Assembly (NCBI GenBank): GCA_002336805.1
Contig: DDEZ01000010.1
Span: 74,895 to 138,894, forward strand
DNA: 64,000 bases
Direction of reading: 5' to 3'
DNA from: Bacteroidetes bacterium UBA1941
GTDB taxonomy: Bacteria > Bacteroidota > Bacteroidia > Chitinophagales > LD1
Shown here: positions 1-64,000 of the stretch, piece by piece
How positions within the stretch are numbered: position 1 is the first letter of the stretch
Layout of the letters: each line of letters opens with the position of its first letter
The notes under the pieces: generated by a model
Databases searched by the model: none
Told to the model about the DNA's origin: nothing
The model's input: only the letters and a program-made list of their open reading frames with translations
Translations under genes and position numbers: made by a program

Positions 1-853
1 GCACGCTGTCTATATTGACCAGGTGCGCATTCTCAGAGCGAAGCTTATCTATGAAATCCCCTACGTATGCAGTAGACCCGCGCAGTCCCTTCTCTTCAGA
101 GCCGAAACTAAGGAAGCGCAGGCGCGTGTGCTGGAGCGTAGACTGCCCGCGGTGAGTAGGATCAGCAAAGGCAGACACTACATTCTTGGCGATAATAACG
201 CCGGAGAGATTGTCGCAGGCACCAGGTACACACTCGGGGCCGTGAAAGGTGATGTAAATAATGGTAAGGGGCGAGATGATGACAAAGAAGAGATAGATGT
301 AGAAAGTAAAGCCGGGCATATCATCATACACAAAGTAGTCTCCCATCTCATAGATCACGAGGAATAGCGCAAATAAAACCATCATCAGGCCGGTGGCGAT
401 AGTCAGGTGCGCGCCATACTGTTTGAAGCGATACCACCAGGTGCATTCATTGGTGCTGTCCATATGACCACTGAAAATGAGGGTAGACTTGACTTCCTTT
501 TGCGGCTCCAGCGTGGCTGATACATTCCATGAAGTCTTTTTAGGATACAGGAAATCAGCAAGGCCGATATTCTGCATCAGGTCACTGACGAGTACGACAG
601 CATTGATCAGCGCTATGATCATAGCTGCCAGTGGTGAAAACCAGAAGACGACCAAGGCCAGCAGGTATAGTGCCGCATACAGCTTCATCTTTCCAAACTT
701 GGCAGTCAGGTATGACTCAAATGGCAATACCTGCACATCATCCGTATGGCGCAGCATATCATTGGCTATATAGTCCTGTGCCTGATGCTCAGCCTGGCTC
801 CCTGCTGGCCGCGGGCCAAAACGGGCGATGATGTCTTCGATCTGGTCTTTCAT
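1..853 (-). CDS. M28 family metallopeptidase with hydrophobic insertions (N-terminal part; C-terminus lies beyond the window edge)
   Basis: Absent from the ORF track because it has no in-window stop. The reverse frame opens with ATG at 853-851 (ATGA overlap with the stop of 850..1362) and stays open to position 1. My translation reads MKDQIEDIIARFGPRPAGSQAEH...LIFSGHMDS...GACDNLSGV...FGSEEKGLRGS. These are the His, Asp and Glu-Glu metal-ligand blocks of M28 aminopeptidases. Confidence 0.7.
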   Translation of the reverse strand, partial: MKDQIEDIIARFGPRPAGSQAEHQAQDYIANDMLRHTDDVQVLPFESYLTAKFGKMKLYAALYLLALVVFWFSPLAAMIIALINAVVLVSDLMQNIGLADFLYPKKTSWNVSATLEPQKEVKSTLIFSGHMDSTNECTWWYRFKQYGAHLTIATGLMMVLFALFLVIYEMGDYFVYDDMPGFTFYIYLFFVIISPLTIIYITFHGPECVPGACDNLSGVIIAKNVVSAFADPTHRGQSTLQHTRLRFLSFGSEEKGLRGSTAYVGDFIDKLRSENAHLVNIDSV

Positions 854-1362
854 TTGGGTAGCACTTTGTTTACTCGTTCGCGGTCATTGGTTTCGGTCCT
901 GGTGGATATCTTTAGTTCCTTGTAGGTGGTCACTGAGTCGCGCTCACGGGTGAATACGAGGTCGTTGGCCTCGCCGATGATGATCTCTGCAGTGGTGTAG
1001 ATGATACAGCCATCCATCATGTGACCGCCTATGACTTTGCCGTCTTTATCCGCTATGGATATGTGCAGGTGATTGCCATCGGGACTAAGGGTGCCCGTGA
1101 GAGATACGATCTCAAAGGTCTCCTTCCATGTCTGAGTCTCGTTTCGGTTAGACAGCCTGAGGGTGGCCTGTTTCAGGCTGCCGGCACAGGTGATGATATA
1201 GCCTGCCTTGATCTTCTTCTCCTTTACAAACTCGGCGATCCTGACCTTGAGGTCATCTCCGGGATTGACGCGCAGGGCGTGGATGGTTTGTGTACTCATA
1301 CCAGTTTGTGCTGAGGTGATACCGCATATCGCGATCAATAGCATAACGAGTAACCGTCTCAT
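850..1362 (-). CDS. PPC (DUF296) domain protein, secreted
   Basis: 170 aa. Signal peptide MRRLLVMLLIAICGITSAQ. The core IITCAGSLKQATLRL...FEIVSLTGTLSPDGNHLHISIADKDGKVIGGHMMDGCIIYTTAEIIIGE matches the PPC/DUF296 fold pattern. Confidence 0.75.
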   Translation of the reverse strand: MRRLLVMLLIAICGITSAQTGMSTQTIHALRVNPGDDLKVRIAEFVKEKKIKAGYIITCAGSLKQATLRLSNRNETQTWKETFEIVSLTGTLSPDGNHLHISIADKDGKVIGGHMMDGCIIYTTAEIIIGEANDLVFTRERDSVTTYKELKISTRTETNDRERVNKVLPK

Positions 1363-1365
1363 GAC

Positions 1366-3015
1366 TTAGATTTTACTTTCTACTATACCTATGATCTCTT
1401 TTTCGAGGTCCAAGGTTTTATCGAGAAGCTCTTTGCCTGCTTTGATCTTTTCCCCGGCGTAGGCTTTGTCGTCGAGGCCGGAGGCATTGATCTTTACATT
1501 CAGGTAGGCGCCATATACGGCAGTGCGGGCGCAGAGTGCGCCTACACCGGCATCAGACGCAGAGTTAGGATTGCCTATCTCGGCCATGGCTTTGATCACG
1601 GCCATAGAGTCGTAGCTAAGCTGCATGACCCGGTACGGTACCTCTATGGCATAGCGGGTAGCGTCCTGTATGGCTTGTTTGCGGCTCTTCTTTTCTTCAT
1701 CTGTTGCTTTCGGCAAACCGAATGCATCCATGATCTTATTGAAGGCCTTTGTGTCTTCATCTACCAGTGCCAGCAGCTTGTCTTTGTATTGCTGGCCTTT
1801 CTCTGCCCAGTCTGAGAACTCCTGCCACCTGTCATCCCAGCCTTTTTTGTGCGAAGAGAGATTGGCCACCATGGTGCCAAGAGAGATGCCTAGCGCGCCC
1901 ACATAGGCAGATATGGAGCCACCACCCGGAGCCGGAGATTCACTGGCTGTCTCCTCAGCAAAGGCATTCAGCTTCATATTGATGAGAGGTGATGTGCTAT
2001 GGTCAGCGAGCATATACTCTATGATACGCTTTTGCGGATCGAAAGGGCCTAACTCATCAAGGCTCATAGACTTGATGGCTATTTTGATCAGCTCAGCCTC
2101 AGATACGCCTATGGAGCGCTGCTGCTTTAGCAGGAAGTAGCGACCTGCATCGAGCATAGACTGCAGTGGTATGAGGCCGATCAGCTCAGAGCCTGTCACG
2201 CGCATACCACGGTTGTAGGCGCTCTTGACACACTCATCAAAGGCTACGTGTATCGGGGTCACATCTATATCCACGAGGTTCATGGAGACTTGCGCTATCC
2301 CATATTCCTGTATGAACCAGCCAATGCCTTTTACAGATTTGCAGGTGCCGGGTTGTACTAGGTCTTCACCTTTTTCATTCTTCACCTTGCGTCCTTGCTC
2401 ACGCACGTCAAAGGCTACAGAGTTGGCACGTCGGGTAGAGGTTGTATTGAGGTTTACGTTGTATGCTATGAGTATTTTGCGGGCGCCGATGGCGATGTTG
2501 CCACTGCGTACGTTCCACTCTGCAGGGCCGAAGTCTGGCTGCCAGTCTGCTGTTTTGATCTTGTCTTTGATGCCCTCGTACTCCCCGGCACGCACGCTTG
2601 CCAGATTTTTTCTATGTGGTGCCGAGGCGGCAAATTCATATAGGTAAACAGGTATGCCGAGCTTACTGCCTACCCGCTCACCGAGCTTCTTTGCGCAAGC
2701 GATGCAGTCTTCCATTGTAGCATTGGCTATCGGGATGAAAGGACACACATCCGTAGCACCAAAGCGTGGATGCTCGCCTTTGTGCTTGCTCATATCTATG
2801 AGGTCGGCGGCTTTGGCTATGCCGCGGTAAGCCGCCTCCACTACGCTTTCCTCATCTCCTACAAAGGTCACTACAGTACGGTTCGTGGCTTTGCCCGGGT
2901 CTACATTGAGCAGCTTCACACCGTCTACTGACTCTATGGCATCGGTGATCTGGCGTATCACATTCATATCATTGCCCTCGCTGAAATTGGGCACACATTC
3001 GATTACTTTCTTCAT
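1366..3015 (-). CDS. ftcD: bifunctional glutamate formimidoyltransferase / formimidoyltetrahydrofolate cyclodeaminase
   Basis: 549 aa. The N-terminus MKKVIECVPNFSEGNDMNVIRQI...VVTFVG is the formiminotransferase signature. The C-terminal ~200 aa (SPAPGGGSISAYVGALGISLGTMVANL...) is cyclodeaminase-like. Confidence 0.9.
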   Translation of the reverse strand: MKKVIECVPNFSEGNDMNVIRQITDAIESVDGVKLLNVDPGKATNRTVVTFVGDEESVVEAAYRGIAKAADLIDMSKHKGEHPRFGATDVCPFIPIANATMEDCIACAKKLGERVGSKLGIPVYLYEFAASAPHRKNLASVRAGEYEGIKDKIKTADWQPDFGPAEWNVRSGNIAIGARKILIAYNVNLNTTSTRRANSVAFDVREQGRKVKNEKGEDLVQPGTCKSVKGIGWFIQEYGIAQVSMNLVDIDVTPIHVAFDECVKSAYNRGMRVTGSELIGLIPLQSMLDAGRYFLLKQQRSIGVSEAELIKIAIKSMSLDELGPFDPQKRIIEYMLADHSTSPLINMKLNAFAEETASESPAPGGGSISAYVGALGISLGTMVANLSSHKKGWDDRWQEFSDWAEKGQQYKDKLLALVDEDTKAFNKIMDAFGLPKATDEEKKSRKQAIQDATRYAIEVPYRVMQLSYDSMAVIKAMAEIGNPNSASDAGVGALCARTAVYGAYLNVKINASGLDDKAYAGEKIKAGKELLDKTLDLEKEIIGIVESKI

Positions 3016-3103
3016 TGTTTACTCTTTTCACATGCTGTGACTATCTAGCGGTGGCCGCAGCATTAGCTTTACTATGTTTGTTATGGAAAGGCAATTTATA
3101 ACA

Positions 3104-3871
3104 ATGGATGAAAAACTGAAAGCTTTCGGGCGCATACTACAGATCATGAATGAACTCCGGGAGCAGTGCCCCTGGGACAAGAAGCAGACGCTGGAGACCC
3201 TCCGCCCGCTCACGATAGAGGAGACCTATGAGCTGTCTGATGCCATCATCAAGAAGGACCTGACGCTGCTCAAAGAAGAACTGGGCGACCTGCTGCTGCA
3301 TATCGTATTTTATGCAAAGATAGGTGAGGAGCAGGGAGCCTTTGACATGGCTGCTGTGATCAATGACCTGTGCGAGAAGCTGATCCGCAGACACCCACAT
3401 ATATATGGAGATGTGAAAGTGGAGAACGAAGAAGAGGTAAAGCAGAACTGGGAGAAGATCAAGATGAAGGAGGGCCGCAAGTCTGTGATGGGCGGTGTAC
3501 CCGAATCACTACCAGCCCTGATCAAAGCCTGGAGGGTGCAGGACAAGGCGCGCCAGGTGGGCTTTGAGTGGGATAATATAGAGGATGTGTGGAAGAAGGT
3601 AGAGGAGGAGACGCAGGAGCTGCACGAGGTGGTCAAAGAAGGAAATGCCGACAGGATAGAGGACGAGTTTGGTGACCTGATGTTTGCCCTGGTCAACTAC
3701 TCACGCTTCCTCAATGTGGACCCGGAGACGGCACTGGAGCGGACCAACCAGAAGTTCCTGAAGCGCTTCAGATATATAGAGGAGGTGGCGGCCGGTCAGG
3801 GTAAGGCCCTTACGGATATGACTCTCGGCGAGATGGACGCGATCTGGAATGAGGCAAAGGGAAGGGTATAG
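3104..3871 (+). CDS. mazG: nucleoside triphosphate pyrophosphohydrolase MazG
   Basis: LREQCPWDKKQTLETLRPLTIEETYELSDAI plus a second EExxE-type repeat (EEETQELHEV..IEDEFGDLMFAL) is typical tandem MazG. I prefer the ATG at 3104 (MDEKL) over the track start at 3074. The ATG at 3074 sits inside a TAtgTTTG -7-like box at 3073-3080. Confidence 0.88.
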   Translation: MDEKLKAFGRILQIMNELREQCPWDKKQTLETLRPLTIEETYELSDAIIKKDLTLLKEELGDLLLHIVFYAKIGEEQGAFDMAAVINDLCEKLIRRHPHIYGDVKVENEEEVKQNWEKIKMKEGRKSVMGGVPESLPALIKAWRVQDKARQVGFEWDNIEDVWKKVEEETQELHEVVKEGNADRIEDEFGDLMFALVNYSRFLNVDPETALERTNQKFLKRFRYIEEVAAGQGKALTDMTLGEMDAIWNEAKGRV

Positions 3872-3919
3872 AGTTGGCTGGTGACGGCTGGCAGGTGGCT
3901 GGCTAATCCGGCTCAGGAA

Positions 3920-4071
3920 GGAATAATTGATTTTGAACCGGCGTCTGGGTTTGCAACTGAAGGATGAATGGGGGCTGAGGAATTGTTTTTTAACCGGAGC
4001 CGGGGTTGGCCAGGACTGGCCTTTGGAATTGATTTTTAACCGAAGGGCTCATTTAGTGAATTGATATTCAA
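3920..4071. repeat. three to four imperfect direct repeats of GGAATTGATTTTTAACCG in the rpsP upstream region
   Basis: ggaataattgattttgaaccgg at 3920-3941, ggaattgttttttaaccgg at 3979-3997, ggaattgatttttaaccga at 4025-4043, and a degenerate gaattgatattcaa at 4058-4071. They are preceded by GGCTGG words spaced 10-11 bp apart at 3876, 3886 and 3897. Confidence 0.5.
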
Positions 4072-4178
4072 ATAGTTGATTGTTTTTGTTTTATTCTAAT
4101 GTGTCTAAAGAATCGTGGCTACTTATCCTGATGACCTAAATCAGGAGCGATCTTTTTGACTTTTTCTTCCGAGAGGCA

Positions 4179-4208
4179 TTGACCTTTTCGGGGGATTTTC
4201 TATATTTG
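4179..4208 (+). promoter_or_regulatory. Bacteroidota sigma-A type promoter for rpsP-rimM (TTG-N19-TAtaTTTG)
   Basis: TTG at 4179-4181, an exact 19-nt spacer, and TATATTTG at 4201-4208. It lies 58 nt upstream of the rpsP ATG and matches the -33 TTG / -7 TAnnTTTG consensus. Confidence 0.5.
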
Positions 4209-4266
4209 CGCTCCCATTTTTTAGTAACTATTTATTCACATCCAATCCTTAAATTAACTTTAAGAC

Positions 4267-4812
4267 ATGGCAACAAAGATCAGACTTCAAAGACACGGCC
4301 GCGGCAAGCGCCCTTTTTACCACATCGTAGTGACTGACTCTCGCGCTCGTCGTGATGGCAAGTACATAGAGCGTCTGGGCGAATACAACCCACTGACCTC
4401 TCCGGCTACGATCAATGTAGATGTAGACAAAGCAGTAGACTGGCTGACAAAGGGTGCAGAACCTACAGACACAGTACACGCTATTCTGAAATATAAAGGT
4501 GCTATGTACAAGAAGCACCTCCTGCGCGGTGTAGCGAAGGGTGCTCTCTCTGCTGAGGCAGTAGAGGCAAAGTTTAATGAGTGGGTAGCTGCTCACCAAA
4601 ACTCTGTACTGGACCACAAGAAGAAACTCCACCTCTCTAAGGAAGATCGTCTGACTAAGATGATGGCTGAAGAGACCAAGAAGAAGAACGAGCGCGAAGC
4701 TAAGCGCCAGGCTGCCCTGACAGCAGCAGAGGCTACTGAGGCTCCGGCTGAAGAAGCACCAGCTACTGAGGAAGCACCAGCCGCAGAAGGCGAAGCTCCT
4801 GCAGCAGAATAA
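4267..4812 (+). CDS. rpsP: 30S ribosomal protein S16 with Ala/Glu/Pro-rich C-terminal extension
   Basis: MATKIRLQRHGRGKRPFYHIVVTDSRARRDGKYIERLGEYNPL is canonical S16. The C-terminal ~90 aa are low complexity (EATEAPAEEAPATEEAPAAEGEAPAAE). Confidence 0.95.
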   Translation: MATKIRLQRHGRGKRPFYHIVVTDSRARRDGKYIERLGEYNPLTSPATINVDVDKAVDWLTKGAEPTDTVHAILKYKGAMYKKHLLRGVAKGALSAEAVEAKFNEWVAAHQNSVLDHKKKLHLSKEDRLTKMMAEETKKKNEREAKRQAALTAAEATEAPAEEAPATEEAPAAEGEAPAAE

Positions 4813-4821
4813 ATCAAACAA

Positions 4822-5328
4822 ATGGCTGATCATATATCAGTAGGAATACTCAGAAAGCCCCACGGACTCAGTGGGGCTTTTAATTTTACCCTGACGCGTG
4901 AGCTGAAGTCGCTTAAGAAGCACCCGGCTCATTTCTTTATAGAGGGCAAGGGCGGTTTTGTACCCTATTTTATCGCATCCTTTGACCTGAAGGATATGTT
5001 CACTGGCCTGCTCACACTGGAGGACGTAGATAGTGTAGAGAAGGCGAAGCAGTTGACTGGCTGTGAGCTATACCTGGATGAAAAGCTGGTCAACACATTT
5101 TTTAAGAAGGACACGGATGACTACGGATTCCTGATAGGATACGCTGCCTGGGATGGGGAGCGGGAGCTGGGGACCGTATCTGCTATAGAAGAGATGCCCG
5201 GACAAGTGCTGGCGGTGCTGGATGTGGCAGGCGAGGAGGTGATGGTGCCGCTGGTAGATGACCTGGTGGTAGAGGTGGATAAGAGGAAGAAGAAGATAGT
5301 ATTTGAACTGCCAGAAGGGCTGGTATAG
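4822..5328 (+). CDS. rimM: 16S rRNA processing protein RimM
   Basis: 168 aa, directly after rpsP (conserved rpsP-rimM synteny). N-terminus ISVGILRKPHGLSGAF, with a C-terminal PRC-barrel-like part. Confidence 0.85.
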   Translation: MADHISVGILRKPHGLSGAFNFTLTRELKSLKKHPAHFFIEGKGGFVPYFIASFDLKDMFTGLLTLEDVDSVEKAKQLTGCELYLDEKLVNTFFKKDTDDYGFLIGYAAWDGERELGTVSAIEEMPGQVLAVLDVAGEEVMVPLVDDLVVEVDKRKKKIVFELPEGLV

Positions 5329-5382
5329 TTCCAATCTCAAATTTTAATAAGACTTTAACGACTGCAGTGGATTAGCTCCGGG

Positions 5383-6729
5383 TCACTTCTGATCCTGCTG
5401 GAGATGTTCTTTGCTCGTACCCATCTGCAGCTCCTGCTGGCGGATCAGGTAGTCCCAGTTTTTATGGCCGTCCATATTGTATTCCTCTATGGTACAGATG
5501 CGGTTTCCCGGCTGGCCGGTTACCTTGATCCTACCATAGTTCTTGTGGAATAAGACGGTGCCTGCTACGCGGTAGCGATTGTGGCTGGAGTAGTTGCTCG
5601 GGTCCATGGGGCTGGTGAGCGGCGAGCAGGTGAAGTCATAGAAAGGGTACCCCTTCCACACGTGGCGGCTCATCTCACTATAGTGCATATCACCACTGAG
5701 GAAGACTACTCCTTTGATATTATTGGTAGCTATGAAGTCCAGCAGGGCGTCACGCTCTTTGCCGTACATGGCGTAGCACTCGCCGTGGTTGTCCTCATTC
5801 AGCACCTGAGATCCTACGCATATAAACTTGAAAGATGCATCGCTATGTAACAGTTTACGCTTGAGCCAGGCGGACTGATCGGGACCAAAGAAGGAACCTG
5901 TATCACAGGCCTGGTCACGCCACCAGCGATCATCCGTCATGAAGAACTCGGTGTCGTAGTACTTATAGTTGAAGTAAGTCTGGTGTATACTGTCTTCGTA
6001 TGGATTGACCCAAAAACCGCGGAAAAGGACGAGTGAGGTGTCTTTCAGCGGGAAATTGCGATCTGCATCATTAGGACCATAGTCATGATCATCCCAGATC
6101 GTATACTGTGGCATAGATGCCAGGAAATTATTGAGCAGCGGGTATTTGATACGGGTCTTGAGATTGCAGGCATACATCTTTTCATAGCTGGAGTGCTCCT
6201 TGCCCATGTAGTAAATGTTGTCGCCCAGCCAGATCATAAAGTCGGCCTTTGTTCTGGCCATACTGTGAAAGATGCGGACCGAGGCGCCGGGTAGCACTGC
6301 CTTCATGATGCCCAGGCTCAGATAGGCGCAGGAGCCTACCAGAAAGTCAATGTCCTTTAGCGTGTCACCTATGGTAGTAAAGGCGCAGTCAGGTATGCGC
6401 AGCGGCGTACGCAGCCCCTCTGTAGTGACGATATAAGTATGGCCCGCCTCCAGGCTCTGAAAATCGAGTGACAGTGCGGTGTCGCCTTTGCTATCGGCCA
6501 GTTTGAATACTTTGGATGGGAGAGATGTGCTCTTATTGAGAGTGTCTGACAGCGTCACGCTGAAACTACCGGAGCCTTTGTACGCCAGCCATACCTTGGC
6601 AGATGTTTTGGTCACAGACCCGGCAAATGGCCCTGCCAGAATCTTGGCAGTAGTGGTGTCCTGACCTATAGCAGAGGAGGAAAACCATAGCAAAAGCAAT
6701 GCACAAAGGCAGTATTTCATCGTGGGCAC
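5383..6729 (-). CDS. PhoD-like alkaline phosphatase / metallophosphoesterase, secreted
   Basis: Signal peptide. Metallophosphatase blocks FMIWLGDNIYY, YTIWDDHDYGPND and VVFLSGDMHYSE. Confidence 0.8.
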   Translation of the reverse strand: MPTMKYCLCALLLLWFSSSAIGQDTTTAKILAGPFAGSVTKTSAKVWLAYKGSGSFSVTLSDTLNKSTSLPSKVFKLADSKGDTALSLDFQSLEAGHTYIVTTEGLRTPLRIPDCAFTTIGDTLKDIDFLVGSCAYLSLGIMKAVLPGASVRIFHSMARTKADFMIWLGDNIYYMGKEHSSYEKMYACNLKTRIKYPLLNNFLASMPQYTIWDDHDYGPNDADRNFPLKDTSLVLFRGFWVNPYEDSIHQTYFNYKYYDTEFFMTDDRWWRDQACDTGSFFGPDQSAWLKRKLLHSDASFKFICVGSQVLNEDNHGECYAMYGKERDALLDFIATNNIKGVVFLSGDMHYSEMSRHVWKGYPFYDFTCSPLTSPMDPSNYSSHNRYRVAGTVLFHKNYGRIKVTGQPGNRICTIEEYNMDGHKNWDYLIRQQELQMGTSKEHLQQDQK

Positions 6730-6835
6730 AGCAGGTGAGCGGAAGTGAAGTGCAATAATATCGACTTATCCTGATTAATCAGTACGGCCTCATGTTCATT
6801 TAAGTTAGCTACTATAAAATATCGGCGAAAGGATG

Positions 6836-8482
6836 TTATGTCAGGTCGCCTTTGGTTTTGAGCTTCTTCTTATGTATAAAGGTACGGGCCATGGCCTTCA
6901 CAAATCTGATACCGGCCGTCGGTTTCTTAGCAAAAGAAATCCGCTCCACGCGTTTCATGTAGAGGGGCTTGCGCTGCTTTTTGACCTTTGTGATAGTGCT
7001 GGAGTGGGGGATGGACACTGTGCCCACCACATGGTCATCCTCATCTACGATGCTCATGCGCACAGACTCCCGGCCATAGATATCTATCTGGCCAAAGGCA
7101 TTCTTGTAGTTCTTATTGTGGATACCATTGCCCCCGCCATTCCAGAGGTACTTTTTGATATTGGGATAGCCGGAGACGGAGCCTATCAGATTCATGTAGT
7201 GTGCCAGTACCGTGCCCGTCACAGAGAGGCCGCTGGCATTGACCTCCGGCAGGCCGGCGTTGCGCCCGTCATCTACTACATTGTGGTGGGTATCGCCGCT
7301 GATCACCAGCACATCTTTGATGCCATTGTCACGGATATAGGCCAACAGCGTATCCTGGCTGGCAGGGTAGCCTGCCCAGTAGCAGGACCACGAGGAGGAG
7401 AGGCGAAAGCCTGTGCCCTGATCGGCGATCTCCAGGTCCTGATAGTGGATGCCGAGATCGATCAGGTGGCGGAGGTTCTTATTGAAGGGAACTCCCATCA
7501 CGAGAAACTTCCAGTCTGCGGTAGAGTTCTTGAGGCCATTCTTCAGCCATTGCATCTGCTCGTCACTGATTATCTTGTGCTGTGGGCTCGGATCAAAGGT
7601 CCAATGATTGGCCACGGAGTCATATTGAAAGCCGCGCACATTCAGTTCTGCGTCCTGGCGCGTATCGAGTACGAAGAACTCTGCATTGCCCATACGGAAG
7701 CTGTGATAGATGCCGTGACTGGTATCTGCAAGCGGATAGGCAGGATAGTAGTGCATGTAGCCCTGTATCACATTACTACGCCATTTGCATAGATCTGAGT
7801 CGATGTCAAAGTAGTTGACAATGCCCCTCACTGAATCCTCGCGGTACCTGGCGGCGCGCAGGTGCTCGTGGATGCCCATGCCTGTGCCGTCATGATTGTC
7901 TGCCACATAGTCTATGAGCGTGTAGGGCAGCATCTCTTTCATTGACTTCTCGGTATAGCGCTTTTGATAACCCTTGAAGATGAACTCCTCTGTAGTAGGA
8001 TAGCCAGGCACCATATAGTCGGGATAGGTCCAGTCACCGGTGTGGATGAAGACATCGGGCTTGTGCCGGGCCATGACATCGTAGGCCTTCATATTCTCTG
8101 TCTCCTGGCAGGAGCCGGTGGTGATAGTGTAGTGCCTGCGGGTGCCCTCTGCCGGCCAGGTGGTGAAATTGCCCTGACGAATATCGGGTTTGCCATCTAT
8201 CACTATGTGGTAATAGTAACGGGTATCTGGTGAGAGCCCATGTACATCTACGAGGCCTCGGTTATGCAGCGTGGCATCTGTGGTGGCGGAATAGACGGTA
8301 GCTGCACTGAAAGAAGAATCACGTGCTACCTCCAGCCGGAATGACACCGGCCTGCCAGTGAAAAACAAGATGCGGACACTGGTATCTGTCGCTGCGCCCA
8401 GTATAGGAGCGTAGAGTATATCCTGTGCAGATGACGATAGGGCCAGGCATAGCGCCAGCAGGACTCCGGTGAGATGTTTCAT
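6836..8482 (-). CDS. PhoD-like metallophosphoesterase, secreted (divergent paralogue)
   Basis: Signal peptide MKHLTGVLLALCLALSSSAQ. An N-terminal PhoD_N-like beta domain (TDTSVRILFFT...YYYHI), then FIHTGDWTYPD, DNHDGTG and VLVISGDTHHN. Confidence 0.75.
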   Translation of the reverse strand: MKHLTGVLLALCLALSSSAQDILYAPILGAATDTSVRILFFTGRPVSFRLEVARDSSFSAATVYSATTDATLHNRGLVDVHGLSPDTRYYYHIVIDGKPDIRQGNFTTWPAEGTRRHYTITTGSCQETENMKAYDVMARHKPDVFIHTGDWTYPDYMVPGYPTTEEFIFKGYQKRYTEKSMKEMLPYTLIDYVADNHDGTGMGIHEHLRAARYREDSVRGIVNYFDIDSDLCKWRSNVIQGYMHYYPAYPLADTSHGIYHSFRMGNAEFFVLDTRQDAELNVRGFQYDSVANHWTFDPSPQHKIISDEQMQWLKNGLKNSTADWKFLVMGVPFNKNLRHLIDLGIHYQDLEIADQGTGFRLSSSWSCYWAGYPASQDTLLAYIRDNGIKDVLVISGDTHHNVVDDGRNAGLPEVNASGLSVTGTVLAHYMNLIGSVSGYPNIKKYLWNGGGNGIHNKNYKNAFGQIDIYGRESVRMSIVDEDDHVVGTVSIPHSSTITKVKKQRKPLYMKRVERISFAKKPTAGIRFVKAMARTFIHKKKLKTKGDLT

Positions 8483-8562
8483 GCGATGGGGATTGATGGC
8501 TAATATATCGACATTGAGCTAATTGATTTGTCCGGTCGCTGAGATTATAGCACATTTGGCAG

Positions 8563-9615
8563 ATGGAGTTTTCATCAGAGGAGATAGCGCTCATCCGGGA
8601 GCAGGCAGCAGAAGCAGAGGAGCGCTGTGCGCTGAGCCGGGAGGTGCTGGACGTGATCTATCGCCACAGGCTTTTCAAACTGTTTGTGCCTCAAAAGCTG
8701 GGCGGCGCCATGATGCCATTGCCGGAGGCGGTCAGGATATTTGAAGAGGCGTCGCGTATAGATGGTAGCTTCGGCTGGCTGGTCACTATAGGGTCAGGCG
8801 GTGGGTATTTTGCCGGTGTTTTCGCGCCTGAGATGGCTACGAGTTTATATGCGCCGGCAGATGCCGTAGTGGCAGGTAGTGGCTATGTGAGTGGTGAGGC
8901 AGTGTGTATAGATGGGGGCTACCAGGTGTCCGGCTCCTGGCGCTACTGCAGCGGTGCTGATAATGCTACCATATTCACAGCCAACTGCAGGATACAGGGG
9001 AGCGATCAGGTGCGGTCTTTCATATTCACCAGAGATCAGGTCACTATCAGCCACGACTGGGATGCACATGGCCTCAGGGCTACAGGCAGTCATACTATAC
9101 AGGTCGACAAAGTTTTCGTACCATGGCAGATGACTTTTGATATTGCTAATGGCAGGCGATCTGAGGATGCTGTGATCTATCGCTATCCGTGCATCCCTTT
9201 TGCTGAGGTGTCCTTTGCCGCTGTATGCGCTGGTATATGCAGGCACTATATGGAGGAGGCCGAAGCTATGAACCGCCATTATGGTCAGGGTGATGACAAG
9301 GCGAATCTGAAGAGATACCAGACGGTGATGAGCGTGATCCTCAGCCAGCGGCAGCTACTGGAGGCGGAGCTAAAACGCTTCCATGAAGTACTGGGCATAT
9401 CCTGGCAGTTGATGCTGGATGACGGGATGGTATCAGAGGCAGTCTATGAAGAGGTGGGCAACCGCTCACGCATACTCACTAGTGTAGCGCTCACTACGGC
9501 TCAGGCCGTGTATCCGTGGCTGGGCTTGGGCGCGGCCATGCAGCACAGTACGATCAACCGTATCTGGCGCGACCTGCATACGGCCTCACAGCACATTCTT
9601 CTGAAGGAGTTTTGA
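8563..9615 (+). CDS. acyl-CoA dehydrogenase-fold flavoprotein (type-2 ACAD / flavin monooxygenase-like)
   Basis: 350 aa. LFKLFVPQKLGGAMMPLPEAVRIFEEASRIDGSFGW and SGSWRYCSGADNA resemble the ACAD middle and C-terminal domain pattern. The 3' end overlaps the convergent gene by 30 nt. Confidence 0.6.
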   Translation: MEFSSEEIALIREQAAEAEERCALSREVLDVIYRHRLFKLFVPQKLGGAMMPLPEAVRIFEEASRIDGSFGWLVTIGSGGGYFAGVFAPEMATSLYAPADAVVAGSGYVSGEAVCIDGGYQVSGSWRYCSGADNATIFTANCRIQGSDQVRSFIFTRDQVTISHDWDAHGLRATGSHTIQVDKVFVPWQMTFDIANGRRSEDAVIYRYPCIPFAEVSFAAVCAGICRHYMEEAEAMNRHYGQGDDKANLKRYQTVMSVILSQRQLLEAELKRFHEVLGISWQLMLDDGMVSEAVYEEVGNRSRILTSVALTTAQAVYPWLGLGAAMQHSTINRIWRDLHTASQHILLKEF

Positions 9616-10509
9616 TGAACGCTGCTCCTTACTTTTTTTGATAAAATACTTAGGGTCGAAATTGATGCCCATGTGGAGCTGCAGATATGGTTTCCATGGG
9701 TTGCTTTGATCAATAAACTCAAAGTTGATAGGAGCACCCTCCAGATAGGTGATAAACGATAAGTGAGACGGTAGCTCCTTTCTGATGCCGAATGCCAGTG
9801 GACTGATATTGATGAACGGTCTGATAGCCTGTACATATCCATAGACTGGCGAAGAAGGCGGGTAGTACGAGGTCTGCTCATAGCCCCGGCCCTGATAGCA
9901 ATTAAAGCCCGTACTGACGCCAAACTGGAAGAACATACCCACGCGATGCCCCCACGACCAGCGGAACCAAATAGGTACCTCAAACCGCACCTGAACGCCA
10001 CGGTCTACTGAGCCATTGGCAGAGGTAGAGATTTGCTGGTAAGAATAATTGCTGGCATTCATGACCTGTGAGCTGAGCCCCGCGAGAAAAGAAAAATTGC
10101 GGTGAGGCCGGCATAGCTCAGCTAAAAAGGAAAGTCCTCCTCCAAAAACGTACTGACCGCGTGTGCCCGGATAGACAGGCGCCTGGGTATACATGATCAG
10201 TGAGCCGCAGGCCTCGATCCGGGCATAGCTGCTGCTTCTGATATTGAGCCTTCTCTCTGTATGCCTGTCAGCTACTACTATACGCGGATCATGCCTGACA
10301 CTGTCTACCTGTGCAGTAGGTATACTGATCGTGTTGCCACCGTATATCTCGATCTTGTAGACGGACTCTCCAGGTGCGCTTTTTATGCGCCCTCGGTAGA
10401 TGCTGCCATCGTGTACGTATATCACATCCTGCGTGATATCATCCTGTGCAAAGCTGCTAAGCCCGAGCAACACCGCCAGCGTGAAGAGAGAAAATCGGAT
10501 AGTTTTCAT
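9586..10509 (-). CDS. hypothetical secreted protein, N-terminal small beta domain plus Gly/Tyr-rich barrel-like region (paralogue of 10518..11381)
   Basis: Signal peptide MKTIRFSLFTLAVLLGLSSFAQ. It shares the N-terminal block DGSIYRGRI....VYKIEIYGGNTISIP.AQV with the neighbouring gene. Confidence 0.5.
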   Translation of the reverse strand: MKTIRFSLFTLAVLLGLSSFAQDDITQDVIYVHDGSIYRGRIKSAPGESVYKIEIYGGNTISIPTAQVDSVRHDPRIVVADRHTERRLNIRSSSYARIEACGSLIMYTQAPVYPGTRGQYVFGGGLSFLAELCRPHRNFSFLAGLSSQVMNASNYSYQQISTSANGSVDRGVQVRFEVPIWFRWSWGHRVGMFFQFGVSTGFNCYQGRGYEQTSYYPPSSPVYGYVQAIRPFINISPLAFGIRKELPSHLSFITYLEGAPINFEFIDQSNPWKPYLQLHMGINFDPKYFIKKSKEQRSSKLLQKNVL

Positions 10510-10517
10510 AGAGGATA

Positions 10518-11381
10518 TTAAAAGCAGATACCTATGTCAAATGAAGGAATGATCATAGCACCACCACCACCGGAGTAGCTGTGAGAAGTGCCTCCACTGC
10601 CATCAGGCTGGTAGTCGTCACGGCTGAAGGAAGCCTGCTGCACGGTGAGGTGCGCTCCTAAACTCGGATATACGTGACGATTATAAATCTTGACCCCAAA
10701 GCCAGCAGCGCCCATGGCTCCGCCACGTAGTGTGACAGTGCGCCCATAGCTACCTGCGACGCCGAACTCTGAATAACTATATTGATAAAAGCCTTTGATA
10801 CCGATGCCATAGCCGGCGGAAAAGCTATAGTATGGCGTGATACGGCTGCGCAGGATATCGCCACAAAAATGTAGGTAAACAGGCACATAGCCACCTGCGC
10901 AGCCCGTGACTGCATCAGTGAGTGGAAAGGGAAGAATATAGGCGTGTATGCCGACTCCTACTCCGAGGGAGGCGTACTGATTAAACTTATAGCCATTGAT
11001 CACATCTATACCATACTCTACGACAGTATGCAGGTGCGCCTGTACGAAATATCCCCTCGGCCTGTATCGGTAAAAATTGGAGTATGGAGTGTATAAATGA
11101 TACGCACCGTCAGTGGTGTCAAACTGGTATTGGTGCCTGGGATGGTTGCTTTTTTCTTTGTAGATATCAATCACATTGGCATAGGGAATGGCTATCACGC
11201 TACCACCTAGTATCTCTATTTTGTATAGGCTGTCGGGAATGATCTGAACGATCTTGCCGGCGTAGGTAGTGCCGTTTTTCAGGGTGAGGATGTCGTCTGT
11301 CTTCCATCGCCTGTCCTGGCCCATGGCATATAGCGCGACGGGCATCAATAGCATGAGCAAATACGTTTTTAGGAATTTCAT
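10518..11381 (-). CDS. hypothetical outer-membrane beta-barrel-like protein (paralogue of 9586..10509)
   Basis: Signal peptide. NGTTYAGKIVQIIPDSLYKIEILGGSVIAIPYANV, alternating Gly/Tyr/aromatic strands, and a terminal Phe (DIGICF). Confidence 0.5.
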   Translation of the reverse strand: MKFLKTYLLMLLMPVALYAMGQDRRWKTDDILTLKNGTTYAGKIVQIIPDSLYKIEILGGSVIAIPYANVIDIYKEKSNHPRHQYQFDTTDGAYHLYTPYSNFYRYRPRGYFVQAHLHTVVEYGIDVINGYKFNQYASLGVGVGIHAYILPFPLTDAVTGCAGGYVPVYLHFCGDILRSRITPYYSFSAGYGIGIKGFYQYSYSEFGVAGSYGRTVTLRGGAMGAAGFGVKIYNRHVYPSLGAHLTVQQASFSRDDYQPDGSGGTSHSYSGGGGAMIIPSFDIGICF

Positions 11382-11431
11382 AGGATATGAAGGTAGCCTT
11401 TATCTGTCAGATCCAGGAAAAAGCTGTGGTG

Positions 11432-12250
11432 TTACTTTTTCTTGCGAATACTCCCCAGCATGTATACAAAACGGAAGGTAAAGAGATTGTTGTACTGTCC
11501 GTTTACCTTGGTGCCATCCTGTGCACCCCGTACTTTCAAAACAGAATAGCGATAGATGAACCCGAGGCCGTAATGCTTTTTGACAAAGACATGCAGCCCG
11601 CCAAATGCTGACAGCGCAAACTGCCGGGGCTGCCCCAGCGGTGGGTCTTTGGTCACATTGATGCCATCATAGTCCAGCTCCCTGTAGCGCACCATAAATC
11701 CCGGTATCAGACCGGCACTCACCATCACGACATCGCGATAGTGCGCATTCAGTGCTACAGGCACCTCTACATAGTCCCACTGTACCTGGTACCTGCGGGA
11801 TACCTGGTCACTGGTGGGCAGGCGCGCGCGGGCACCCTGCATACTGTAGTTCAGCTCGAGGCTGGTGGAAAGATATGGATGGAAGCGTGCCATGACACCG
11901 GCGCCAAATGAGGCTCCGATGTACTTGTATCCCCACTCCTGATCGCCATCTACCTGGCAGGCATTAAAGCCGGCATGAAACAAGCCGCGAAATATGCCCA
12001 GATCATGAATATCATATGCACCGGATTGGGATCGTTTGCCGGAGGCCTTTTTAGCCCTGGATGGGGCTATCACATTGCCGTTCTCATCTTCCTCCTCGGA
12101 TGGGAGAGTGGTGGCTGCCGGGGTATCGGCCTGAGGCTGGGCTTTCTTTTTGTGGAGGTCTATACTGATGGTCCCATTTTTATAATCTGCCTGTGCCCGC
12201 ACTGACAGCACGGAGCACAGCAGCAGCGCTATGATCAGGCACCTGCGCAT
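11432..12250 (-). CDS. porin-family outer-membrane beta-barrel protein
   Basis: Signal peptide MRRCLIIALLLCSVLSVRAQ, a disordered linker, then alternating hydrophobic beta-strand patterns (GIFRGLFHAGFNA...YSFGAGVMARF...). Confidence 0.5.
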   Translation of the reverse strand: MRRCLIIALLLCSVLSVRAQADYKNGTISIDLHKKKAQPQADTPAATTLPSEEEDENGNVIAPSRAKKASGKRSQSGAYDIHDLGIFRGLFHAGFNACQVDGDQEWGYKYIGASFGAGVMARFHPYLSTSLELNYSMQGARARLPTSDQVSRRYQVQWDYVEVPVALNAHYRDVVMVSAGLIPGFMVRYRELDYDGINVTKDPPLGQPRQFALSAFGGLHVFVKKHYGLGFIYRYSVLKVRGAQDGTKVNGQYNNLFTFRFVYMLGSIRKKK

Positions 12251-12254
12251 CAGA

Positions 12255-13145
12255 TCAGAGGTCCATTTTCATCAGTACAGCAAAATGGTCTGAGAGGTCC
12301 TTATGTGTCTTGCTCCATGGCTGCATGAAGCGCCTGACACAGCGCACCACACGGCCGGCCCTGAATCCATTGGAGCGGTAAAAGACATAATCTATCAGGT
12401 TGCGCTTGTCCGGGCGGTAGCTGTCCATATCATTGAGGAGATGGTCAGAGGTAGCCTGCAGCTCACCGGTGATGTCTCCATCCTCTACCTCCATACACTG
12501 TATCAGGCTAGGGTAGAGGTCAGTACTATTTTTTCGCGTATTGAAATCTCCTGCGGCAAACTGGGGCTCGCCGCTGACGGCATGTTTTTTCAACAGGGCT
12601 CCGGCCTCTTTATATTGGCTTATCTTCAGCTCATTGCTACCACCTGCCTGCATGTGAGTGCCCAGTACCTGAAACTTCTGTATCGGGTGCTGAACCTCTG
12701 CCAGCAGGCAGCCTTTGCGGCCGGCGCAGTCTATGCCTTTGCATTGCGTATAGCGGATGCTCTCCAGCTCTTTGATAGGATACTTGCTGAACATGAGTAC
12801 GCCGCCTGCTTTCCTGAAAGTAAAGACGATGTGATTTTTGAAGCCAGCGGTATAGGGGTATTTCTCTTTCAGCCTTTTGCGCAGGATGCGGATGGCGAGA
12901 CCGTCAAAGCCCTCCTGAAATACGATCACGTCCGGATTCTCTTCGATCAGTTTAGCAGGTATCAATTTCGCGCGCTTGACGGGATGGTGCTTGATGCTAA
13001 GCGCTATACGCGGCAGCATCTTGATATTGTAGGTCAGGATACTGATCTCACGAGGGGTGGGGGTGATGCTCACTGTATCACTCGGCTCTGCGGTAGCTGA
13101 GGCGAGTGTGGCGATCAATGTGCAGATCAGCAGCAGGTATTTCAT
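12255..13145 (-). CDS. endonuclease/exonuclease/phosphatase (EEP) family protein, sphingomyelinase-C-like
   Basis: Signal peptide. ILTYNIKMLP, VIVFQEGFD, GTHMQAG, AGDFNT and LSDHFAV are the EEP catalytic blocks, arranged as in bacterial neutral sphingomyelinases. Confidence 0.75.
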   Translation of the reverse strand: MKYLLLICTLIATLASATAEPSDTVSITPTPREISILTYNIKMLPRIALSIKHHPVKRAKLIPAKLIEENPDVIVFQEGFDGLAIRILRKRLKEKYPYTAGFKNHIVFTFRKAGGVLMFSKYPIKELESIRYTQCKGIDCAGRKGCLLAEVQHPIQKFQVLGTHMQAGGSNELKISQYKEAGALLKKHAVSGEPQFAAGDFNTRKNSTDLYPSLIQCMEVEDGDITGELQATSDHLLNDMDSYRPDKRNLIDYVFYRSNGFRAGRVVRCVRRFMQPWSKTHKDLSDHFAVLMKMDL

Positions 13146-13262
13146 ACAGGATTGTGTTTAACCAAAAATACCCTTTCGCAGTGTGCGAAAACGTTAAATT
13201 TCAACAAGTCACGGCAATTAATTCACATGTGTCAGGGATTTGTCATTTTAACGTTGAACCAT

Positions 13263-13292
13263 TTGTTTAGGCTATTTATATGATTAGATTTG
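13263..13292 (+). promoter_or_regulatory. Bacteroidota-type promoter (TTG-N19-TAgaTTTG) for the M43 protease gene
   Basis: TTG at 13263-13265, a 19-nt spacer, and TAGATTTG at 13285-13292. It lies 34 nt upstream of the GTG start at 13327. Confidence 0.45.
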
Positions 13293-13326
13293 TTATCGTT
13301 TTATTATCATTTAAAAACCGAAAAAG

Positions 13327-15498
13327 GTGAAAAATATCTTTACTTCTCTCGTCGTATTCATGGCGGGCGTATCTATGGCTACAGCTCAGACCCAGGGGTT
13401 CAGCTGTACTGCCGGTGAGGAGACTCAGAAACAATACGCAAAGCATCCCGAGCTATTGGTAGCAAAGGAACAGCTGGACGCATTCACAAGGGACTATGTG
13501 CGCCAGCAGCAGCTGCGCAGGGCCTCCGGCCAGCGTGTGGTAAATGACTCTACCAAGATCATACCTGTTGTGTTTCACATACAGCACGATGCCGGTGTAG
13601 AGAATATCTCCGACCAGACTGTGTACACAGAGATGGCTCACTGGAATGAGTACATGCAGGCGCGTAACCCTGAGCTGTCTACCACTGATTCCACATTCAT
13701 ACCACTGATCGGTAATCCTAATATCGAATTCCGCCTGGCGCAGATAGACCCTAACGGTAATCCTACCAACGGTATAGAGCGTATATATACGCAGTCTACC
13801 TATCTGGGCAATAACAATACTAAGCTCGATCCATGGCCACGTGACAAATACCTGAACGTGTGGCTGACAAAGGGTATCGATAAAGATGTGACCTTCTACG
13901 GTACACTGGCCTACTCGATGTATCCTTCTTCTGTAGCTACTTATACCAATAATGATATCATAGACGGTATCCTGGCTAAGTACTTTGTGGTAGGAGCCAA
14001 TGCACAATTCAGCCGTCCGACACTGGCGCACGAGTGCGGTCACTGGATGAACCTCGCGCACACATGGGGCAATACCAATGCGCCTGAGATAGACTGTGGT
14101 GATGACGATGTGGACGATACCCCTATCACCAAGGGTAACCAGAATACCTGTATCCACTACCTGAAAGTGTGCAACCCACCTATCATAGAGAATGAGCAGA
14201 ACATCATGAACTATGCTGACTGCCACTTCATGTTCACACAGGGTCAGGTAGATCGTATGAATGCTGCACTGGGTTCTTCTACAGCCGGACGTTCTAATAT
14301 CTGGACTGCGGCTAACCTGGCTGCTACCGGTACTACTGACTCACTGGTATATCCTAATCCAAACTCAGTGGCAGTGCCAGTAGCTGATTTTGCGGTAAAT
14401 AACAGGCTGGCCTGCGCCGGCGGCACTCCGGTGACCCTGACCGATGTATCATGGAATGCCGAGATCACCAGCCGCAACTGGACACTCCCTGCAGGTGCTG
14501 CATTTGAGAATGGCACTACGGCCAGCGATGCTGTGGTGAAAGTTTCATTTAGCAATGCCGGCTGGCAGCCTATCAGCCTGACTGTGACCAATGCAAATGG
14601 CAGCAATACCAAGACCAAGTCTATGGTTTATGTATCAGATGGCTTCCCGGTAGCTACACCTTACTTTGAAGGCTTTGAGGACGGTAATGTGGCTCAAAAC
14701 AAATGGCAGCCTCTCAACTATGACAATAACAATACATCTTTCTCCTATCTGACCGGTACCGGTCACTATAGCAATGCATGCTACAAGATGAATATGTACA
14801 ATGCTACCTACGATGGAGACCGTGATGACCTCATGTCTCCTATGTTTGATCTGAGTGGTATCGATATCAGCCAGCAGACACTGGAGTTTGACTACTCATG
14901 GGCTACCAATGATGCCAATCACATGAGCGACTCTATAGCTACCATAGCTGTATATGCTACGAAGGACTGCGGCAGCACCTGGACCCGTATATACTACAAT
15001 CTGGGAGGCTACAACATGTACAATGCCGGTACAATAGCAAATCGCGCCTATGTACCTGGCCAGACCGACGAATACTGGAGGCATATCACTATCAACCTGC
15101 CACAGGCGTTCGTAGGTCAGCAGGCTGTCAACTTCAAGTGGTCTGTGACAAGTGCGAAGGGGGCTAACCACTTCTATATAGACAACATCAATCTGGGTCA
15201 GGACCCATCTGGTGTATCTGCTGTGGCTGCTAATACAGTAGGCTCTATCAATATCATTCCTAACCCATCTAACGGTGGTATGGCGACCCTGGCTATGGAT
15301 ATAGCAAACGCCTCTGAGAATACAACTGCAAAGCTGTATGATATGGAAGGCCGTGAGGTGATGACCATATTCTCTGGTGAGACTCAGGCCGGTCAGAAGA
15401 ACGTGAAGTTTAATACAGCGAATATATCTAACGGCGTATACCTGGTAAAGGTATCTGATGGCAAGACATCAGTGCAGAAGCGCTTTGTGAAGATGTAA
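13327..15498 (+). CDS. M43 (pappalysin/cytophagalysin-like) zinc metalloprotease with T9SS C-terminal sorting domain
   Basis: HECGHWMNLAHTWG (HExxHxxGxxH, codons from 14029). Signal peptide. The C-terminal IIPNPSNGGMATLAMD...GVYLVKVSDGKTSVQKRFVKM is a Por secretion tail. GTG start. Confidence 0.85.
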   Translation: MKNIFTSLVVFMAGVSMATAQTQGFSCTAGEETQKQYAKHPELLVAKEQLDAFTRDYVRQQQLRRASGQRVVNDSTKIIPVVFHIQHDAGVENISDQTVYTEMAHWNEYMQARNPELSTTDSTFIPLIGNPNIEFRLAQIDPNGNPTNGIERIYTQSTYLGNNNTKLDPWPRDKYLNVWLTKGIDKDVTFYGTLAYSMYPSSVATYTNNDIIDGILAKYFVVGANAQFSRPTLAHECGHWMNLAHTWGNTNAPEIDCGDDDVDDTPITKGNQNTCIHYLKVCNPPIIENEQNIMNYADCHFMFTQGQVDRMNAALGSSTAGRSNIWTAANLAATGTTDSLVYPNPNSVAVPVADFAVNNRLACAGGTPVTLTDVSWNAEITSRNWTLPAGAAFENGTTASDAVVKVSFSNAGWQPISLTVTNANGSNTKTKSMVYVSDGFPVATPYFEGFEDGNVAQNKWQPLNYDNNNTSFSYLTGTGHYSNACYKMNMYNATYDGDRDDLMSPMFDLSGIDISQQTLEFDYSWATNDANHMSDSIATIAVYATKDCGSTWTRIYYNLGGYNMYNAGTIANRAYVPGQTDEYWRHITINLPQAFVGQQAVNFKWSVTSAKGANHFYIDNINLGQDPSGVSAVAANTVGSINIIPNPSNGGMATLAMDIANASENTTAKLYDMEGREVMTIFSGETQAGQKNVKFNTANISNGVYLVKVSDGKTSVQKRFVKM

Positions 15499-15522
15499 TC
15501 TGAAAGATCTCTATAGAAAAAA

Positions 15523-15550
15523 GGGTAGTACGGCAGTACTACCCTTTTTT
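15523..15550 (+). terminator. rho-independent terminator after the M43 gene
   Basis: gggtagtac / gtactaccc 9-bp stem, loop ggca, followed by TTTTTT. Confidence 0.7.
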
Positions 15551-15575
15551 ATTGGTACTCCTTCTTTAGGAAATG

Positions 15576-15608
15576 AAAAGCCCCGGCAGATATCCTGCCG
15601 GGGCTTTT
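15576..15608. terminator. bidirectional hairpin terminator (serves lpdA on the minus strand)
   Basis: gccccggcag / ctgccggggc 10-bp GC-rich stem, flanked by AAAA on the left and TTTT on the right. It lies 22 nt past the lpdA stop. Confidence 0.7.
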
Positions 15609-15629
15609 CAATAAAAATATTGTGACGTA

Positions 15630-17033
15630 TTACATTGTCAGAGACCTATTGTCCGTAGCGGCGAGACAGGCTTCTTTGAAGGCCTCTGTGTAAGTAGGGT
15701 GCGGGTGGCTCATGCGGCTGATGTCCTCTGCCGATGCGCGGAACTCCATAGCTACTACACCCTCTATGATCAGGTCAGCGATACGCGGTCCGATCATATG
15801 CACACCGAGTATCTCATCGGTTTCCTTATCCGCTAGTATTTTGACAAAGCCATCTGTATCGCCGGAGGCACGGGCACGGCCTGATGCTTTGAAGCTGACC
15901 TTGCCTGTCTTGTACGCTTTGCCCTGAGACTTGAGGTCCTGCTCGGTAGCTCCTACGCTGGCAGCCTCCGGCCAGGTGTAGCACACACCAGGGATCAGGT
16001 TATAGTTGATGTGTGGCTTCTGGCCGGCTATGATCTCTGCTGCCAGCACGCCTTCCTCTTCTGCCTTGTGGGCCAGCATGGCACCGCGCACTACGTCACC
16101 TATGGCGTATACGCCCGGCACCGATGTCTCGAGGTGGTCATTGACCGGTATGCGCTTGCGCTCATCGAGGGTGATGCCGATATTCTCCAGGCCGAGACCC
16201 TGCGTGTATGGACTGCGACCTACCGCTACTAGGCAGTAGTCACCCTTGATCTCGATAGCTTCGCCTGCTTTATTGTCTGCGGTTACATTTACTTCTTTAC
16301 CTTTCACGGTAGCTCCTTTCACCTTGGTAGAGAGCATGAACTCCATCCCATCTTTCTTGAGCACACGGAGCAGCTCACGGCTCAGGTCTTCATCCATAGA
16401 CGGAGCTACCTTGTCCAGAAACTCTACCACTGTGACCTTAGAGCCCAGCCTGTGGTATACCGAGCCCAGCTCCAAACCTATAATGCCGGCACCGATGATG
16501 ATGAGGTTCTTTGGGATCTCTGTAAGGGAGAGCGCCTCTGTAGAGGTGATGATGCGCTTCTTATCTATGGGGAGGAAAGGTAGCGCGGTAGGCTTAGAGC
16601 CTGTAGCGATGATCACTTTCTCCGTTTCTATCTCCTGCTTTTCGCCAGCCTTGTTAGTGATGGCGATCTTGTTTTTGGTCACAAATGAGCCGAGGCCGTT
16701 GTATACGTCTACCTTGTTCTTCTTCATGAGGAAGGCGATGCCATCTACGTTAGCCTTCACCACTTCGCCTTTGCGCGCGATCATGCGGCCAAAGTCTACA
16801 GTGAGTCCTTTGACACCGATACCGAAGTCTGTAAAGCGCTTCTCTGCATTGTGGTAGTGCTCAGATACATCGAGCAGCGCCTTGGATGGGATACAGCCCA
16901 CATTGAGGCAGGTGCCTCCCAGTACATCGTATTTTTCGATTATAGCGACCTTCATGCCGAGCTGTGCCAGGCGTATAGCTGCTACGTAACCTCCGGGACC
17001 GCCACCTATCACGGTGACATTATAATTAGACAT
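15630..17033 (-). CDS. lpdA: dihydrolipoyl dehydrogenase (E3)
   Basis: VIGGGPGGYVAAIRLAQLG, the redox-active GGTCLNVGCIPSK, and the C-terminal HPHPTYTEA. Confidence 0.95.
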   Translation of the reverse strand: MSNYNVTVIGGGPGGYVAAIRLAQLGMKVAIIEKYDVLGGTCLNVGCIPSKALLDVSEHYHNAEKRFTDFGIGVKGLTVDFGRMIARKGEVVKANVDGIAFLMKKNKVDVYNGLGSFVTKNKIAITNKAGEKQEIETEKVIIATGSKPTALPFLPIDKKRIITSTEALSLTEIPKNLIIIGAGIIGLELGSVYHRLGSKVTVVEFLDKVAPSMDEDLSRELLRVLKKDGMEFMLSTKVKGATVKGKEVNVTADNKAGEAIEIKGDYCLVAVGRSPYTQGLGLENIGITLDERKRIPVNDHLETSVPGVYAIGDVVRGAMLAHKAEEEGVLAAEIIAGQKPHINYNLIPGVCYTWPEAASVGATEQDLKSQGKAYKTGKVSFKASGRARASGDTDGFVKILADKETDEILGVHMIGPRIADLIIEGVVAMEFRASAEDISRMSHPHPTYTEAFKEACLAATDNRSLTM

Positions 17034-17131
17034 AGTATATGATTTATTGCGGGTGTGAAAGTAGCTATAAATGGCTCAAGGCACAAATGATAAAGTGATA
17101 GCTTTTTCTTATCTTACTATAAACAAAGACT

Positions 17132-17995
17132 ATGAAACAGCTACTACTCCTCTGCATGCTAGCCTCTGGCATGGTGTCTGCCAGAGCACAAACCCTGCAA
17201 CCATCGTTGCGCCGCGATATCTACGATTTTGCGGTAGGAGATACTTTTGAGTATGCAGGTGAGACGTATCAGAATATGTGCTCGGTCAGCGTTTCTGATA
17301 TGATCATCGTGCTTTCCCGACAAAATACTGCTACATCTGTATCATATGGTGTAAAGGTAAACTCTACGTCCTCTCATCCGCCGTGCAACTCCCCGGGCTA
17401 CATCACTTCAGCTAGCATCTATGATACCCTACGCTATGGAGATCTGGATTCTACTATCTTTTACTATCATGATAGCCTGCTATACCACCGTGACTCAGTG
17501 CTGACGGATGTCGATACGATCTATCAGGATTCGGTCATGCAGTACAGGAAAGTAAATGTACACATATGGCGCTTTGGGGCCTGCTGCGCGGGAGATACAG
17601 CGTACGCCGATGGGCTAGGGTTGGTATTTGCCGGCTATGGCTCTGAGGACTATACGGTGAGCCAGGGCGGCTATGGAATGGTGTACTACCACAAGGCTAA
17701 TGGTGATGTGTGGGGCACGGCGCGGTATTTCACAGTAGGTGTGGAGGATGTGACTGAGGAGCAGCCCGCACTATATCCCAATCCAAGCAACGGAAGTATC
17801 ACACTGCGGATGGATGATAACAGGAGAGGAGGTGTGCTCACAATGTACGATATCAGTGGCAGGATGCTGATGAGGCAGCAGATCGGAGATGACAATAGTA
17901 CTTTTGACCTGCTGTGGGCTGACGGGTACTATACCTATACTATAACGATGGCTGATGGAAAGTCTTCTACCAGCAAATTAGTGATACGCCGCTAA
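17132..17995 (+). CDS. hypothetical T9SS-secreted protein
   Basis: Signal peptide MKQLLLLCMLASGMVSARAQ. The C-terminal LYPNPSNGSITLRMD...GYYTYTITMADGKSSTSKLVIRR is a T9SS sorting domain. The N-terminal 200 aa have no motif I recognise. Confidence 0.7.
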   Translation: MKQLLLLCMLASGMVSARAQTLQPSLRRDIYDFAVGDTFEYAGETYQNMCSVSVSDMIIVLSRQNTATSVSYGVKVNSTSSHPPCNSPGYITSASIYDTLRYGDLDSTIFYYHDSLLYHRDSVLTDVDTIYQDSVMQYRKVNVHIWRFGACCAGDTAYADGLGLVFAGYGSEDYTVSQGGYGMVYYHKANGDVWGTARYFTVGVEDVTEEQPALYPNPSNGSITLRMDDNRRGGVLTMYDISGRMLMRQQIGDDNSTFDLLWADGYYTYTITMADGKSSTSKLVIRR

Positions 17996-18005
17996 TACAC
18001 TTCAT

Positions 18006-18037
18006 AAAAAAACGGCTACCATTCGGTAGCCGTTTTT
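18006..18037. terminator. bidirectional rho-independent terminator between 17132..17995 (+) and sucB (-)
   Basis: aaaaaaacggctacc attc ggtagccgttttt: a 9-10 bp stem with an A-run and a T-run on either side. Confidence 0.7.
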
Positions 18038-18054
18038 GTTTATCTGCAGAGATA

Positions 18055-19317
18055 CTATATCATCTCCAGTAGTAGGTCGATAGGATCTGCGCCGAGCAGC
18101 ATCTTGTCCGGATTCTCCAGGAAGTCCTTAATGGCTACGAGGAAGCCTACAGATTCCTTGCCATCTATGATACGGTGGTCGTATGATACGGCCAGGTACA
18201 TCATAGGGCGGATCTCTATCTTGCCGTCTATGACCATCGGGCGGTCCTGCACCTTGTGCATACCGAGGATAGCAGACTGCGGAGGATTGATGATCGGGGT
18301 GCTCATGAGAGAGCCAAACACGCCACCGTTGGAGATGGTAAATGTACCACCGGTCATATCATCCATAGTGAGCTGTCCGTCGCGGCCCTTGATAGCTAGT
18401 GATTTTACTGTTTTCTCTATATCAGCGAGGCTGAGTGATTCAGCATTGCGGATCACCGGCACTACGAGCCCCTTAGGTGTAGATACAGCGATGGAGATGT
18501 CACAATAGTCGTGGTACACAATATTGCCTTCATCGATGTAGGCATTTACAGCAGGATACTTCTCCAGTGCCAGGCAGACAGCCTTGGTAAAGAAGCTCAT
18601 CATGCCGAGGTTGACCTCATACTTCTTCTTAAACACATCGCCATACTTGGCGCGGATCTTATTGATATTGGTCATGTCCACCTCATTGAATGTGGTGAGC
18701 ATGGCTGTGCTATTCTTTGAGTATACGAGACGCTCAGCTACAGTTTTGCGCAGTCGGCTCATCTTCTCTACCCGCTCTCCGCGGCTAAATGCTTCTTTTT
18801 TGGCACCGCCAATAGAGGCTTTATTCTTGATCGCTTCCAGTGCATCCGCCTTGGTGATACGGCCGGATACGCCTGTTCCCTTTACATCTTTATTGGCTAC
18901 TCCGCCTTCATCCAGTATCTTCTGGGCTGCAGGTGGGGCAGCGCCTGTGGCATAGCTCGCCTTGGTCTCAGCTACTGGAGCTTTGGTTTCCGCCTTTGGT
19001 GCCTCTGCTTTTTTCTGAGGCGCTTCTGCTTTCTTTTCTTCTGCCTTAGGAGCTTCCGTTTTTGCTTCTTTGGCCGGTGCGGCTGCGCTCTCATCTATAG
19101 TCGCTACGAGCGCACCTACTTTCAGGTCATCGCCTTCGCTGGCTACAAGTTTCACCTTGCCGGCGGCAGGAGAGGGGAGCTCCTGAGAGGCTTTGTCTGT
19201 CTCTACCTCACAGATAGGCTGGTCCAGCTCTACATAGTCGCCGTCCTTTACCAGAAATTTAGAAAGAGTAACCTCGGTGATCGATTCCGCTACCGCGGGG
19301 ATTTTTAATTCAGCCAT
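18055..19317 (-). CDS. sucB: dihydrolipoyllysine-residue succinyltransferase (E2 of 2-oxoglutarate dehydrogenase)
   Basis: Lipoyl domain [19 protein letters not shown], an Ala/Pro/Lys linker, and the catalytic C-terminus [19 protein letters not shown]. Confidence 0.95.
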
Positions 19318-19342
19318 TGTTTCTTTTAAGCTTTTGCGGGAG

Positions 19343-19372
19343 CAAAAATAGGATTAATATGAATAAGGGCAA
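19343..19372 (-). promoter_or_regulatory. Bacteroidota-type promoter for sucB (TTG-N19-TAttTTTG)
   Basis: The minus strand reads ctgTTGcccttattcatattaatccTATTTTTG. TTG at 19372-19370, an exact 19-nt spacer, and the -7 box at 19350-19343, 25 nt upstream of the sucB ATG. Confidence 0.5.
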
Positions 19373-19392
19373 CAGTGTTTTGCGCCATGCGC

Positions 19393-20796
19393 CTACAGAC
19401 TGTACTCCATATTGCCCACCAGGTAGATATACTCGAAGTAAGTACGGAGGAATTTGAGCCTGTATTCGGCCAGTTTTAGCTCTGTCTCGAGTAGTTTGCT
19501 CTCCCGTGTATTGATCAGGAATAGGCTACTTTCGCCATGCTCGTATTTCAGCTTTTCGGCATCCAGCAGCAGCTGGCTGTATTTAGCATTTGTCTCAGCA
19601 TTCTGGATCTGCTCTTTGAGCAGGTCGAGGTTTTGCTCAGTGAGAGACACTTTTTGAGATATCTCGTTTTTTTTGTTTTGGAGCTCCTGCTGATTATTGG
19701 TGCGCTCCAGGCGGGCTACCTGATAGTCGCTGCGGGAGGTACGCAGGAGCAGCGGCATGGTGAAATTGACCGCCACGCGATAGTTGCTGATATCGGCCAC
19801 GGTGCTGCCGGCAGCATTGGTATTAAACAGAAAATTGTACTTGACATCCAGTTTGGGCTTGATGAGTTCTGCTTTGTAGCGGAGGTCAGCTTTCAGGATG
19901 TTGTCTGTCGTCTCATACTTTGTGATGAGTGGATTGCTGTTACCGGTCCCTTTGGCCTTGTAGCCCCAGGCTAGCAGCGCTTTGTAGCAATAGTACTCCA
20001 GGCTGTCTTTCACACGGTTTTCGCCGATCGTATTCATGGGGCCCTCACTGCTCCAGTTTAGCATAGTAAGGGAGATAGACCTCTTCCTGTATTCCAGCTC
20101 GGCACCACGCAGGTCCAGGTCACGGCTTCTGTAAAGGATGCTGGCTTCTATCGTGTCAGCTATAGCCTTCTCACCGAGGTCGGCCAGGATCCTGATGCCG
20201 CTGTAGCGGTCCTGCGCCAGCTGCAGAAAGTAGCGCTGTATGCTGATCTCCCGATTGGAATACAGCCAATCGAAATAGGTCAGAGAGGCATTGTACATAA
20301 GGTCGTTCAGCAGGATATTGCGGTCGGCCTCATAGTAGCTCCTGTAGCCTTTGGCTTTCACTAGCTCAGTCCGTCGCTTGTCTATGACGAGGCCCTGCAG
20401 CAGTGAGGCCTCTACTCCTATATATGGCAGTCCATAGGTCGCAGTTTTGAACTCGGGGTTGAGATAGTAGCCGGAGCCATACTCGTAGCCGGTAGTGATA
20501 TACTGAGAGGTATAGATGGGCTGCTTCAGCTTGGTGAGCAGGGTAGAGTAGTAGGTCTTGCTGTCAAAGTTCTTATTCTCATACTCTACGCTGACCAGCG
20601 GATCGTAGCCGCCCTGCGCTGATTTGAATAGCCAATCTCCCTTGGCCTTGATATTATTGGCCCGGACAGCGAGGGGATGGTAGGTCTTTACATTATTGAT
20701 AAAATCATTGTACTCTGGTATGCGCTGGGCAGAAACACCAGAGACTATAAGCCAGGCGACAAAGAGCAGGAGCTTATTTTTTCTTCTTGTCGTCAT
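19393..20796 (-). CDS. TolC-family outer membrane efflux protein
   Basis: Two-repeat coiled-coil / beta-barrel pattern. I prefer the ATG at 20796 (MTTRRKNKLLLFVAWLIVSGVSAQ gives a clean signal peptide). This start overlaps the upstream gene's stop by 23 nt. Confidence 0.8.
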   Translation of the reverse strand: MTTRRKNKLLLFVAWLIVSGVSAQRIPEYNDFINNVKTYHPLAVRANNIKAKGDWLFKSAQGGYDPLVSVEYENKNFDSKTYYSTLLTKLKQPIYTSQYITTGYEYGSGYYLNPEFKTATYGLPYIGVEASLLQGLVIDKRRTELVKAKGYRSYYEADRNILLNDLMYNASLTYFDWLYSNREISIQRYFLQLAQDRYSGIRILADLGEKAIADTIEASILYRSRDLDLRGAELEYRKRSISLTMLNWSSEGPMNTIGENRVKDSLEYYCYKALLAWGYKAKGTGNSNPLITKYETTDNILKADLRYKAELIKPKLDVKYNFLFNTNAAGSTVADISNYRVAVNFTMPLLLRTSRSDYQVARLERTNNQQELQNKKNEISQKVSLTEQNLDLLKEQIQNAETNAKYSQLLLDAEKLKYEHGESSLFLINTRESKLLETELKLAEYRLKFLRTYFEYIYLVGNMEYSL

Positions 20797-23059
20797 ATGT
20801 GGTAGTAGTGGTTGGTTTGTAAAAGTCAGGAGGGAATCCATTTACTTTTCTCCATATTTCGTATGCTAGCGGTACCTTGTTCAGCAGGGCAAATCCCTTG
20901 GCACCAGTACCTACGGACAGTACGTGCGGCCATTCCTGATCCCCACGGGCCACGAGTATCCTGAATTTGCCATTGGCAGAGATAGCCCTGTCTATAGCTA
21001 CTACGCGGCCAGTGTAGGTGCCCACACTCATACCCGGCCAGCCGGAAAAGACAAATGCCGGCCAGCCATCAAAAGTGATCTGCACACGCATATCTTTCTG
21101 TACGAGGGCCAGATCCATCGGGTCTATGTATAGCTCCACGGATAGATTTGGCGTCTGCGGTACAAAGCTGATGAGCGGCATACCTTCTTTCACTATATCT
21201 CCCACGCCCTGGACGAAGGTCTGGGTCACGTAGCCATCCTGAGGAGCAGTGACATAGTAGTATCCCGACCGGATGGTATAGCCTGTGAGCTGCCCCTGCA
21301 TCTTGGTCAGGGCAGCCTCTGCATCGTACATAGAGGATAGCGCGGAGAACTTGTCAGACTCAGCCTTGGTCATTTTCTCATTGTAGTCCTGCTGTATGGC
21401 ATTGATCTCTATGAGCAGATTGGTGATCTCGTTTTTGCTATTGATCCATTTGTTTTCTGCTGCTATGGTCTTGGCCTGGCTCTCCTGGAGTTTTGCCTTG
21501 CGTGACTCGAAGTCGGTGCGTGATATCACGCCTTTGGTCAGTAGCTCTTCGTACCGCTTGAACTGGTTTTGATTGATGTCATTATTCTGCTGGATAGAGA
21601 AGTACTCTATACTATCACTGGTTACCTTATTTCTCGCCTGCAGGAGTTTGTTTTTGGCCTGCTCCAGTTTGAGAGAGCGTGCCTGATTGAGCGCGTCAAG
21701 CTGCTGGTCTATGGCAGATACCTTCTGCTCGTATGAGCCGATGGTAGACTCTTTTGATTTGAGCTGGGACTCTACACGGCCTATGAGCTGCGGGTCAAAG
21801 TAATCGTCTTTGATCTCGGATATATATGCAATAGTATCGCCCTTCTTTAGTACTTCGCCCTCCTTTACAAACCACTTCTCTATACGGCCGGGTATACGGG
21901 AGGGGATGGTCTGAGGCTTGTCAGATGGGTTGAGGGTGGTTACTTTGCCTGTACTGGTCACGGTTTGGTTCCACGGCATGAGCAGGGTGAGGAAACCGAC
22001 TGCCAGCATAGTATAAAACAGGATACGTGTGACACGTGCATAGCGGTACTGGTATACGCTGTCATATACTTCCTTGCCCACGTTAGGGTCAGGAGTGGTG
22101 AGCAGGTAGTTTAGCATACCATCATGGCCCAGCGCCTGGTCGAGCTTTTCTATGGAGGTGAGTACGTCGTATACAGTATCGAGGCTGGTGATGAGTTTCT
22201 CCACCCCGTTTATAATAAGGATGACAAGTATCTCAGAGGCTACGAACTGGCCGATATTGATGTAGCCCTGCTGTACCAGCCATATACCGAGGAAAAGTAA
22301 TAGGGCAGTAAATACAATCTTAAAGATGAAAATACTCCTGTACTGCAGGTCTAACACCTGAAAGTGCTGACTCTTGTAGCGAATGTATTTCACGAGAGAA
22401 GCATCGGCAGCTTTTGTCGGTTCGTCTCCCGTTTTCAACCCATCCTGCGCTGCATCAAATACCTGATGGAGTTTGTCTACGAACTTGTACTTTTCCTTAG
22501 ACTCCGATAGGCTGGTATCCATAGCATTCCTGCCGGTGAGGCGGATGATGATGAAGAAGATAAGGGCTGTAACGATCGTGAATATGATAAAGACAGGATT
22601 GTAAAGACTGAGCAGGATAAAGCCAAAAAAAATGCTGATCAGTGCATAAGAGAGCTCCATCAGGATCTTTGACAAACCTTTCTGGAGGGTGAGTGTGTCG
22701 AAAAAATAGTTGATGTGATTATCCGTCCGGGTAGCACGCTCGTGATCCTGGCGGAGGCGGGAGAGTTTCTGCGAAAAACCAATACCAATACGGGCTACAA
22801 TATGCTGCTGAAGGGTTTCATTGGCGCGCATCTTCCACATCTGGAAAAGGCCCATGAATATCACAGCCAGGATAGTCAGGATGCTGAGCAGTACCAGCGA
22901 GGCTGACATCTGGCCCGCCATGGTATAGGTGACCACTGCCTGGATACCTAGCGGTACAGTCAGATAAAAGACACCCTGCAGGATAGCGAGTATGTAAATA
23001 ACTCTGACCTGTGGGTAGAGAGGTTTGAGGAAGCGTAGTAATTTTTTGATCGAGTGCAT
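20774..23059 (-). CDS. fusion protein: ABC type-1 exporter transmembrane domain (no nucleotide-binding domain) + HlyD-family periplasmic adaptor
   Basis: Start taken at ATG 23059 (MHSIKKLLRFLKPLYPQ...). Residues ~1-330 carry six hydrophobic helices and the ABC_membrane pattern (LLRFLKP...ILAILQGVFYLTVPLGIQAVV...LQQHIVARIGIGFSQKLSRL). After a further TM (ILFYTMLAVGFLTLLMPW) come the HlyD barrel-sandwich (IPGRIEKWFVKEGEVLKKGDTIAYI), a long Q/K/E coiled coil and VTAPQDGYVTQ. There is no Walker A or LSGGQ anywhere. Confidence 0.8.
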   Translation of the reverse strand: MHSIKKLLRFLKPLYPQVRVIYILAILQGVFYLTVPLGIQAVVTYTMAGQMSASLVLLSILTILAVIFMGLFQMWKMRANETLQQHIVARIGIGFSQKLSRLRQDHERATRTDNHINYFFDTLTLQKGLSKILMELSYALISIFFGFILLSLYNPVFIIFTIVTALIFFIIIRLTGRNAMDTSLSESKEKYKFVDKLHQVFDAAQDGLKTGDEPTKAADASLVKYIRYKSQHFQVLDLQYRSIFIFKIVFTALLLFLGIWLVQQGYINIGQFVASEILVILIINGVEKLITSLDTVYDVLTSIEKLDQALGHDGMLNYLLTTPDPNVGKEVYDSVYQYRYARVTRILFYTMLAVGFLTLLMPWNQTVTSTGKVTTLNPSDKPQTIPSRIPGRIEKWFVKEGEVLKKGDTIAYISEIKDDYFDPQLIGRVESQLKSKESTIGSYEQKVSAIDQQLDALNQARSLKLEQAKNKLLQARNKVTSDSIEYFSIQQNNDINQNQFKRYEELLTKGVISRTDFESRKAKLQESQAKTIAAENKWINSKNEITNLLIEINAIQQDYNEKMTKAESDKFSALSSMYDAEAALTKMQGQLTGYTIRSGYYYVTAPQDGYVTQTFVQGVGDIVKEGMPLISFVPQTPNLSVELYIDPMDLALVQKDMRVQITFDGWPAFVFSGWPGMSVGTYTGRVVAIDRAISANGKFRILVARGDQEWPHVLSVGTGAKGFALLNKVPLAYEIWRKVNGFPPDFYKPTTTTTYDDKKKK

Positions 23060-23169
23060 ATTGTGGATAGGTTTCCAAATATGCGGCCCAAAGCGCACAA
23101 GTCTCTGCGAGGTTTAATGTATGGGGCCGATTTTAACAGAAATTACGACCCAAACGATGTCAGGTAAAC

Positions 23170-25896
23170 TTATTCAAAGGATTTAGAAAGTATCTCATCC
23201 TGCTCCTTCACGTGCTGCTTCTTGAAACCTGTCGCTGGTGAGGCTGAGTTTTTACGAGCTATGACGCGCAGTTTCATCTTGTCATACAGGCCACTCTCGT
23301 AGAGTCTGCTCAGCAGGAATGTCCATGCGCCATTATTCTTAGGCTCCTCCTGTACCCAGACGAATTCTGCCTTAGGATATTTCGCGGTGAGTGCCTCCAG
23401 CTGGGTGTACGGCAGCGGGTAGAGCTGCTCCATACGTACCACGGCTACATCCTTCACGCCGTCTTTTTCTTGTTTTTCCAGCAGCTCATAGTAGATCTTG
23501 CCGGTGCAGAGTACTACGCGGCGTACCTTCTTGCCGTCTTTGAACTGTGGATCGTCCAGCACCTCCTGGAAACCACCTTTAGTCACATTCTCCAGCGGAG
23601 AGATGGCGCGCGGGTGGCGGAGGAGCGACTTAGGGCTCATGACCACGAGTGGCTTGCGAAACTCCCAGGCGAGCTGACGGCGCAGTGCGTGGAAGTAGTT
23701 GGCCGGATCAGTGATGTTTACCACCACCATATTCAGCTCAGCGCAGAGTTGGAGGTAGCGCTCCAGGCGGGCTGAGGAGTGCTCAGGGCCTTCGCCCTCA
23801 TAGCCGTGAGGGAGCAGCATGACCAGGCCGCTCTTGCGCTGCCATTTGGTCTCGCCGGAGGCCACGAACTGGTCTGTGATGATCTGCGCACCATTGCTAA
23901 AGTCTCCATACTGCGCCTCCCAGATCACGAGTGGATCAGGGTGCGTGATAGAGTAGCCATACTCAAAGCCGAGTACACCATACTCACTCAGGTGTGAGTT
24001 ATAGATAAAGAACTTACTCTTGTCAGATTCGAGCGGAGAGAGGCGGCTGTATTCGCGCTCGGTATTGATATCAGTGATCACAGCATGGCGGTGTGTGAAA
24101 GTACCACGCTTCACGTCTTCGCCGCTGAGGCGTACGTTTTTGCCATCCAGCAGGATGCTGCCGTAGGCCATCAGCTCGGCTGCAGCCCAGTCTACGATCT
24201 TATTGGTCACCAGTTTGTCCTTGCGGTCCTCTATGTGCTTCTGCACTTGGCGGAGCGGTGTGAGGTCTGCAGGTATGGTGGTGAGCGCATCGATCAGTTT
24301 ATCGAGATTGCCCTTGCTGATGCCGGTATCAGGAGACTTTTCAAAGTCCTTGCTGGTAGCTGAGCGGAGAGTCTGCCATGCAGTCTCCGTAGACTGCGGC
24401 TGGTATGGAGGTGGGTTTTCCTTCACGGCATCCAGACGCGCCTGAAGGTCTGCCCAAAATTCTTTCTCCAGCCTCTTGGCCATATCATCAGTGATAGAGC
24501 CTTCTTTTTCCAGTTTGCTGATATAGATATCGCGTGGATTGGTATGCGCGTCTATCAGCTTGTACATCATAGGCTGGGTAAACTTAGGCTCATCACTCTC
24601 ATTGTGGCCCCACTTGCGGTAGCACACCATGTCTATGAAGATATCCTTGTTGAATTTCTGCCTGTACTCTGCTGCTATCTCTGCAGCATATACTACCGCC
24701 TCTACATCATCGCCATTCACATGCAGTACGGGAGCCTCGATGGTGGCAGCGATAGAGCTGCAATAATCAGACGAGCGGCCATCTTCAAAGTCTGTCGTAA
24801 AGCCTATCTGGTTATTGATCACATAGTGCAGCGTGCCGCCTGTGTAGTAGCCCGGCAGCTTGGCCATCTGGAGTACCTCATAGATGATGCCCTGGCCTGC
24901 CACAGCTGCGTCACCGTGGATGAGGATAGGCATGATCTTGTCATAATCTGAATTGTATATCGCATCAGACTTGGCACGTACGAAACCTTCTACCACAGGG
25001 TTTACCGCCTCAAGGTGTGATGGGTTAGGGATCAGCTTGAGGTAAACTGATTTATTGCTATCTGTAGGGTACTGGTGTGAGTAGCCGAGGTGGTATTTCA
25101 CATCACCATCGCCCAGAGAGATATCGTAGAGCGCAGTACCCTGAAACTCGTTGAAGATCTCTTCATAGGTCTTGCCCATGATGTTGGCCAGGATATTGAG
25201 GCGGCCGCGGTGTGCCATGCCTATCACGATCTCCTCCACATTGCCCTCGGCAGCAGTATGTATCACCGCATCGAGGCCCGGTATGGTAGACTCGCCACCC
25301 TCCAGGGAGAAGCGCTTCTGTCCGATATATTTTGTACCGAGGAATTTCTCAAATACGACCGCCTGATTGAGCTTTCTCAATATGCGCTCTTTCTTCTGTA
25401 CGCTGTATTTGATCGCGTCCAGCTTTTCTATCTTCTCGCGGAAGTAGGCGATCTCTTCCTTCACACGTACGTAGCCGTACTCAAAGCCTATCGGGCCGCA
25501 GTACACAGCCTCCAGCCGAGCGACGATATCGCGCAGGGTGGCATTGGCCAGGCCGAGCTCAGAGCCGATGGCAAATTTCTTGTCAAGGTCCTTGTCCGTG
25601 AGGCCAAAGTCGCTCAGTTCCAGGTCTGGATGGCGGTCCATACGCGGGCGTATAGGATTGGTCACAGCCTTGAGGTGGCCCTTATTGCGATAGGCTGCGA
25701 TGAGGGCGTATACCTTAAACTCATCTGCAGATACGCTGCCTCCCGGCTTGCCATTATAGCTAGTGGATGCGAGGTCAAAACCTTCAAAAAACTTCTTAAA
25801 CTCCGGGTCTACTGATTCTGGTTTGCTTTTGAAATCCCTATAGAGATTTTCCAGGTACTCGGGCGTAGCGTTGCTGAGATATGAGTAATTATCCAT
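23170..25896 (-). CDS. sucA: 2-oxoglutarate dehydrogenase E1 component
   Basis: 908 aa. MDNYSYLSNATPEYLENLYRDFK..., the ThDP-binding region IHGDAAVAGQGIIYE, and LLPHGYEGEGPEHSSARLERYLQL. Confidence 0.95.
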   Translation of the reverse strand: MDNYSYLSNATPEYLENLYRDFKSKPESVDPEFKKFFEGFDLASTSYNGKPGGSVSADEFKVYALIAAYRNKGHLKAVTNPIRPRMDRHPDLELSDFGLTDKDLDKKFAIGSELGLANATLRDIVARLEAVYCGPIGFEYGYVRVKEEIAYFREKIEKLDAIKYSVQKKERILRKLNQAVVFEKFLGTKYIGQKRFSLEGGESTIPGLDAVIHTAAEGNVEEIVIGMAHRGRLNILANIMGKTYEEIFNEFQGTALYDISLGDGDVKYHLGYSHQYPTDSNKSVYLKLIPNPSHLEAVNPVVEGFVRAKSDAIYNSDYDKIMPILIHGDAAVAGQGIIYEVLQMAKLPGYYTGGTLHYVINNQIGFTTDFEDGRSSDYCSSIAATIEAPVLHVNGDDVEAVVYAAEIAAEYRQKFNKDIFIDMVCYRKWGHNESDEPKFTQPMMYKLIDAHTNPRDIYISKLEKEGSITDDMAKRLEKEFWADLQARLDAVKENPPPYQPQSTETAWQTLRSATSKDFEKSPDTGISKGNLDKLIDALTTIPADLTPLRQVQKHIEDRKDKLVTNKIVDWAAAELMAYGSILLDGKNVRLSGEDVKRGTFTHRHAVITDINTEREYSRLSPLESDKSKFFIYNSHLSEYGVLGFEYGYSITHPDPLVIWEAQYGDFSNGAQIITDQFVASGETKWQRKSGLVMLLPHGYEGEGPEHSSARLERYLQLCAELNMVVVNITDPANYFHALRRQLAWEFRKPLVVMSPKSLLRHPRAISPLENVTKGGFQEVLDDPQFKDGKKVRRVVLCTGKIYYELLEKQEKDGVKDVAVVRMEQLYPLPYTQLEALTAKYPKAEFVWVQEEPKNNGAWTFLLSRLYESGLYDKMKLRVIARKNSASPATGFKKQHVKEQDEILSKSFE

Positions 25897-26110
25897 TATA
25901 TGACATAGAAATAGTGTGCGAACTTACGGCAAAATCAGGGAATAGGCAAAGCCTTTTATATGAACATATACCCGTGGTTTTCAACCATTGTAGCCATGAT
26001 GAATTAACATCTGGACAATGATTGAATTACCTGTTTTACCGAAATTTGGCCTACTGCACATACTGCCTTTCCTTTATTTGGTTACATTTATTTAACAATA
26101 AACCACCGTA

Positions 26111-27991
26111 ATGAATAGAATTTTTACGCTCATCGCATGCTGCGCTGTAGCTGCTATGGCCTATGGACAAAATAGTCACTTGCTACCCTCGCGCCCGCTG
26201 GTAGATAGTGCGCTGGCTCCTTTTTTTCATGGAGTAGCCTCAGGAGACCCGCTGGCGGACAGGATCATACTATGGACACGTGTCACTACCGATGATCCTA
26301 CAGTATCTGTAGACTGGCAGATAGCCACCGATACCGCTTTTGCCAATGTAGTGACCTCCGGCACTGTCACGACCGATACATCAAAGGATAATACTGTCAA
26401 AGTAGACGCCACAGGCCTCAGCCCTGCTACATGGTACTACTACAGGTTTACAGCCTATGGCAAGCACTCGTCTACAGGCCGTACGCGCACTGCGCCATCC
26501 GGCAATACAGACAGCCTCCGCTTTGCTGTCGTAGCCTGCTCTAATTTTCAGGCAGGATTCTTTAATGTTTACCAAAGTATAGGTACCCGCAATGATATAG
26601 ATGCCGTACTGCACCTGGGCGACTACTACTATGAGTACAAAGCCAGGGGCTATGGCTACACCGGAGATAGTACCCGTCTGCATGATCCCGGTGACCATGA
26701 TGCCCAAACGCTGGCAGACTACCGTATGCGCCACTCTCAGTACAAACTGGACCCGGACCTGCGGCTATGCCATCAGCAGTACCCCTTTATCACGATCTGG
26801 GATGACCATGAGACTGCCAACGACTCCTACCTGCTGGGTGCAGAAAACCATGATCCTGCTACAGAGGGCGACTGGTTTACACGCAAGGATGCCGGCAAGA
26901 AGGCATATTTTGAGTGGATGCCTATACGCGAGGTGTCGACCAATAATGATACAACCGTGCGTCGCACAGAGAAGTGGGGTGACCTGATCGACTTCATCAT
27001 GCTGGATACCCGCTATGAGGGCAGGGACTCTACGCTGGGTACATTTATACCTGATACAGTGTCCTACGTGACTGATACCAACCGCCAGCTGCTGGGCAGG
27101 CCACAGCTACAGTGGTTTAAAGGAGAGCTCAGTGCCTCTACAGCCAGGTGGCGCATCATAGGCAATCAGGTCATGATAGCCCCTCTCACCACCTATCCCG
27201 GTGTACGTACCATAGTGAATGGTGACCAGTGGGACGGGTACCCGGCCGAGCGCAAGCGTGTGCTGGACCATATCATGCAGAATCAGATCAATAATGTGGT
27301 ATTCATCACAGGAGATATACATACCTCATGGGGCAATGATGTACCTCACCCGGACTCTACGTATGACCTGGCTACAGGCCACGGCTCAGTGGCTACTGAG
27401 TTTGTGACCACCAGTATCACTTCTCCCAGCAATGGGCTGGACATCATACCTGTAGGCGCCGTACAAAATTTCAACCCGCACATGAAGTATGTAGAGCTGC
27501 TGAAGCGCGGCTACCTGCTGCTGGATGTAAATAAACAGCGTGTACAGGGTGACTGGCTGCATGTCAATACTGTCACCAGCCACAACTTCACAGTGACTGA
27601 CGATGGCTACTGGATGAATATGAATGGAGAGCGATTCCTGCGCCTGGCGGCGGGACCGCTGGGACCGCGTCCGGGCAACCCACCACTGCTGCCATATACT
27701 ATCGTGACCGGTATAAAGAATGTGGCCAATAACCTCATCGTAATGGGCTGCTATCCAAACCCGGCAGAAAACGAGGTAGCCATACAGTACTATCTCTCTG
27801 AGCCGGCCAAAGTGACCATAGCCATCACAGATATGAGCGGCAAAACAGTATACACCCGCGAAGAGCAGCAAACCCAATACGGCCTGTATAGTGGCAAGGA
27901 ATACATAGACAATCTGGCCGCAGGTAGCTATGTGGTGAGCATCACCGCCGGTGGCAAAACCTACAGCAAGCAGCTGGTAAAAGCTAAATAA
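26111..27991 (+). CDS. phoD: alkaline phosphatase D with T9SS C-terminal sorting domain (tandem copy A)
   Basis: FFHGVASGDPLADRIILWTRV (PhoD_N), LHLGDYYYEY, ITIWDDHETAND, VVFITGDIHTSW, and the tail CYPNPAENEVAIQYYL...GSYVVSITAGGKTYSKQLVKAK. Confidence 0.9.
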   Translation: MNRIFTLIACCAVAAMAYGQNSHLLPSRPLVDSALAPFFHGVASGDPLADRIILWTRVTTDDPTVSVDWQIATDTAFANVVTSGTVTTDTSKDNTVKVDATGLSPATWYYYRFTAYGKHSSTGRTRTAPSGNTDSLRFAVVACSNFQAGFFNVYQSIGTRNDIDAVLHLGDYYYEYKARGYGYTGDSTRLHDPGDHDAQTLADYRMRHSQYKLDPDLRLCHQQYPFITIWDDHETANDSYLLGAENHDPATEGDWFTRKDAGKKAYFEWMPIREVSTNNDTTVRRTEKWGDLIDFIMLDTRYEGRDSTLGTFIPDTVSYVTDTNRQLLGRPQLQWFKGELSASTARWRIIGNQVMIAPLTTYPGVRTIVNGDQWDGYPAERKRVLDHIMQNQINNVVFITGDIHTSWGNDVPHPDSTYDLATGHGSVATEFVTTSITSPSNGLDIIPVGAVQNFNPHMKYVELLKRGYLLLDVNKQRVQGDWLHVNTVTSHNFTVTDDGYWMNMNGERFLRLAAGPLGPRPGNPPLLPYTIVTGIKNVANNLIVMGCYPNPAENEVAIQYYLSEPAKVTIAITDMSGKTVYTREEQQTQYGLYSGKEYIDNLAAGSYVVSITAGGKTYSKQLVKAK

Positions 27992-28032
27992 GACACGACA
28001 TTTATAACCTAAACAAATAAAGTAGCCCCTCA

Positions 28033-29907
28033 ATGAACAAGATCGCACTGATACTGATGTGCATGGTAGCTGCCATAGGCCTGCAGGCACAAAGCTACCT
28101 GCTCCCATCACGCCCGCATGTAGATAGCACGCTGGCACCCTTCTTTCACGGTGTAGCCTCCGGTGATCCGCTGGCTGACCGCGTGATACTCTGGACGCGT
28201 GTCACCACTGATGACAACTCTGTGAGTGTAGACTGGCAGATAGCCACTGATACGGCCTTTGCCAATGTAGTAGGCTCCGGTACCGTGAGTACCGATACCT
28301 CACGAGATCATACAGTGAAAGTGGATGCCACCGGCCTCACAGCAGGCAGCTGGTACTACTATCGCTTCAAGGCGTATAACAGGTACTCCGCCACAGGCCG
28401 CACGCGCACCGCACCGGTAGGCAATACCGACAGCCTGCGTTTTGCGGTCATAGCCTGCTCCAATTTCCAAGCGGGGTTCTTTAACGTGTATCATGATATA
28501 GCAACGCGCAACGATATTGACGCGGTACTGCACCTGGGCGACTACTACTATGAGTATGAGGGACAGGGCTACGGATATGATGGTGATACCAACCGTATAC
28601 ATGACCCTGACCACGAGGCGCTGACACTGGCAGACTACCGCATGCGCCACTCTCAGTACAAGCTGGACGCAGATCTGAGGTACTGTCACCAGCAGTATCC
28701 ATTCATCACCATCTGGGATGACCATGAGACAGCCAATGACTCCTACTATAGTGGCGCTCAAAACCATACTCCATCTACTGAGGGTGACTGGTTTACGCGC
28801 AAGGATGCAGGCAAGCGTGCCTACTTTGAGTGGCTGCCTATCCGTGAGATATCGGCGGGCAATGATACGATCCTGCATCGTACAGAGCACTGGGGCGACC
28901 TGCTGGACCTGATCATGATAGATACCCGCTACGAGGGCCGCGATTCATCCCTGGGCCAGTTTATCCCAGCCAGCAATGCATTTCTCTCAGATACGGGCCG
29001 CCACCTGATAGGCAATGAGCAGCTCACATGGTTTAAAGGAGAGCTGGATAACTCTGCCGCCAGATGGAAGGTGATAGGCAACCAGGTAATGATAGCGCCG
29101 CTACACGTCAATGTAGGCACAGGAGATCAGGTGCTAAACGGCGACCAGTGGGATGGCTATCCGGCTGAGCGCAAGCGTGTACTGGATCACATCATGCAGA
29201 ATAACATTAAGGATGTGGTCTTCCTGACTGGTGATATCCACTGCTCATGGGGCAATGATATTCCTCATCCGGATTCTACATACAATCAGTCCACAGGCCG
29301 TGGATCGGCAGCTACAGAGTTTGTATGTACGAGTGTGACATCACCTACATTCAACGGTCTCGGCTCGGTGCCACTATCACTGATACAGGTTTTTGACAAG
29401 CATGTGAAGTATGCAGAGCTGAGCAAGCGCGGCTACCTGCTGCTGGATGTAAACAAGGTGCGTGTACAGGGCGACTGGATACATATGAGCACAGTGACCA
29501 GCAAGACCTACACACCGACGGATGATGCACAGTGGATGAACCTGGATGGTGAGCGCTTCCTGCGCCAGGCACCATCTGTACTCGGACCTCGTCCGGGCAA
29601 TCCACCGCTGACTCCATTTATCACAGGTATAGGAGAAGTGGCCAACAACATCCTCATACTCGGTATGTATCCTAACCCTGCCGAGAACGAAGTGGCTATC
29701 CAGTACTACCTCTCAGAGCCATCTAAGGTAGATGTGACCATCACGGACATGAGCGGACGCAATGTGTACACACATACCACGCAGCAGACCCAGTATGGCT
29801 TGTACAATACCAAGGCCTTTATAGACGGCCTGGCTGCAGGCAGCTACGTAGTGAGCATCTCTGCCAACGGAAAAACATACAGCAAGCAGATCGTAAAGGG
29901 TAAGTAA
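28033..29907 (+). CDS. phoD: alkaline phosphatase D with T9SS C-terminal sorting domain (tandem copy B)
   Basis: Collinear with copy A over the full length, with the same catalytic blocks and T9SS tail. A 41-nt spacer separates the copies. Confidence 0.9.
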   Translation: MNKIALILMCMVAAIGLQAQSYLLPSRPHVDSTLAPFFHGVASGDPLADRVILWTRVTTDDNSVSVDWQIATDTAFANVVGSGTVSTDTSRDHTVKVDATGLTAGSWYYYRFKAYNRYSATGRTRTAPVGNTDSLRFAVIACSNFQAGFFNVYHDIATRNDIDAVLHLGDYYYEYEGQGYGYDGDTNRIHDPDHEALTLADYRMRHSQYKLDADLRYCHQQYPFITIWDDHETANDSYYSGAQNHTPSTEGDWFTRKDAGKRAYFEWLPIREISAGNDTILHRTEHWGDLLDLIMIDTRYEGRDSSLGQFIPASNAFLSDTGRHLIGNEQLTWFKGELDNSAARWKVIGNQVMIAPLHVNVGTGDQVLNGDQWDGYPAERKRVLDHIMQNNIKDVVFLTGDIHCSWGNDIPHPDSTYNQSTGRGSAATEFVCTSVTSPTFNGLGSVPLSLIQVFDKHVKYAELSKRGYLLLDVNKVRVQGDWIHMSTVTSKTYTPTDDAQWMNLDGERFLRQAPSVLGPRPGNPPLTPFITGIGEVANNILILGMYPNPAENEVAIQYYLSEPSKVDVTITDMSGRNVYTHTTQQTQYGLYNTKAFIDGLAAGSYVVSISANGKTYSKQIVKGK

Positions 29908-29925
29908 TAAACCAACCCATAAGCT

Positions 29926-29960
29926 AACGGCTGGCAGGATCATCTTCGCCAGCCGTTTTT
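29926..29960 (+). terminator. rho-independent terminator after phoD copy B
   Basis: aacggctggc / gccagccgtt 10-bp stem, 12-nt loop, then TTTTT. Confidence 0.65.
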
Positions 29961-30008
29961 ATTTGAGGATATTTTATACATTCATCGGATAGATCAAAAC
30001 CAGACCAG

Positions 30009-31811
30009 ATGTCCGCTCAATTCTACTCTAAAGAGAACCTTCGCTTCATGCTGCACGAGATGTTTCCGATAGCGGAACTGTGCAAGCTCGACCTTTTCAA
30101 AGATCATACGCCCGAGAGCCTCGACATGATCATAGATGCAGCCGCCACGCTCTCTGAGCAGCAGCTGCGCCCGATACTCGTAGAGATGGACAGCAAGCCT
30201 CCATATATAGAAAATGGCCGTGTGAAAGTACATCCTAAGATGCGGGAGATCATGCAGCAGTTTGGCCGCGATGGCTGGATATCTATGTCTGCGCCGCATG
30301 AGTATGGCGGGTTGCAAGTACCTTTCACCATCGTGCAGGCCGTGGGCTTTATCATGGCTGCGGCCAATTACTCGCCGATGGTTTATGGTTTCCTCACTAC
30401 AGGCGCGGCTCACCTCATAGAGTCGTTTGGTACAAAGGAACTCAAGGATACCTATATCCCCAAAATGTATGCAGGAGAGTGGCAAGGCACTATGGCGCTC
30501 AGTGAGCCTGGTGCCGGTAGCTCCCTGTCTGATATTGTGACTACGGCTACGCGTACGGAGCATGGGCACTACCTCATCAAGGGCCAGAAAGTCTTTATCA
30601 GCTGTGGCGATAGCGATGCGGTGGATAATATCGTGCACCTGATGCTGGCCCGTATAGAAGGCGCGCCAGCGGGTACGAAGGGGATATCGCTATTCGTAGT
30701 GCCACGCCTGCGGCCGGAGGCAGATGGCAGTTTGACTTTCAATGATGTCAATACTGCTGGTGTGTTTCACAAGATGGGGTACCACGGTGCACCGATAGCA
30801 CACCTGATGATGGGCGAGAATAATGACTGCCGCGGCTATCTGGTGGGAGAGGAGCACAAGGGCCTCAGTTATATGTTTCAGATGATGAATGAGGCGCGGA
30901 TAGGTGTAGGCTGCAATGCCACATCTATATCCTCTGCTGCCTACTATAATGCTTTGGAGTATGCTAACGTCCGTACGCAAGGCCGCAAGGTCACCGAGAA
31001 AGATCCATCTAAACCTCAGGTAGCACTCATAGAGCACGCTGATGTGCGGAGGCTCCTGTTATTTCAAAAGGCTGTGACGGAAGGTTCGCTATCTCTGGTG
31101 CTGGAGGCATGTAGCAGGTATGACCGCTGGATGGCCAGTGAGGGACAGGAGAAAGAAAATAATCACATGCTGCTCGAACTGCTCACACCCATGGTGAAAT
31201 CATATCCGGCAGAGATGAGCATCCTATCTACCAGTGCAGGTCTGCAGATATTTGGTGGATACGGCTATACTAAGGAGTTTCTGGCGGAGCTCTTCTTCCG
31301 CGAGACACGTATCCACACGATACATGAGGGCGCCACAGCCATACATGGTATGGACCTGCTGGGCCGCAAGGTGATGATGAAAAACGGCATGGCTACAATG
31401 CTCCTGATGCAGGAGGTGATGACTGATATCCAAAACGCCCAGCAGTATGACGATCTGAAACCATATGCTATCGCACTCGGAGATAAGCTGATGAAGCTAC
31501 AAGAGATCACTATGCACCTGATCGGTGTGGCGCAGGCCGAAGGACCGGAGGCGTACCTGTCAGACGCCACGCTGTATCTGGAGCTGTTTGGTATCCTGAC
31601 GGTGGGCTGGCAGTGGCTGAAGCAGGGCGCCAAGGTGGAGGAACTGAAACGATCCGGTAGCAGGTCCTACTCACCGGAGTTCCTTCAATCAAAGCTTCAT
31701 GCAGTACAATACTTCTTTGAGTATGAGGTGCCTAAGGCTGATGGCCTGATAGTGCGACTGAAGAGCACTAACCGTGTCACCCTCTCGGCAGTGCGCGGAG
31801 AGATCGTATAA
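30009..31811 (+). CDS. long-form acyl-CoA dehydrogenase (about 600 aa, with N- and C-terminal extension domains)
   Basis: The ACAD core (GEWQGTMALSEPGAGSSLSDI, ISCGD, IFGGYGYTKEFLAELFFRETRIHTIHEGATAIHGMDLLGRK) plus the extra N- and C-terminal domains typical of the 600-aa subclass. Confidence 0.88.
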   Translation: MSAQFYSKENLRFMLHEMFPIAELCKLDLFKDHTPESLDMIIDAAATLSEQQLRPILVEMDSKPPYIENGRVKVHPKMREIMQQFGRDGWISMSAPHEYGGLQVPFTIVQAVGFIMAAANYSPMVYGFLTTGAAHLIESFGTKELKDTYIPKMYAGEWQGTMALSEPGAGSSLSDIVTTATRTEHGHYLIKGQKVFISCGDSDAVDNIVHLMLARIEGAPAGTKGISLFVVPRLRPEADGSLTFNDVNTAGVFHKMGYHGAPIAHLMMGENNDCRGYLVGEEHKGLSYMFQMMNEARIGVGCNATSISSAAYYNALEYANVRTQGRKVTEKDPSKPQVALIEHADVRRLLLFQKAVTEGSLSLVLEACSRYDRWMASEGQEKENNHMLLELLTPMVKSYPAEMSILSTSAGLQIFGGYGYTKEFLAELFFRETRIHTIHEGATAIHGMDLLGRKVMMKNGMATMLLMQEVMTDIQNAQQYDDLKPYAIALGDKLMKLQEITMHLIGVAQAEGPEAYLSDATLYLELFGILTVGWQWLKQGAKVEELKRSGSRSYSPEFLQSKLHAVQYFFEYEVPKADGLIVRLKSTNRVTLSAVRGEIV

Positions 31812-31876
31812 GGTCGTTGATTTTACCATAGCGTAATGTGAGATTCTGCTTTATTTGTAGCAATCAACTGATCGCT

Positions 31877-33004
31877 ATGCGCTACCTTTTCTTTGCCTGT
31901 CTTCTATTGATTTCTCACCTGGCTACAGCACAGACTGGTGCGGGACTCAAGCTGAATGAGATACAAGTCATAGGCAGCCACAATAGCTACAAGAAGCTGC
32001 CAGATCCTCGCGTCATGAAGTTTCTACTGAAGTTTCGTAAGCAGCTCGGTGACGAGGGCAATCCGATACGGATAGACTATGGTCACTTGCCGTTTGATTC
32101 TCAGTTTATGTACCATATGCGTGGCCTGGAGATAGATATCTACAATGATCCCCAAGGCGGTGCACTCTACAAAAGGAAGGTAAATGCCTTTGTGCACGGA
32201 GTGCCTGTGAGATCTCATGTAGAGGAGCTAAAGAAGCCAGGATTGAAGGTCCTCCATATAAAGGATGTAGACTATCAGACACATTATTACACTTTCAAGC
32301 AATCGCTGCTGGCGCTGAAACAATGGAGTGATGCGCACCCGTCGCATCTGCCGATATTTGTAAATGTAGAGCCCAAAACGGGTGGGCCGGGAGATCAGAG
32401 CAGTGCATTGCGGTTCTTTGGGTTCAAGAGGGTAGTGCCTTTTGATAGTGTGGCTTATGGTGAGATAGATGCAGAGATACGCTCCGTCTTTGGCGATAGC
32501 CTCACCAATGTACTCACGCCGGACCGCCTGCGCGGGCATTACACCAATCTGAAAGAGATGGCACTAGACCACGGCTGGCCTGCGCTGGATGCATGCAGAG
32601 GCAAGGTAGTCTTTATCATGCTCGGTGGCTCCAAGGATACCTATCTCAAGGGACATCCATCTCTACAGGGGCGAGCTATGTGTATATATGGCTCACCTGA
32701 GCGCGTTGACGTCGCCTTTGTGATGCAGGATGAGTCTATCAGTGACAGTGCTAATATCGTAAAGCTGGTAAAGCAGGGATACATCGTGCGCACGCGCTCC
32801 GACATAGAGACAATGGATGCCCGTGCGAATGATCCTCACCGCAAGCTGACAGCTTTTGCGAGTGGAGCACAGATCACATCTACAGATTATTATGTGCCGG
32901 ATCTCAGGCTGAGTACTTTTGAGGTGCAATGGGACGGCAAGCACTCAGGACGTATCAATCCGGTGACGATACCGGCGAGGAAAGCCGACTGGCTGGAGGA
33001 GTAG
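31877..33004 (+). CDS. PI-PLC-like (PLC X-domain superfamily) phosphodiesterase, secreted
   Basis: I prefer the ATG at 31877 (MRYLFFACLLLISHLATAQ signal peptide). LNEIQVIGSHNSYKK is the PLC-like catalytic His block. The remainder is consistent with the Ca-dependent bacterial PI-PLC-like family. Confidence 0.6.
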   Translation: MRYLFFACLLLISHLATAQTGAGLKLNEIQVIGSHNSYKKLPDPRVMKFLLKFRKQLGDEGNPIRIDYGHLPFDSQFMYHMRGLEIDIYNDPQGGALYKRKVNAFVHGVPVRSHVEELKKPGLKVLHIKDVDYQTHYYTFKQSLLALKQWSDAHPSHLPIFVNVEPKTGGPGDQSSALRFFGFKRVVPFDSVAYGEIDAEIRSVFGDSLTNVLTPDRLRGHYTNLKEMALDHGWPALDACRGKVVFIMLGGSKDTYLKGHPSLQGRAMCIYGSPERVDVAFVMQDESISDSANIVKLVKQGYIVRTRSDIETMDARANDPHRKLTAFASGAQITSTDYYVPDLRLSTFEVQWDGKHSGRINPVTIPARKADWLEE

Positions 33005-33007
33005 GCT

Positions 33008-34063
33008 TTACAACGCAGCCCAGTTTTGGGTTTCATCATATCGCAGATGACCTTTTTCTATCACCAGCGGAGAGGAGATATTGTTTGTATATAAGGAGCC
33101 GGTGCCTAGCCCTTGTACCATGCCAGTATTCCGGGATGCGGCCCACTGAGCGATAGCATTCAGGCCTATATTGCCCTCTAGTGCAGAGGTGGCCCACCAC
33201 GGGATATTTAGTTTGCCAGCGGCTGCGACCCAGTCATCACAGGCCGCGAGGCCGCCGAGGAGGCTGGGCTTGAGTATGATATATTGTGGCCTGATGGTCT
33301 CCAGCAGGCGGCGGCGTATGAAGCTATCACTGGTGCCGATCAGCTCTTCATCCAGTGCTATGGGAATGATATTTTCGCGACACAGGTTGTGCATCAGCAG
33401 GTATTGCTGCGGCTTTATCGGCTGCTCTATGGAGTGTATCTTATAGGTCGATAGACGCTTAAGTTTTTCCCGCACATTAGCTGCGGTAAAAGCGCCATTT
33501 GCATCCAGGCGGATCTCTATCTGTGCAGGACTGTAGTTGGCGCGGATACTTTCTATCAGGCGGCATTCCTCGTCAAAATCTATTGCGCCGACCTTGATCT
33601 TGATACAACTGAAACCATCGGCCAGTTTCTGAGCTATCTGCTCGCGCATGAAGCCTTCATCTCCCATCCAGACGAGCCCATTAATGGGGATAGCTTTTTT
33701 GCCCTGATAAAAATCTGATCCTTTTATGATCTCGTGTTTGCCTCCGTTTTTCAGATCGAGCAGGGCCGTCTCCAGTCCAAAGGCTATAGATGGGAACCGA
33801 TCCAGCAGTGCTGCCGGCAGTTTGCCTGTGTGATAGTAGGCATCTGCTATCTGGCTCATCTGACCGCAGAGACTGCGGAGAGCGGCCTCATAATGTGGCA
33901 GGTCGTCTATGCTGAGCCCCTCTATATAGCTGCACTCTCCTGTACCGGTCACCCCGTCCTGCTCTATGGTCAGGTAGTATCCATGCTTGTGCGTCATACG
34001 TGCACGGGAGGTGAGTACGGGGCGTTTGAATTCGAGGCTATAAGAGTGATAGGATGCGCGCAT
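33008..34063 (-). CDS. menC: enolase-superfamily enzyme, probable o-succinylbenzoate synthase
   Basis: 351 aa. N-terminal capping domain (YYLTIEQDGVTGTGECS). Barrel with IKIKVG, RLDANGAF and ALDEEL metal-ligand spacing. The menC assignment, as opposed to a dipeptide epimerase, is inferred only from size and family pattern. Confidence 0.6.
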   Translation of the reverse strand: MRASYHSYSLEFKRPVLTSRARMTHKHGYYLTIEQDGVTGTGECSYIEGLSIDDLPHYEAALRSLCGQMSQIADAYYHTGKLPAALLDRFPSIAFGLETALLDLKNGGKHEIIKGSDFYQGKKAIPINGLVWMGDEGFMREQIAQKLADGFSCIKIKVGAIDFDEECRLIESIRANYSPAQIEIRLDANGAFTAANVREKLKRLSTYKIHSIEQPIKPQQYLLMHNLCRENIIPIALDEELIGTSDSFIRRRLLETIRPQYIILKPSLLGGLAACDDWVAAAGKLNIPWWATSALEGNIGLNAIAQWAASRNTGMVQGLGTGSLYTNNISSPLVIEKGHLRYDETQNWAAL

Positions 34064-34073
34064 GATCAGTTCT

Positions 34074-34781
34074 TTATTCTATACCGCGCTCAGCCTTGAT
34101 CTGCTCAAAGGCCTCCTGTACTTTGCGGAATTTTTCGGCCATTGCCTTCTGCTCAATAGGAGAGAGGCCTATGTTCCTGTCAGGGTGATATTCCAATACC
34201 AGTTTGCGATAGGCCGCTTTGATCTCCTCAAAAGTAGCGTTATGCGGCAGGCCGAAGATATTGTACCGTTTCACCTCAGCAATATAGGACTGGCGTATCC
34301 GGTTAAACTCAATGTCATTGATATTAAGCCAGCCGGCTATCACGAATATCATGTTGCGCTCCTGCTGACTGAGGTCGGCATCTGCTATGGCTATATCAAA
34401 CAGGAAATGTATGATCTGGATGCGGGTAGAGGGAGAGGATGAGATGCGCAGGTCATCGCAGGCCTTGCGGGTATCATACTGGCGATCGAGGCAGTGATGC
34501 AGTATCGCCATTTTTTCCTCTATGTGTGCGGGGTCAAAGTGCTCCGTAAAGAAGCTGCGGACAAAGTCCAATTCCTGGCGGGTCACACGGCCGTCCCCTT
34601 TTATCAGTGCCGATGCGAGCAATATGAGGTTGGTCTCAAACTCGGAGGTGTTGGCCGTCTTGCTGTATTTTTTTGCGGGCTTGCCTATCTGCTCTCCGGC
34701 GGCATAGCCTATCATACTGCCCATAGGGCCACCCACTACAAAACCCAATCCGGCTCCCAGCCATTTCTCGTACTTTGCCAC
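34074..34781 (-). CDS. DjlA-like co-chaperone: TerB-type domain plus C-terminal J domain
   Basis: N-terminal Gly-rich membrane segment, a TerB-like repeat (LILLASALIKGDGRVTRQELDFV; FLFDIAIADADLSQQERNMI), and a J domain YNIFGLPHNATFEEIKAAYRKLVLEYHPDRN. Confidence 0.8.
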   Translation of the reverse strand: MAKYEKWLGAGLGFVVGGPMGSMIGYAAGEQIGKPAKKYSKTANTSEFETNLILLASALIKGDGRVTRQELDFVRSFFTEHFDPAHIEEKMAILHHCLDRQYDTRKACDDLRISSSPSTRIQIIHFLFDIAIADADLSQQERNMIFVIAGWLNINDIEFNRIRQSYIAEVKRYNIFGLPHNATFEEIKAAYRKLVLEYHPDRNIGLSPIEQKAMAEKFRKVQEAFEQIKAERGIE

Positions 34782-35563
34782 TATGCTGCCTGTGCTGACT
34801 TTCTATAGGTGAAGATAAACATAATAATGCCCAGCAGTATGAGCGGTATGCTCAGTAGCTGCGTAGAACTGATCGGTCCTACCGTCTTCTCCGGCTCCTT
34901 CATAAACTCCAGCATAAACCGGGTGAGGAATGTGAAAGTGAAAAAGAATGCCACGTAAAAGCCGGGACGCTTGCCACCCATACTGCGATATATCTGTGTA
35001 ACGATGAACAGCAGGATAAAGTAACAAATGCTCTCGTACAGCACCACCGGATGCCGGGGCTCGGTCTCGCCCGGGAAGATGAATGCCCAAGGTACATCGG
35101 TCACTTTGCCTATCAGCTCGGAGTTCATCAGATTGCCAAAGCGGATGAGGGCAGCGGGCAGATAGATGATGAGCGCTACGCGATCCAGCAGCCACAGCAA
35201 CTCAAACTCAGGGTGCGACCTGTGAAAGAGGTAAATAGCCGCAAGCCCGCCTATCACGCCGCCGTGGCTCGAGAGGCCGCCCTTCCACACACTGAATATC
35301 TCTATGGGATGGGCCAGGAAAAATGAGGGCTGGTAGAAGAAAACCTGTCCGAGGCGTGCGCCGATAATAGCCCCGATGAAGATATACTGAATGATCAATA
35401 CCAGATTCTCCTCGCTGAGGTTCTCCTTGGCCAGGATCCAGCGGCCCAGGAAGAAACAGCCGAAGATGGACAGGGTCCACATCAGGCCATACCACTGCAC
35501 AGAGAAAAGATGAAAATTGATCGGAATGGTCGGGTTGACATTCCAATGTATAAAGAGCTCCAT
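34781..35563 (-). CDS. lgt: prolipoprotein diacylglyceryl transferase
   Basis: VQWYGLMWTLSIFGCFFLGRW, GGLSSHGGVIGG, and seven TM segments. Its stop shares 1 nt with the start of the DjlA-like gene. Confidence 0.9.
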   Translation of the reverse strand: MELFIHWNVNPTIPINFHLFSVQWYGLMWTLSIFGCFFLGRWILAKENLSEENLVLIIQYIFIGAIIGARLGQVFFYQPSFFLAHPIEIFSVWKGGLSSHGGVIGGLAAIYLFHRSHPEFELLWLLDRVALIIYLPAALIRFGNLMNSELIGKVTDVPWAFIFPGETEPRHPVVLYESICYFILLFIVTQIYRSMGGKRPGFYVAFFFTFTFLTRFMLEFMKEPEKTVGPISSTQLLSIPLILLGIIMFIFTYRKSAQAA

Positions 35564-35700
35564 GGGTCAAGATTAGTGATTTTGGCGTAAACACTGCCGT
35601 CCTGTCTGAGAAAAGAAACAGCAGCGCTCACGTATGCGTATAAGGAGTAGGCCGGATTGCGGTTTTTTTATCATTTTTGAAGAATAACATTATATCTATC

Positions 35701-36306
35701 ATGCAGAAAAGGACATGGGCTCTCGCAGCCATCATCGGAGTTTTAGGTCTTGTAGCCGCTTGCAAAAAGGACAATAAGGCTGCCGCTCCGCAGGGAAACG
35801 TACCGCACGCTATCAGTGATACCTTCTACTGGCGCGCCAAACTGGACACTACCTGGGCCTATCATGGCGATAATAATAAGAGCGAGTGTAATGGCTCTAC
35901 GGGCCTCTGCAGTTCATTTCTTTATGATGCTACTTTCAAACTGATAGACAGCGCTAATCCGTATCCGCATGACTCTATCATCCGCACATGGGTAGGCAAG
36001 ACATTCTACACCAGTAGTGATACAGCGTCAAAGGCTTATCTCTTTACTTTCTCGTATCCTGATAGCCTGGGCCGTACAGTATCTACAGAGTATACCAGCA
36101 ATCTGGGCTCCAGCCTGACCATCACAGCTATCACGGCAAATGGCCACTCTACGCTGACTGCACCGGACTCTCCGGCGCTGTACTACAACCTATATAAGGT
36201 GAAGGGAACATTCAAGGCTAACTTGTCACGATCTCTGGATACCAATATCGTACACCTGACACAGGGAGACTTCCAGATCAGTGTGATGGAGAGCACCCAT
36301 CAGTAG
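35701..36306 (+). CDS. hypothetical lipoprotein
   Basis: I prefer ATG 35701 over the TTG at 35677. MQKRTWALAAIIGVLGLVAAC has a lipobox Cys. I recognise no motifs in the mature part. Confidence 0.55.
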   Translation: MQKRTWALAAIIGVLGLVAACKKDNKAAAPQGNVPHAISDTFYWRAKLDTTWAYHGDNNKSECNGSTGLCSSFLYDATFKLIDSANPYPHDSIIRTWVGKTFYTSSDTASKAYLFTFSYPDSLGRTVSTEYTSNLGSSLTITAITANGHSTLTAPDSPALYYNLYKVKGTFKANLSRSLDTNIVHLTQGDFQISVMESTHQ

Positions 36307-36309
36307 CCG

Positions 36310-37056
36310 TCATTTATCCAATACCAGCCTGAAGCCTCCATTGCCAAAGTGGTAGTGGTCGTACACGTTTCTGTTGCGTGCTTTTGAGTAGCAGCGGTTG
36401 TCTGCACTGCGCCATGAGCCTCCGCGTAGCAGGCGAAAGGCTGCCGGTTTATCATTTCGCGGATCGGTAGCAGGGCTCACTGCATAGTAGCCCGGATCAT
36501 AGTAGTCACTGCACAGCTCCCAGGCATTGCCCGCCATATCGTAGAGTCCTAGTTCATTTGGTTTCCGCAGGCCTACGGGGTGTGTCGTATCCCCGGCGTT
36601 GGGCCGGTACCAGGCCACCTCGGCCAGATCGTTGCTGCCGGGATAGCGATAACCTCGCGTCTGTGCACCACCCAGTGCGGCGTATTCCCACTCTGCCTCT
36701 GTAGGCAGACGGTACTGGTGCTCCGTTTTCTGATTGAGTCTGACTATAAACTGCACTACCTGCTCCTGCGTCACAGATTCTACGGGGCAGTCGGGGCAGT
36801 TTCTGTGACGGGATGGAGTGTCGCCCATGACCTGAGCCCAGAGCTTTTGCGTCACTTCGTATTTGCCTATGTAGAAGCTTCTGAGCGTGACGGCGTGTAC
36901 CGGTTTCTCATTTTTCTCACCTGTGGTGCTACCCATCTGGTAGGTGCCACCGGCGACCAGTACCATATCAGGTAGCGTCACCTGCGCCTGTACGGCAGAG
37001 GATATATATAGGAATGCTGGCAGGATAGCGTATTTCAGGGCTTTGATGTCTGGCAT
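36310..37056 (-). CDS. formylglycine-generating enzyme (SUMF1/FGE) family protein, secreted
   Basis: Start taken at ATG 37056 (MPDIKALKYAILPAFLYISSAVQAQ signal). MVLVAGGTYQMGS, YIGKYEVTQKLW, LPTEAEWEYAA, YDMAGNAWELCSD and LRGGSW. The 89-codon extension upstream in the track has no protein-like character. Confidence 0.85.
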   Translation of the reverse strand: MPDIKALKYAILPAFLYISSAVQAQVTLPDMVLVAGGTYQMGSTTGEKNEKPVHAVTLRSFYIGKYEVTQKLWAQVMGDTPSRHRNCPDCPVESVTQEQVVQFIVRLNQKTEHQYRLPTEAEWEYAALGGAQTRGYRYPGSNDLAEVAWYRPNAGDTTHPVGLRKPNELGLYDMAGNAWELCSDYYDPGYYAVSPATDPRNDKPAAFRLLRGGSWRSADNRCYSKARNRNVYDHYHFGNGGFRLVLDK

Positions 37057-37074
37057 TTTTGATATGTTTAGTAC

Positions 37075-38247
37075 ATGAGAAACTCTGCTGTGAAAAGTAA
37101 GCAAATAGCTGCACTTATCCTGGTATTTGCGCTCAGCCTGCCGGTGTTTTGCCAGGCCGGCACCTGGGTGGATACACTGGACACCTATGCCCGTGAGAAA
37201 TACCTGCCACCATCCCGCTATATGTGGACCTGGGTGGATGCAGCCCTGCTCAATACGATGGTAAAGCAATATGACCTGACCACTGACCCTGCCAAGAAGC
37301 AGATCTACCTGGCCTACGTGCAAAAGGCGATGAAAGTATCCAGTCCCGTGGCTAACGGACGTATGCCTAATGATGTAGCGTCTGCACTGGGCTTCGCATT
37401 CCTATATCGGGTCACGCGAGAGGAAAAGTACAAGCTAAAGGCAGAAAAGATCTACCGCCAGTACCTCAAGATCAAAAGGACAAAAGAAGGCGCTGTGTCG
37501 CACCTGCCTGTCAATATTGAACTGTGGGACGATACGGTATTTATGGTAGGGCAGTTTCTGCTGGCCATGTACCAGGCTACGGGTGAGCAGCAGTATTTGG
37601 ATGAGTTCATGAAGCAGCTGTGCCTGCACCGTGATAAGCTGCAGGATACGCAGACCGGCCTATGGGTACATGGCTGGGATAGTGACCATAAAGACCACTG
37701 CTTCGTATGCGGCCAGACCCACTGGCCGGACAAAACGACCCGCCGTAGCGCAGAGATATGGGGCAGGGGCAATGGCTGGATCGTAGTGACATTGGCCGAT
37801 GCACTGAACATAGTGGGCCATCAAAATCCAGTCTATCCCGAGCTATCCGGCTACCTGAAGGAGATGATCCAAAACCTACCGGCTTTGCAAGATTCCAAGA
37901 CTGGTCACTGGTACCAGCTGCCGGTGCGGAATACGGATAGCGCCAATTTTATCGAAAGCTCCTGTACTGCCATGTTTGCCTATGGTATAGAAGCAGCGCT
38001 AAAGCTGGATATAGTGAAAGGAGAGGAGTATAAAAGGAGTGTCGCACTAGCTTATAATGGACTGCGTACACATAGCCTCGTACCTGTGGCTGGGCAGTAT
38101 CTCATTACCCGCAATGTGTGTACTGCCACCTGTATAGGAGATAAGAATTACTATCTGCACAGAAAGGTGCAGAAAGGGAAACCGTATGGTATAGGTATGT
38201 TCATCCAGTTTGGGCTCAACTATGAGCTGGACCACCACCTGCGCTGA
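37075..38247 (+). CDS. glycoside hydrolase family 88/105 (unsaturated glucuronyl / rhamnogalacturonyl hydrolase-like)
   Basis: Signal peptide. WTWVDAALL, LWDDTVFM, GLWVHGWD, WGRGNGW and ESSCTAMFAYG match the (alpha/alpha)6 GH88/GH105 pattern. Confidence 0.78.
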   Translation: MRNSAVKSKQIAALILVFALSLPVFCQAGTWVDTLDTYAREKYLPPSRYMWTWVDAALLNTMVKQYDLTTDPAKKQIYLAYVQKAMKVSSPVANGRMPNDVASALGFAFLYRVTREEKYKLKAEKIYRQYLKIKRTKEGAVSHLPVNIELWDDTVFMVGQFLLAMYQATGEQQYLDEFMKQLCLHRDKLQDTQTGLWVHGWDSDHKDHCFVCGQTHWPDKTTRRSAEIWGRGNGWIVVTLADALNIVGHQNPVYPELSGYLKEMIQNLPALQDSKTGHWYQLPVRNTDSANFIESSCTAMFAYGIEAALKLDIVKGEEYKRSVALAYNGLRTHSLVPVAGQYLITRNVCTATCIGDKNYYLHRKVQKGKPYGIGMFIQFGLNYELDHHLR

Positions 38248-38248
38248 T

Positions 38249-38614
38249 CTATCGCGGCGGGGTCACTCCCGGTGTAGCAGGTGTAGTACCTATGCCAGCG
38301 GGCGATATCACACCTCCCGGCGCTGTGGATCCACCCATACCGGTTGCTCCACCTATGCCAGTATAACCTGAAGACCCTCCTATACCGCTATAGCCTGTGC
38401 TACCTGTCGCACCCGTATAACCGCCATACGGCTGAGGATTAGTCAGAGATGGCTGATATCCCGGACCTCCGGGATTGGTGAGGGTGGGATTGACATTCTG
38501 AGAGCCGGGTGCGCTGGGGGATCCGGGAGAGCTACCCGGAGTCTGAGCCGAAACTGTGAGAAAGATAGTAGCCAGCGCCAGTGTAGCAGATGCCTTTATG
38601 ATGTTGCTTTTCAT
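38249..38614 (-). CDS. small secreted Gly/Ser/Thr/Pro-rich protein with a Gly-X-Y run
   Basis: Clear signal peptide MKSNIIKASATLALATIFLTVSAQ. The low-complexity mature part includes 11 consecutive G-X-Y triplets. Coding status rests on the signal peptide and the open frame only. Confidence 0.45.
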   Translation of the reverse strand: MKSNIIKASATLALATIFLTVSAQTPGSSPGSPSAPGSQNVNPTLTNPGGPGYQPSLTNPQPYGGYTGATGSTGYSGIGGSSGYTGIGGATGMGGSTAPGGVISPAGIGTTPATPGVTPPR

Positions 38615-38869
38615 GATGCGATGTTTTAGGCTTACTGTAAGGCGATAATTGTACCAAGAAGGCCAAAGCTACGCTCAAATGCTCCGGGTGGGCAAGGCTT
38701 TCCGCCATGTGGGGTAATGTATTTTCTGCTTTTGCAAAACCAAATTTCGGTACTACAATTTTTATCCTCTTTTGCGATTCATATCGGTGCAGAAAATATT
38801 ATTGAAAAAGGCATACTAAAAGGACCACACTAGCGTACTTTAGAGTAATAAAATTTCCCCACCCAATTT

Positions 38870-41800
38870 ATGCGTACCGCATTCCGATTGGCAGCAGTTT
38901 CCTTTCTGTTTCTGCTCGCTGCCTGCAACCTGAAAAACAGAGTCAACCTAGTTTCCACCAATGCCAAAGATGAAGTGCCGGTCCTCGGCAATCTCGTCTT
39001 CACCTTTGACAAAAACCTCGTAGGCGATACTATGCTCAACGCATGGGATACCACGCAGTACATCCGCTTTGATCCGCCTATCTCCGGGCGGTTTCAGTGG
39101 ACGAGCTCATACGAGCTGACCTTCTCTCCGGATTACAGCCTCGATCCGGCCACAGACTACCACGCTGAGGTGACCAGCAAACTGACCTCACACTCGATCT
39201 ACTCAGTAGGCAAGATACCTGACATCAATTTCCATACACCCTATCAGCGGCTGGAGTCCGGCAATGCGCTCTGGACGACCATCGATGAAAGTTCGCACAC
39301 ACCTATAGGCCAGCTGGAGCTATTCTTTTTCTACAAAGTAGATCCGGCGCAGCTCAAGGATAAACTCTCTATAGAGGTGGATGGCGCCAAGGCTGACTTC
39401 AAGGTACTGACCACACAGGCCGATGAGCACATCCTGGTGAACCTGACCACGCTGAAGATAGAAGACAAGGACTACCAGATCAAAGCCACCATCGCACCGG
39501 GCATCACACCATACGGCGGCAAGACAGGCACCAAACAGCCGATAGAATACAAGACCACGCTGCAGTCGCCATACATCCTCACGGTAAATAACATCGAGGC
39601 AGAGCATGATGGCAATACCGGTACTGTACACCTCTATACCTCGCAGCAGATGCTGGAAGAAGGGCTGGACAAGGCGATCAGCTTTGACCCGGCGGTGTCA
39701 TTCAAGACGCAGGTGACGCAGGACGGCCTGATACTGACCTCAGACAAATTTGACGTGACCAAGGAGTACACGCTGACCATCAAGGCCGGTGTGAAAGGCC
39801 GGATAGGTGGTGTGCTAAAGGAGGAATACTCCCACTCTGTCGCCTTTGGCCAGCTGGAGCCGTCTATCAGGTTTACCAATCAGAAAGGCGTGTACCTGAC
39901 GCCTAAGGGCGCAAAGAACATAGAGGTGCAGATCATCAATGTGCCTCAGGTGCAGGTGAGCATCTCCAAGATATATGAGAATAACATCCTGGCCTCAGGC
40001 CGCTACAGCTACTATGATGATGACGGCGATAGCGGTGACGGCTACGTCTCTGCTGACGGTGAGCGCAACTATGGCGATAACCTGCAGGTAGGAGACAAGG
40101 TCTATGAGACCACCATCGAGACTAAGAATCTGCCTAAGAAGGGCAATAGCCGCCTGTTCAAATTTGACTTCCCTGATAAGCTGCGGGAGTACAAGGGGAT
40201 GTACAAGATCACTATCCGCTCTCAGGGGCAGTACTACCTGAATGAGAGCCGCTATGTATCGCTCTCAGATATCGGCCTGATAGCCAAAGATGGCAGGGAT
40301 AAGATGTTTGTCTTTACCAACTCTATCAAGACCGCGCAATCTATGGCTGGCGTAGCAGTATCTGTATACGGCGCTAATAACCAGGTGATGGGCACCGGCA
40401 CGACCAATAATGACGGTGTGGCTGAGATAGAGCTGAAGCACCGCGACTTCACAGGCTTTCGTCCGGCGCTGATCATAGCCAAGACACAGCAGGGAGACTT
40501 CAACTATATGCCCTTCAATACCACCCGAGTGGAGACCTCACGCTTCGAGGTAGGTGGCAAGAAGGCGAACAGTACGGGCCTTGACGCCTTTGTCTATAAT
40601 GAACGTGATATGTACCGCCCGGGTGAGACGATCCACTCCTCAGTGATCGTCCGTGACCAGCGGTGGCGGAGCCCCGGAGAGATACCGGTGCGACTGAAGT
40701 ACCTGCTGCCAAACGGCCAGGAGCTGAAGTCATATCGCAAGACGCTGAACGATGAGGGCAGCGTAGAGGTGGCGCTGGAGCTGTCTCCGGCCAGTATCAC
40801 AGGTAGCTACTCGCTGGAGGTCTACACCTCCAATGATGTGCTGCTGGCTACCAAGAATATCATGGTGGAGGAATTTATGCCGGACAGGATACGCGTGACC
40901 ACCAGCCTGGACAAGCCATACCTCAAGCCGGGCGATAAGACCAACCTGAGCATCAACGCCATGAACTTCTTCGGTCCGCCGGCGTCTAACCGCAACTATG
41001 AGGTAGAGATGCAGATCAGTGCCAAATATTTCTCACCAAAGAAGTACAGCAGCTATAGTTTCTCCCTGGCCAATCAGACCACGGAGTTCAATAAGATAGA
41101 GCGCACGGGTACTACAGATGAGAAAGGCAATGCGAGTGAGCAGTTTGAAGTGCCAAAGGAATACATCAATAACGGTGTGCTGGAGGGCGATATCTTTGCT
41201 ACGGTGTTTGACGAGTCGGGCAGGCCTGTGAGCAGGCGGTCATCGGTAGACATTTACACGCAGGATGTATTCTACGGTATGGACCGCGATGGCTACTACT
41301 ACTATCCGCTCAATCAGGTCATCAAATTTCCGCTGGTGGCGCTGAATAAGGATGAGAAACCCGTCAGCACGCAGGGCCACATCGTGGTCATCAAACATGA
41401 CTACAAGACCGTACTGAGCCGCAGCAGCGAGTATTTCCGCTATGAGTCTCAGAAGGAGGACCGCACCATCGTAGACCAGCTCATCAATATCAGCGGGGAG
41501 AATACCGTGTACTCCTTTGTGCCAAAGACACCGGGCGACTATGAGATCCGCCTGGCCAAGCCGGGTGCAGATGCCTACGTGATGTACAGTTTCTACAGCT
41601 ACGGCGGCTATGGGTATAATACGAATACATCCTTTGAGGTCAATACGGAGGGCAACATAGATATCAGCCTGGATAAGGAAAAATACAATGCGGGAGAAAC
41701 GGCCAAGGTGCTCTTCAAGGCGCCATTCAACGGTCGTATCCTCGTCACGCTGGAAAGCGACCATGTGATAGATCATTTCTATATCAATACGGACAAGCGC

Positions 41801-44269
41801 ACTGCTACTGCTACGCTGAACCTGAAAGCCGACTATGTGCCTAACGCGTACATTTCAGCTACACTGATCAAACCGCACGAGGAGACAGACCTGCCGCTGA
41901 CGGTGGCGCATGGCTACCTGCCCATCATAGTAGAGGAGAAGGCCAACAAGATCCCTGTGCAGATCATAGCGGAGAAATCTGTCCGCTCCCACACCCGCCA
42001 GAAGGTGACGGTGAAAGCCGCTCCCGGCTGCAAGATCACGCTGGCTGCGGTGGATGAAGGTATCCTCCAGATCACGGGCTACAAGACGCCTGATCCGTAT
42101 GGCTTCTTCTATCAGAAGCGTGCGCTGGATGTGAATTCATTTGACCTGTACCCACTGCTTTTCCCTGAGATAAATGGCTCTATCAGCAGCACCGGTGGTG
42201 ACGGCTCTGATATGTCTAAACGAGTGAACCCGATCAAGAACAAGCGCGTGAAACTGCTCAGCTATTGGAGCGGCATCACCCAGGCCAATGGAAGTGGCGA
42301 AGGGCGCTATGAGTTTGATATTCCGCAGTTCTCCGGAGAGGTGCGGCTCATGGCGGTGGCGTATAAGGACAAGTCCTTTGGCAGTGCCGATGCGCACATG
42401 ACGGTGGCTGACCCTATCGTGCTGGTCACCTCGCTGCCGCGCTTTATCAGTCCGCGAGATACGATAGATGTACCTGTCACTATTTCTAATACTACTACGA
42501 CTAGTACCAATGCATCTGTGACGGCCAAGGCCGAAGGGCCGATACAGTTCGTCGGCTCGGTGTCTCAGTCCGCTACTGTGAATGCGAAAGGGGAGGCGCG
42601 TGTGATGTTCCGCCTCGTGGCCAATGGTGCTCCTGACGAGGCCAAAGTAACGGTGACCGTCAATGGCGCCGGTGGCAAATATGAAGACGTGACCGATATC
42701 ACCGTACGTCCCGCAGCCTCGCTGCAAAAGGGCAATGGCAGCGGCGTGATAGATGGCGGCACGGCCAAGACCGTGGAGATAGGCGACCCGCGCTTTATCC
42801 CCGCTATGGCGGACTATAGTGTGGTGGTGAGCCGCTCGCCTATGGTGCAGTTTAGCGATCACCTCACGTACCTGGTGCAGTATCCGTATGGCTGTACGGA
42901 GCAGACGGTGTCGGCGGCTTTCCCGCAGCTGTACTTCCAGGATCTGAGCGGGCTGATGAGTCCTACTTTGGCCAAGACTGCCAACTACAACATCAATGAA
43001 GCGATCCGCAAGATCAAGATGCGCCAGCTCTACAATGGCGCGCTGACCCTCTGGGATGGCGAGGGCTCTGAGTGCTGGTGGGCCTCGGTATATGGTGCGC
43101 ACTTCCTCATAGAGGCTAAGAAGGCAGGCTATGATGTCTCTGACGACCTGCTGGACAAGCTGCTGGAGTACCTCAATGCACGCCTGCGCAATCACGACCT
43201 GATCACCTGGTACTACAACCGTGGCCTGAATAAAAAGATAGCGCCACATGAGGTAGGCTATAGCCTATATGTACTGGCCCTGGCGGGCAAGCAGGACCTG
43301 AGCACGATGAACTACTACAAGTCCAATCCGCAGCTGCTCACTACTGACTGCAAATACCTCCTCTCTGCGGCCTATGCGTTGGCGGGGGACAAGGGCAAAT
43401 ACAAGGAGATGCTGCCGTCTACATTCGTAGGTGAAGTATCTGATAAGGAGACTGGTGGCAGCTTTGCCTCTGCGGTGCGTGATGAGGCCATAGCGCTGAA
43501 TGTGCTGGCCGAGGTAGACCCGCAGAACCCGCAGATACCGATCATGTCACGGCACGTGTCAGAGTCTATCAAGCGGGAGTATTACCTGAGTACGCAGGAG
43601 CGCGTGTTCAGCTTCCTCGCCCTCGGCAAGGTGCTGCGTGCAAATGCCTCTGCGACGGTCACAGCCGATATCAAGGTGAATGGCAAGGTGGTTGGTTCTT
43701 TCACAGGGCAATCACTGAAACTCAGCAAGAAGAAACTAGGCGGCAGCAAGATAGAACTGGTGACCAAAGGCACGGGCAAGCTGTACTACTTCTACGAGAA
43801 TGAGGGCATTACGGCAGATGGCTCCTTCAAGCAGGAGGACAGTTATATCAAGGTGCGCAAGGAGTTTTATGACCGCTTCGGACATCAGCTCACGTCGCTC
43901 AATTTCAAACAGAATGACCTCGTGATCGTACGCCTGAATATAGAGAGCAGCTACAACCGGTCTATAGACAATGTGGTGATCACCGATATGCTACCGGCTG
44001 GTTTTGAGATAGAGAATCCGCGGCTGAAAGAAGTGCCGGGCATGGACTGGATCAAGGATGCGTCCACACCTACCGCCTCAGACTACCGCGACGACCGTGT
44101 CAATCTCTTCACAGACCTCTACACCGGCCGTCCGCAGCACTACTACTATGCCGTGCGCTGTGTCAGCCCGGGTGCCTTTATCATGGGGCCTGTGATGGCA
44201 GATGCCATGTATGCGGGTGAGTATCACTCCTACAATGGTGGGGGAGTGGTACGGATCACGCAGAAGTAG
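38870..44269 (+). CDS. bacterial alpha-2-macroglobulin family lipoprotein with thioester motif
   Basis: 1799 aa. Lipobox LFLLLAAC. Repeated MG-domain beta patterns. Thioester GCTEQ at codons 1341-1345 (nt 42890-42904) within QYPYGCTEQTVSAAFPQLY. The downstream alpha-helical TED part and C-terminal receptor-binding-like domain resemble YfhM/ECAM. Confidence 0.9.
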   Translation: MRTAFRLAAVSFLFLLAACNLKNRVNLVSTNAKDEVPVLGNLVFTFDKNLVGDTMLNAWDTTQYIRFDPPISGRFQWTSSYELTFSPDYSLDPATDYHAEVTSKLTSHSIYSVGKIPDINFHTPYQRLESGNALWTTIDESSHTPIGQLELFFFYKVDPAQLKDKLSIEVDGAKADFKVLTTQADEHILVNLTTLKIEDKDYQIKATIAPGITPYGGKTGTKQPIEYKTTLQSPYILTVNNIEAEHDGNTGTVHLYTSQQMLEEGLDKAISFDPAVSFKTQVTQDGLILTSDKFDVTKEYTLTIKAGVKGRIGGVLKEEYSHSVAFGQLEPSIRFTNQKGVYLTPKGAKNIEVQIINVPQVQVSISKIYENNILASGRYSYYDDDGDSGDGYVSADGERNYGDNLQVGDKVYETTIETKNLPKKGNSRLFKFDFPDKLREYKGMYKITIRSQGQYYLNESRYVSLSDIGLIAKDGRDKMFVFTNSIKTAQSMAGVAVSVYGANNQVMGTGTTNNDGVAEIELKHRDFTGFRPALIIAKTQQGDFNYMPFNTTRVETSRFEVGGKKANSTGLDAFVYNERDMYRPGETIHSSVIVRDQRWRSPGEIPVRLKYLLPNGQELKSYRKTLNDEGSVEVALELSPASITGSYSLEVYTSNDVLLATKNIMVEEFMPDRIRVTTSLDKPYLKPGDKTNLSINAMNFFGPPASNRNYEVEMQISAKYFSPKKYSSYSFSLANQTTEFNKIERTGTTDEKGNASEQFEVPKEYINNGVLEGDIFATVFDESGRPVSRRSSVDIYTQDVFYGMDRDGYYYYPLNQVIKFPLVALNKDEKPVSTQGHIVVIKHDYKTVLSRSSEYFRYESQKEDRTIVDQLINISGENTVYSFVPKTPGDYEIRLAKPGADAYVMYSFYSYGGYGYNTNTSFEVNTEGNIDISLDKEKYNAGETAKVLFKAPFNGRILVTLESDHVIDHFYINTDKRTATATLNLKADYVPNAYISATLIKPHEETDLPLTVAHGYLPIIVEEKANKIPVQIIAEKSVRSHTRQKVTVKAAPGCKITLAAVDEGILQITGYKTPDPYGFFYQKRALDVNSFDLYPLLFPEINGSISSTGGDGSDMSKRVNPIKNKRVKLLSYWSGITQANGSGEGRYEFDIPQFSGEVRLMAVAYKDKSFGSADAHMTVADPIVLVTSLPRFISPRDTIDVPVTISNTTTTSTNASVTAKAEGPIQFVGSVSQSATVNAKGEARVMFRLVANGAPDEAKVTVTVNGAGGKYEDVTDITVRPAASLQKGNGSGVIDGGTAKTVEIGDPRFIPAMADYSVVVSRSPMVQFSDHLTYLVQYPYGCTEQTVSAAFPQLYFQDLSGLMSPTLAKTANYNINEAIRKIKMRQLYNGALTLWDGEGSECWWASVYGAHFLIEAKKAGYDVSDDLLDKLLEYLNARLRNHDLITWYYNRGLNKKIAPHEVGYSLYVLALAGKQDLSTMNYYKSNPQLLTTDCKYLLSAAYALAGDKGKYKEMLPSTFVGEVSDKETGGSFASAVRDEAIALNVLAEVDPQNPQIPIMSRHVSESIKREYYLSTQERVFSFLALGKVLRANASATVTADIKVNGKVVGSFTGQSLKLSKKKLGGSKIELVTKGTGKLYYFYENEGITADGSFKQEDSYIKVRKEFYDRFGHQLTSLNFKQNDLVIVRLNIESSYNRSIDNVVITDMLPAGFEIENPRLKEVPGMDWIKDASTPTASDYRDDRVNLFTDLYTGRPQHYYYAVRCVSPGAFIMGPVMADAMYAGEYHSYNGGGVVRITQK

Positions 44270-44280
44270 GCTTACGAGGC

Positions 44281-44322
44281 CGTATCGCGACCCTGTTTCC
44301 TAGCAAACAGATACGCGATACG
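44281..44322. repeat. stem-loop H1 with conserved GTTT-CCTAGC-AAAC apex
   Basis: Outer stem cgtatcgcg (44281-89) / cgcgatacg (44314-22), inner stem ctgttt / aaacag, loop cctagc (44299-44304). Confidence 0.6.
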
Positions 44323-44335
44323 ATAAGCTGATACT

Positions 44336-44376
44336 GTTTCCAGTTTCCGTTTCCTATGCAAACGGAAACCGGAAAC
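44336..44376. repeat. stem-loop H2 with conserved GTTT-CCTATGC-AAAC apex
   Basis: gtttccagtttccgttt (44336-52) pairs with aaacggaaaccggaaac (44360-76): 17 bp with one A.C mismatch, loop cctatgc. Confidence 0.6.
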
Positions 44377-44446
44377 CATGGTCGTACACCGTGCTCGTTT
44401 CATAGTAAAAGTGGACGATGGACTTGCTGACCTTACCCGTGCCTTA

Positions 44447-44497
44447 CGTTGTTGTTCGTTGGTTTTTCCTAGCAAATACCAACGAACAACAACAACG
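44447..44497. repeat. stem-loop H3 with conserved TTTT-CCTAGC-AAAT apex
   Basis: cgttgttgttcgttggt (44447-63) pairs with accaacgaacaacaacaacg (44478-97), leaving one extra GTT unit as a bulge. The apex contains cctagc (44468-73). Confidence 0.6.
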
Positions 44498-44745
44498 GCT
44501 CTAACGATCTTCCTTTTGTGAATAACTACTCGCTTATTTATATGGTTAAATTGGCTAAAAATGCTATATTTGCATATTATTGAAAGCGAACTGATATACT
44601 TATATATAGGTGTATATGGGTAGGTATTTTACTGAAAAGAGTAAAAGCTTTTGAGATTTGCACGAAGTGCTATGCAAAGTCTGTATCAAGCCTGACGGCT
44701 TATTGATATGGACTTTTTTTATTTGATAAAGCCTTGACTCGGCTT

Positions 44746-44799
44746 GTACCCGTTTCCAGTTGTCCCAGCTTCACGGCGTGGGAAACAGGAAACGGGTAC
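44746..44799. repeat. stem-loop H4 sharing the CGTTTCCAG arm word with H2
   Basis: gtacccgtttcc (44746-57) / ggaaacgggtac (44788-99) is a perfect 12 bp. The inner stem tccca / tggga is imperfect. Confidence 0.5.
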
Positions 44800-44865
44800 G
44801 TCGCTCTCGTCAGGCTGGTGTGTCAGTGAGAAATTTCTTTTGACTAAACGCTTGCAAACAAGAGC

Positions 44866-45054
44866 GCGTCATTCCGAAGTTTTTCCAATCAATAAAAAAT
44901 AGACGTGATAAAACTGACCTGTCCCGCACCTCTGGTCGGGAAGGAATCCCCGAATACACAAATGACGGTGAGCGCATCACTGGCCCTGTTGAGGTTTGGG
45001 ATTCCTTCGAAAATAACGCTCCTATTTCTTACGGGAATTTTCTCGGAATGACGC
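44866..45054. repeat. nested long-range inverted repeat (MITE-like element or structured RNA), about 190 bp
   Basis: The outer arms gcgtcattccgaag (44866-79) and ctcggaatgacgc (45042-54) pair over 11-12 bp. The inner arms aaggaatccc (44941-50) and gggattcctt (44998-45007) are a perfect 10 bp. Confidence 0.45.
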
Positions 45055-45143
45055 CCTTTGATTTGTGCCATATACTTGGAGAAAGGGAATAACTCTCTAT
45101 CTGACTCCTTGTGAAATCGGTAAAATCCGTAAATCAATAAATA

Positions 45144-45584
45144 CTACTTGCTGCCAATGAATAGCTTCTCCTGGCCATAGTCTACCACCACATTGTGGAG
45201 CTTCAGCAGGTCGGAGCCGAGGATGCCGTCTATCTTTTTGATCTTCATCTTGCGGTAGGTGCCATTCACATGGCTCAGGTCCACGCCGGCTACGAAGTAT
45301 TGGGAGATATTGAGGTCGCCTATGGTGAGTTTTTTGAGCGTACCGGTGTAGGACTCCATCACCGTGCTGTGCAGGCCGGTGGTCTCCTGCTTGATCACCT
45401 TCATCTTGCGCGCCAGCTTGGTCTCGTAAAAGGTCTTGTCTATCACAGACTTTGATGCGCCGGTATCTATGAGAAAGCGGCATTTTTTGCCCTCTACAGT
45501 CACAGTGATAAAAGGGTGGTAGCCACCGCCCATCATTTCTGATACAGTGAATTTGATGCCTTTCGGCTTGGTTGTTTTTGCCAT
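45144..45584 (-). CDS. retropepsin-like (clan AA) single-domain aspartic protease
   Basis: 146 aa. FLIDTGASKSVID contains the D-T-G catalytic triad in the retropepsin context. GILGSDLL is a flap/dimer-interface-like block. No signal peptide. Confidence 0.8.
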   Translation of the reverse strand: MAKTTKPKGIKFTVSEMMGGGYHPFITVTVEGKKCRFLIDTGASKSVIDKTFYETKLARKMKVIKQETTGLHSTVMESYTGTLKKLTIGDLNISQYFVAGVDLSHVNGTYRKMKIKKIDGILGSDLLKLHNVVVDYGQEKLFIGSK

Positions 45585-45595
45585 TTGAGCTGGAT

Positions 45596-45630
45596 AAAAT
45601 AAAAAAGACCGTATATGTGAATATACGGCC
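45596..45630 (-). terminator. rho-independent terminator of mdh
   Basis: The minus strand reads ggccgtata ttcaca tatacggtc: a 9 bp stem including one G.U pair, followed by TTTTTTATTTT. It lies 22 nt after the mdh stop. Confidence 0.65.
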
Positions 45631-45651
45631 TTTCTATTGGTTTAGTTTGGA

Positions 45652-46587
45652 TTATACTGTCAGTGTGTTGAGAACTTCATTCATAGAGCGGACAGCGTCA
45701 GCGCTCTTGTTGAATGCTTCCTGCTCTTCAGCATTCAGCTTGTAGTCCACGATCTTCTCCCAGCCGTTCTTGCCTATCACTACAGGCACGCCGAGGCAGA
45801 TATCCTTCTGGCCGTACTCACCATCGAGGGCTACGCAGCATGGGTATACTTTCTTCTCATCGCGCACGATGCTCTCTACGAGGGCAGCACCAGCCGCACC
45901 CGGAGCGTACCAGGCAGAGGTGCCTATCAGCTTGGTCAGGGTCGCGCCGCCTACCATCGTGTCAGCAGCTATCTTTTGCAGCTCCTCTGCAGAGAGGAGG
46001 TGGCTCACCGCGTGAGAGTTGAGGAATGCGAGGCGGGTGAGTGGTATCATGGTCGTATCGCCGTGGCCGCCTATCACTACTGCGTGCAGGTCGCTCGGAG
46101 AGCACTTCAGCGCAGCGCTGAGGTAATACTTGAAGCGGCTGCTATCCAGTATGCCACCCATGCCTATGATGCGGTTTTTAGGAATGCCGCTGCTCTTCAG
46201 CGCGAGGTAGGTCATGGTGTCCATCGGGTTGCTGATCACTACGATGATCACGTCCGGAGAGTGCTTCAGGAGATTTTCTGTCACCGTCTTTACGATGCCG
46301 GCGTTGGTGCTGATCAGCTCCTCGCGCGTCATACCCGGCTTGCGCGGGATGCCTGAGGTGATCACTGCTACGTGGCTGCCTTGTGTCTTGGTATAGTCAT
46401 TGGTAGAGCCTATGACCTTGGTGTCAAAGCCCAGCAGCGTAGCTGTCTGGCTCATGTCCATGGCTTTGCCCTCGGCCACACCTTCCTTGATGTCTACGAG
46501 TACCAGCTCCTGGCAGAGTTCTTTCCTGACGATATTGTCAGCTACGGTAGCGCCTACTGCACCTGCACCTACTACGGTTATTTTCAT
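45652..46587 (-). CDS. mdh: malate dehydrogenase (LDH-like type)
   Basis: Start taken at ATG 46587: MKITVVGAGAVGATVADNIV (Rossmann fold), GIPRKPGMTREELI and VIGGHGDTMIP. The 35-codon upstream extension in the track is rejected. Confidence 0.95.
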   Translation of the reverse strand: MKITVVGAGAVGATVADNIVRKELCQELVLVDIKEGVAEGKAMDMSQTATLLGFDTKVIGSTNDYTKTQGSHVAVITSGIPRKPGMTREELISTNAGIVKTVTENLLKHSPDVIIVVISNPMDTMTYLALKSSGIPKNRIIGMGGILDSSRFKYYLSAALKCSPSDLHAVVIGGHGDTTMIPLTRLAFLNSHAVSHLLSAEELQKIAADTMVGGATLTKLIGTSAWYAPGAAGAALVESIVRDEKKVYPCCVALDGEYGQKDICLGVPVVIGKNGWEKIVDYKLNAEEQEAFNKSADAVRSMNEVLNTLTV

Positions 46588-46731
46588 GATATTTTGATTG
46601 ATAAATGGTGAAATAAAAGACGGCGCAAACGTAAGGTAATTTGAGGAAAAGGGGAAAAGATTTTTATCAGCCGCCACGCGGTCATTATCCACCGTTTTAC
46701 CTGCGAAAAATCCGCTATTTTCAGCCCTCCG

Positions 46732-47709
46732 ATGCCACAGTCATTCCGCACCATCATACCGCTGCCACGGGCACCTTTCAGCCTCAGTCACAAGGACCGC
46801 CTGGTCACCATAGGCTCGTGCTTTTCGGAGCATATAGGAAAGTATTTTGCGGCGTATAAGTTTGACACCGACATCAATCCCTTCGGCCAGCAGTACAATC
46901 CCGGCTCGATAGCTACTGCCTTAGACCGCCTGCTGTCGGCAAAGCCCTACAGCGCAGATGAACTAGTAAAGCACGATGAGCTGTACCACTCCTTTGATCA
47001 TCACGGCAGCTTCTCCCTGCCGGGAAAAGAAGAGACGGCAGCCGCTATCAATGAAAGGCTACAGCTATCATCGGAGAAACTAAAGCAGGCAACTGTACTG
47101 TTTCTCACCTTCGGCACGGCTCATGTGTTTAAGCTGAAAGGGACAGGCCGCATCGTCTCAAACTGCCACAAGATACCGGCAAAGGAGTTTGATTTTGAAA
47201 TGCTATCGACAGAGGAGATCGTACACTTGCTATCGCAAAGTTTAGAGGCACTCTGGCAGGTCAATCCTGCTGTGAGAGTAGTGCTGACCGTCAGCCCTGT
47301 GCGCTACTTCGCTTTCGGTCATTTTGAGAACTCAGTGAGCAAAGGCCGCCTGCATGATGCCAGTTATCAGCTGACGCAAAAATATCCGCAAACGTTTTAC
47401 TTCCCCGCTTATGAGATCGTGATGGATGAGCTGCGCGATTACAGGTTCTTTGCCGATGATATGCTGCATCCCAATAAGCTCGCCATAGATTACGTATGGG
47501 AGCAACTGGTAAAGACCTTTATCCCTGTGAAGGATCAGGAACTACTGCAAGAGATAGACGAGATCACCACTGCCGCCAATCACCGCGTACGCAACCCCGA
47601 TAGCGAAGCGCATCAGAAGTTTAAAGAGAAGTACTTAGCTAAAATCAAAGCGCTGGAGGAGAAGTATGGGTTTGATTTTGCTAGAGAGGTTGAACTGATA
47701 AACAGGTAA
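46732..47709 (+). CDS. GSCFA-domain protein
   Basis: VTIGSCFSEHIG is the eponymous GSCFA motif. 325 aa, a typical family size. Confidence 0.85.
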   Translation: MPQSFRTIIPLPRAPFSLSHKDRLVTIGSCFSEHIGKYFAAYKFDTDINPFGQQYNPGSIATALDRLLSAKPYSADELVKHDELYHSFDHHGSFSLPGKEETAAAINERLQLSSEKLKQATVLFLTFGTAHVFKLKGTGRIVSNCHKIPAKEFDFEMLSTEEIVHLLSQSLEALWQVNPAVRVVLTVSPVRYFAFGHFENSVSKGRLHDASYQLTQKYPQTFYFPAYEIVMDELRDYRFFADDMLHPNKLAIDYVWEQLVKTFIPVKDQELLQEIDEITTAANHRVRNPDSEAHQKFKEKYLAKIKALEEKYGFDFAREVELINR

Positions 47710-47712
47710 TGA

Positions 47713-48669
47713 ATGGGCAGTACTGAATTCTTAAATCTTTCTGACAAGGATAAATACTACTACTTTACCTCATGTATTGATACTGAAGAGCAACTCGAAG
47801 ACTTTTGGAAGGAGTTAGTAGAAGTGAAGCAGCGTAAGGAGTTTATATTTAGAGGAGTAGAAGAAGCTAGGTATAAACTGTATAATTCTGCGCAGCGGTA
47901 CTTTTTGGAATACAAAGATTCAAAATTATACTGCGTTGGTTATGATTTGTTTATACAAAATAGCATTGAGACAATTCGCACGTGGAATAATAATAGCGTT
48001 GAACGTTATTTAAGTCAAAGAGGCATAGGTGCGAATAGTATAGCGTATCTGAGTCTGATGCAGCATTTTGGTGTTCCAACTCCTCTATTGGATTTTACTT
48101 ATAATCCTTTTGTAGCTTTGTATTTTGCATCCAAATTCACAAAGGTTGAGTCATGCGTAAATCAAATTGATAATTATTCATCATTGATTCTGGTGCATAG
48201 TCAACATTTCATTATCCAAAATGCGTTGGATTATTTTCAGCAACTTTTGAAATCTTATGATGATGGTGTTGTACCTTATCGAGCACTAAAGTTTGCTCTT
48301 TTTCTACTGTTCGATAGTAATAATGATGTTTTCAAAATTACCAATAACCACAATATCATAAATCAAGAAGGAGTATTATTCTTTAACGATCATGCGAAAC
48401 TACCTTTGGAAGAATATTTCACTACAACGAGTAAATACGCCAAAGCATTAAGAGGGCAGGATGTAAATGATGGTGAGAATAGATTATTTGCTTGTTGGAA
48501 TATTTCTAAGCGTTTGCATAGTATTATTCAAAGGAGACTAAGAAAGGATTTCTCAATTGATAGAGAATTTTTGTTCCCGGACTTTACGAAACTTGAATCT
48601 GCGTTTCATAGTTCTGTCGAAAGATACAATCGTCAATTTCCCCCGCCGGAAAGTCCTATGTGGCGATAA
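47713..48669 (+). CDS. FRG-domain protein (function unknown)
   Basis: FIFRGVEEARYKLYNSAQRYF (the F/Y-R-G motif) and MQHFGVPTPLLDFTYNPFVALYFA (the conserved second block of the FRG domain). The gene is visibly AT-rich relative to both neighbours. Confidence 0.85.
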   Translation: MGSTEFLNLSDKDKYYYFTSCIDTEEQLEDFWKELVEVKQRKEFIFRGVEEARYKLYNSAQRYFLEYKDSKLYCVGYDLFIQNSIETIRTWNNNSVERYLSQRGIGANSIAYLSLMQHFGVPTPLLDFTYNPFVALYFASKFTKVESCVNQIDNYSSLILVHSQHFIIQNALDYFQQLLKSYDDGVVPYRALKFALFLLFDSNNDVFKITNNHNIINQEGVLFFNDHAKLPLEEYFTTTSKYAKALRGQDVNDGENRLFACWNISKRLHSIIQRRLRKDFSIDREFLFPDFTKLESAFHSSVERYNRQFPPPESPMWR

Positions 48670-49598
48670 AGCATCTTATCATACCGCATCACCACAGAGA
48701 TGTCTTTGCCCCGCAGATAGGAGAGTAGCTCCTGCTCCGGTCCCCTGTGTGTGAGCAGCACAAAGTCGCCACCCCAGGCGCCGAGAGATTTGACCTCACC
48801 CCAGTAGTCGGAGAATAGCTGCGACTTGATCGTAGGCGTTTGGAGTGCCTCAGATACGATGGCCTCATGCTCGCGGATGATCTGCTCCATCTTTTCCAGC
48901 GTCTGGCTTTGCAGCATGCTGTCGGTCAGTTTGCTCAGCCATATCACGGCTTCTTTATTGGCCTTGATGCGTTCGCGGTAGGAGGTGATACTGGTGGAAG
49001 AGACGACCTTCTTGCCCGTATAGGCAAAGTACAACTGCTCTGCATACGGCGGCAGGAAATGAACCTGCTCCCACGTAGCCTTGCCGTCTTTCAGCGCGTA
49101 TACTATCGGCTCATCACTCCCGGCTACGGCTACGTCATAGCCCGAGCCGCCCATTGTAGCGTGCAGCAGTGCCACTCCATCCACACCAGCCCATGCAGAC
49201 AGGCAGTACACGAGTGTAGAGCTGGTGCCTAGTCCCCATTCATTAGGAAACTCGAGACTGGTCTCTACGGCTATATCATTGTCTCCGAAGAGAAAGGACG
49301 GATTCATTAGTCTCGCCTGCTGGAGCATCTGAGAGAGTGTGCGTGCGTCTTTGCTATCAGTATTGATGCACTGCAGCGTCTGCTTGTCAAAAGTGAGATG
49401 CAGCCAGGGTTCTTTGAGGTGATTTAGCGCTATCCAGTAGAGGGTATTGCTTTGCCCGCTCAGTTCTTTCACGCGTAGGTGCTGGCCAAATTGTACGGGT
49501 ATGGTCAATACTTTAGCTCCTTCCAAAGCAAAATACTCGGAGGTCAGCATGAGTTTGCCGTGGCCGTAATAGTGGTGCTGGTCGGATGTGTGCTGCAC
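48633..49598 (-). CDS. GHMP-family kinase of the Bacteroidota mevalonate pathway (GYDIA-type)
   Basis: GHGKLMLTSEYFALEGAKVLTIP, GLGTSSTLVY (the GHMP ATP motif) and GGSGYDVAVA (the GYDIA-like motif, as I recall the family name). Its GTG start overlaps the HMGR stop by 1 nt (TAGTG). Confidence 0.72.
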   Translation of the reverse strand: MQHTSDQHHYYGHGKLMLTSEYFALEGAKVLTIPVQFGQHLRVKELSGQSNTLYWIALNHLKEPWLHLTFDKQTLQCINTDSKDARTLSQMLQQARLMNPSFLFGDNDIAVETSLEFPNEWGLGTSSTLVYCLSAWAGVDGVALLHATMGGSGYDVAVAGSDEPIVYALKDGKATWEQVHFLPPYAEQLYFAYTGKKVVSSTSITSYRERIKANKEAVIWLSKLTDSMLQSQTLEKMEQIIREHEAIVSEALQTPTIKSQLFSDYWGEVKSLGAWGGDFVLLTHRGPEQELLSYLRGKDISVVMRYDKMLYRHIGLSGGGN

Positions 49599-50941
49599 TA
49601 GCTGCTCTTTCGTAGCGTTTCGAGATAGTCGCGTACTGACGATACGGAGATCGTCTTATCCTCAAAGTAAACCCTCGCTTTCTCAGCCTCAGTATCTGTG
49701 GCCTGGTACTGCGCGAGGATATTGGTGAGGTGCATCTTCATATGGCCCTTCTGTATGCCGGTAGTGGTCAGGGAGCGCACTGCGGCGAAGTTCTGCGCCA
49801 GGCCTACTGCCACGATCACAGACATGAGCTCCTTTGCATTAGGATTGCCCAGCAGCTCCAGGGAGCGCTTGGCCAGCGGGTGTAGCGAGGTAAGGCCACC
49901 CACGGTACCGATAGCCAGCGGCATGGTCATACCAAAGGTGAACACACCATCTTTTACCGTGCAGTCACTGAGACTGCGATATTGGCCATCACGACTGGCA
50001 TAGGTATGTGCGCAGGACTCTACCGCGCGGAAGTCATTGCCGGTAGCCATCACCACGGAGTCTATACCGTTCATGATGCCTTTATTGTGCGTAGTGGCTC
50101 TGTATGGATCTATGGTAGCGATGGTCACCGCCCGGCGGAATTTCTCCGCAAACTCCTGTGCACTCATCTTGCCTCCCTCAAAGGTGCCAAGCTCTTCTAT
50201 CTTACATGAGACCTCGCAGCGCACCACGCAGTCTGGTGTATAGTTAGAGAGGATGCACATCACGATCTCGATGTCTTTCTCCGTAGGAGTGAAGATCGGG
50301 CTCTCGTCCATCATGTCCTTGAGCAGTGCGCCAAACTCCTCCAGGCAAGAGTTGATAAAGTTGGCCCCCATAGAGTCTACCGTCTCAAAGTAGCCGCGTA
50401 TCTGGTAGTAGTTTGGCTCGATGTGAGAGAAGTCTATCAGCTCGAGGTCCTTGACCCCGCCACCGCGCTCCTCCATCTTGGCAGTGATAGGCTTGACGCC
50501 TGCTATCAGCTTGCTCTTTATCTCTTTGAAGTAGGCTATGAATTTATCCTTGTCACCCTTATAGATGATATGTACCTGGCCGATCTTGACTGTAGACACC
50601 ACGGTAGATTTAAATCCGCCACGTGTCAGCCAGAACTTCGCCGCATTGGACGCTGCCGCTACCACAGAGCTTTCCTCTGTGACCATTGGCACGGCGTAGA
50701 CCTTGTCATTGATCTTAAAGTTGGGCGCGATACCAAAGGGTACGGGGAAATTGGCGATCGTGTTTTCGCTAAAGCCGTCGAGCAGCTTCTGCGATTCTAT
50801 ATTGTCATGCCAGAATCCGGCAAACTCATTGAGTACCTCGATAGGATTGGCATAAAGGAAGTTTTTGGCTATCCATTTTATCTTATCGCGCTTGTTGAGT
50901 TTCGAGAAACCCGTGATGATCTGACCTTCTTCCTCCGTCAT
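49598..50941 (-). CDS. hydroxymethylglutaryl-CoA reductase, class II
   Basis: ENTIANFPVPFGIAPNFKINDKVYAVPMVTEESSVVAAASNAAKF, DSMGANFIN and ATGNDFRAVE match the class II (bacterial) HMGR blocks. Confidence 0.9.
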   Translation of the reverse strand: MTEEEGQIITGFSKLNKRDKIKWIAKNFLYANPIEVLNEFAGFWHDNIESQKLLDGFSENTIANFPVPFGIAPNFKINDKVYAVPMVTEESSVVAAASNAAKFWLTRGGFKSTVVSTVKIGQVHIIYKGDKDKFIAYFKEIKSKLIAGVKPITAKMEERGGGVKDLELIDFSHIEPNYYQIRGYFETVDSMGANFINSCLEEFGALLKDMMDESPIFTPTEKDIEIVMCILSNYTPDCVVRCEVSCKIEELGTFEGGKMSAQEFAEKFRRAVTIATIDPYRATTHNKGIMNGIDSVVMATGNDFRAVESCAHTYASRDGQYRSLSDCTVKDGVFTFGMTMPLAIGTVGGLTSLHPLAKRSLELLGNPNAKELMSVIVAVGLAQNFAAVRSLTTTGIQKGHMKMHLTNILAQYQATDTEAEKARVYFEDKTISVSSVRDYLETLRKSS

Positions 50942-51039
50942 GCCGCGCTAAAATAAGTTTTCGCTCTCACACAGACAATTGCCTGAAAGCCAAATATGAG
51001 GATCATCGGTAGTTTGATAGACAACGCAGGTAAGTTTCA

Positions 51040-52410
51040 CTAAGCAAAAACCTTTTCTGCCACGCTGAAAGTGGCTCTGGTAAACATGCCCGGACGCTGG
51101 CTCAGCACCAGCGGGGAGATGATATGCACGGCATTGCGGATCATGCGGTAGCTGCGGCTGATATTAGCCGGAGTGGGCCGGGGCAGGATGATCCTGCGCG
51201 CACCATGCACCGCTACGGCAAAGAAATGCCGGATCAGTTTATTGCTGTCCCTATTGATGGCCGAGAGGAGGGAGAGGGGCACCTCTGAATTTTTGCCCCC
51301 CTGCTGCAGATAGCTGTAGCAGGCCTCTTTCAGATCCGGGTCACTCATTACCTTATAGAGCGCATCGGCCAGGATATTGATGCTGGCATTGGCTGCATAG
51401 CGTGTTTCATAGAAGGCGGCTACTGCGTTTTCTATGTTTTCCTGCGTAAAGCTCTCGCGGATGGCTATCAGCCTGTCAGCCAGATTGTGTACATCTGTCA
51501 GGGCTACAGTCATGCCGCCGCCGGTGAGGGGATGGCGCATATTCAGTGAGTCGCCTACGAGTACAGCACCGGCTTTCAGTCGCGGATTGGCAGGTATCAG
51601 GTGGTTTGGCATCACACGAAATTTGCCTTCTTCTACCGCACGGAAGTATGCCGGCTGTATTTCCTTTGGCATCTGGCTGCCGATGGTCTCGCGGAGGTAG
51701 TGCGTCAGTTCCTCGCCTTTGCGTGGTGCCTGGTCTGAGGGGAAGTCTATCAGTACGCGCGTCTCCTCAGACGATACCGGATACACCAGCACCGGACTCG
51801 GCTCCGCCGCTATCACATGCCCGTGACCGGGAAATGGTAGCTCACAGTCCTTCATCAGCAGGCCGAGAAAGTAGCTGCTCACCGTCTTGGTCGTGTCAGA
51901 CAGCTTCTCGCGAAAGGCCGAGAACATACCATCACACACGATGGTCAGCGGTGCAGACACGAGAGAGGTAGCATCGGCTCCTTTAAGGATATATTGTACG
52001 CCGGAGATGACACCATCTGCTTCTGTGAGGCTGACTGCATTGCCCTCCAGTACGGTGATATTGTTTTGGGCTAAAAGCTCCGCACGGAGTGCCTGCAGCA
52101 GTTTGCCATTGCGCAGGCCACGGCCTGTCTGTGCGCCCGGATACTCTATGGAGAAGTGCTGGTCACGCAGGAAGAGAGCATAGCCGGTGATCTCCTGTGC
52201 ATCATAGCCCTCCAGCGCCTTGCTGAGGCCCATCTGCTCTAGCTGTGTCACACCGCCGGGCTGCATCAGCTCACCTACTATGCGGTCCTGCTCACGCATA
52301 TCTTTCTCCACCACCGCTACGCGGAAACCATGCCTGCCCAGATAGGCAGCTATCGAGGCACCAGCCACGCCGGCACCTATCACGCAAATGTCATACTTAC
52401 TAGCACTCAT
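51040..52410 (-). CDS. squalene monooxygenase (squalene epoxidase, ERG1-type flavoprotein)
   Basis: YDICVIGAGVAGASIAAYL (the FAD GxGxxG), IVGELMQPGG (the ERG1-family GEL(L/M)QPGG motif), and VGDSLNMRHPLTGGGMTVAL. Confidence 0.85.
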   Translation of the reverse strand: MSASKYDICVIGAGVAGASIAAYLGRHGFRVAVVEKDMREQDRIVGELMQPGGVTQLEQMGLSKALEGYDAQEITGYALFLRDQHFSIEYPGAQTGRGLRNGKLLQALRAELLAQNNITVLEGNAVSLTEADGVISGVQYILKGADATSLVSAPLTIVCDGMFSAFREKLSDTTKTVSSYFLGLLMKDCELPFPGHGHVIAAEPSPVLVYPVSSEETRVLIDFPSDQAPRKGEELTHYLRETIGSQMPKEIQPAYFRAVEEGKFRVMPNHLIPANPRLKAGAVLVGDSLNMRHPLTGGGMTVALTDVHNLADRLIAIRESFTQENIENAVAAFYETRYAANASINILADALYKVMSDPDLKEACYSYLQQGGKNSEVPLSLLSAINRDSNKLIRHFFAVAVHGARRIILPRPTPANISRSYRMIRNAVHIISPLVLSQRPGMFTRATFSVAEKVFA

Positions 52411-52429
52411 CTCTTGATTCTTGTCTCTA

Positions 52430-53632
52430 TCAGAACAGCACCGCCTTCTGCAGATCGATCTCCTCCATAGGTTGTATCTTACTCTTATAGCGGATCTTGT
52501 GGAGATTGGCTATGATGGTGTGGCAGCGCTCCTTGGTCAGGTCGTAGTGCGGGTCGTTTTTGTCCAGCTTTTTCAGGATGTCGTTTGCAAATTTCTCCAT
52601 CACCTTATGCACGCTCTCCATGTCTGTGGTATGCAGCATCAGCACGGCGGCTATGCCCTTGCGGATCTTGACCACCTCACGGTACACGTCAGGGTTGTTG
52701 TAGATCTTGGCCAGGGTGGCTATGGCCATCACCTGGGGTATAGCGCAGAAGCGGAACACCTGTGGATGGCGTATAAGGCTCAGATAGTCAATGCAATCAC
52801 CAACATATTGTAACGCATCGGTTACCAGATCATTGAGACAGGCACGGCTCTCGGCAGAGGTCGGATCCTGCATCAGCTCCTCCAGGCGGTGGGTGTACTT
52901 ACCCCATATTTCCTTTGGCCAGAAGCTACGGCCGAGGCTCAGGTCCTCATAGTAGTCGCGGGTGATATTGGTCTTCTGCAGCAGCAGGCCCATAGAGTTG
53001 GACAGCTTCAGTTGGTCTTTGAGCGCAGCGCTCTCTATACCTGAGGCAGAGAAAAGGCCCGACAGGCCGATACCCACGATACCCGCCACATAGTGGCAGT
53101 AGTGGTCATAGTCATGCAGGGTCACCAGCTTGCGCTCGGCAAAGTCTGCCATGCCGTTGCCCATCTTCCTGGTACTGGCCAGGATCACCTGCTGATAGTC
53201 TATCTTGAGAGATTTGAAGACGCGGATCACTTTATCAAAATTGGCCAGCAGCACGCGGTAGTCGTCAGAGTCACCCACCCCTTTGATCTGCCAGCCATCC
53301 TCCACACACTTCATGTGAAACTCGCGCAGCAGCGGCAGGCGCAGCTCGGCAGGGTAGAGCATATCATCCTCTACAGAGTCCAGGCCGCGGAGTACGAGGT
53401 AGTAGATACAAACAGGATCGCGCAGCTCTGTCGGCAGCTGATTGATGACCACGGCAAAGGAGCGGGACACCTTATTCAGCGCAGCATAGCAGAAGTCGCG
53501 GTCGCTCAGCTTCTCTGCCAGTACCTCCAGCGGCTCGTCGCTCTGGCGGATGTCAAAGCCGCCAAACTTGAGGCGAAACATGGCGATGATTTCATTAGGT
53601 CGGTGTGCGGATCTGATCAGGTCGCGTACCAT
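52430..53632 (-). CDS. squalene synthase (farnesyl-diphosphate farnesyltransferase, eukaryote-like ERG9 type)
   Basis: CYAALNKVSRSFAVVI, YYLVLRGLDSVEDDM (the first Asp-rich motif), MGLLLQKTNITRDYYEDL (the second Asp-rich motif) and GRSFWPKEIWGKY. All closely parallel eukaryotic SQS blocks. Confidence 0.9.
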   Translation of the reverse strand: MVRDLIRSAHRPNEIIAMFRLKFGGFDIRQSDEPLEVLAEKLSDRDFCYAALNKVSRSFAVVINQLPTELRDPVCIYYLVLRGLDSVEDDMLYPAELRLPLLREFHMKCVEDGWQIKGVGDSDDYRVLLANFDKVIRVFKSLKIDYQQVILASTRKMGNGMADFAERKLVTLHDYDHYCHYVAGIVGIGLSGLFSASGIESAALKDQLKLSNSMGLLLQKTNITRDYYEDLSLGRSFWPKEIWGKYTHRLEELMQDPTSAESRACLNDLVTDALQYVGDCIDYLSLIRHPQVFRFCAIPQVMAIATLAKIYNNPDVYREVVKIRKGIAAVLMLHTTDMESVHKVMEKFANDILKKLDKNDPHYDLTKERCHTIIANLHKIRYKSKIQPMEEIDLQKAVLF

Positions 53633-53857
53633 AATTTTTTATTTTCGGGTTAAGTGAAATGTTTGTTTTTATCAATGAAATACCCGTATCTTGCAACTAT
53701 AAAGTTTAAGCCAACGGATACTTTGTTTAAATCAAAGCTAGATTAAGTCGGTTGAACTGCGAAATTTTATCGGCAAAAAATTATACACAGGATTTTTCCA
53801 CCTGAGGCCTTCGGAAAGCAATACGCAGATAGCGTTTTGATACAGAAAAGATTAAAC

Positions 53858-56128
53858 ATGTACGAAAAGAAAACCTGGGCTCACTGGCATCTCACATCTG
53901 ATCGCGGCAGGTCGGTCTGGCACTTCCGCTCACCGCAGGGGCTGCCGGCAGACTGGCGCGGACCGCTGTCTACAGATCAGCAGGCCTTCCTCCGCGAGAT
54001 GGAGGAGGACTTTGTCTATGACAAAAAGCAAAACCCCAATAGCGCAGACTGCGTCTACCGCAGCCAGCGTGCAGTGATCAGTACGGACCGTGACCAGCCA
54101 CACCGTGATGCCCGCCAGTCTGTACGCGAGGCGATCAACTACTATCAGACCCTCCAGACCACAGACGGCAACTGGCCCGGAGACTACGGAGGCCCTATGT
54201 TTCTACTGCCGGGACTGGCCATCGCCTCCTATGTCACAGAGAGCCCCTTTACCGCGCCGGAGGCCATGCTGATGCGCCGCTATATGCTAAACCACCAGAA
54301 TGATGACGGCGGCTGGGGCCTGCACCTGGAGGGGCACTCTACCATGTTTGGGACGGTGCTGCAATATGTAGCCTTACGGTTACTAGGCGCACGGGCAGTG
54401 GATACTGAGGTGGTCAGAGCGCGAAAATGGATACAGGTACACGGTGGTGCTACGGGCATACCGAGCTGGGGCAAGTTCTACATGAGCCTGCTGGGCCTCT
54501 ATGAGTGGGAGGGCTGCAACACCCTGCTGCCAGAGCTATGGCTCCTGCCAAAATCACTGGCTATCCATCCCTCACACTACTGGTGCCATACGCGCATGGT
54601 GTACCTGCCCATGGCCTACTGCTATGGCCACAAGATCGTGATGAAGCCTACTGCGCTGATACAGGAGCTGCGTACGGAGCTCTATACTGAGCCCTACGGC
54701 CAGATCCGCTGGGCTGCCTGCCGGGACCTGTGCAGCGATACGGATATCTATTTCCCGCAGTCAGCTACGCTGAAATCGCTGAACGGTGTACTCAATGTCT
54801 ATGAGAAAATGCACCTAAAGGGTACCCGCAAAAAGGCGCTTCGCTTTGCGCTGGACTATATCAATGCCGAGGACCAGCAGACCAACTATATCAATATCGG
54901 CCCGGTCAATCAAGCGCTGAACTCGATAGCCGTATGGCATGCCTATGGGCGCGAGTCGGAGCAGTACAGAAAGCACCGTGAGCGCTGGGCCGACTACCTC
55001 TGGGTGGCAGAAGATGGCATGAAGATGCAGGGCTACAATGGCTCTCAGCTGTGGGATACGGCCTTTGCCATGCAGGCGGTGAAGGAGGCCGCGATGGATG
55101 GTGAGTTTGCACAGATGGTGCAGCGTGGATATGACTATGTAGACAAAAGCCAGATACGCGGTGAGGTGGTGGACAGAGAGAAATTCTTCCGCCACATGCA
55201 GATAGGTGGGTGGCCCTTCTCTACGGTAGATCATGGCTGGCCTATCACAGACTGCACGGCAGAGGGCCTCAAGACCTTTATGCTGCTGAACCCTCAGGCT
55301 GAGCCGGAGCGGCTCTACCAGGCTGTGAATGTGCTGCTTTCCTACCAAAACGCTGACGGGGGCTGTGCCAGCTATGAGCTGACCCGCAGCCCTCAGTGGC
55401 TGGAGCTGCTCAACCCCTCAGAGGTCTTTGGCAATATCATGATAGACTACTCCTATACGGAGTGTACCTCGGCCTGTGTGCAGGCGCTGATCGCCTTTCA
55501 CCAGCGGTATCCGGAGCATCGGCTAGAGGAGGTGAAAAGCTTTATCGAGAAGGGTGTACGCTTCATCCTCTCGCAGCAGCGGGCTGATGGCTCGTGGTAC
55601 GGCTCGTGGGCAGTGTGCTTCACCTATGGTACCTGGTTTGGTGTGGAGGCGCTGAGCCGCTATGTAGCTATGAATGGCGCTGGCTGGCAGATGGACATCA
55701 GGGACAAGGCCAAAACTGCTTTGCAGAAAGCTACCGGGTTCCTTCTAGCCAAACAAAACGCTGATGGCGGCTGGGGAGAGTCTTTTGAGAGCTGCGTGCG
55801 CAAGGAATACATCCCATCACCACAGTCTCAGGTGGTCAATACGTCTTGGGCGCTGCTGTCGCTCTTAGCCGCAGGCTGTACACAGTATGACAAACTGGAG
55901 CATGCTGCGCAGCTTCTTATTTCCCGGCAGGAAAAGAACGGCGACTGGCCGCAGGAGAATATCAGTGGCGTATTCAACCACAACTGCATGATCACGTACA
56001 CGAGCTATCGCAATGTGTTTCCTATCTGGGCGCTGGGCAGGTTTGCGCGCAGCGGCAATAATCTACTTGAATGGACTGCGGAGGACATAGTGGCGCGGTT
56101 TGAGCCTGCCGGTAAAGAGGCCCATTAG
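53858..56128 (+). CDS. oxidosqualene cyclase, cycloartenol-synthase-like
   Basis: Start taken at ATG 53858 (the track start at 53837 is TTG). VDHGWPITDCTAEGLK carries the OSC DCTAE catalytic motif (nt 55250-55264), not the DxDD of squalene-hopene cyclases. Repeated QW motifs are present (QNDDGGWG, QNADGGCASYE, QRADGSWYGSW, QNADGGWGES, QEKNGDWPQE). Confidence 0.9.
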   Translation: MYEKKTWAHWHLTSDRGRSVWHFRSPQGLPADWRGPLSTDQQAFLREMEEDFVYDKKQNPNSADCVYRSQRAVISTDRDQPHRDARQSVREAINYYQTLQTTDGNWPGDYGGPMFLLPGLAIASYVTESPFTAPEAMLMRRYMLNHQNDDGGWGLHLEGHSTMFGTVLQYVALRLLGARAVDTEVVRARKWIQVHGGATGIPSWGKFYMSLLGLYEWEGCNTLLPELWLLPKSLAIHPSHYWCHTRMVYLPMAYCYGHKIVMKPTALIQELRTELYTEPYGQIRWAACRDLCSDTDIYFPQSATLKSLNGVLNVYEKMHLKGTRKKALRFALDYINAEDQQTNYINIGPVNQALNSIAVWHAYGRESEQYRKHRERWADYLWVAEDGMKMQGYNGSQLWDTAFAMQAVKEAAMDGEFAQMVQRGYDYVDKSQIRGEVVDREKFFRHMQIGGWPFSTVDHGWPITDCTAEGLKTFMLLNPQAEPERLYQAVNVLLSYQNADGGCASYELTRSPQWLELLNPSEVFGNIMIDYSYTECTSACVQALIAFHQRYPEHRLEEVKSFIEKGVRFILSQQRADGSWYGSWAVCFTYGTWFGVEALSRYVAMNGAGWQMDIRDKAKTALQKATGFLLAKQNADGGWGESFESCVRKEYIPSPQSQVVNTSWALLSLLAAGCTQYDKLEHAAQLLISRQEKNGDWPQENISGVFNHNCMITYTSYRNVFPIWALGRFARSGNNLLEWTAEDIVARFEPAGKEAH

Positions 56129-57304
56129 CGCATTCACTATCGGGTTGCGGTGTCTGAGATAGCCGTACATGGGCTGCGGTATAGCACCTATGGTACTTTT
56201 CACCTCAGGTGCTGTGCGGCCAAAGTGCAGCAGGCGCAGGTCATGCTCCGTAGCATAGCGCACTACATCATATAGCATCCGCTGGTACAGGTTGTGCTCC
56301 TTATTGACAGAGTAGTCTATGCCGCAGTAGTGTACCTCCGTCTTGTACGGCAGGATGAAGAGCGACATAAATCCCACCATCCGTCCATCCAGAAAGTACC
56401 CGAACACCTTGTACATATCCGGACTCTGGCGCAGCTGTGCAGGGTAGTAGTCCTTTGGTAGTTTGGCTATGTTGAAGTCTGCTTTGTCAGCCACATTGCG
56501 GTAGAGCTGGTACGCCCGCTCTATATTCTCCTCCAGCTCGTCTGCGGTCAGCTGGCGCGAGGTGAGCTGCTGGCTGGTACTGATGATCTTTTTGGCGCGT
56601 ACGCGGTACTTGGACGAGATGGCAGCCAGATAGTCGTCAAAGCTGTGCCACTCCTGCGGCAGCCGCATACTCATATCAGCCTCTACATAGATACGCTTAT
56701 AGTTATTGGTCAGGAATGCCTCATCAAAATCACCCACCGGCTCATACATATCAGGCATGAGCACGGCCTTGATGTATTTGCGCTGAGCGAGTATGTGGTC
56801 TATAGTATGTGAGAGAAAATAGGACCGCTCCTGTATGGTAAACTCAGGCAGGAAAGAGATGCCCTGCTCACCGGTGATAAAGAGATTGCCGCTCACCAGC
56901 AGGGGGATATCTATTTTGGCCACGAGGCCTTTGGTCAGGTTGAGCAGCTTATTTTTCAGGCCCTCATTATCCTGCGGGAAATAAGCCGTAAGATTAGTAC
57001 CGCGAAACCTGACCACCTGAAAGTAGCTGACACCTATCAGGCGTCCCTCGCGGCGGATCAGGGCGTAGAGAAACTCCATCTCGCCCGTCAGTGTGCGCTC
57101 CAGCAGCTGGAGATAGGCTGGCTGTAGCAGTGGCTGGTCGTGGCCTATAAATCGGAGCCAGTCTGCCTCCGGCACTGCGGCTATGGTATCGTACAATGAA
57201 ATATCTACAGCGGTCTCCCGGCTGATAGCAGACGAGCGGGGACAAAGACTCACAGACATGCAGCTGGACATATCTGACAGGGTTTGGTAATCGGGAGTAG
57301 GCAT
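56063..57304 (-). CDS. GNAT-fold FemAB-like / DUF482-like acyltransferase family protein
   Basis: 413 aa. The N-terminal LYDTIAAVPEADWLRFIGHDQPLLQPAYLQLLERT, the central DYLAAISSKYRVRAKK and the C-terminal GIDYS...LYQRMLYDVVRYA resemble the FemAB-like GNAT arrangement. This is a family-level call only. The 3' end overlaps the OSC 3' end by 66 nt. Confidence 0.45.
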   Translation of the reverse strand: MPTPDYQTLSDMSSCMSVSLCPRSSAISRETAVDISLYDTIAAVPEADWLRFIGHDQPLLQPAYLQLLERTLTGEMEFLYALIRREGRLIGVSYFQVVRFRGTNLTAYFPQDNEGLKNKLLNLTKGLVAKIDIPLLVSGNLFITGEQGISFLPEFTIQERSYFLSHTIDHILAQRKYIKAVLMPDMYEPVGDFDEAFLTNNYKRIYVEADMSMRLPQEWHSFDDYLAAISSKYRVRAKKIISTSQQLTSRQLTADELEENIERAYQLYRNVADKADFNIAKLPKDYYPAQLRQSPDMYKVFGYFLDGRMVGFMSLFILPYKTEVHYCGIDYSVNKEHNLYQRMLYDVVRYATEHDLRLLHFGRTAPEVKSTIGAIPQPMYGYLRHRNPIVNALMGLFTGRLKPRHYVLRSPFK

Positions 57305-57437
57305 GCCATCATAGACGTACGAGGCTCAATTTTATGTCAAAGGTGTATTTTTTTCTTTAGTTTCAAAGTGCGGGCAAGATGCCAACAGTGCCGGACAATA
57401 TAGAACCAACCACTGCGTTTTAGCAAAAATTTGATCT

Positions 57438-58151
57438 ATGAGAAAATATCACCTCCTATTCCTTTTGACAATGATCTGCCGCTGTGCGGTGGCAGCAGAT
57501 AATAGCAGCGATAAGAAACTTTTTATTGGTGTAAATTTTGCGCCGGGAGTAGGGTTTCGTACTCTGCATCTCTCGGATGGGAGCGGTGGCCGGGCGGAGG
57601 CTTATGCTTTGTACCAACAAAATGATAAGCCAATATTTGGCTATAATATCGGAGCAGACGTTACTTATCAGTTCACGCGAACAATAGGACTGCAAACTGG
57701 AGTATCCTATTCGATGAAGGGACTTTTATATAGTGCGCAGTCCATGTTTAGCTCTACTCCCACGACTCTCTCGACATTGTATCGTTTCCACTTTGTAGAT
57801 ATACCTGTGCAAGCCAGATTTTACGCCGGCAAAAGTAAAGTAAAGTTTGTCGGAGGGGTAGGTCCTGTGTTTGATTTCCTTTTCGGTCAGCAAAACATAT
57901 CAGAAGCAGTAGAGAATGGACATACCACATATCATAGTAGTCACACCTACCTGCCCGCACCCAAAGGCCCAAACATCTTCACCATGTCGGCCATGGCCAG
58001 TGCAGGGATAGACTATCGTATCAATGGCCTGATGGGTATCCGGGCAGAACCGTATTTCAGCCATGGATTCTTGCCCTTTGTCTCTAATGGTATCAGGACA
58101 TATTTTTGGAATGCTGGTGTCAACTGCGCTTTCTACTTCGGAGTGAAATAA
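57438..58151 (+). CDS. porin-family outer-membrane beta-barrel protein
   Basis: Signal peptide, then LFIGVNFAPGVGF, alternating strands, and the C-terminal NAGVNCAFYFGVK. Confidence 0.55.
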   Translation: MRKYHLLFLLTMICRCAVAADNSSDKKLFIGVNFAPGVGFRTLHLSDGSGGRAEAYALYQQNDKPIFGYNIGADVTYQFTRTIGLQTGVSYSMKGLLYSAQSMFSSTPTTLSTLYRFHFVDIPVQARFYAGKSKVKFVGGVGPVFDFLFGQQNISEAVENGHTTYHSSHTYLPAPKGPNIFTMSAMASAGIDYRINGLMGIRAEPYFSHGFLPFVSNGIRTYFWNAGVNCAFYFGVK

Positions 58152-58154
58152 CTA

Positions 58155-59066
58155 TCACACGTTCCAAACCTGCCCTGCGGCAAATAGAATAGAAAATAGA
58201 AACGTAGAGATAGCCAGCTGCGGCAGGTAGGGGTCAAACTCACGCGGCTCTTTCACACGCCATACCAGCAGTACATTGCGCCAGAAGAGGGGCATGGTGA
58301 GTATGAAAATAAAAGCCACAGACGAAACCAGGTGCATGGCTACAAAGGCGATAGCAGCAGCCCAGCCTACGGTGATCAGCAGTGTGTGGTAGATACGTGC
58401 ATTGCGGTCGCCCATTTTTACCACGATGGTGTTCTTGCCGGCTTTGGCATCGCTGAGGCGGTCGCGCATGTTATTCAGGTTGAGCACGCCGGTGGCAAAG
58501 CAGCCCACCGCCACACCCGGCAGCAGCACCGACCAGTCCAGCACATGAGCCTGCAGGTAGTAGCTACCACCCACCCCCACGAGGCCGAAGAAGAGCAGCA
58601 CAAACACATCTCCCATACCGTGATAGCCATAGGCACCCGAGCCGATGGTATACTTTAGCGCAGCGACTATGGCACCGATACCGATAGCCAGGAATAGGAG
58701 CGCCGTGACAGCCTGCTCACGCAGCGAGGCGAAGATCAGCCCACAGCCACTCAGCAGGCACAGTGCGCCACAGATGATGATAGCAGTACGTATCTCTGCA
58801 AAGGACAGGATACCGGCCTGTATGGCCCTCTTAGGGCCTATGCGGTCATCGTTGTCAGTGCCTTTCTCACTATCGCCATAATCATTGGCCAGGTTGGATA
58901 ATACTTGTAGCAAAAGCGTAGTGAGCAGTGCCAGCCCGAATACCAACCGACTAAACTGCTGGTGATAGGGGATAAACGATCCCACAATTATACATGAGAA
59001 GGAGAGGGGCAGTGTACGCAGGCGAAAGGCGTACAGCCAGGCTTTGACTTTTGACGGCTGATCCAT
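58155..59066 (-). CDS. menA: 1,4-dihydroxy-2-naphthoate polyprenyltransferase
   Basis: UbiA-fold. LSNLANDYGDSEKGTDNDDRIGPKR (the NDxxD first motif) and NNMRDRLSDAKAGKNT (the second Asp motif). Nine TM segments. Confidence 0.88.
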   Translation of the reverse strand: MDQPSKVKAWLYAFRLRTLPLSFSCIIVGSFIPYHQQFSRLVFGLALLTTLLLQVLSNLANDYGDSEKGTDNDDRIGPKRAIQAGILSFAEIRTAIIICGALCLLSGCGLIFASLREQAVTALLFLAIGIGAIVAALKYTIGSGAYGYHGMGDVFVLLFFGLVGVGGSYYLQAHVLDWSVLLPGVAVGCFATGVLNLNNMRDRLSDAKAGKNTIVVKMGDRNARIYHTLLITVGWAAAIAFVAMHLVSSVAFIFILTMPLFWRNVLLVWRVKEPREFDPYLPQLAISTFLFSILFAAGQVWNV

Positions 59067-59319
59067 GAGGCGCGAAAGTACGGTTTTTGTGGTTGTCGGG
59101 ATACAGAGGTAGTGTCCTTGAAGAAAATGGATAAATATTGACCCACTATCGGTCTAGGATTGAGGGAGCTAAAATAATGCTGTTGTCACACTTAAAATAC
59201 TAAAATATTCATTTGTTGATAAAATCTAGTCTTTTACAAATATAACTTGTATGAATAATGAATGCATGTACTCATTCTTTGCGTATACTATTTAAATTTA
59301 ATAAGGAAAACCTAAACCC

Positions 59320-62298
59320 ATGGGCCTGGGCCAAAACGACCTACAGTTTAAGCAGTTTCTTAAAGCTGCTTCCGTTCTGCTGCCACTCACAGTTTTTACT
59401 GTGGGTTGCATGGTTTTGGCTGGCTGGCAGTGGGATATAGAGGTGCTACGGAGGCCACTGCCTCATCTGGCAGCTATGAACCCCCTATCTGCTGTCTTGT
59501 TTATAGTAAGTAGTTTCTCTTTGCTGCTGTGCCGCGCTGGCACACGCTACAGGTACATCTCGCTCATACTTGCAGTAGCAGGACTTATCGTAGCTGCCTT
59601 GAGGTTGGTAGATGCTGCTGGTGGATTAGGATGGGACGTAGATCTCGTCTTTTTTCGCCATCGTCTCTGGCTGGCAGAACCCGGCAATGTATCCAACCGC
59701 ATGGGGCTGAATACTGCTTTGGGGTTCTTGCTCATATACGGGTCCCTTATGCTCACATACATCAGGAGGAGTATACTGATGCAGAGGGCTGCTGTAGGTC
59801 TGGCGCTGGCAGCTATGGTGCTAGGCACTTTTTCATTGCTTTGCTATCTCTATTATGTGCCTGAGTTTTATTCCCTGCTGGGGCATCTGCCCATCTCGGT
59901 GCATTCTTCTATCTCCTTTATGCTGATGGCTGCTGCCATCGCGGGCATCCATGAAGAGGTACCTCTTATGCGCGCTATCAGCAGCCGGCACTACGGCGGT
60001 GTCATAGCCCGTAGGCTCATACCTGCTATCATTGTTTTACCTGTTCTGTTTGGCTATTTGCGTCTGTATGCCTCCTGGGTCAGGCCATTTAGCACGGAGC
60101 TGGGAGTAGCTTTTCTTATCACGCTTATCATCATCTCTCTCCTGGGGCTCACCTGGTATCTCGCAGCCTTGCTCAATAGGTCCGATGCCCTGCGCACCGA
60201 GGCCGAGGTCAAGCTGCAAAAGTTTAATACCGACCTGCGCCAGGATGTATCACGCCAAACCCGCAAGATACTGGACAATGAGCAGCAGTTTCGCGAGAAG
60301 ATGGACAACATGCGCGAAGGTATACAGATCATAGACCATGACTGGCGCTATGTATATGTGAATGATGCCCTCGTAGCACAGAGCCACTATACCCGTGAGC
60401 AGCTACTGGGGCATACTCCTATGGAGCTCTACCCGGGTGTAGAAAGCACCGAGCTGTATAGGGTGCTGCAATCCGTCATGACAGGCAGGGTCGCCCAGCG
60501 CACAGAAAATGTATTTACTTTCCCGGACGGTAGCCAGAATTTTTTCGACCTCAGTATACAGCCTGTGCCTGAGGGTATTTTCATATTGTCTGTAGACATA
60601 ACACAGCAGCGTAGAAATGAGCTCCATATAATAAAGATGAATCGCTTGTATTCATTTATAAGCGCTGTCAACCAAAGCATAGTGCATATCCGTGGTGAAG
60701 AAGAGCTGCTGGATAAACTCTGCGACATTGCATTAGATATAGGTTCATTCAATAGTGTTTGGATAGGCCGGGTCAATGATCAGGATAAGCTTGACTTGTC
60801 TATAATGATGCCGACAGGCAATGGAAAATCAGAAGTGGCTGCCTTCTCTGGTATAGCCCCTGATGACCAGTTTTTTAATACTGCACCTATAGGCATCGCA
60901 TGGCGCACTGGTCAGTATGCAGTAAGTAACGATGCCCAGAATGATCCGCGCCTCACACCATGGCATGATCAGATGCGCGAAGCCAATATAAAATCGGTTA
61001 TCGCCTTTCCCATCAAAAAATATGGCGAGATCATAGGAGTTTTCGGCTTCGATTCTGGATCGGTCAGTTTCTTTGATACAGATGAGATTGCCCTTTTGGA
61101 AGAAGTGGCAGGGGATATTTCTTTTGCTATGGAGGTCATGGAGCAGGACCGCCAGCGTAGCGCTGCCGAAAGGCGGCTGCAGATCAACGAGTCTCATTTG
61201 GAGAGGGCGCAGGCTCTGGCACATGTAGGTCATTGGGAGGTTAGCTTTGCTACAGGCCGCGCAGTATGGTCAGCAGAATCCTGCCGGATGTTTGGTTTAG
61301 ATCCTTCAGATAATATCCAATCCTATGAGACCTGGCTCTCATTCATTCATCCTGATGATGTAGAGGCCGTGCTGGCAGCAAACAGGAAGGCGGAGGCGCT
61401 ACTATCAGGCACCTCTATGGATCACCGTATCATCCGGCGCGATGGTACAGTGCGCTACCTGCACTCAGAGGCTAAGTATGAGCTGAATGAACAAGGTCAG
61501 CCTATAGGCATGTACGGTATCTCACAGGATATCACCGAGCGCAAACTGGCAGAGGATGAGATACACCAGCTCAATGAGCAACTGGAGCACCGTGTGGAGG
61601 AGCGCACTGCCGAACTCACTGAGGCCAATAAAGCGCTGGAGGCTTTCAGCTACTCGGCATCGCATGATCTGCGGGCACCGCTGCGTGCTATCAGTGGCTA
61701 TATAGGCGTGATCAATGAGGAGTACGGCAAAGACTTTAATGAGGACCTGACGCAGCTATTTGCTCAGGTGAGCGGAGGGGCTAAACGTATGAATGTGATC
61801 ATAGATGATATGCTCACGCTGGCCCAATACTCGAAGGGCTCTCTGCAGCTCACAGACGTGGATATGGATATGCTCGCACAGGCAGTGTGGGACAATCTGG
61901 CGCTGACAGCTCCTCATCGTGCTATACTGATCAAAGATAAACTACCGGTGATCAAGGGCGACTTCTCCATGCTTCAGCAGGTTATATTCAATCTTTTCTC
62001 CAATGCGATCAAATACTCCTCCAAGAAGGATAAACCTCAGGTAAAAACAGGTGCCACACGCACTGCGACCGACGTCATTTTTTATATACAGGACAACGGT
62101 GCTGGCTTTGATATGACAGCCTACAGTAAGCTGTTCGGAGCCTTCCAGAGACTGCATGGTGCCAATGAGTTTGAAGGCACGGGTGTAGGCCTGCTCCTGG
62201 TCAAGCGCATCATAGAGAAACATGGCGGCCAGGTATGGGCTGAGGGTAGGGTGGGAGAGGGCGCTACATTTTATTTTTCGCTGCCTATACAGAGCTGA
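59320..62298 (+). CDS. sensor histidine kinase: multi-TM N-terminal domain, PAS, GAF, PAS, HisKA, HATPase_c
   Basis: About 8 hydrophobic helices in the first 290 aa, then two PAS-like blocks flanking a GAF-like block. H-box FSYSASHDLRAPLR, N-box NLFSNAIKYS, G-boxes QDNGAGFD and GTGVGLLLVKR. No response regulator is adjacent. Confidence 0.9.
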   Translation: MGLGQNDLQFKQFLKAASVLLPLTVFTVGCMVLAGWQWDIEVLRRPLPHLAAMNPLSAVLFIVSSFSLLLCRAGTRYRYISLILAVAGLIVAALRLVDAAGGLGWDVDLVFFRHRLWLAEPGNVSNRMGLNTALGFLLIYGSLMLTYIRRSILMQRAAVGLALAAMVLGTFSLLCYLYYVPEFYSLLGHLPISVHSSISFMLMAAAIAGIHEEVPLMRAISSRHYGGVIARRLIPAIIVLPVLFGYLRLYASWVRPFSTELGVAFLITLIIISLLGLTWYLAALLNRSDALRTEAEVKLQKFNTDLRQDVSRQTRKILDNEQQFREKMDNMREGIQIIDHDWRYVYVNDALVAQSHYTREQLLGHTPMELYPGVESTELYRVLQSVMTGRVAQRTENVFTFPDGSQNFFDLSIQPVPEGIFILSVDITQQRRNELHIIKMNRLYSFISAVNQSIVHIRGEEELLDKLCDIALDIGSFNSVWIGRVNDQDKLDLSIMMPTGNGKSEVAAFSGIAPDDQFFNTAPIGIAWRTGQYAVSNDAQNDPRLTPWHDQMREANIKSVIAFPIKKYGEIIGVFGFDSGSVSFFDTDEIALLEEVAGDISFAMEVMEQDRQRSAAERRLQINESHLERAQALAHVGHWEVSFATGRAVWSAESCRMFGLDPSDNIQSYETWLSFIHPDDVEAVLAANRKAEALLSGTSMDHRIIRRDGTVRYLHSEAKYELNEQGQPIGMYGISQDITERKLAEDEIHQLNEQLEHRVEERTAELTEANKALEAFSYSASHDLRAPLRAISGYIGVINEEYGKDFNEDLTQLFAQVSGGAKRMNVIIDDMLTLAQYSKGSLQLTDVDMDMLAQAVWDNLALTAPHRAILIKDKLPVIKGDFSMLQQVIFNLFSNAIKYSSKKDKPQVKTGATRTATDVIFYIQDNGAGFDMTAYSKLFGAFQRLHGANEFEGTGVGLLLVKRIIEKHGGQVWAEGRVGEGATFYFSLPIQS

Positions 62299-62352
62299 TA
62301 CTAGAACCCATTCACTCTGATACCCGCTCATTTGAATGTGTCGCCAGATATA

Positions 62353-63171
62353 TTACGAATTAACAGAGGCTATAAACGCCACGTTCATGTTTTCATAGAG
62401 TTTGGCAGACAATTCTTCGTATCGTTTGTTGATTTCCTGATCCTGAAATCCCATATCATTCCATGAGCCCATGCCTCCAAATACATTAGAATAGCCAGCG
62501 GCAAAAATCAATTGCTGATTTGCCAAAGGCATGGTTGCAGGGACCATATCGGTGTGATAAAAACCTTCGGATGGCTTCTCTGATGTTAATGTATTTATGG
62601 CTTTCTCAAAAAAATGATCTGCCCACCAGGTTAAACCTTGTTCAGTAGCAAATTTTTTTATTTCAAGCAGAGTTTCCTTCAGTTGGCTTTTTGTTTTTAA
62701 TAAAGCAGGTTTCAATACCCGGATAGGTTGATTGGCATCTATCAGGTCATATGTGACTATCCATATTTTTCTGTCTGATGCCTTTTGATCACCCACTTGC
62801 CACTGTGCAATATAAAAATCTGTGTAGTGATCGTAGACTGCTTCTATAGCCCACGAGCCACCACCGCCTATAAATCCCGCCAACTTGTGATCTCTGGCAA
62901 ATGATTGGTCCCTGGAATGATGGTAGTCTAATTTCAAGCTTCTGCAGCCACCTTGCGACAGCAGAGCAAACCACTCATTGGGATTTTGAGCTATGACTTT
63001 CTTTTTAAGTCTGGTAAAAAAGAAGGCCTTTTTCATCGCTTGAAAATCTACAGAAGCGCAATATTGAAAAGTGCTATTGCCGGGATAAAAATCAGATATA
63101 GGTTTTTGCGTTTTGAGATAAGAATTGCCATGAGTCGCCAATGCGATAAGTTGTGCGAGTGGGCCATTCAT
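62353..63171 (-). CDS. hypothetical protein (no recognised domain), moderately AT-rich
   Basis: 272-aa uninterrupted ORF with no signal peptide. Distinctive blocks are FIGGGGSWAIEAVYDHY and FGGMGSWNDMGF. I cannot place it in a family. Confidence 0.5.
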   Translation of the reverse strand: MNGPLAQLIALATHGNSYLKTQKPISDFYPGNSTFQYCASVDFQAMKKAFFFTRLKKKVIAQNPNEWFALLSQGGCRSLKLDYHHSRDQSFARDHKLAGFIGGGGSWAIEAVYDHYTDFYIAQWQVGDQKASDRKIWIVTYDLIDANQPIRVLKPALLKTKSQLKETLLEIKKFATEQGLTWWADHFFEKAINTLTSEKPSEGFYHTDMVPATMPLANQQLIFAAGYSNVFGGMGSWNDMGFQDQEINKRYEELSAKLYENMNVAFIASVNS

Positions 63172-63210
63172 TTTTCGGGTTTTTAAAGTTCTTGTAGTAA
63201 GGCAAGCTAA

Positions 63211-64000
63211 TCACTCCAGCATTTTTTTCAATTCGTGCAGCTTCATCAGCGCCTCTATCGGCGTCAGCGCATTGATCTCCAGCTTTTCTATCTGAGCCGC
63301 TACACCCTTTAGCTTCGGGTCTGTCATGTCAAACATGCTCATCTGCATTGTCTTGGCCTGCATACCTTTCATCGTGTCTTTGATGTCAGACTGCACGCGC
63401 TTAGACTCCAGCTCTGCCAGTATCTCATTGGCGCGGTCTACTATCAGGCGCGGCATACCCGCCATCTTCGCCACATGTATACCAAAGCTATGCTCTGAGC
63501 CGCCCGGCACCAGCTTGCGGAGGAAGATCACCTTATTGCCCACCTCTTTGGTAGAGACGTGGTAGTTCTTAATGCGTTCGTATTTATCTGCCAGTTCATT
63601 CAGCTCATGGTAGTGCGTAGCGAAGAGTGTTCGCGGATGCGCCCGCGGGTAGTTATGCAGAAACTCCGCCAGCGACCAGGCTATCGAGATGCCATCATAC
63701 GTAGAGGTGCCACGTCCTATCTCATCCAGCAGGATCAGGCTGCGCGCCGTCAGGTTATTCATGATGCCCGCCGTCTCATTCATCTCCACCATAAAGGTTG
63801 ACTCACCCGCACTCAGGTTATCACTAGCTCCCACCCTCGTGAAGATCTTATCTACAAACCCGATCGTGGCTACTGATGCCGGCACATAGCTGCCTATCTG
63901 CGCCATCAGCACAATGAGCGCCGTCTGGCGCAGCAGTGCAGATTTACCGCTCATGTTAGGCCCCGTGATCATCAGTATCTGCTGCTGCGTATCATCCAGG
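63211..64000 (-). CDS. mutS: DNA mismatch repair protein MutS (C-terminal ATPase and dimerisation part; N-terminus beyond window edge)
   Basis: [10 protein letters not shown] (Walker A), [16 protein letters not shown] (Walker B) and FATHYHEL. The frame stays open upstream of the track start (…[15 protein letters not shown]) up to position 64000. Confidence 0.92.

Follow-up and report, generated by a model that had tools for sequence, protein, structure and literature searches.

Among the closest described systems, HlyB-HlyD-TolC, the haemolysin type I secretion system (T1SS) of E. coli, combines a type IV ABC membrane domain, an HlyD-type adaptor and a TolC-type channel, with six HlyD chains bound by three HlyB dimers (PMC11026475). 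The MFS-type multidrug pump EmrAB-TolC pairs a long-hairpin adaptor that has an N-terminal TM anchor with an inner-membrane partner driven by the proton motive force, and carries out repressor-controlled small-molecule efflux. SbmA/BacA is a natural ABC_membrane-clan protein, a dimer of two membrane domains, and SbmA functions without any nucleotide-binding domain (NBD). Only a minority in the field accepts that truncated ABC exporters can work by secondary-active transport. The debated cases, MsbA-MD and LmrA-MD, were made in the laboratory by truncating working ATPases; lacking the NBD, they displayed ion-gradient-dependent drug transport, and in LmrA, the TM6 glutamate E314 was required for this activity (PMC4979069; PMC6155054). 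In the degenerate-site heterodimers TM287/288, TmrAB and TAP, the Walker-B glutamate, H-loop histidine and signature are substituted, with one site canonical and catalytic. The locus described here shares the building blocks of HlyB-HlyD-TolC but has neither an NBD nor a C39-like domain, and it encodes transporter and adaptor on a single chain. No paper on this fusion family, nor any experiment on a member, was found in the literature.

A fused membrane domain and adaptor

The fusion gene lies at 20774..23059 of the 64-kb stretch of DNA analyzed (the window), on the reverse strand like all features of the window given below. Its ORF encodes 761 aa from an ATG, or 774 aa from an alternative upstream GTG at 23098. 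A sequence-only reading had described an ABC membrane domain joined to an HlyD module with no NBD, and Pfam, NCBIfam and AF2/Foldseek analyses all agreed; the span it gave, 19393-23059, covers this gene and the TolC-like gene together rather than the 761-aa ORF alone. Pfam matched ABC_membrane (29 bits against a gathering score of 28), Biotin_lipoyl_2, HlyD_3 and HlyD_D23, with no ABC_tran match in the protein. Residues 5-310 covered only the membrane-domain positions (~143-450) of the NCBIfam HlyB, PrtD, NHLM and PCAT-type ABC models, residues 383-700 matched type_I_hlyD (1.8e-25) and EmrA, and the scores against NCBIfam T1SS models were far under every cut-off.

Structure prediction and profile comparison identified residues 1-313 (22121..23059) as a six-helix type IV (HlyB/PCAT-like) ABC exporter membrane domain that keeps its cytoplasmic helical extensions. 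The AF2 model of residues 1-335 (pLDDT 76) placed helices at 2-47, 53-102, 106-153, 157-205, 212-264 and 269-313, and Foldseek matched it over ~320 residues to PCAT1, HlyB 8dck (TM-score 0.74), TmrAB and MsbA; SbmA was absent from the top 50 fold matches. Profile comparison with the ComA membrane domain gave 2.7e-7 across 291 positions. In the full-length model the six helices are 45-53 residues long, and a variable cytoplasmic linker (residues 314-339; 22043..22120) leads to a seventh TM helix (residues 340-360; 21980..22042), the membrane anchor of the adaptor, which takes the chain into the periplasm and corresponds in alignments to the TM at the N terminus of unfused HlyD proteins. Alignments showed that the linker occupies the position where unfused relatives have the NBD and the ABC/HlyD gene boundary (at L047, for comparison, the ABC gene spans 9923-11656 and the HlyD gene 11659-13011).

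Residues 361-761 (20777..21979) form the periplasmic HlyD/EmrA-type adaptor, modeled as a lipoyl/beta-barrel region and an alpha-hairpin with arms of ~85 residues each. The full-length model resembled EmrA, MacA and HlyD, and EmrA was the top match of the adaptor by sequence and by fold (4tko, 8zar; 2e-8 by sequence and 1.7e-17 by fold for 4tko). At the hairpin tip, where the model places the turn at residues 509-513, direct reading identified an RxxxLxxxxxxS ('RLS') motif, RYEELLTKGVIS (residues 502-513; 21521..21556), of which R502, L506 and S513 did not vary among 45 fused homologues. RLS is the TolC-docking motif of adaptors (motif definition from PMC3391258), and a TM anchor, a long hairpin and an RLS/RLT tip motif are common to the HlyD-type adaptors of HlyB-HlyD-TolC and the fusion. 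The 467-aa TolC-like outer membrane factor gene (19393..20796; Pfam OEP in two stretches, 9.8e-24) begins, as previously noted, 23 nt inside the fusion 3' end (overlap 20774..20796, between the ATG at 20796 and the TAA at 20774-20776). The overlap is also 23 nt in L007 and L008, is 26 nt in L001 and is missing in L004; a TolC-like ortholog lies directly downstream in every fused and split locus of sufficient length. One polypeptide thus links an HlyB/PCAT-type ABC exporter membrane domain covalently to an HlyD/EmrA-type adaptor, and this architecture is solid.

Origin from operons with degenerate NBDs

Searches for the fusion identified at least 120 full-length homologues (717-781 aa, 48-97% identity, 91-100% query coverage), with 120 independent full-length clusters among those listed, drawn from NCBI, JGI, ENA and Logan assemblies. 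The architecture was unchanged at 97%, 89% and 48-66% identity. Membrane-domain dN/dS was 0.018 compared with L007 and 0.028 compared with L008, the adaptor gave the same result, and dS compared with L007 was 0.6-0.9. By these sequence measures the family is under strong purifying selection and the gene is real and functional. In a first neighbour-joining tree, 122 fused and 72 split sequences formed two clean clades. An assembly join or frameshift near 22000-22150, about which the earlier reading had been cautious, is therefore unfounded; more broadly, the idea of an artefact or decaying pseudogene (mis-assembly, frameshift or recent inactivating deletion), for which the L010 copy broken into several ORFs could be cited, is already refuted by these data and has practically no chance of being correct.

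In all, 80 loci were taken from reference genomes. In 74 of these, an unfused ABC gene with membrane domain and NBD was followed by HlyD and TolC-like genes; such (TetR)-ABC-HlyD-TolC operons were found in Flavobacteriales and Cytophagales. All 74 unfused NBDs lacked LSGGQ, the Walker-B Asp-Glu pair and the H-loop His, and the same motifs were lost in 55/55 representatives of 50%-identity clusters. Alignment with P-gp revealed LSASDVQK in place of LSGGQKQR and ILFLEDP in place of ILLLDEA. The NBD was also the least conserved part of the unfused relatives (31% pairwise identity; membrane domain 58%, HlyD 61%). Walker A has gone as well in a Crocinitomicaceae-like group but is still intact in many other unfused relatives, so ATP binding may still matter in those. 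In contrast to TM287/288, TmrAB and TAP, where one site stays catalytic, the single chain here has lost an intact signature, Walker B and H-loop together, and a homodimer would therefore have no competent site.

These data show that the fusion goes back to Bacteroidota (TetR)-ABC-HlyD-TolC operons whose NBD catalytic motifs were already degenerate; the clade of the window is the end point of this decay, where the NBD has been deleted in frame. This origin is the new result of the analysis and the key to reading the fusion, and it was not seen from the window alone. Since the NBDs of the sister lineages are non-catalytic, the ancestral system worked independently of hydrolysis. The gene is real and widely conserved, its ATP-hydrolysing domain has been deleted, and its family of envelope-spanning pumps apparently works without ATP hydrolysis of its own.

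Docking loops and a conserved membrane glutamate

The column identity of the membrane domain was compared between fused and split sequences. At the tip of intracellular loop 1 (coupling-helix-1 region; residues 96-114; 22718..22774), pairwise column identity was 0.20 in fused compared with 0.49 in split sequences, and the span that includes it (Q85..N117) varied from 27 to 32 residues in the fused clade but was a constant 32 in the split. The tip of loop 2 (coupling-helix-2 region; residues 196-222; 22394..22474) behaved similarly (0.19 compared with 0.44), its span Y191..Y225 ranging from 22 to 38 residues in the fused clade but fixed at 36 in split sequences; here the split consensus 'WLEEIAR..SFK' aligned to the 'iiEdinGietiK' stretch of ComA. 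In the membrane-embedded segments the fused/split conservation ratio was 0.96-1.20. Conservation has therefore dropped only at the two cytoplasmic loop tips where an NBD would dock, and not in the membrane core, which argues against an NBD supplied in trans.

Such a supply had been the first of three readings offered from the sequence. Under it, a stand-alone or borrowed NBD encoded elsewhere would dock on the membrane domain and drive a conventional ABC cycle. The cytoplasmic extensions kept on the six long helices fit this, but the docking tips have lost conservation and gained indels specifically in the fused clade, and the cis NBDs of sister lineages are non-catalytic. In the fused loci that were read (L001-L010 and L087-L089) there was no NBD gene within ~10 kb, and the window had none at all. 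A scan of its 64 kb in all six frames turned up no GxxGxGK[ST] in reading frames of 100 aa or more; the sole signature-like match lay in a frame without any P-loop. We know of no type IV exporters with separately encoded NBDs. The in-trans reading is contradicted by this evidence, and we consider it very unlikely.

The family alignment also revealed a membrane-embedded candidate ion-coupling residue, E276, in the TM6 motif GQFVA[SA]EI (codon 22232..22234). This position is Glu in 94 and Asp in one of the 95 fused and unfused family members examined; the canonical PCAT ComA has Asn there. Both E276 and LmrA E314 are TM6 glutamates; the helix is shared, and equivalence of the two residues is only a candidate. 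Ion coupling is plausible in view of this conservation, the ion-gradient-dependent transport by MsbA-MD and LmrA-MD and the working of SbmA with no NBD, but the glutamate alone is no proof of it.

A second earlier reading took the membrane domain to be a non-energised scaffold or sensor. It would then translocate nothing and be limited to anchoring and oligomerising the adaptor, or to gating or sensing, with the adaptor-TolC duct as a passive or periplasm-loading conduit, perhaps alongside another inner-membrane pump encoded elsewhere. The fusion gene and its surroundings contain no recognisable energy module, the NBD decayed and was repeatedly lost while the system persisted, and at one fused locus (L004) an MMPL/RND-superfamily gene lies just past the TetR gene. 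This neighbour is, however, missing at L001-L003, L087, L089 and in the window. Pairwise identity across all six helices is 0.46-0.77, which matches the unfused relatives and is unexpected for a mere anchor, the adaptor already has a TM anchor of its own, and the membrane glutamate and polar residues Q40, E81, K127, Y153 and K190 are kept across very distant groups. An ungated duct coupled to TolC would be a leak. The scaffold reading is weakened by these observations, and we regard it as unlikely, though less so than a borrowed NBD.

Proposed mechanism, substrate and distant fusions

The third earlier reading, a new tripartite exporter architecture, is supported by the conserved, strongly selected family and its adjoining TolC-like gene. 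We tentatively propose, with a confidence not far short of even, that the two genes encode a tripartite efflux pump that works independently of ATP and is probably driven by an ion gradient; its energy source we only infer. The fusion would provide the inner-membrane and periplasmic parts of an envelope-spanning system and the TolC-like protein the channel. By extrapolation from HlyB/HlyD, six fused chains could form three membrane-domain dimers beneath a hexameric adaptor funnel (the same 1:1 ratio of transporter to adaptor chains), and the funnel would dock the TolC-like trimer through its RLS hairpin tip. No dedicated NBD would hydrolyse ATP in transport; most likely, a gradient of protons or of another ion would power the membrane-domain dimer in secondary-active translocation, with E276 as the putative coupling site. 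Such a pump would resemble EmrAB-TolC in drive and function, but its inner-membrane component has the ABC exporter fold rather than that of MFS and is joined to the adaptor. Unlike MsbA-MD and LmrA-MD, it is a natural, ancient and selected NBD-less form with an adaptor and an outer-membrane channel; SbmA, in contrast, is a peptide importer of the Pfam family SbmA_BacA, unfused to an adaptor and outside tripartite systems.

A TetR-family regulator controls most relatives, which makes a small molecule the probable substrate. A TetR gene adjoins fused loci L001-L006, L009 and L010 and many split loci; in the lineage of the window the gene pair lies without TetR inside sucAB. The upstream flank is sucA (2-oxoglutarate dehydrogenase E1; 23170..25896; 110-nt gap; Pfam E1_dh, Transket_pyr and OxoGdeHyase_C) and the downstream flank sucB (E2 succinyltransferase; 18055..19317; 75-nt gap; Pfam 2-oxoacid_dh, Biotin_lipoyl and E3_binding), so that no substrate-like gene adjoins the pair, as the sequence-only reading had stated. 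ORFs matching the sizes of these flanks occur in the same order at L008.

Peptide or protein secretion, by a type I-like or bacteriocin exporter with a drive other than a cis NBD and a substrate gene elsewhere, is improbable in our view. By sequence, the membrane domain and the unfused ABC proteins best match T1SS and peptide exporters (LssB, HlyB, PrtD, NHLM and PCAT/ComA), the adaptor matches type_I_hlyD, and at the position of the PCAT peptidase domain some distant fusions have an N-terminal extension of 145-180 aa. Pfam, however, detected no Peptidase_C39 in these extensions, the top structural match of the adaptor is the drug-pump protein EmrA, and no gene for a possible substrate (small peptide, RTX) was noticed beside the system in the window or at loci with listed genes, in contrast to the haemolysin system. 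TetR control is typical of small-molecule efflux, and we know of no precedent for an unfolded chain being threaded through a transporter in the absence of ATP.

Among the best 150 representatives, 26 were NBD-less fusions, which fell into at least three groups on neighbour-joining trees; these trees carry no support values, and the count of independent NBD losses is therefore approximate. Fusions of this kind beside a TolC-like gene recur in three or more separate lineages. In the distant fusions P0150 and P0168 an overlapping OEP gene comes next, and one TMD-NBD-HlyD triple fusion was identified, from Tautonia rosea.

The fusion protein and its TolC-like partner

The fusion gene (window positions 20774..23059, minus strand) encodes a protein of 761 aa from its ATG, or 774 aa from a GTG at 23098. 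Pfam analysis of this protein revealed Biotin_lipoyl_2, HlyD_3, HlyD_D23 and ABC_membrane, the last at 29 bits against a gathering score of 28, as the sequence-only reading had required of the N-terminal region; ABC_tran was absent. When residues 5-310 were compared with the NCBIfam models of HlyB, PrtD, NHLM and PCAT-type ABC proteins, only the membrane-domain part of these models was aligned. Residues 383-700 matched the type_I_hlyD (1.8e-25) and EmrA models, and all NCBIfam scores lay under the curated cut-offs (208 bits for type_I_hlyD). The next ORF (19393..20841, minus strand) gives a 467-aa product from an internal ATG at 20796 and was matched by Pfam OEP in two stretches (9.8e-24), which identifies it as a TolC-family outer membrane factor. 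Direct reading placed the fusion TAA at 20774-20776, a 23-nt overlap with the TolC-like ATG. ORF, Pfam and NCBIfam evidence thus agree with the initial description of a 761-aa ORF joining an ABC membrane domain to a HlyD module, with a TolC family gene beginning 23 nt inside its 3' end.

When all six frames of the 64-kb window were scanned, no strict Walker A was detected, and the sole signature-like match sat in a frame without a P-loop. Together with Pfam and NCBIfam, this motif scan ruled out a hidden nucleotide-binding domain (NBD) in the ORF, its neighbours or other frames of the window, and the earlier statement that NBD motifs are missing from the ORF and its neighbours stands. The loose P-loop matches that did occur, at 57435-58148 and 63214-63999, carried no signature motif and lay more than 30 kb away. 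At the fused loci whose neighbourhoods were read, no NBD gene adjoined the fusion. Across the window and these neighbourhoods, the NBD that defines the ABC superfamily (Walker A, LSGGQ, Walker B and H-loop) was found neither in cis nor on a dedicated subunit. All three components of a tripartite system are co-encoded, membrane domain and adaptor in one ORF and the TolC-like gene overlapping it. The build is that of HlyB-HlyD-TolC, but the fusion lacks the ATP-hydrolysing NBD by which ABC proteins and type I secretion are defined. Homologues are currently annotated just as 'HlyD family efflux transporter periplasmic adaptor subunit' or 'multidrug resistance efflux pump'.

AF2 modelling of the whole chain (pLDDT 74) gave six helices, each 45-53 residues long, a seventh spanning 340-360 and, in the C-terminal part, lipoyl and beta-barrel elements with a hairpin of two ~85-residue helices. 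The six long helices are predicted to be transmembrane segments that extend into the cytoplasm, as is typical of type IV ABC exporters. As the full-length model returned adaptor matches only in Foldseek, the membrane domain was modelled (pLDDT 76, pTM 0.65) and searched separately. This analysis revealed matches over ~320 residues to PCAT1, HlyB, TmrAB and MsbA (TM-score range 0.65-0.78), with HlyB of the HlyB/D complex at 0.74 (rmsd 4.1) and TmrAB and MsbA at 0.76-0.78. A single-sequence PDB search found EmrA only; ComA was reached by a membrane-domain profile (2.7e-7 over 291 positions of the ComA membrane domain). A type IV exporter membrane domain was identified by Pfam, NCBIfam, the ComA profile and Foldseek alike. 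For the adaptor part, Foldseek returned EmrA, EmrAB-TolC, MacA and HlyD, and its closest likeness is EmrA, from a proton-motive-force-driven pump. The hairpin tip, RYEELLTKGVIS (residues 502-513), is an exact RxxxLxxxxxxS motif, the R, L and S of which are invariant across 45 fused homologues; this RLS motif is the TolC contact of MacA, AcrA and HlyD (PMC3391258). TM anchor, lipoyl domain, beta-barrel, long hairpin and RLS tip, as seen in the AF2 model, Foldseek and the sequence, make up an HlyD-type adaptor.

We also examined whether selection acts on the whole chain. The protein search yielded 4254 matches, and the best 120, drawn from four independent data sources, were all 717-781 aa long with 91-100% query coverage and 48-97% identity. 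Comparison with the fused relative locus L007 (97% identical) gave a dS of 0.58-0.90 and a dN/dS of 0.018 for the membrane domain and for the adaptor; comparison with L008, a fused locus of 89% identity, gave 0.028 and 0.024, respectively. Judged by these substitution rates, selection maintains the membrane domain as a functional part of the protein. The initial worry that two genes had been joined by an assembly or frameshift artefact is dispelled by a set of over 120 full-length homologues together with a dN/dS of ~0.02, which leave that explanation a negligible probability.

Split relatives and other fusions

In the GTDB genome collection, most relatives matched over ~2970 nt, not ~2280 nt. 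Flavobacterium anhuiense (L047), for example, encodes a 577-aa ABC protein that includes an NBD, a distinct HlyD protein of 450 aa and a TolC-like protein; its ABC gene lies at 9923-11656, and that of a second split locus, L034, at 9959-11593. Classification of 86 loci by phmmer separated the window and L001-L010, which are fused, lack an NBD and have the order fusion, TolC-like, from L011-L086, which are split and have the order ABC, HlyD, TolC-like, 74 of them with an ABC ORF containing membrane domain and NBD. A TetR gene adjoins most loci and is absent beside the window pair, L007, L008 and a Flavobacterium johnsoniae-like group. Neighbour joining on the membrane domain and adaptor together (122 fused, 72 split) resolved two clean clades, a topology compatible with the NBD having been deleted once, at the root of the clade to which the window belongs. 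The fusion junction coincides with the NBD and gene boundary of the split forms.

The NBDs of the 74 split relatives were aligned to P-gp NBD1. None retained the canonical LSGGQ signature (LSASD, LSSSN, LPKSI, LDRQL, LNRSM and others were found instead), none the Asp-Glu of the canonical hhhhDE Walker B (ED, WDT, KD or EN) and none the H-loop His (Ser or another residue). Walker A (GxxGxGK[ST]) was intact in Flavobacterium and Cytophagales and lost in a Crocinitomicaceae-like group (DFKGNQAQG, DPEGHRSQS). Because all three degenerate motifs lie on a single operon-encoded chain, no canonical composite site can form, whether that chain pairs with itself or with a canonical subunit. On their motifs, the NBDs of the split relatives are non-catalytic. 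Pairwise identity among these relatives was lowest for the NBD, at 31%, and reached 58% in the membrane domain and 61% in HlyD; in normal ABC transporters the conservation order is the opposite.

An exhaustive search covering 1.84 billion cluster representatives gave the same picture. Among the 55 closest representatives with membrane domain plus NBD, LSGGQ occurred in none, the Walker B Asp-Glu pair never occurred together with the H-loop His, and many had no Walker A. Operons of the type (TetR)-ABC-HlyD-TolC with degenerate NBDs were seen in Flavobacterium, Cytophagales, Crocinitomicaceae, Chryseobacterium and others. The annotation of these split ABC proteins as ATP-driven exporters is probably wrong. 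We are highly confident of the architecture of the fusion and of its evolutionary origin.

The best 150 representatives included 26 NBD-less membrane-domain-HlyD fusions of 517-928 aa, some with shorter hairpins and three with a 145-180-aa N-terminal extension. In per-domain neighbour-joining trees, which carry no support values, the fusions fell into at least three distinct groups: the clade of the window with P0121; P0130 with P0137, the P0130 cluster including Cryomorphaceae proteins; and a large distant group. Nested within this last group is a 1202-aa triple fusion of membrane domain, NBD and HlyD with an N-terminal extension, from the planctomycete Tautonia rosea (P0154, WP_169977254.1). 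This distribution suggests that the NBD was lost repeatedly. Fusion may have come first and deletion later, and the Tautonia rosea protein is a possible intermediate of that order. Its own NBD is degenerate, with signature LSDGQ, Walker B IIDQ and the H-loop His missing. An overlapping OEP gene also lies downstream of two distant fusions, P0150 and P0168, neither of which has an NBD gene nearby. The N-terminal extensions belong to P0150, P0156 and P0160 (885-928 aa; locus L087, 8001-10787) and occupy the place of the C39 peptidase in PCATs and of the C39-like domain in HlyB; as candidate C39 peptidases they had no Pfam match. In L010 (10001-13708), from the fused-clade MAG Aved_18, fusion and TolC-like gene are both split into several ORFs, which could reflect long-read assembly frameshifts or a decaying copy.

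Membrane-domain conservation and energisation

Non-redundant membrane domains of fused (n = 41) and split (n = 10) forms were compared column by column. Membrane-embedded segments were conserved to a similar degree, with fused/split ratios of 0.96-1.20. In contrast, identity at the tip of loop 1 (residues 96-114) was 0.20 in fused versus 0.49 in split forms, and at the tip of loop 2 (residues 196-222) 0.19 versus 0.44. Loop lengths diverged likewise: Q85..N117 spans 27-32 residues in fused forms and a constant 32 in split forms, and Y191..Y225 spans 22-38 versus a constant 36. In type IV exporters the NBD docks on the coupling helices formed by these tips; the split consensus 'WLEEIAR..SFK' aligns with the equivalent part of ComA. 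We conclude from these alignments that the dead NBD of the split forms is apparently still structurally engaged with the membrane domain, and that in the fused forms nothing appears to dock at the loop tips. The relaxed tips argue directly against an ATPase supplied in trans, one of the readings proposed at the outset; with the NBDs of the split relatives dead as well, we consider that reading very unlikely.

The TM6 residue E276, in the motif GQFVA[SA]EI, was Glu in 94 of the 95 sequences compared, fused and split and drawn from every group, and Asp in the other, and the aligned residue of ComA, a canonical PCAT, is Asn. Equally constant across the 95 sequences were E81, K127, Y153, S187, K190, G258, G270 and K305; position 135 (TM3) was usually Asp or Glu. 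The fusion could work as a transporter without a dedicated ATPase, with E276 as the candidate residue for coupling to an ion gradient. Precedents exist for such activity: the MsbA membrane domain without its NBD (MsbA-MD) transports ethidium and chloramphenicol in dependence on a pH gradient (PMC4979069), the membrane domain of LmrA (LmrA-MD) is a secondary-active translocator that requires the TM6 glutamate E314 (PMC6155054), and SbmA functions without any NBD. The membrane domain of the fusion would correspond in nature to the truncated MsbA-MD and LmrA-MD. By analogy with HlyB/D, in which three HlyB dimers bind six HlyD (PMC11026475), the fusion may form a 6:6:3 assembly, a 1:1 chain ratio that would suit covalent fusion.

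No ATPase is present, and ion coupling is suggested by the conserved E276 and the MsbA-MD and LmrA-MD precedents. The conserved membrane core weakens the explanation of a non-energised scaffold or gate, which we regard as unlikely. The full statement, including ATP-independent, ion-driven efflux, we put slightly below an even balance. More tentative, and rather doubtful, is the wider proposal that a large HlyB-like radiation, mostly in Bacteroidota, quit ATP hydrolysis, its NBD becoming non-catalytic and then being deleted on several independent occasions, and that the fusion is a TolC-type pump driven by ions through E276; a related NBD-bearing triple fusion is known from Planctomycetota.

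The substrate would be a small molecule, because most relatives are under TetR control and the adaptor is EmrA-like. Peptide or protein secretion, the function of similarly built systems, fits poorly with TetR control. As noted from the sequence at the start, no RTX, bacteriocin or peptide substrate gene lies next to the pair in the window. Its flanking genes there are sucA and sucB, and no substrate gene was noticed in the relative loci whose genes were listed; secretion is improbable, although an unlinked substrate may exist. An MMPL/RND-superfamily transporter gene lies just past the divergent TetR gene of the fused locus L004 (6833-9178). As the actual pump it was rejected, being present in L004 alone and not conserved in other fused loci.

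In the literature searched, outside which most subscription journals lie, neither the fusion nor the degenerate-NBD operon family is described, and the accessible part of a tripartite-pump review (PMC8277102) mentions no transporter-adaptor fusion. There is a reasonable chance that the system represents a new energisation class. It would then be the first natural exporter of the ABC fold to act by secondary transport, and would add a fourth energisation class to the ABC, RND and MFS types of tripartite pump, a possible new mode at the inner membrane. The case for secondary-active transport by ABC exporter membrane domains has so far come from LmrA and MsbA truncated in the laboratory. The family described here resembles a natural version of these constructs, with catalytic motifs lost, Walker A lost, the NBD deleted and docking loops relaxed in graded steps, all with the membrane core under strong selection. 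It makes this open question testable, with E276, E81, K127 and K190 as mutational targets. The covalent 1:1 fusion supports the 6:6 stoichiometry of HlyB/HlyD and could suit cryo-EM of the whole assembly. Among environmental and host-associated Bacteroidota, tripartite pumps matter for intrinsic resistance to drugs and metabolites.

Genomic setting

The pair lies between sucA (E1) and sucB (E2) of 2-oxoglutarate dehydrogenase (window 18055-25896), all four genes on the minus strand. The gap between sucA and the fusion is 110 nt (71 nt with the GTG start) and that between the TolC-like gene and sucB 75 nt; neither contains a terminator-like site. In L008 (7161-15000), the ORFs match these four in size and order. 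A scan for sigma-70 promoters and terminators near the genes, with a model that excludes Bacteroidota promoters, was uninformative, its counts being indistinguishable from those of shuffles. From this arrangement, and with the TetR gene of most relatives missing in this lineage, it is possible that the pair is co-transcribed with the 2-oxoglutarate dehydrogenase genes as part of a TCA-cycle operon.

Several other genes of the window stood out as well. A small protein of unassigned function with a type IX secretion (T9SS) C-terminal sorting domain is encoded at 17132-17995 (plus strand), between lpd (15630-17033, minus strand) and sucB and on the opposite strand to both. The same type of sorting domain is carried by a Peptidase_M43 (pappalysin-like) protein (13327-15498, plus strand) and by two tandem, highly similar PhoD-like phosphatases of 626 and 624 aa (26111-27991 and 28033-29907, plus strand), which look like a recent duplication of a secreted phosphatase. 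A 1799-aa bacterial alpha-2-macroglobulin (MG2, bMG3/5/6/10, A2M bait region) is encoded at 38870-44269 (plus strand). L001 and L002 have a similar gene close to their fused system, which is probably coincidental.

Follow-up and report, generated by a model that had tools for sequence, protein, structure and literature searches.

The stem-loops downstream of the alpha-2-macroglobulin (A2M) gene in the analyzed window, a DNA stretch of 64,000 nucleotides, were found to belong to a family of palindromic hairpins that is physically associated with RepA-like helicase genes and primase genes. The palindromes are conserved at the DNA level, paired hairpins are inverted relative to each other, and the partner gene product has the predicted fold of a primase. 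The interpretation preferred here, to which we give about an even chance, is that the palindromes in the window belong to a lineage-specific family of DNA origin sites, similar to iterons and single-strand initiation (ssi) signals, and that the window carries an orphan module of this family without a rep gene.

Hairpins and composite unit downstream of the A2M gene

The following features were located (window positions):

38870–44269, + strand: A2M gene (open reading frame list), upstream neighbour, outside the element
44281–44322, + strand: family hairpin H1, stem word CGTATCGCG..CTGTTT, loop CCTAGC
44336–44376, + strand: family hairpin H2, stem (GTTTCC)x3, loop CCTATGC
44381–44426 (approximately), + strand: decayed fourth family member, apex TTTCATAGTAAA, mismatched arms GTCGTACACCGTGCTCG / GTGGACGATGGAC
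44447–44497, + strand: family hairpin H3, stem GTTGTTGTTCGTTGG, loop CCTAGC
44515–44572, + strand: promoter-like module, TTTGTGAATAA (44515–44525), 39 nt, then TAtaTTTG (44565–44572)
44578–44722, + strand: AT-rich core, 31% G+C, putative transcript of about 145 nt
44730–44816, + strand: H4 module, outer stem AGCCTTGAC/GTCAGGCT around the hairpin at 44746–44799
44855–45065, no strand assigned: separate MITE-like family of repeats built as a nested inverted repeat (I2 and I15), abutting the unit

H1 to H4 were present as described in the sequence-only reading, and they folded far better than dinucleotide shuffles, with z-scores on the + strand of −4.5 (H1), −4.6 (H2), −7.5 (H3) and −6.3 (H4) and similar values on the − strand. 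The apex common to H1–H3 is approximately TTTC-CTAG-YAAA. Its proposed conservation was confirmed by the apex word TTTCCTAGCAAA, which occurs four times in the window when up to one mismatch is allowed, compared to 0.28 expected occurrences. The exclusion of classical terminators for H1–H3 also held, as no T-run follows them and a terminator scan of positions 44200–45200 returned 0 sites. A CRISPR array had rightly been rejected, and a tandem array was rejected as well since the spacing is irregular.

Related hairpins were found at other loci using the covariance model R1, which was built from 29 seed hairpins. H1, which has a paralogue at C6:150787, reached 53.6 bits (+ strand) and 32.0 bits (− strand). 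H2 (34.3 bits) is 91–93% identical to C12:878870–878914 and C12:879503–879546, and its stem words are those of the hairpins that flank the cargo behind a RepA-like gene on contig C12. For H3 a score of 58.6 bits was obtained, and its stem type is also located 3′ of a RepA-like gene in the sister genome G003. The decayed member belongs to the direct-repeat family D3; its paralogue on contig C6 reached 33.6 bits with R1, the window copy remaining below the threshold.

The hairpin set, an AT-rich core bearing a promoter and the conserved H4 form a composite unit of about 570 nt, of which four copies were found in the genome. In the window unit, the core is situated between the hairpin set and H4. 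H4 had been described as reusing the arm word of H2; the hairpin does contain GTTTCC-type words and is family-like (21.5 bits with R1), but its apex is different, being enlarged and devoid of CTAG. Its outer stem, in which 44730–44738 pairs with 44809–44816, varies on both sides among the copies (AGCCTTGAC/GTCAGGCT, GGTCCTCGC/GCAGGACC and AGTCC..CG/CG..GGACT). Solo copies of H4 exist as well. Hexamers common to H4 and the upstream hairpins were identified in 9 of 13 core copies; this is weak support for a connection, since they are absent from the GTTCAC variant.

The G+C content of the core (0.31 versus 0.50 in the flanks) and its folding (z = −4.0) set it apart. Within it lie a palindrome rich in A and T, a small hairpin and, at 44676–44716, a terminator-like hairpin with a run of seven T (44714–44720); the core is 70–94% conserved across the copies found in sister genomes, where its 3′ part occurs in three alternative forms. 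The octamer TAtaTTTG at 44565–44572 resembles the Bacteroidota −7 box and is regarded as promoter-like. The pattern TTTGTG[AC][AG]TAA-N30-55-TAnnTTTG matches seven times in the genome: four matches are in core copies, one precedes the RepA-like gene at C6:160155, and the remaining two are elsewhere on C2. For Bacteroidota promoters, a sigma-70 scan carries no information. The recurrence of CTATGCAAA at 44670–44678 was verified and lies in this small-RNA-like core, with no link to the hairpin family seen. A small protein was considered for a 20-codon open reading frame starting at 44562 and dismissed, since the other copies have not kept its ATG. No significant similarity was found between the core and the spacers of the ~143-bp arrays on C6 at word size 9.

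The 3′ flanks of the A2M orthologues in nine genomes of the genus are wholly different. Sister species with a 96–98% identical A2M have entirely different hairpin sets, and the orthologous site of G008 has a spacer of about 150 nt with a classical terminator only. Judged by these flanks, the window tract is an insertion. The adjoining nested inverted repeat family (44855–45065) occurs at least eight more times, on C6, C7 and C12, and in several cases beside family hairpins.

Conservation and distribution of the hairpin family

In the R1 seed, 92% of the cells are paired and 16 of the 18 pairs vary on both sides, which supports a genuine family. About 35 family sites were identified in the source genome with the covariance model, so the motif is not unique to the A2M locus. 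The number of R1 matches on both strands was 53 for G000, 43 for G009, 35 for G003, 25 for G005 and 11 for G001, followed by two weak matches in G006; none were found in G002, G004, G007, G008 and G010. A search of 300 other Bacteroidota genomes also gave no match, with stricter filters that may have missed weak ones. The family is restricted to five to six sister species that also have the RepA-like gene (AAA_25 and HTH).

Centre-aligned sets of 29 and then 90 sites revealed a left-arm skeleton with a period of 7 nt. G was found at columns 5 and 12 with a frequency of 88% and 98%, followed by T and then by T or A. Two or three 7-nt words with the pattern YGTTnnn make up each arm, and the apex sequence GTTTSCT represents a third word. 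The view that the stems are unrelated to each other is therefore not tenable. All loops contain YTR (CTA, TTA or CTG), which we take to resemble the initiation trinucleotides of DnaG, and the loop is nearly invariant across dozens of independent stem types. Arrays of four to five hairpins in a row and tandem arrays of ~143 bp were detected, and heptad microsatellites are present elsewhere in the genome.

For the 13 outer stem pairs of the 90 sites, 1105 Watson-Crick pairs, 20 G.U, 25 A.C and 20 other combinations were counted. The mismatches show no G.U bias, which indicates palindromes at the DNA level. Between G005 and G001 a loop is flipped while the stems are unchanged. The suggested constraint on structure together with loop identity agrees with these data, as palindromy and apex identity are both kept. 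The RNA functions proposed along with it (3′-UTR stabilizer, processing site or small-RNA family) do not: G.U is no more frequent than A.C on the strand defined by the loop, loops flip between species with the stems staying in place, and in Alistipes relatives the coding sequence of a protein contains one member of each pair. A permissive Rfam scan of positions 43800–45600 yielded only chance-level matches of miRNA type, far below the gathering scores.

Association with helicase and primase genes

The RepA-like protein has an AAA_25 domain with a C-terminal HTH and matches helicase, primase-helicase and DnaB-like families of PHROGs. Plasmid and phage records gave no match to it, PADLOC returned weak matches at P-loop level only, and PDB sequence searches with the RepA-like protein and the primase provided nothing useful. 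Two to three gene copies are present in exactly the hairpin-rich genomes, two in G006 and one in G002; the gene is absent from G004, G007, G008 and G010.

Of the RepA-like genes whose 3′ flank is intact, all 13 carry a family hairpin at the stop codon, at a distance of −1 to +14 nt. The −1 nt case (L080/L096, hairpin TGTTGTTGTTTGTTGGTTTTTCCTAGC...) was located at +4 nt when rescanned. Throughout the phylum, a word-repeat hairpin lies within 40 nt of the stop codon in 37 of 80 fetched loci, and no hairpin was seen at the thresholds used for about half of the phylum's other RepA-like genes. The window itself contains no rep gene. H2 and H4 carry the words of the RepA encoded on C12. The genome has no RepA for the words of the others (H1, H3 and the decayed member), which make up about half of the hairpins of window type. 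Since the family is normally situated right behind the helicase gene of a helicase-primase pair, the window stem-loops look like stray origin-type sites.

The position at gene ends could also be expected of transcription barriers or module insulators, i.e. terminators without U-tract or mRNA 3′-end protectors that travel with gene cassettes and whose apex is a stable or protein-bound RNA loop. Cassettes of a promoter and a stem-loop are known from T4-type phages and are comparable. The distance from a stop codon to the family hairpin is 4–15 nt in many cases, with hairpin and gene in the same orientation, as for A2M, the RepA-like genes, the stress-protein gene at C6:159297 and a retropepsin gene in G005. 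Hairpins also bracket a toxin-antitoxin-like pair at C7:409.7–411.1k (called by eye) and the accessory cassette ORF129 in G005, and in the window they stand in place of the classical terminator of G008. However, ordinary terminators with A-run, hairpin and T-run are common in the genome (248 of 675 strong hairpins), whereas the family is devoid of the T-run and of a G.U over A.C bias (20 versus 25). The distal hairpin of a pair is often located 5′ rather than 3′ of a cargo gene, the second hairpin in Alistipes lies within the primase reading frame, and arrays of four to five hairpins or of ~143-bp tandem units exceed what termination needs. A role as transcription barrier is therefore considered rather unlikely.

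In paired loci, the second hairpin repeats the stem words of the first at a distance of 200–990 nt. The loops of such pairs are inverted in 11 cases, direct in 0 and ambiguous in 3, and inverted loops were also found in the G000 pairs C6:205513/206442 and C12:878866/879502. The gene after the second hairpin usually encodes, by its predicted fold, a DnaG-type primase. Its Pfam domains are Zn_ribbon_16 and DUF6371, the structure was predicted with a pLDDT of 90.9, and the best 38 PDB matches of this structure are all DnaG, T7 gp4, T4 or Twinkle primases. Several helicase-primase pairs per genome were found in the Alistipes and Chitinophagaceae genomes examined.

The same layout with the loop CCCTATG is present in Alistipes and other Bacteroidota. 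In nine Alistipes genomes, the matches of model R2 are mostly (+)/(−) pairs spaced 280–520 nt apart; 15 such pairs were read from the match list (0–4 per genome), in addition to one (−)/(+) pair in G345. In the Alistipes relatives, the second hairpin is inside the primase open reading frame, in a coding linker, and between the two hairpins lies the 5′ portion of the primase gene with an AT-rich palindrome. In the source genus, the interval mostly consists of cargo genes and not of an AT-rich tract. Schlafen/AlbA_2, DUF5677, GIY-YIG and unknown proteins are encoded between the same-word inverted pairs. The hairpins may mark a cargo hotspot, since the slot between them collects probable defence genes (Schlafen/AlbA_2, DUF5677, GIY-YIG).

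Variable cargo would likewise be in line with paired hairpins acting as recombination sites of inverton or attC type. The segment between them would undergo inversion, excision or cassette exchange, and the solo hairpins of the window would be scars. Cassette-like strings of genes and hairpins, the loop flips and the whole RepA-to-primase module, whose orientation towards the flanking response-regulator gene is reversed between G000 and G005, agree with such a function. Nevertheless, the boundaries of the inverted module do not coincide with family hairpins, neither a recombinase gene nor an integrase gene was seen at the modules examined, and in Alistipes an inversion of the segment between paired hairpins would disrupt the primase gene. 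In addition, with GTT on their 5′ side the arms have the opposite polarity to integron attC core sites. Recombination sites are thus the least probable explanation, and a very unlikely one.

Selfish or neutral palindromes of REP/MITE type, spread by duplication, template switching and recombination without a function for host or element, would collect in permissive intergenic "junkyards" and behind mobile genes. Their apex would look conserved only because the stems evolve faster by slippage and intra-palindrome correction. This is compatible with a young family confined to one clade, the complete turnover of hairpin sets at orthologous sites, the neighbouring nested inverted repeats (44855–45065), the CCCTCTAAATCTCCC palindromes inserted in the core, the G005/G001 loop flip with unchanged stems and the heptad microsatellites. 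One clean insertion between the 7-nt direct repeats GGACGAT was also found in G009. Such spread is nonetheless considered an improbable explanation. It does not account for the strict position after the RepA stop codon (13 of 13 here, and with a different loop in distant genera), for the inversion of the partner hairpin (11 to 0), for the hairpin kept inside the Alistipes coding linker or for the near-invariance of the loop over dozens of stem types, and Y1/RAYT transposase genes do not follow the family.

The distance between stem words was compared with the distance between HTH recognition helices while controlling for the ATPase core, resulting in a partial Mantel r of 0.24 (p 0.0002), a signal that linkage could also produce. 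The converse comparison gave r 0.07. Helices of the type [KR]G[ST]..KL[FL] accompany GTTTCC words in five distant elements (L064, L085, L088, L098 and L100), with core distances of 0.41–0.44 in the listed pairs among them. The relation is not one-to-one, as L067 and L091 have similar helices and different words. Covariation of helix and stem word could arise from physical linkage alone: the HTH codons are less than 100 nt from the hairpin, and both were perhaps swapped together. L092 and L099, whose hairpins are further from the stop codon and were outside the test, appear to fit the pairing of helix and word.

Proposed origin function and comparison with known systems

In the native setting of the preferred origin-site model, a RepA-like AAA_25 helicase with HTH would be followed by a hairpin, often cargo, an inverted hairpin and a DnaG-type primase. 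The tandem 7-nt words in the arms would be iteron-like sites at which the cognate RepA-like oligomer binds with its HTH tails. Unwinding or extrusion of the site would form a hairpin on each strand and offer the single-stranded apex to the primase. The presented apex, C-CTA-G here and CC-CTA-TG in Alistipes, would resemble a single-strand initiation signal. Because paired hairpins show the same loop on opposite strands, priming might be possible on both. Such binding, priming and replication would explain why the apex is constant within a clade, why the stems need only pair and can carry element-specific words, and why both hairpins of one element use the same words.

The window tract (44281–44816) would then be an orphan module, present in four copies and arranged like an origin, consisting of left hairpins with several different words, the core of 31% G+C with a RepA-type promoter, and H4 on the right. 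It may be a non-autonomous derivative served in trans by a resident RepA and primase, or a decaying relic.

A further-reaching version of this model, which we regard as doubtful, describes these loci as a so far undescribed class of minimal elements that is widespread in Bacteroidota, with two genes, an AAA_25-HTH helicase and a DnaG-type primase, and with private hairpin iterons of palindromic form. Through a simple helix-to-word code, the HTH tails of the helicase oligomer would recognize the 7-nt words, of which each arm has three and each palindrome six, and the clade-constant loop would be the start signal of the primase. Origin modules without rep gene, which combine the words of several helicases, would have escaped in this Chitinophagaceae clade, the window tract being one of them. 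These modules might be satellites replicated in trans or decoys that titrate the helicase.

If the origin-site model is true, the odd hairpins would be the cis-acting sites of a helicase-primase pair that occurs across the Bacteroidota, from wastewater Chitinophagaceae to gut Alistipes. No literature on this pair was found beyond a passing mention of DUF6371 in one paper. The unusual design with element-specific stem words, a clade-specific loop and an inverted pair offers a testable problem of protein-DNA recognition and, if the model is true, possibly orthogonal origin/initiator pairs for Bacteroidota genetics. For annotation, such tracts should not be called small RNAs or terminators. Hairpin tracts also explain breaks in the assemblies of this clade.

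The earlier suggestion of a REP/BIME-like family was partly correct. Like REP, BIME and REPIN sequences, the hairpins are clustered extragenic palindromes that are mixed with other motifs, vary between strains and are often located at gene ends; a repeat family of protein-binding type in BIME-like mosaic intergenic clusters is thus a fitting description. They are no REP sequences in the strict sense. The GTAG/CGTC tag is absent: columns 1–4 of the 90-site alignment have no conserved tetranucleotide, and the outer arm ends are the most variable. Only about 35 copies exist, the apex is conserved instead of the stem, and the family is anchored to helicase-primase genes. A link to RAYT (PF01797) was rejected, with one weak match (38.6 bits) in G000, none in G009 and five each in the hairpin-free G007 and G008. 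Integron attC sites were rejected as well, since the arms YGTTnnn (5′) and nnnAACR (3′) are the reverse of the RYYYAAC...GTTRRRY polarity and paired hairpins are inverted.

The inverted terminal repeat of AAV is similar in having a stem of tandem short words, a conserved tip and flip/flop orientations of the loop. In AAV, the oligomeric initiator-helicase Rep binds GAGC tetramer repeats in the stem and contacts the loop tip. The HUH-SF3 Rep protein and the AAA_25-HTH protein belong to unrelated families, and the context described here is chromosomal and bacterial, with neither a nicking site nor linear ends.

In the satellite phage P4, the alpha primase-helicase binds with its C-terminal domain to ori and crr, which contain octamer iterons of the TGTTCACC type. 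Both systems have a replication helicase that possesses a DNA-binding tail, and short repeated words at two separate cis sites; words including TGTTCAC and CGTTCACC are found among the stems. In contrast to P4, primase and helicase are separate proteins and the words form palindromic hairpins with a conserved loop. A sequence relation to the P4 alpha protein was not detectable, as no phage record matched.

The pri-rep-ori regions of SaPI/PICI elements, which include the pathogenicity islands of staphylococci, consist of a helicase-initiator gene followed by its own origin, with a primase gene beside it and an element-specific initiator region and repeats. The site directly 3′ of the helicase gene, the element-specific short repeats and the nearby primase are similar, and the AT-rich stretch among the repeats is present in the window unit. 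Here, however, the order is helicase, site and primase, the helicase is AAA_25/RecA-like with a C-terminal HTH, and the repeats are long perfect palindromes that occur as inverted pairs and have a clade-constant asymmetric apex. Genes for an integrase or for packaging were not seen, many copies without a rep gene are scattered over the chromosome, and replication is putative here.

The ssiA and ssiB signals of the IncQ plasmid RSF1010 and the complementary-strand origin of G4 type are single-strand initiation signals, with opposite-strand hairpins in one origin that are read by a dedicated primase. Hairpin shape and a few single-stranded bases outweigh the stem sequence in these signals, and a RepA helicase acts alongside the primase. 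The adjacent primase in our system is of the DnaG/Toprim type, compared to the RepB′ type of RSF1010, and a separate iteron-binding initiator analogous to RepC was not seen here. Both hairpins of a pair have the same element-specific word-repeat stems, and they are spaced 200–990 nt apart, the interval holding genes or lying inside a gene. The arrangement on opposite strands of one putative origin is common to both systems, with 11 inverted and 0 direct pairs in the family described here.

Hairpin family downstream of the macroglobulin gene

The four hairpins proposed by the sequence-only reading 3′ of the alpha-2-macroglobulin (A2M) gene (44281-44799) were all found in the window sequence, and they fold strongly (z −4.5 to −7.5 against dinucleotide shuffles). 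Folding of the − strand was as good as that of the + strand. The claim that no T-run follows holds for H1 to H3, and H4 carries the GTTTCC word, in line with the proposed reuse of the H2 arm word. The apex word TTTCCTAGCAAA was found 4 times in the window vs. 0.28 expected occurrences (1 mismatch allowed).

Features of the tract (energies and z-scores for the + strand RNA fold)
44281-44322, hairpin H1: −20.0 kcal/mol, z −4.5
44336-44376, hairpin H2: −20.2 kcal/mol, z −4.6
~44381-44426, decayed family member, a fourth beside H1-H3: apex TTTCATAGTAAA kept, arms mismatched
44447-44497, hairpin H3: −29.2 kcal/mol, z −7.5
44746-44799, hairpin H4: −37.6 kcal/mol, z −6.3
44855-45065, nested inverted-repeat element: arms 44855-77/45043-65 and 44940-50/44998-45008

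The window hairpins are members of a family of DNA palindromes. For the analysis of the stems, 29 hairpins from the source genome (G000) and its sister species were centred on the dyad and aligned, with no gaps introduced by MAFFT. The consensus of the left arm is nnnTGTTnCnCGTTCCTTTTTCCT, consisting of two YGTTnnn 7-nt words followed by the apex word GTTTSCT; arms described earlier as sharing no sequence have this word skeleton in common. Among 90 distinct sites, G was found with a frequency of 88% in column 5 and 98% in column 12, followed by a T in 83% and 81%, respectively. The three variable positions of the word covary between both words of an arm and with the opposite arm. In the alignment, 92% of the cells are paired vs. 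66% in shuffles, and two-sided changes were identified in 16 of 18 stem pairs.

Compensation of this kind fits an RNA helix or any DNA palindrome alike, and it is the mismatch count that discriminates. The 13 outer pairs of the 90 sites comprise 1105 Watson-Crick, 20 G.U, 25 A.C and 20 other pairs. Neither strand prefers wobble pairs, therefore the constraint acts on the DNA palindrome, and the family hairpins are DNA-level palindromes. The RNA readings suggested earlier are disfavored by these counts (20 G.U vs. 25 A.C) and by a permissive Rfam scan of the tract, which returned chance matches only. A function as transcription barriers would fit the position of the hairpins 3′ of stop codons, but it agrees neither with stems free of G.U bias nor with the missing T-runs, though the genome uses T-run terminators and relies on normal terminators elsewhere.

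Genomic distribution and the composite repeated unit

Uniqueness to this locus, named in the sequence-only reading as an argument against the family, was not observed. The covariance model of the window-type hairpins (R1; both strands summed) gave 53 matches in G000 (~35 distinct sites, grouped at about a dozen loci). In the sister genomes, 43 (G009), 35 (G003), 25 (G005), 11 (G001) and 2 weak matches (G006) were found, and none in G002, G004, G007, G008 and G010 or in 300 other Bacteroidota genomes. The earlier REP/BIME-like idea is supported as far as a protein-binding type of palindrome family is concerned. REP in the strict sense is not supported: Y1 (RAYT-type) transposase genes do not track the hairpin distribution.

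A BLAST search of 44200-45200 against the whole genome revealed that 44275-44840 recurs at three other sites in G000:
C6:150784-151396, unit copy, 85% identity
C5:151160-150445, unit copy
C5:187500-187004, unit copy

Each sister genome contains between 2 and 7 copies, which are frequently located at the ends of contigs. All copies share the layout of a hairpin set (2-6 family hairpins of varying identity), an AT-rich core and H4 within an outer stem, both sides of which vary from copy to copy (AGCCTTGAC/GTCAGGCT, GGTCCTCGC/GCAGGACC, AGTCC..CG/CG..GGACT). The core is conserved, with 31-38% G+C vs. ~50% in the flanks and a fold z-score of −4.0. It starts with TTTGTGAATAA-N39-TAtaTTTG, of which TAtaTTTG (44565-44572) is a Bacteroidota −7 box. 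An AT-rich palindrome and a small hairpin come next, and the core ends in a terminator-like hairpin with T7 (44676-44720). Three alternative forms of its 3′ part exist among the copies, one of them due to an inserted palindromic element that is also found elsewhere in the genome.

Several other repeats were observed. A ~90-nt palindromic element (CCCTCCAAACCTCCCTGAAGGGAGG ... TCTCCCTTCAGGGAGATTTAGAGGG; C6:151165-151265, C6:207610-207700; core copies G003b and C5a) was found as an insertion: some core copies carry it in their 3′ part, and a RepA-like gene has it in its 5′ leader. Short relatives of the element are dispersed over the genome. The 44855-45065 element, 3′ of the composite unit, belongs to a repeat family separate from the hairpins, with at least 8 further copies on C6, C7 and C12, several directly adjoining family hairpins and RepA modules. 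Microsatellites with 7-9-nt units were found at C6:205020-205085, C6:177616-177760 and C6:207900-207960 and in the window (45117-45140). They include a (TAGGGAA)n array directly upstream of a primase gene, (GGTGGAACA)n and (CCGTAAAT)n-like runs; runs of the last kind are also present in the window, 3′ of the retropepsin gene. Two more REP-like palindrome families, gcatcttccctctccNNNggagagggaagaacc and GTAGGGACAGGTCGCGACCTGTCCCTAC, occur genome-wide in G000 (for example C7:199773, C7:508508, C12:307864; C4:148144, C12:318260).

The orthologous A2M-to-retropepsin spacer was compared across the genus:
G008 (A2M 83% identical): ~150 nt, ordinary A-run/hairpin/T-run terminator, without family hairpin
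G003 (A2M 98%): five entirely different hairpins, then an 89%-identical core
G009 (A2M 96%): core divergent, with three other hairpins
G005 (A2M 97%): without core; 129-codon ORF between two hairpins of the same type
G006: one other hairpin, then different genes

By this comparison, the window tract is an insertion with fast turnover. The first hairpin of G005 and G001 has identical stems and flanks and an inverted loop (ACATAGGCA vs. TGCTTATGT). The 129-aa ORF of G005 (L024 2230-2619; no Pfam match; CGTCCCGCGTCCCCGT-type hairpins around it) sits where the window has the hairpin/core tract.

Association with a helicase-primase gene pair

The family has its home at the junction 3′ of the helicase gene in a helicase-primase pair. 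Three hairpin loci in G000 adjoin paralogous genes of 340-370 aa with Pfam AAA_25 and a C-terminal helix-turn-helix (HTH), termed RepA-like here. The protein matches PHROGs families annotated as helicase, primase-helicase and DnaB-like, and no match was found in plasmid and phage records. Exactly the hairpin-rich genomes of the genus carry 2-3 copies; G006 has 2, G002 has 1, and G004, G007, G008 and G010 have none. All 13 copies whose 3′ flank is intact have a family hairpin at the stop codon, at an offset of −1 to +14 nt (the −1 case became +4 on rescan), and the stem words are particular to each copy. A second hairpin, if present, lies 650-990 nt further on; it repeats the words of the first, and its loop is inverted. 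The cargo in between is diverse (Schlafen/AlbA_2, DUF5677, GIY-YIG, proteins without family match). Beyond the second hairpin follows a 310-330-aa Zn_ribbon_16 + DUF6371 gene. Comparison of its predicted structure (pLDDT 90.9) with the PDB gave exclusively DnaG, T7 gp4, T4 or Twinkle primases among the 38 best matches.

With an alignment of the 13 RepA-like proteins, 80 loci were retrieved phylum-wide, spanning Chitinophagaceae, Saprospiraceae, Sphingobacteriales, Pontibacter, Mucilaginibacter and many Alistipes/Rikenellaceae genomes. Nearly all loci have the gene order helicase-primase, and a word-repeat hairpin lies ≤40 nt from the helicase stop codon in 37. Paired sites are inverted: among 14 pairs, the loops were inverted in 11, direct in 0 and ambiguous in 3. 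The apex is constant per clade and the words are element-specific. In the Alistipes group, nearly every element has stems of its own (among them TGTACATACATACA, CCGTACGAACGTACA, TTGTCCATCCATCCA and GGATTTGGAAATTTGGAAAT), the loop CCCTATG is nearly invariant, and a second hairpin with the same words follows 200-520 nt downstream. R2, the model of these hairpins, matches in 9/9 Alistipes genomes, mostly in (+)/(−) pairs 280-520 nt apart (15 pairs read from the matches, 0-4 in each genome; G345 has an additional (−)/(+) pair), with few orphan sites. The element of an Alistipes MAG (L116) consists of only two genes with host genes on both sides; its first hairpin occupies the 70-nt gap 3′ of the helicase stop, and the second (region 3869-4200) falls within the primase coding sequence, in the part for the linker that follows the zinc ribbon. 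Because of this location, the linker peptide varies with the stem words of the element. Nine other Alistipes loci have the second hairpin likewise in this linker.

Two tandem arrays in G000, at C6:226849-227460 and C6:159309-160102, consist of 5 hairpins that all carry the GGACACC word, with a period of ~143-150 bp and AT-rich spacers (tatcaatga..taagcgcatttttattgata.tatatatata). One is directly upstream of a RepA-like gene without primase partner, the other between a histone-like gene and ruvB. At C7:409750-411120 (L066 250-1620), five TTTTGTTCGTTCGTTCG..CTAG.. hairpins surround a small gene and a gene pair that, by eye only, resembles toxin-antitoxin; no RepA gene is nearby, and the layout resembles a string of cassettes.

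Both the tandem arrays and the hairpin within the primase coding region argue further against transcription barriers. Purely selfish REP/MITE-like palindromes would account for the turnover and the junkyard context, but not for the fixed position, the inverted pairing and the loop invariance across genera. The paired hairpins could also be recombination sites, as they bracket cargo and as one module is inverted between G000 and G005; however, no recombinase was seen, and inversion would disrupt the Alistipes primase gene. The module in question (RepA-hairpin-GIY-YIG-hairpin-primase; C12:877503-880893 vs. G005 C25:1557-5762, L048) is inverted as a whole with respect to the response-regulator gene that flanks it in both species, and L048 has one extra cargo gene.

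Possible function of the hairpins and of the window tract

The physical association of the hairpins with the helicase-primase pair is solid. Over 39 helicase/hairpin pairs, distances between stem words, HTH recognition helices and ATPase cores were compared. Stem words and recognition helices correlate when the ATPase core is controlled for (partial Mantel r 0.24, p 0.0002; converse correlation r 0.07). Five distant elements (L064, L085, L088, L098, L100) combine [KR]G[ST]..KL[FL] helices with GTTTCC words, and L098 and L102 have helicase cores that are 98% identical, with differing helices and differing words. The HTH codons adjoin the hairpin, therefore co-inheritance could produce the same correlation.

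The stem words may serve as iteron-like sites for the HTH tails of the helicase, and the unwound or extruded hairpin would then offer its apex to the primase, by analogy with single-strand initiation signals. We give this functional model of HTH-read words and apex-presented priming an even chance.

In the window tract, no rep gene is present, and the hairpin set and H4 lie on either side of the AT-rich core. The promoter module of the core recurs before the C6:160155 helicase gene. H2 shares 91-93% identity with hairpins 3′ of the C12 helicase, H4 has the GTTTCC word in common with them, and H3 matches a hairpin 3′ of a G003 helicase. Due to the missing rep gene, the origin-like layout, the shared promoter and the H2/H3/H4 matches, we read the tract as an orphan copy of the helicase-associated site, possibly trans-acting or decaying.

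Every loop contains a YTR core (CTA, TTA or CTG), which resembles the start trinucleotides of DnaG. Systems comparable to this one are SaPI/PICI, P4, RSF1010 and AAV.

Follow-up and report, generated by a model that had tools for sequence, protein, structure and literature searches.

Bacterial genes for sterol formation raise two questions when, as here, they lie directly beside genes of the mevalonate pathway: whether they encode a functional route to a sterol, and whether the adjacency amounts to a common genetic unit. We addressed both for a locus from an uncultured wastewater bacterium (Bacteroidota, Chitinophagaceae-like), contained in a stretch of 64,000 nucleotides that we refer to as the window. 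The explanation that we consider quite probable as a whole is that an intact, functional three-gene module for a plant-type protosterol lies beside an ordinary mevalonate pair, consisting of a class II HMG-CoA reductase (HMGR) and a GYDIA-family GHMP kinase, which is probably controlled separately. The locus is a further example of a known locus type, its genes are real and well conserved, and its sterol and mevalonate parts are separable.

Gene content and enzyme identities

An earlier note, made from the sequence alone, had proposed five genes whose ends and strands agree with our check of the open reading frames. Four lie on the minus strand, encoding a single-enzyme (eukaryote-type) squalene synthase (SQS; 52430-53632, 400 aa), an ERG1-type squalene epoxidase or squalene monooxygenase (SQE; 51040-52410, 456 aa), HMGR (49598-50941, 447 aa), and the GYDIA kinase (48633-49598, 321 aa, GTG start). 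The fifth, encoding an oxidosqualene cyclase with a cycloartenol-synthase signature (OSC; 53858-56128, 756 aa), is divergent on the plus strand. The gaps between SQS and SQE (19 nt, 52411-52429) and between SQE and HMGR (98 nt, 50942-51039) are as the note gave them. The TAG stop of HMGR and the GTG start of the kinase have one base in common (49598), an overlap peculiar to the window, since in relatives ~70-110 nt separate the two genes and the kinase begins with ATG. The longest OSC reading frame has a TTG start at 53837; we placed the start at the ATG at 53858 because homologues measure 756 aa. A FemAB-like/GNAT-fold gene (56063-57304, minus strand; PF04339 with 27 bits, and PF13480), whose 3′ end overlaps that of OSC by 66 nt, is outside the pathway and forms the right-hand border of the three-gene sterol module (51040-56128), which is bounded on the other side by the HMGR-GYDIA pair. 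Each of the five genes shows purifying selection, with dN/dS values (0.02-0.17 overall) comparable to those of the neighbouring MDH and MenA genes: 0.02-0.03 for SQS, 0.03-0.11 for SQE, 0.10-0.17 for OSC, 0.02-0.04 for HMGR, and 0.05-0.06 for the kinase.

The SQS, which would join two farnesyl diphosphates into squalene, matches PF00494 (9e-49) and the squalene synthase profile TIGR01559 (444 bits, cut-off 287), versus just 37-45 bits for the HpnC and HpnD models; among structures, human SQS (1EZF/3VJ8) aligns over the full length with 306 bits and phytoene synthase with 36 bits. Its motifs DSVEDD (residue 85) and RDYYED (residue 225) were confirmed. The SQE matches PF08491 (SE, 7e-85 in the Pfam search) and aligns over residues 6-439 to human SQLE (6C6N) with 292 bits, the next-best flavin monooxygenase reaching ~70 bits; it carries the expected GELMQPGG (residue 46) as well as GAGVAG. 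The UbiH models score far under their cut-offs, and the ERG1-type assignment is supported; such a flavoprotein would convert squalene and O2 to the epoxide. The enzyme identities support the proposed O2-dependent route from squalene via 2,3-oxidosqualene to a tetracyclic protosterol.

For the HMGR, PF00368 (4e-89) and the class II profile TIGR00532 (274 bits, cut-off 260) agree with the best structural matches (7N7S, 527 bits; P. mevalonii 1QAX, 217 bits), 6HR7 being the weakest HMG-CoA reductase entry matched in the PDB search (32 bits). The designation of its neighbour as a GHMP kinase is borne out by NCBIfam NF040656 (314 bits, cut-off 225), a GLGTSS motif, and the predicted fold, but neither Pfam nor a PDB sequence search returned a match for this protein. 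Its AlphaFold2 model (pLDDT 89.9) resembles mevalonate kinases best (TM 0.65-0.69) and the phosphomevalonate kinases 1K47/3GON with TM 0.64-0.66; we infer that it serves as phosphomevalonate kinase in the mevalonate pathway of Bacteroidota. Other Chitinophagales have an HMGR-GYDIA-MVD-MVK operon (locus L086) or GYDIA-MVD-MVK (L083-L085), and the HMGR of the window shares 72% identity with its counterpart in the unlinked housekeeping operon (L086) and 73% with that of a sterol-linked locus (L030). These operons, the similar HMGR identities irrespective of sterol linkage, and the upstream sequence conservation described below all indicate that HMGR-GYDIA is an ordinary housekeeping pair.

A separable module and its upstream regions

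The layout of the window is shared by no fewer than four related genomes from metagenomes (L001/L007, L002, L006, and L087), with OSC identities from 98% down to 69%. In a further relative (L088), the neighbourhood is present but the three sterol genes are missing from it, which makes SQE-SQS/OSC a separable module: MenA is followed by an OMP gene on the opposite strand, the co-directional FemAB-like, HMGR, and GYDIA genes, and a GSCFA gene on the opposite strand, with 114 nt between FemAB-like gene and HMGR. Cassette remnants were looked for at this site and none were seen. Because the distance between L087 and L088 is smaller than that of either one from the window, the simplest reading is that the L088 lineage lost the module. 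The divergent core of SQE, SQS, and OSC is also found without HMGR in ~25 other Bacteroidota loci.

The 98-nt spacer upstream of HMGR, a candidate promoter or leader, is near-identical across four sterol-bearing relatives and holds CATATTTG, which has one mismatch to the Bacteroidetes -7 box TAnnTTTG; no significant RNA structure was detected in it (z = -0.37). Its proximal ~45 nt (GATTGyC...GCGAAAnCyTATTTTAGCGCGnnATG) are kept at the empty site of L088 too. The sequence directly upstream of HMGR is thus conserved whatever gene precedes it, which speaks for a control element belonging to HMGR itself. The 225-bp putative control region between SQS and OSC (53633-53857) is AT-rich as described (32.9% GC versus 50.9% for the whole window) and strongly conserved among five relatives, including TAGCTTTG (53733-53740, minus strand), an exact match to the -7 consensus that may mark a promoter. 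As TAnnTTTG shows no enrichment across the window (31 occurrences versus 25 expected), these motifs are weak promoter candidates.

The note had further described the sterol genes as wired directly to the mevalonate genes and as apparently organised in one transcription unit. As stated, this is unsupported, because L088 retains the order FemAB-like gene, HMGR, GYDIA and the upstream ~45 nt in the absence of any sterol gene. As an alternative to our explanation, this view, by which SQS-SQE-HMGR-GYDIA form a single unit and HMGR flux is therefore co-regulated with sterol synthesis, we regard as doubtful. It would fit the four same-strand genes with their short gaps and stop/start overlap, the lack of a predicted terminator-like site in both the SQS-SQE and the SQE-HMGR gap, and a gene order that persists down to the most distant of the relatives sharing it. 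It would likewise fit the association of HMGR-GYDIA with sterol genes in two other layouts, one of them an abutting nine-gene Fluviicola-type operon, which brings the linkage to three separate OSC clades, and the presence near OSC of other precursor genes (polyprenyl synthase in 23/61 Bacteroidota-type loci, IDI2 in 9/61, MVD/MVK in 4/61). However, the pair in L088 sits behind another gene with the same proximal upstream sequence, the conservation of the 98-nt spacer resembles that of a regulatory region, and in relatives the SQS-SQE gap reaches ~140-165 nt with a hairpin, in addition to their wider HMGR-GYDIA gap. It also seems unlikely that HMGR would be tied wholly to an accessory lipid, since it feeds the general pathway in the mevalonate operons examined. 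Read-through from SQS-SQE into HMGR is possible, given the gap without a predicted terminator.

The opposite view, that a mobile SQE-SQS/OSC module merely landed or stayed beside a housekeeping pair and that the adjacency has no functional meaning, appears similarly questionable. The same site is polymorphic for presence of the module, the three-gene core occurs in many other contexts without HMGR, HMGR identity tracks lineage rather than linkage, and the GC content of the cassette is slightly raised (0.55-0.57 versus 0.51 for the window). Yet a back-of-the-envelope estimate, assuming a ~20-kb target and a genome size of about 4-5 Mb, puts chance linkage at ~0.5% per lineage. At that rate, linkage in three of a few dozen OSC clades, each separate from the others, is unlikely to be coincidence and suggests more than a landing accident. 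Moreover, prenyl synthase, IDI2, MVD, and MVK are recurrent neighbours as well, whereas no known tailoring gene is recurrent near the cyclase in the 61 loci. Under our preferred explanation of a protosterol module next to an ordinary mevalonate pair, the common divergent region probably drives both SQS-SQE and OSC, and HMGR-GYDIA probably retains its own upstream element while it may also receive read-through from SQS-SQE.

The cyclase and its predicted product

The cyclase matches SQHop_cyclase_N and _C in the Pfam search and scores 696 bits against TIGR03463 (2,3-oxidosqualene cyclase) versus 246 bits for hopene cyclase; the former value is below the curated cut-off of this NCBIfam OSC subfamily model (851), and the general cyclase model is passed. 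Among structures, human lanosterol synthase (1W6K, 700 bits over the full length) far exceeds squalene-hopene cyclase (SHC, 141 bits), so the protein is an OSC and not an SHC, as the note had it. The DCTAE motif (465) and five QxxxGxW repeats (100, 147, 573, 633, and 691) were confirmed. In human numbering, the aligned residues are Y381, H449, I453, D455 (within DCTAE), W230, H232, Y503, F521, and N697, without variation in 16 Bacteroidota homologues. Wei et al. 2016 (PMC4919349) reported a complete correlation between I453 and cycloartenol among the bacteria that they tested, and because of Y381/H449/I453 the tetracyclic triterpenol formed from 2,3-oxidosqualene is most likely cycloartenol, by a residue rule for cycloartenol versus lanosterol that is empirical.

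It is very improbable that the enzyme instead makes a pentacyclic arborane-type triterpenol or cyclises squalene like a hopene cyclase: the score under the TIGR03463 cut-off and the Eudoraea adriatica homologue, whose product is not a sterol but eudoraenol (PMC7306690, PMC12324236), would allow it. However, S230/Y232/Y697 are the residues of the cyclases for eudoraenol and isoarborinol (PMC12324236), and the substitutions reported to suffice for eudoraenol (W230S, H232Y, Y521V, and N697Y) are not found in the window enzyme, which also has Y503, carries DCTAE rather than DxDD, scores three to five times lower with SHC models and structures, and would be supplied with epoxide by the SQE next door. 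In agreement with the note, known tailoring genes do not occur within the 64-kb window.

Comparison with known sterol loci

The note counted a handful of Bacteroidota among bacteria with such genes, which is outdated, as 236 GTDB species genomes have a relative of the cyclase, the best 80 of them being mostly Chitinophagales or Flavobacteriales MAGs. The view that the arrangement had not been described holds insofar as our literature search found no published account of sterol-mevalonate linkage; the arrangement is nevertheless present in public genomes. Links between sterol and precursor genes recur in Bacteroidota, and their extreme is the nine-gene Fluviicola-type operon (L067, L078, and L081), in which SQS, SQE, IDI2, HMGR, GYDIA, MVD, MVK, polyprenyl synthase, and OSC abut on the same strand. 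Production of cycloartenol, without modified sterols, is proven for Fluviicola taffensis (Wei et al. 2016, PMC4919349), whose own gene order was inferred from locus-tag spacing (Fluta_3214 OSC to Fluta_3221 SQE) and L078. Like the window, this Bacteroidota type clusters HMGR and GYDIA with SQS, an ERG1-type SQE, and an I453-type OSC; in the window, by contrast, only HMGR and GYDIA are linked, OSC is divergent, none of IDI2, MVD, MVK, or prenyl synthase lies within 64 kb, and protein identities to the Fluviicola type are only 35-55%.

Other uncultured Chitinophagales and Flavobacteriales (for example L011, L013, L015, L019, L022, L023, L040, and L045) share the core architecture and orientation of the window, with OSCs that are 55-60% identical and keep Y381/H449/I453, but their SQE has no adjacent HMGR or GYDIA and many have a polyprenyl synthase beside OSC. 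Eudoraea adriatica similarly has an OSC-family cyclase with adjacent SQE, and differs by its arborinol-cyclase active-site substitutions. In Methylococcales (for example Methylobacter, L077; Methylomonas lenta, L079), OSC (~50-53% identity) and an ERG1-type SQE are adjacent as well, yet co-directional and with no SQS or mevalonate gene nearby. The eukaryotic ERG9/ERG1/ERG7 system shares with the window its enzyme families, catalytic motifs, and the combination of mevalonate with a single-enzyme SQS. Unlike in eukaryotes, the genes of the window are clustered, its HMGR is of class II rather than class I, its second kinase belongs to the GYDIA family rather than to the recognised phosphomevalonate kinases, and its cyclase has a signature of the cycloartenol type, not the lanosterol type.

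Enzymes encoded at the sterol locus

Four genes of the locus lie on the minus strand of the window, namely those for squalene synthase (SQS, 52430-53632), an ERG1-type squalene epoxidase (SQE, 51040-52410), HMG-CoA reductase (HMGR, 49598-50941) and a GHMP kinase of the GYDIA family (48633-49598), and the oxidosqualene cyclase (OSC) is encoded divergently on the plus strand. The longest ORF of the OSC spans 53837-56128, and its start is most likely the ATG at 53858, since the homologues are 756 aa long. With that start, all five genes were recovered in the ORF list with the ends, strands and gaps described in the earlier note, and every motif quoted there is present in the sequence, including the five QxxxGxW repeats of the OSC. 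SQE and HMGR are separated by 98 nt (50942-51039). The reported sharing of one base between the HMGR stop codon (TAG) and the kinase start codon (GTG) was also found, but it is a deletion specific to the window, as the kinase of relatives starts with ATG after a spacer of ~70-110 nt. The region between the divergent SQS and OSC genes (53633-53857, 225 bp) proved to be AT-rich as proposed, with 32.9% GC versus 50.9% window-wide. Compared with three relatives, dN/dS is 0.02-0.17 across all five genes, and the neighbouring MDH and MenA genes fall in the same range.

The cyclase is an OSC according to both profiles and structures, as the earlier note had it, and does not score as a squalene-hopene cyclase (SHC). 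It reaches 696 bits with the 2,3-oxidosqualene cyclase model TIGR03463 versus 246 with the hopene-cyclase model TIGR01507, and 700 bits with human lanosterol synthase (1W6K) versus 141 with SHC 1GSZ. Both Pfam cyclase domains were matched, and the catalytic aspartate lies in a (V/I)xDCTAE-type motif rather than DxDD (DCTAE at residue 465, aligned to human D455-C456). The score is below the curated cut-off of TIGR03463 (851 bits), a subfamily model that appears to be tuned to a different group of bacterial OSCs, and above that of the general cyclase model TIGR01787 (680 bits, cut-off 323).

The product-determining residues are Y381/H449/I453 in human numbering (Y393, H459 and I463 in the window), which are invariant in 16 Bacteroidota homologues and correspond to the cycloartenol signature of Summons 2006 as cited in PMC4919349. 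Wei et al. 2016 (PMC4919349) assigned T381/C,Q449/V453 to lanosterol and Y381/H449/I453 to cycloartenol, with a complete correlation of I453 with cycloartenol among the bacteria tested there. An arborane-type product was considered because one Bacteroidota OSC homologue, that of Eudoraea, makes a pentacyclic arborane; the substitutions W230S, H232Y, Y521V and N697Y are reported to be sufficient for eudoraenol/arborane activity (PMC12324236, citing Banta 2017). The window enzyme retains W230, H232, F521 and N697 (together with Y503), and the arborinol-cyclase reading was rejected on these residues. A hopene-cyclase activity was rejected on the profile scores and active-site residues. With the cycloartenol signature present and the arborane substitutions absent, cycloartenol is the predicted product, which upholds and sharpens the protosterol enzymology claimed previously.

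The epoxidase carries the Pfam squalene-epoxidase domain PF08491 (7e-85) together with an N-terminal FAD fold. Human SQLE (6C6N) is matched at 292 bits and the next flavin monooxygenase at ~70 bits, and the score with the Ubi-OHases model is only 69 bits (cut-off 225); a UbiH-like hydroxylase was rejected on these values, and the ERG1-type assignment stands. The synthase matches SQS_PSY (9e-49) and the equivalog TIGR01559 (444 bits, cut-off 287) but reaches only 37-45 bits with the HpnC and HpnD models, and 306 bits with human SQS versus 36 with phytoene synthase. With both aspartate-rich motifs present (DSVEDD and RDYYED), it is a single-enzyme squalene synthase, neither HpnCDE nor a phytoene synthase. 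The SQS-SQE gap is 19 nt in the window (52411-52429) and ~140-165 nt in relatives (about 8437-8577 in locus L001 and about 8412-8576 in L006), where it contains the perfect inverted repeat TTCTTCTCTCTCC TTTGG AGAGAGAAGA.

The HMGR (Pfam HMG-CoA_red, 4e-89) is a class II enzyme, with 274 bits for the class II model TIGR00532 (just above the cut-off of 260), 47 bits for the NADPH-dependent class I model TIGR00533 (cut-off 442), and 527 and 217 bits for the solved class II enzymes 7N7S and 1QAX. It is 72% identical to an HMGR unlinked to sterol genes (L086) and 73% identical to a linked one (L030), and because linked and unlinked enzymes are equally similar, it looks like the lineage-typical copy rather than a paralogue imported with the sterol genes.

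The Pfam families expected by the earlier note were thus found for SQS, SQE, HMGR and the cyclase, but not for the kinase, which has no Pfam match at E <= 0.001, including GHMP_kinases_N/C, and no sequence match in the PDB. Its placement in the GHMP superfamily nevertheless holds on NCBIfam NF040656 (314 bits, cut-off 225), the motifs GLGTSS at residue 122 and GYDVA at residue 153, and an AlphaFold2 model (pLDDT 89.9) that matches mevalonate and phosphomevalonate kinases at TM 0.64-0.69, a fold similarity that cannot tell the two apart. In other Chitinophagales, GYDIA genes stand in mevalonate (MVA) operons ordered HMGR>GYDIA>MVD>MVK (L086) or GYDIA>MVD>MVK (L083-L085). Since these operons already hold a canonical mevalonate kinase and decarboxylase, the GYDIA kinase would fill the phosphomevalonate kinase slot, an assignment that we infer from operon context and with which the fold is compatible. 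The likely identity suggested by the locus for the missing phosphomevalonate kinase of Bacteroidota is the GYDIA kinase; the literature searched gave no description of this kinase.

Relatives, the empty site and transcription

The window is Bacteroidota DNA, with type IX secretion (T9SS) sorting domains and a GSCFA gene. Its proteins have exact matches in NCBI WGS project APMI01, there on a contig of 254 kb, and in a wastewater metagenome assembly (PRJNA167559), and the genomes closest to it are MAGs that carry the labels Bacteroidetes bacterium SZAS-56/58/59 and "uncultured Chitinophagaceae". The remainder of the window holds ordinary housekeeping and phosphate-scavenging genes. Searches of the 64-kb window returned no CYP51, Rieske/SDR C-4 demethylase, sterol methyltransferase or sterol-transport homologue, in agreement with the earlier note. 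Four PhoD-like phosphatases, two of them with T9SS sorting tails, and a Ca2+-dependent PI-PLC-like gene at 5383-8482 and 26111-33004 suggest a strong phosphate-scavenging capacity, and a bacterial alpha-2-macroglobulin of 1799 aa with MG, bait-region and TED domains is encoded at 38870-44269 (+).

The gene order of the window (MDH, GSCFA, <GYDIA, <HMGR, <SQE, <SQS, OSC>, <FemAB-like, <MenA) is identical in the related loci L001/L007, L002 and L006 and in the more distant L087, the OSC of which is 69% identical. An FRG-domain gene (PF08867; 47713-48669, +) between GSCFA and the kinase, whose 3' end overlaps that of the kinase by 37 nt, occurs in the window and L001/L007 and is absent from L002, L006, L087 and L088; given this patchy presence, it is an accessory insertion that varies among these loci, immediately next to the cluster. 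On the other side, a FemAB-like/GNAT-fold gene (56063-57304, -; PF04339 match right at the cut-off) is convergent with the OSC, with a 3' overlap of 66 nt. The latter is a conserved HMGR neighbour even at L088 and shows no association with OSC outside this clade.

Locus L088 represents an empty site, as it preserves the neighbourhood of the window in the same order (MenA>, <OMP, FemAB-like>, HMGR>, GYDIA>, <GSCFA) but lacks SQS, SQE and OSC, leaving only 114 nt between the FemAB-like gene and HMGR. No cassette remnants or flanking repeats were detected there by blastn, in which only the shared FemAB 3' end matched. L088 and the cassette-bearing L087 resemble each other more than either resembles the window (HMGR 89%, GYDIA 82%, FemAB 80% and MenA 85% identity between the two), and the simplest history would therefore be loss of the three-gene module in the L088 lineage, judged from pairwise identities of a few proteins rather than from a tree. 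In either direction, the SQE-SQS/OSC segment (51040-56128) can be parted from HMGR-GYDIA, which remains in place, and this relative offers a natural experiment in which the three sterol genes act as a dispensable, separable module.

This bears on the earlier proposal that precursor supply and committed steps form one transcription unit. In its favour, SQS, SQE, HMGR and GYDIA share a strand with short gaps, and no terminator-like hairpin is predicted in either the SQS-SQE or the SQE-HMGR gap. As the SQE-HMGR spacer also has no significant RNA structure (z = -0.37), read-through from the SQS promoter region is plausible. A structured attenuator or riboswitch in that spacer was dropped on the same folding value, and Rfam and tRNA scans gave no hits in the window. 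Against the proposal stands a conserved element upstream of HMGR that also occurs at L088, where HMGR-GYDIA is retained and the sterol genes are absent. The 98-nt spacer hardly varies between relatives with up to 20% difference in their OSC proteins, and within it lies CATATTTG, which departs from the Bacteroidetes -7 consensus at one position. Its HMGR-proximal ~45 nt (GATTGyC...GCGAAAnCyTATTTTAGCGCGnnATG) are also conserved at the empty site, there behind the FemAB-like gene, and conservation whatever gene precedes fits a putative HMGR-specific promoter or leader. The divergent SQS/OSC region is conserved as well, with an exact TAGCTTTG on the SQS strand. Exact copies of the Bacteroidetes -7 motif TAnnTTTG number 31 in the window where 25 are expected, which is no enrichment, and the site at 53733-53740 is the only relevantly placed one. 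A sigma-70 promoter scan, the model of which is unsuited to Bacteroidota, returned nothing in the key spacers. A single obligatory transcription unit is thus not established and is weakened by the empty-site relative.

Linkage of sterol and precursor genes across Bacteroidota

The earlier note spoke of "a handful of Bacteroidota" with sterol genes, a view that does not survive the GTDB scan, in which 236 species genomes carry a relative of the window OSC. For the cycloartenol-type group this number is a minimum, because the search patterns include the Y381 residue. Cycloartenol-type sterol genes occur commonly among the uncultured Chitinophagales of wastewater and soils.

When the ORFs near the OSC were clustered in 61 Bacteroidota-type loci, SQS was found in 38, SQE in 36 and a polyprenyl synthase in 23, followed by HMGR (10 of 61), IDI2-like and AraC regulator genes (9 each), DUF2147 (6) and MVD/MVK (4). 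Only precursor genes, the AraC regulator and DUF2147 recur; no recurrent CYP51, Rieske/SDR C-4 demethylase or sterol methyltransferase was present near the OSC in these 61 loci. Of the long-flanked OSC loci of Bacteroidota, roughly one in three shows a dispersed arrangement of this kind. An example is the Chitinophagales MAG JAXLUJ01, in which a solitary OSC has neither SQS nor SQE within 10 kb (L009) and another contig carries GYDIA-MVD-MVK but no HMGR (L083).

HMGR-GYDIA is joined to the sterol genes in three layouts: that of the window; that of L030/L034/L039 (OSC> <AraC <DUF2147 <prenyl synthase <DUF1295 <SQE <SQS <> IDI2> HMGR> GYDIA>); and a Fluviicola-type run of nine abutting genes in L067, L078 and L081 (SQS>SQE>IDI2>HMGR>GYDIA>MVD>MVK>polyprenyl synthase>OSC). 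The three fall in three separate OSC clades of a rough neighbour-joining tree (no bootstraps, midpoint-rooted), which was used only to see that the layouts are not nearest neighbours. We estimate chance adjacency within about 10 kb at ~0.5% per lineage, which makes three linkages among a few dozen clades unlikely by chance, and the link to precursor supply is probably meaningful at the phylum level. Given this recurrence, the window is a partial instance of the theme and not its most complete one.

The co-occurrence of these genes is observed. Tentatively, and with considerable doubt, we read it to mean that Bacteroidota have repeatedly joined committed sterol genes to MVA/prenyl-supply genes as compact, co-regulated and potentially mobile modules, which would range from SQS-SQE-HMGR-GYDIA/OSC in the window up to a nine-gene HMG-CoA-to-cycloartenol operon of the Fluviicola type. 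Selection for co-regulation and any evolutionary significance belong to this same tentative reading.

Several further features accompany the other layouts. In L030/L034/L039, four more genes lie in the SQS-SQE strand run (about 12142-15751), encoding a DUF1295 membrane protein (PF06966, with a weak NCBIfam match to isoprenylcysteine O-methyltransferase), a polyprenyl synthase, a DUF2147 protein and an AraC-family regulator; these are candidate tailoring and regulatory genes, none of which is in the window. The nine-gene operon of L081 (CP034120.1, 2217283-2239487) comes from a complete genome whose record bears the name Glaciecola amylolytica; in the neighbour-joining tree, the OSC of this operon pairs as sister with the one from a Fluviicola MAG. 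Glaciecola is a gammaproteobacterial genus, which leaves a wrong label on the record or a transfer of the entire operon as explanations. A MenA-type prenyltransferase gene accompanies the sterol core in the window clade (58155-59066 in the window, which also has a MenC-like gene at 33008-34063) and, at a distance of 2-3 kb from SQE, in L033 and L036, which represent two distant OSC clades, an association that may possibly be due to chance alone.

Comparison with described sterol systems

Bacterial sterol loci with adjacent squalene epoxidase (SQMO) and OSC genes are well described (PMC4919349, PMC7306690), and within Bacteroidota, Fluviicola and Eudoraea are known to have OSCs. In F. taffensis (Wei et al.), the locus tags of the OSC (Fluta_3214) and SQE (Fluta_3221) have exactly the spacing expected for the nine-gene order, and this strain makes cycloartenol (PMC4919349). 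In the literature searched, no paper was found that mentions either a mevalonate linkage of sterol genes or the Chitinophagales OSC clade. In line with the earlier note, the arrangement is not known to have been described, but it is one of several layouts in public genomes, including the more complete Fluviicola type. What is noteworthy is the spread among uncultured Chitinophagales, the recurrent clustering with precursor genes, of which the searched literature gave no description, the joint presence of MVA and SQS in a third phylum, and the candidate identity of the GYDIA kinase.

Bacterial sterol synthesis matters for reading sterane biomarkers and for the origin of eukaryotic sterols. The main text of Hoshino and Gaucher 2021 (PMC8237579) gives MVA plus SQS among steroid-producing bacteria only for myxobacteria and Dadabacteria, with no mention of Bacteroidetes in that main text; the loci examined here show both with sterol genes in Bacteroidota. 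On the tentative reading given above, Bacteroidota would be a third bacterial lineage with a eukaryote-like combination of MVA, SQS, SQMO and OSC, and its packaging in a single locus would be relevant to the passage of sterol synthesis between bacteria and early eukaryotes. The Bacteroidota loci differ from eukaryotes in that their HMGR is of class II and their second kinase belongs to the GYDIA family.
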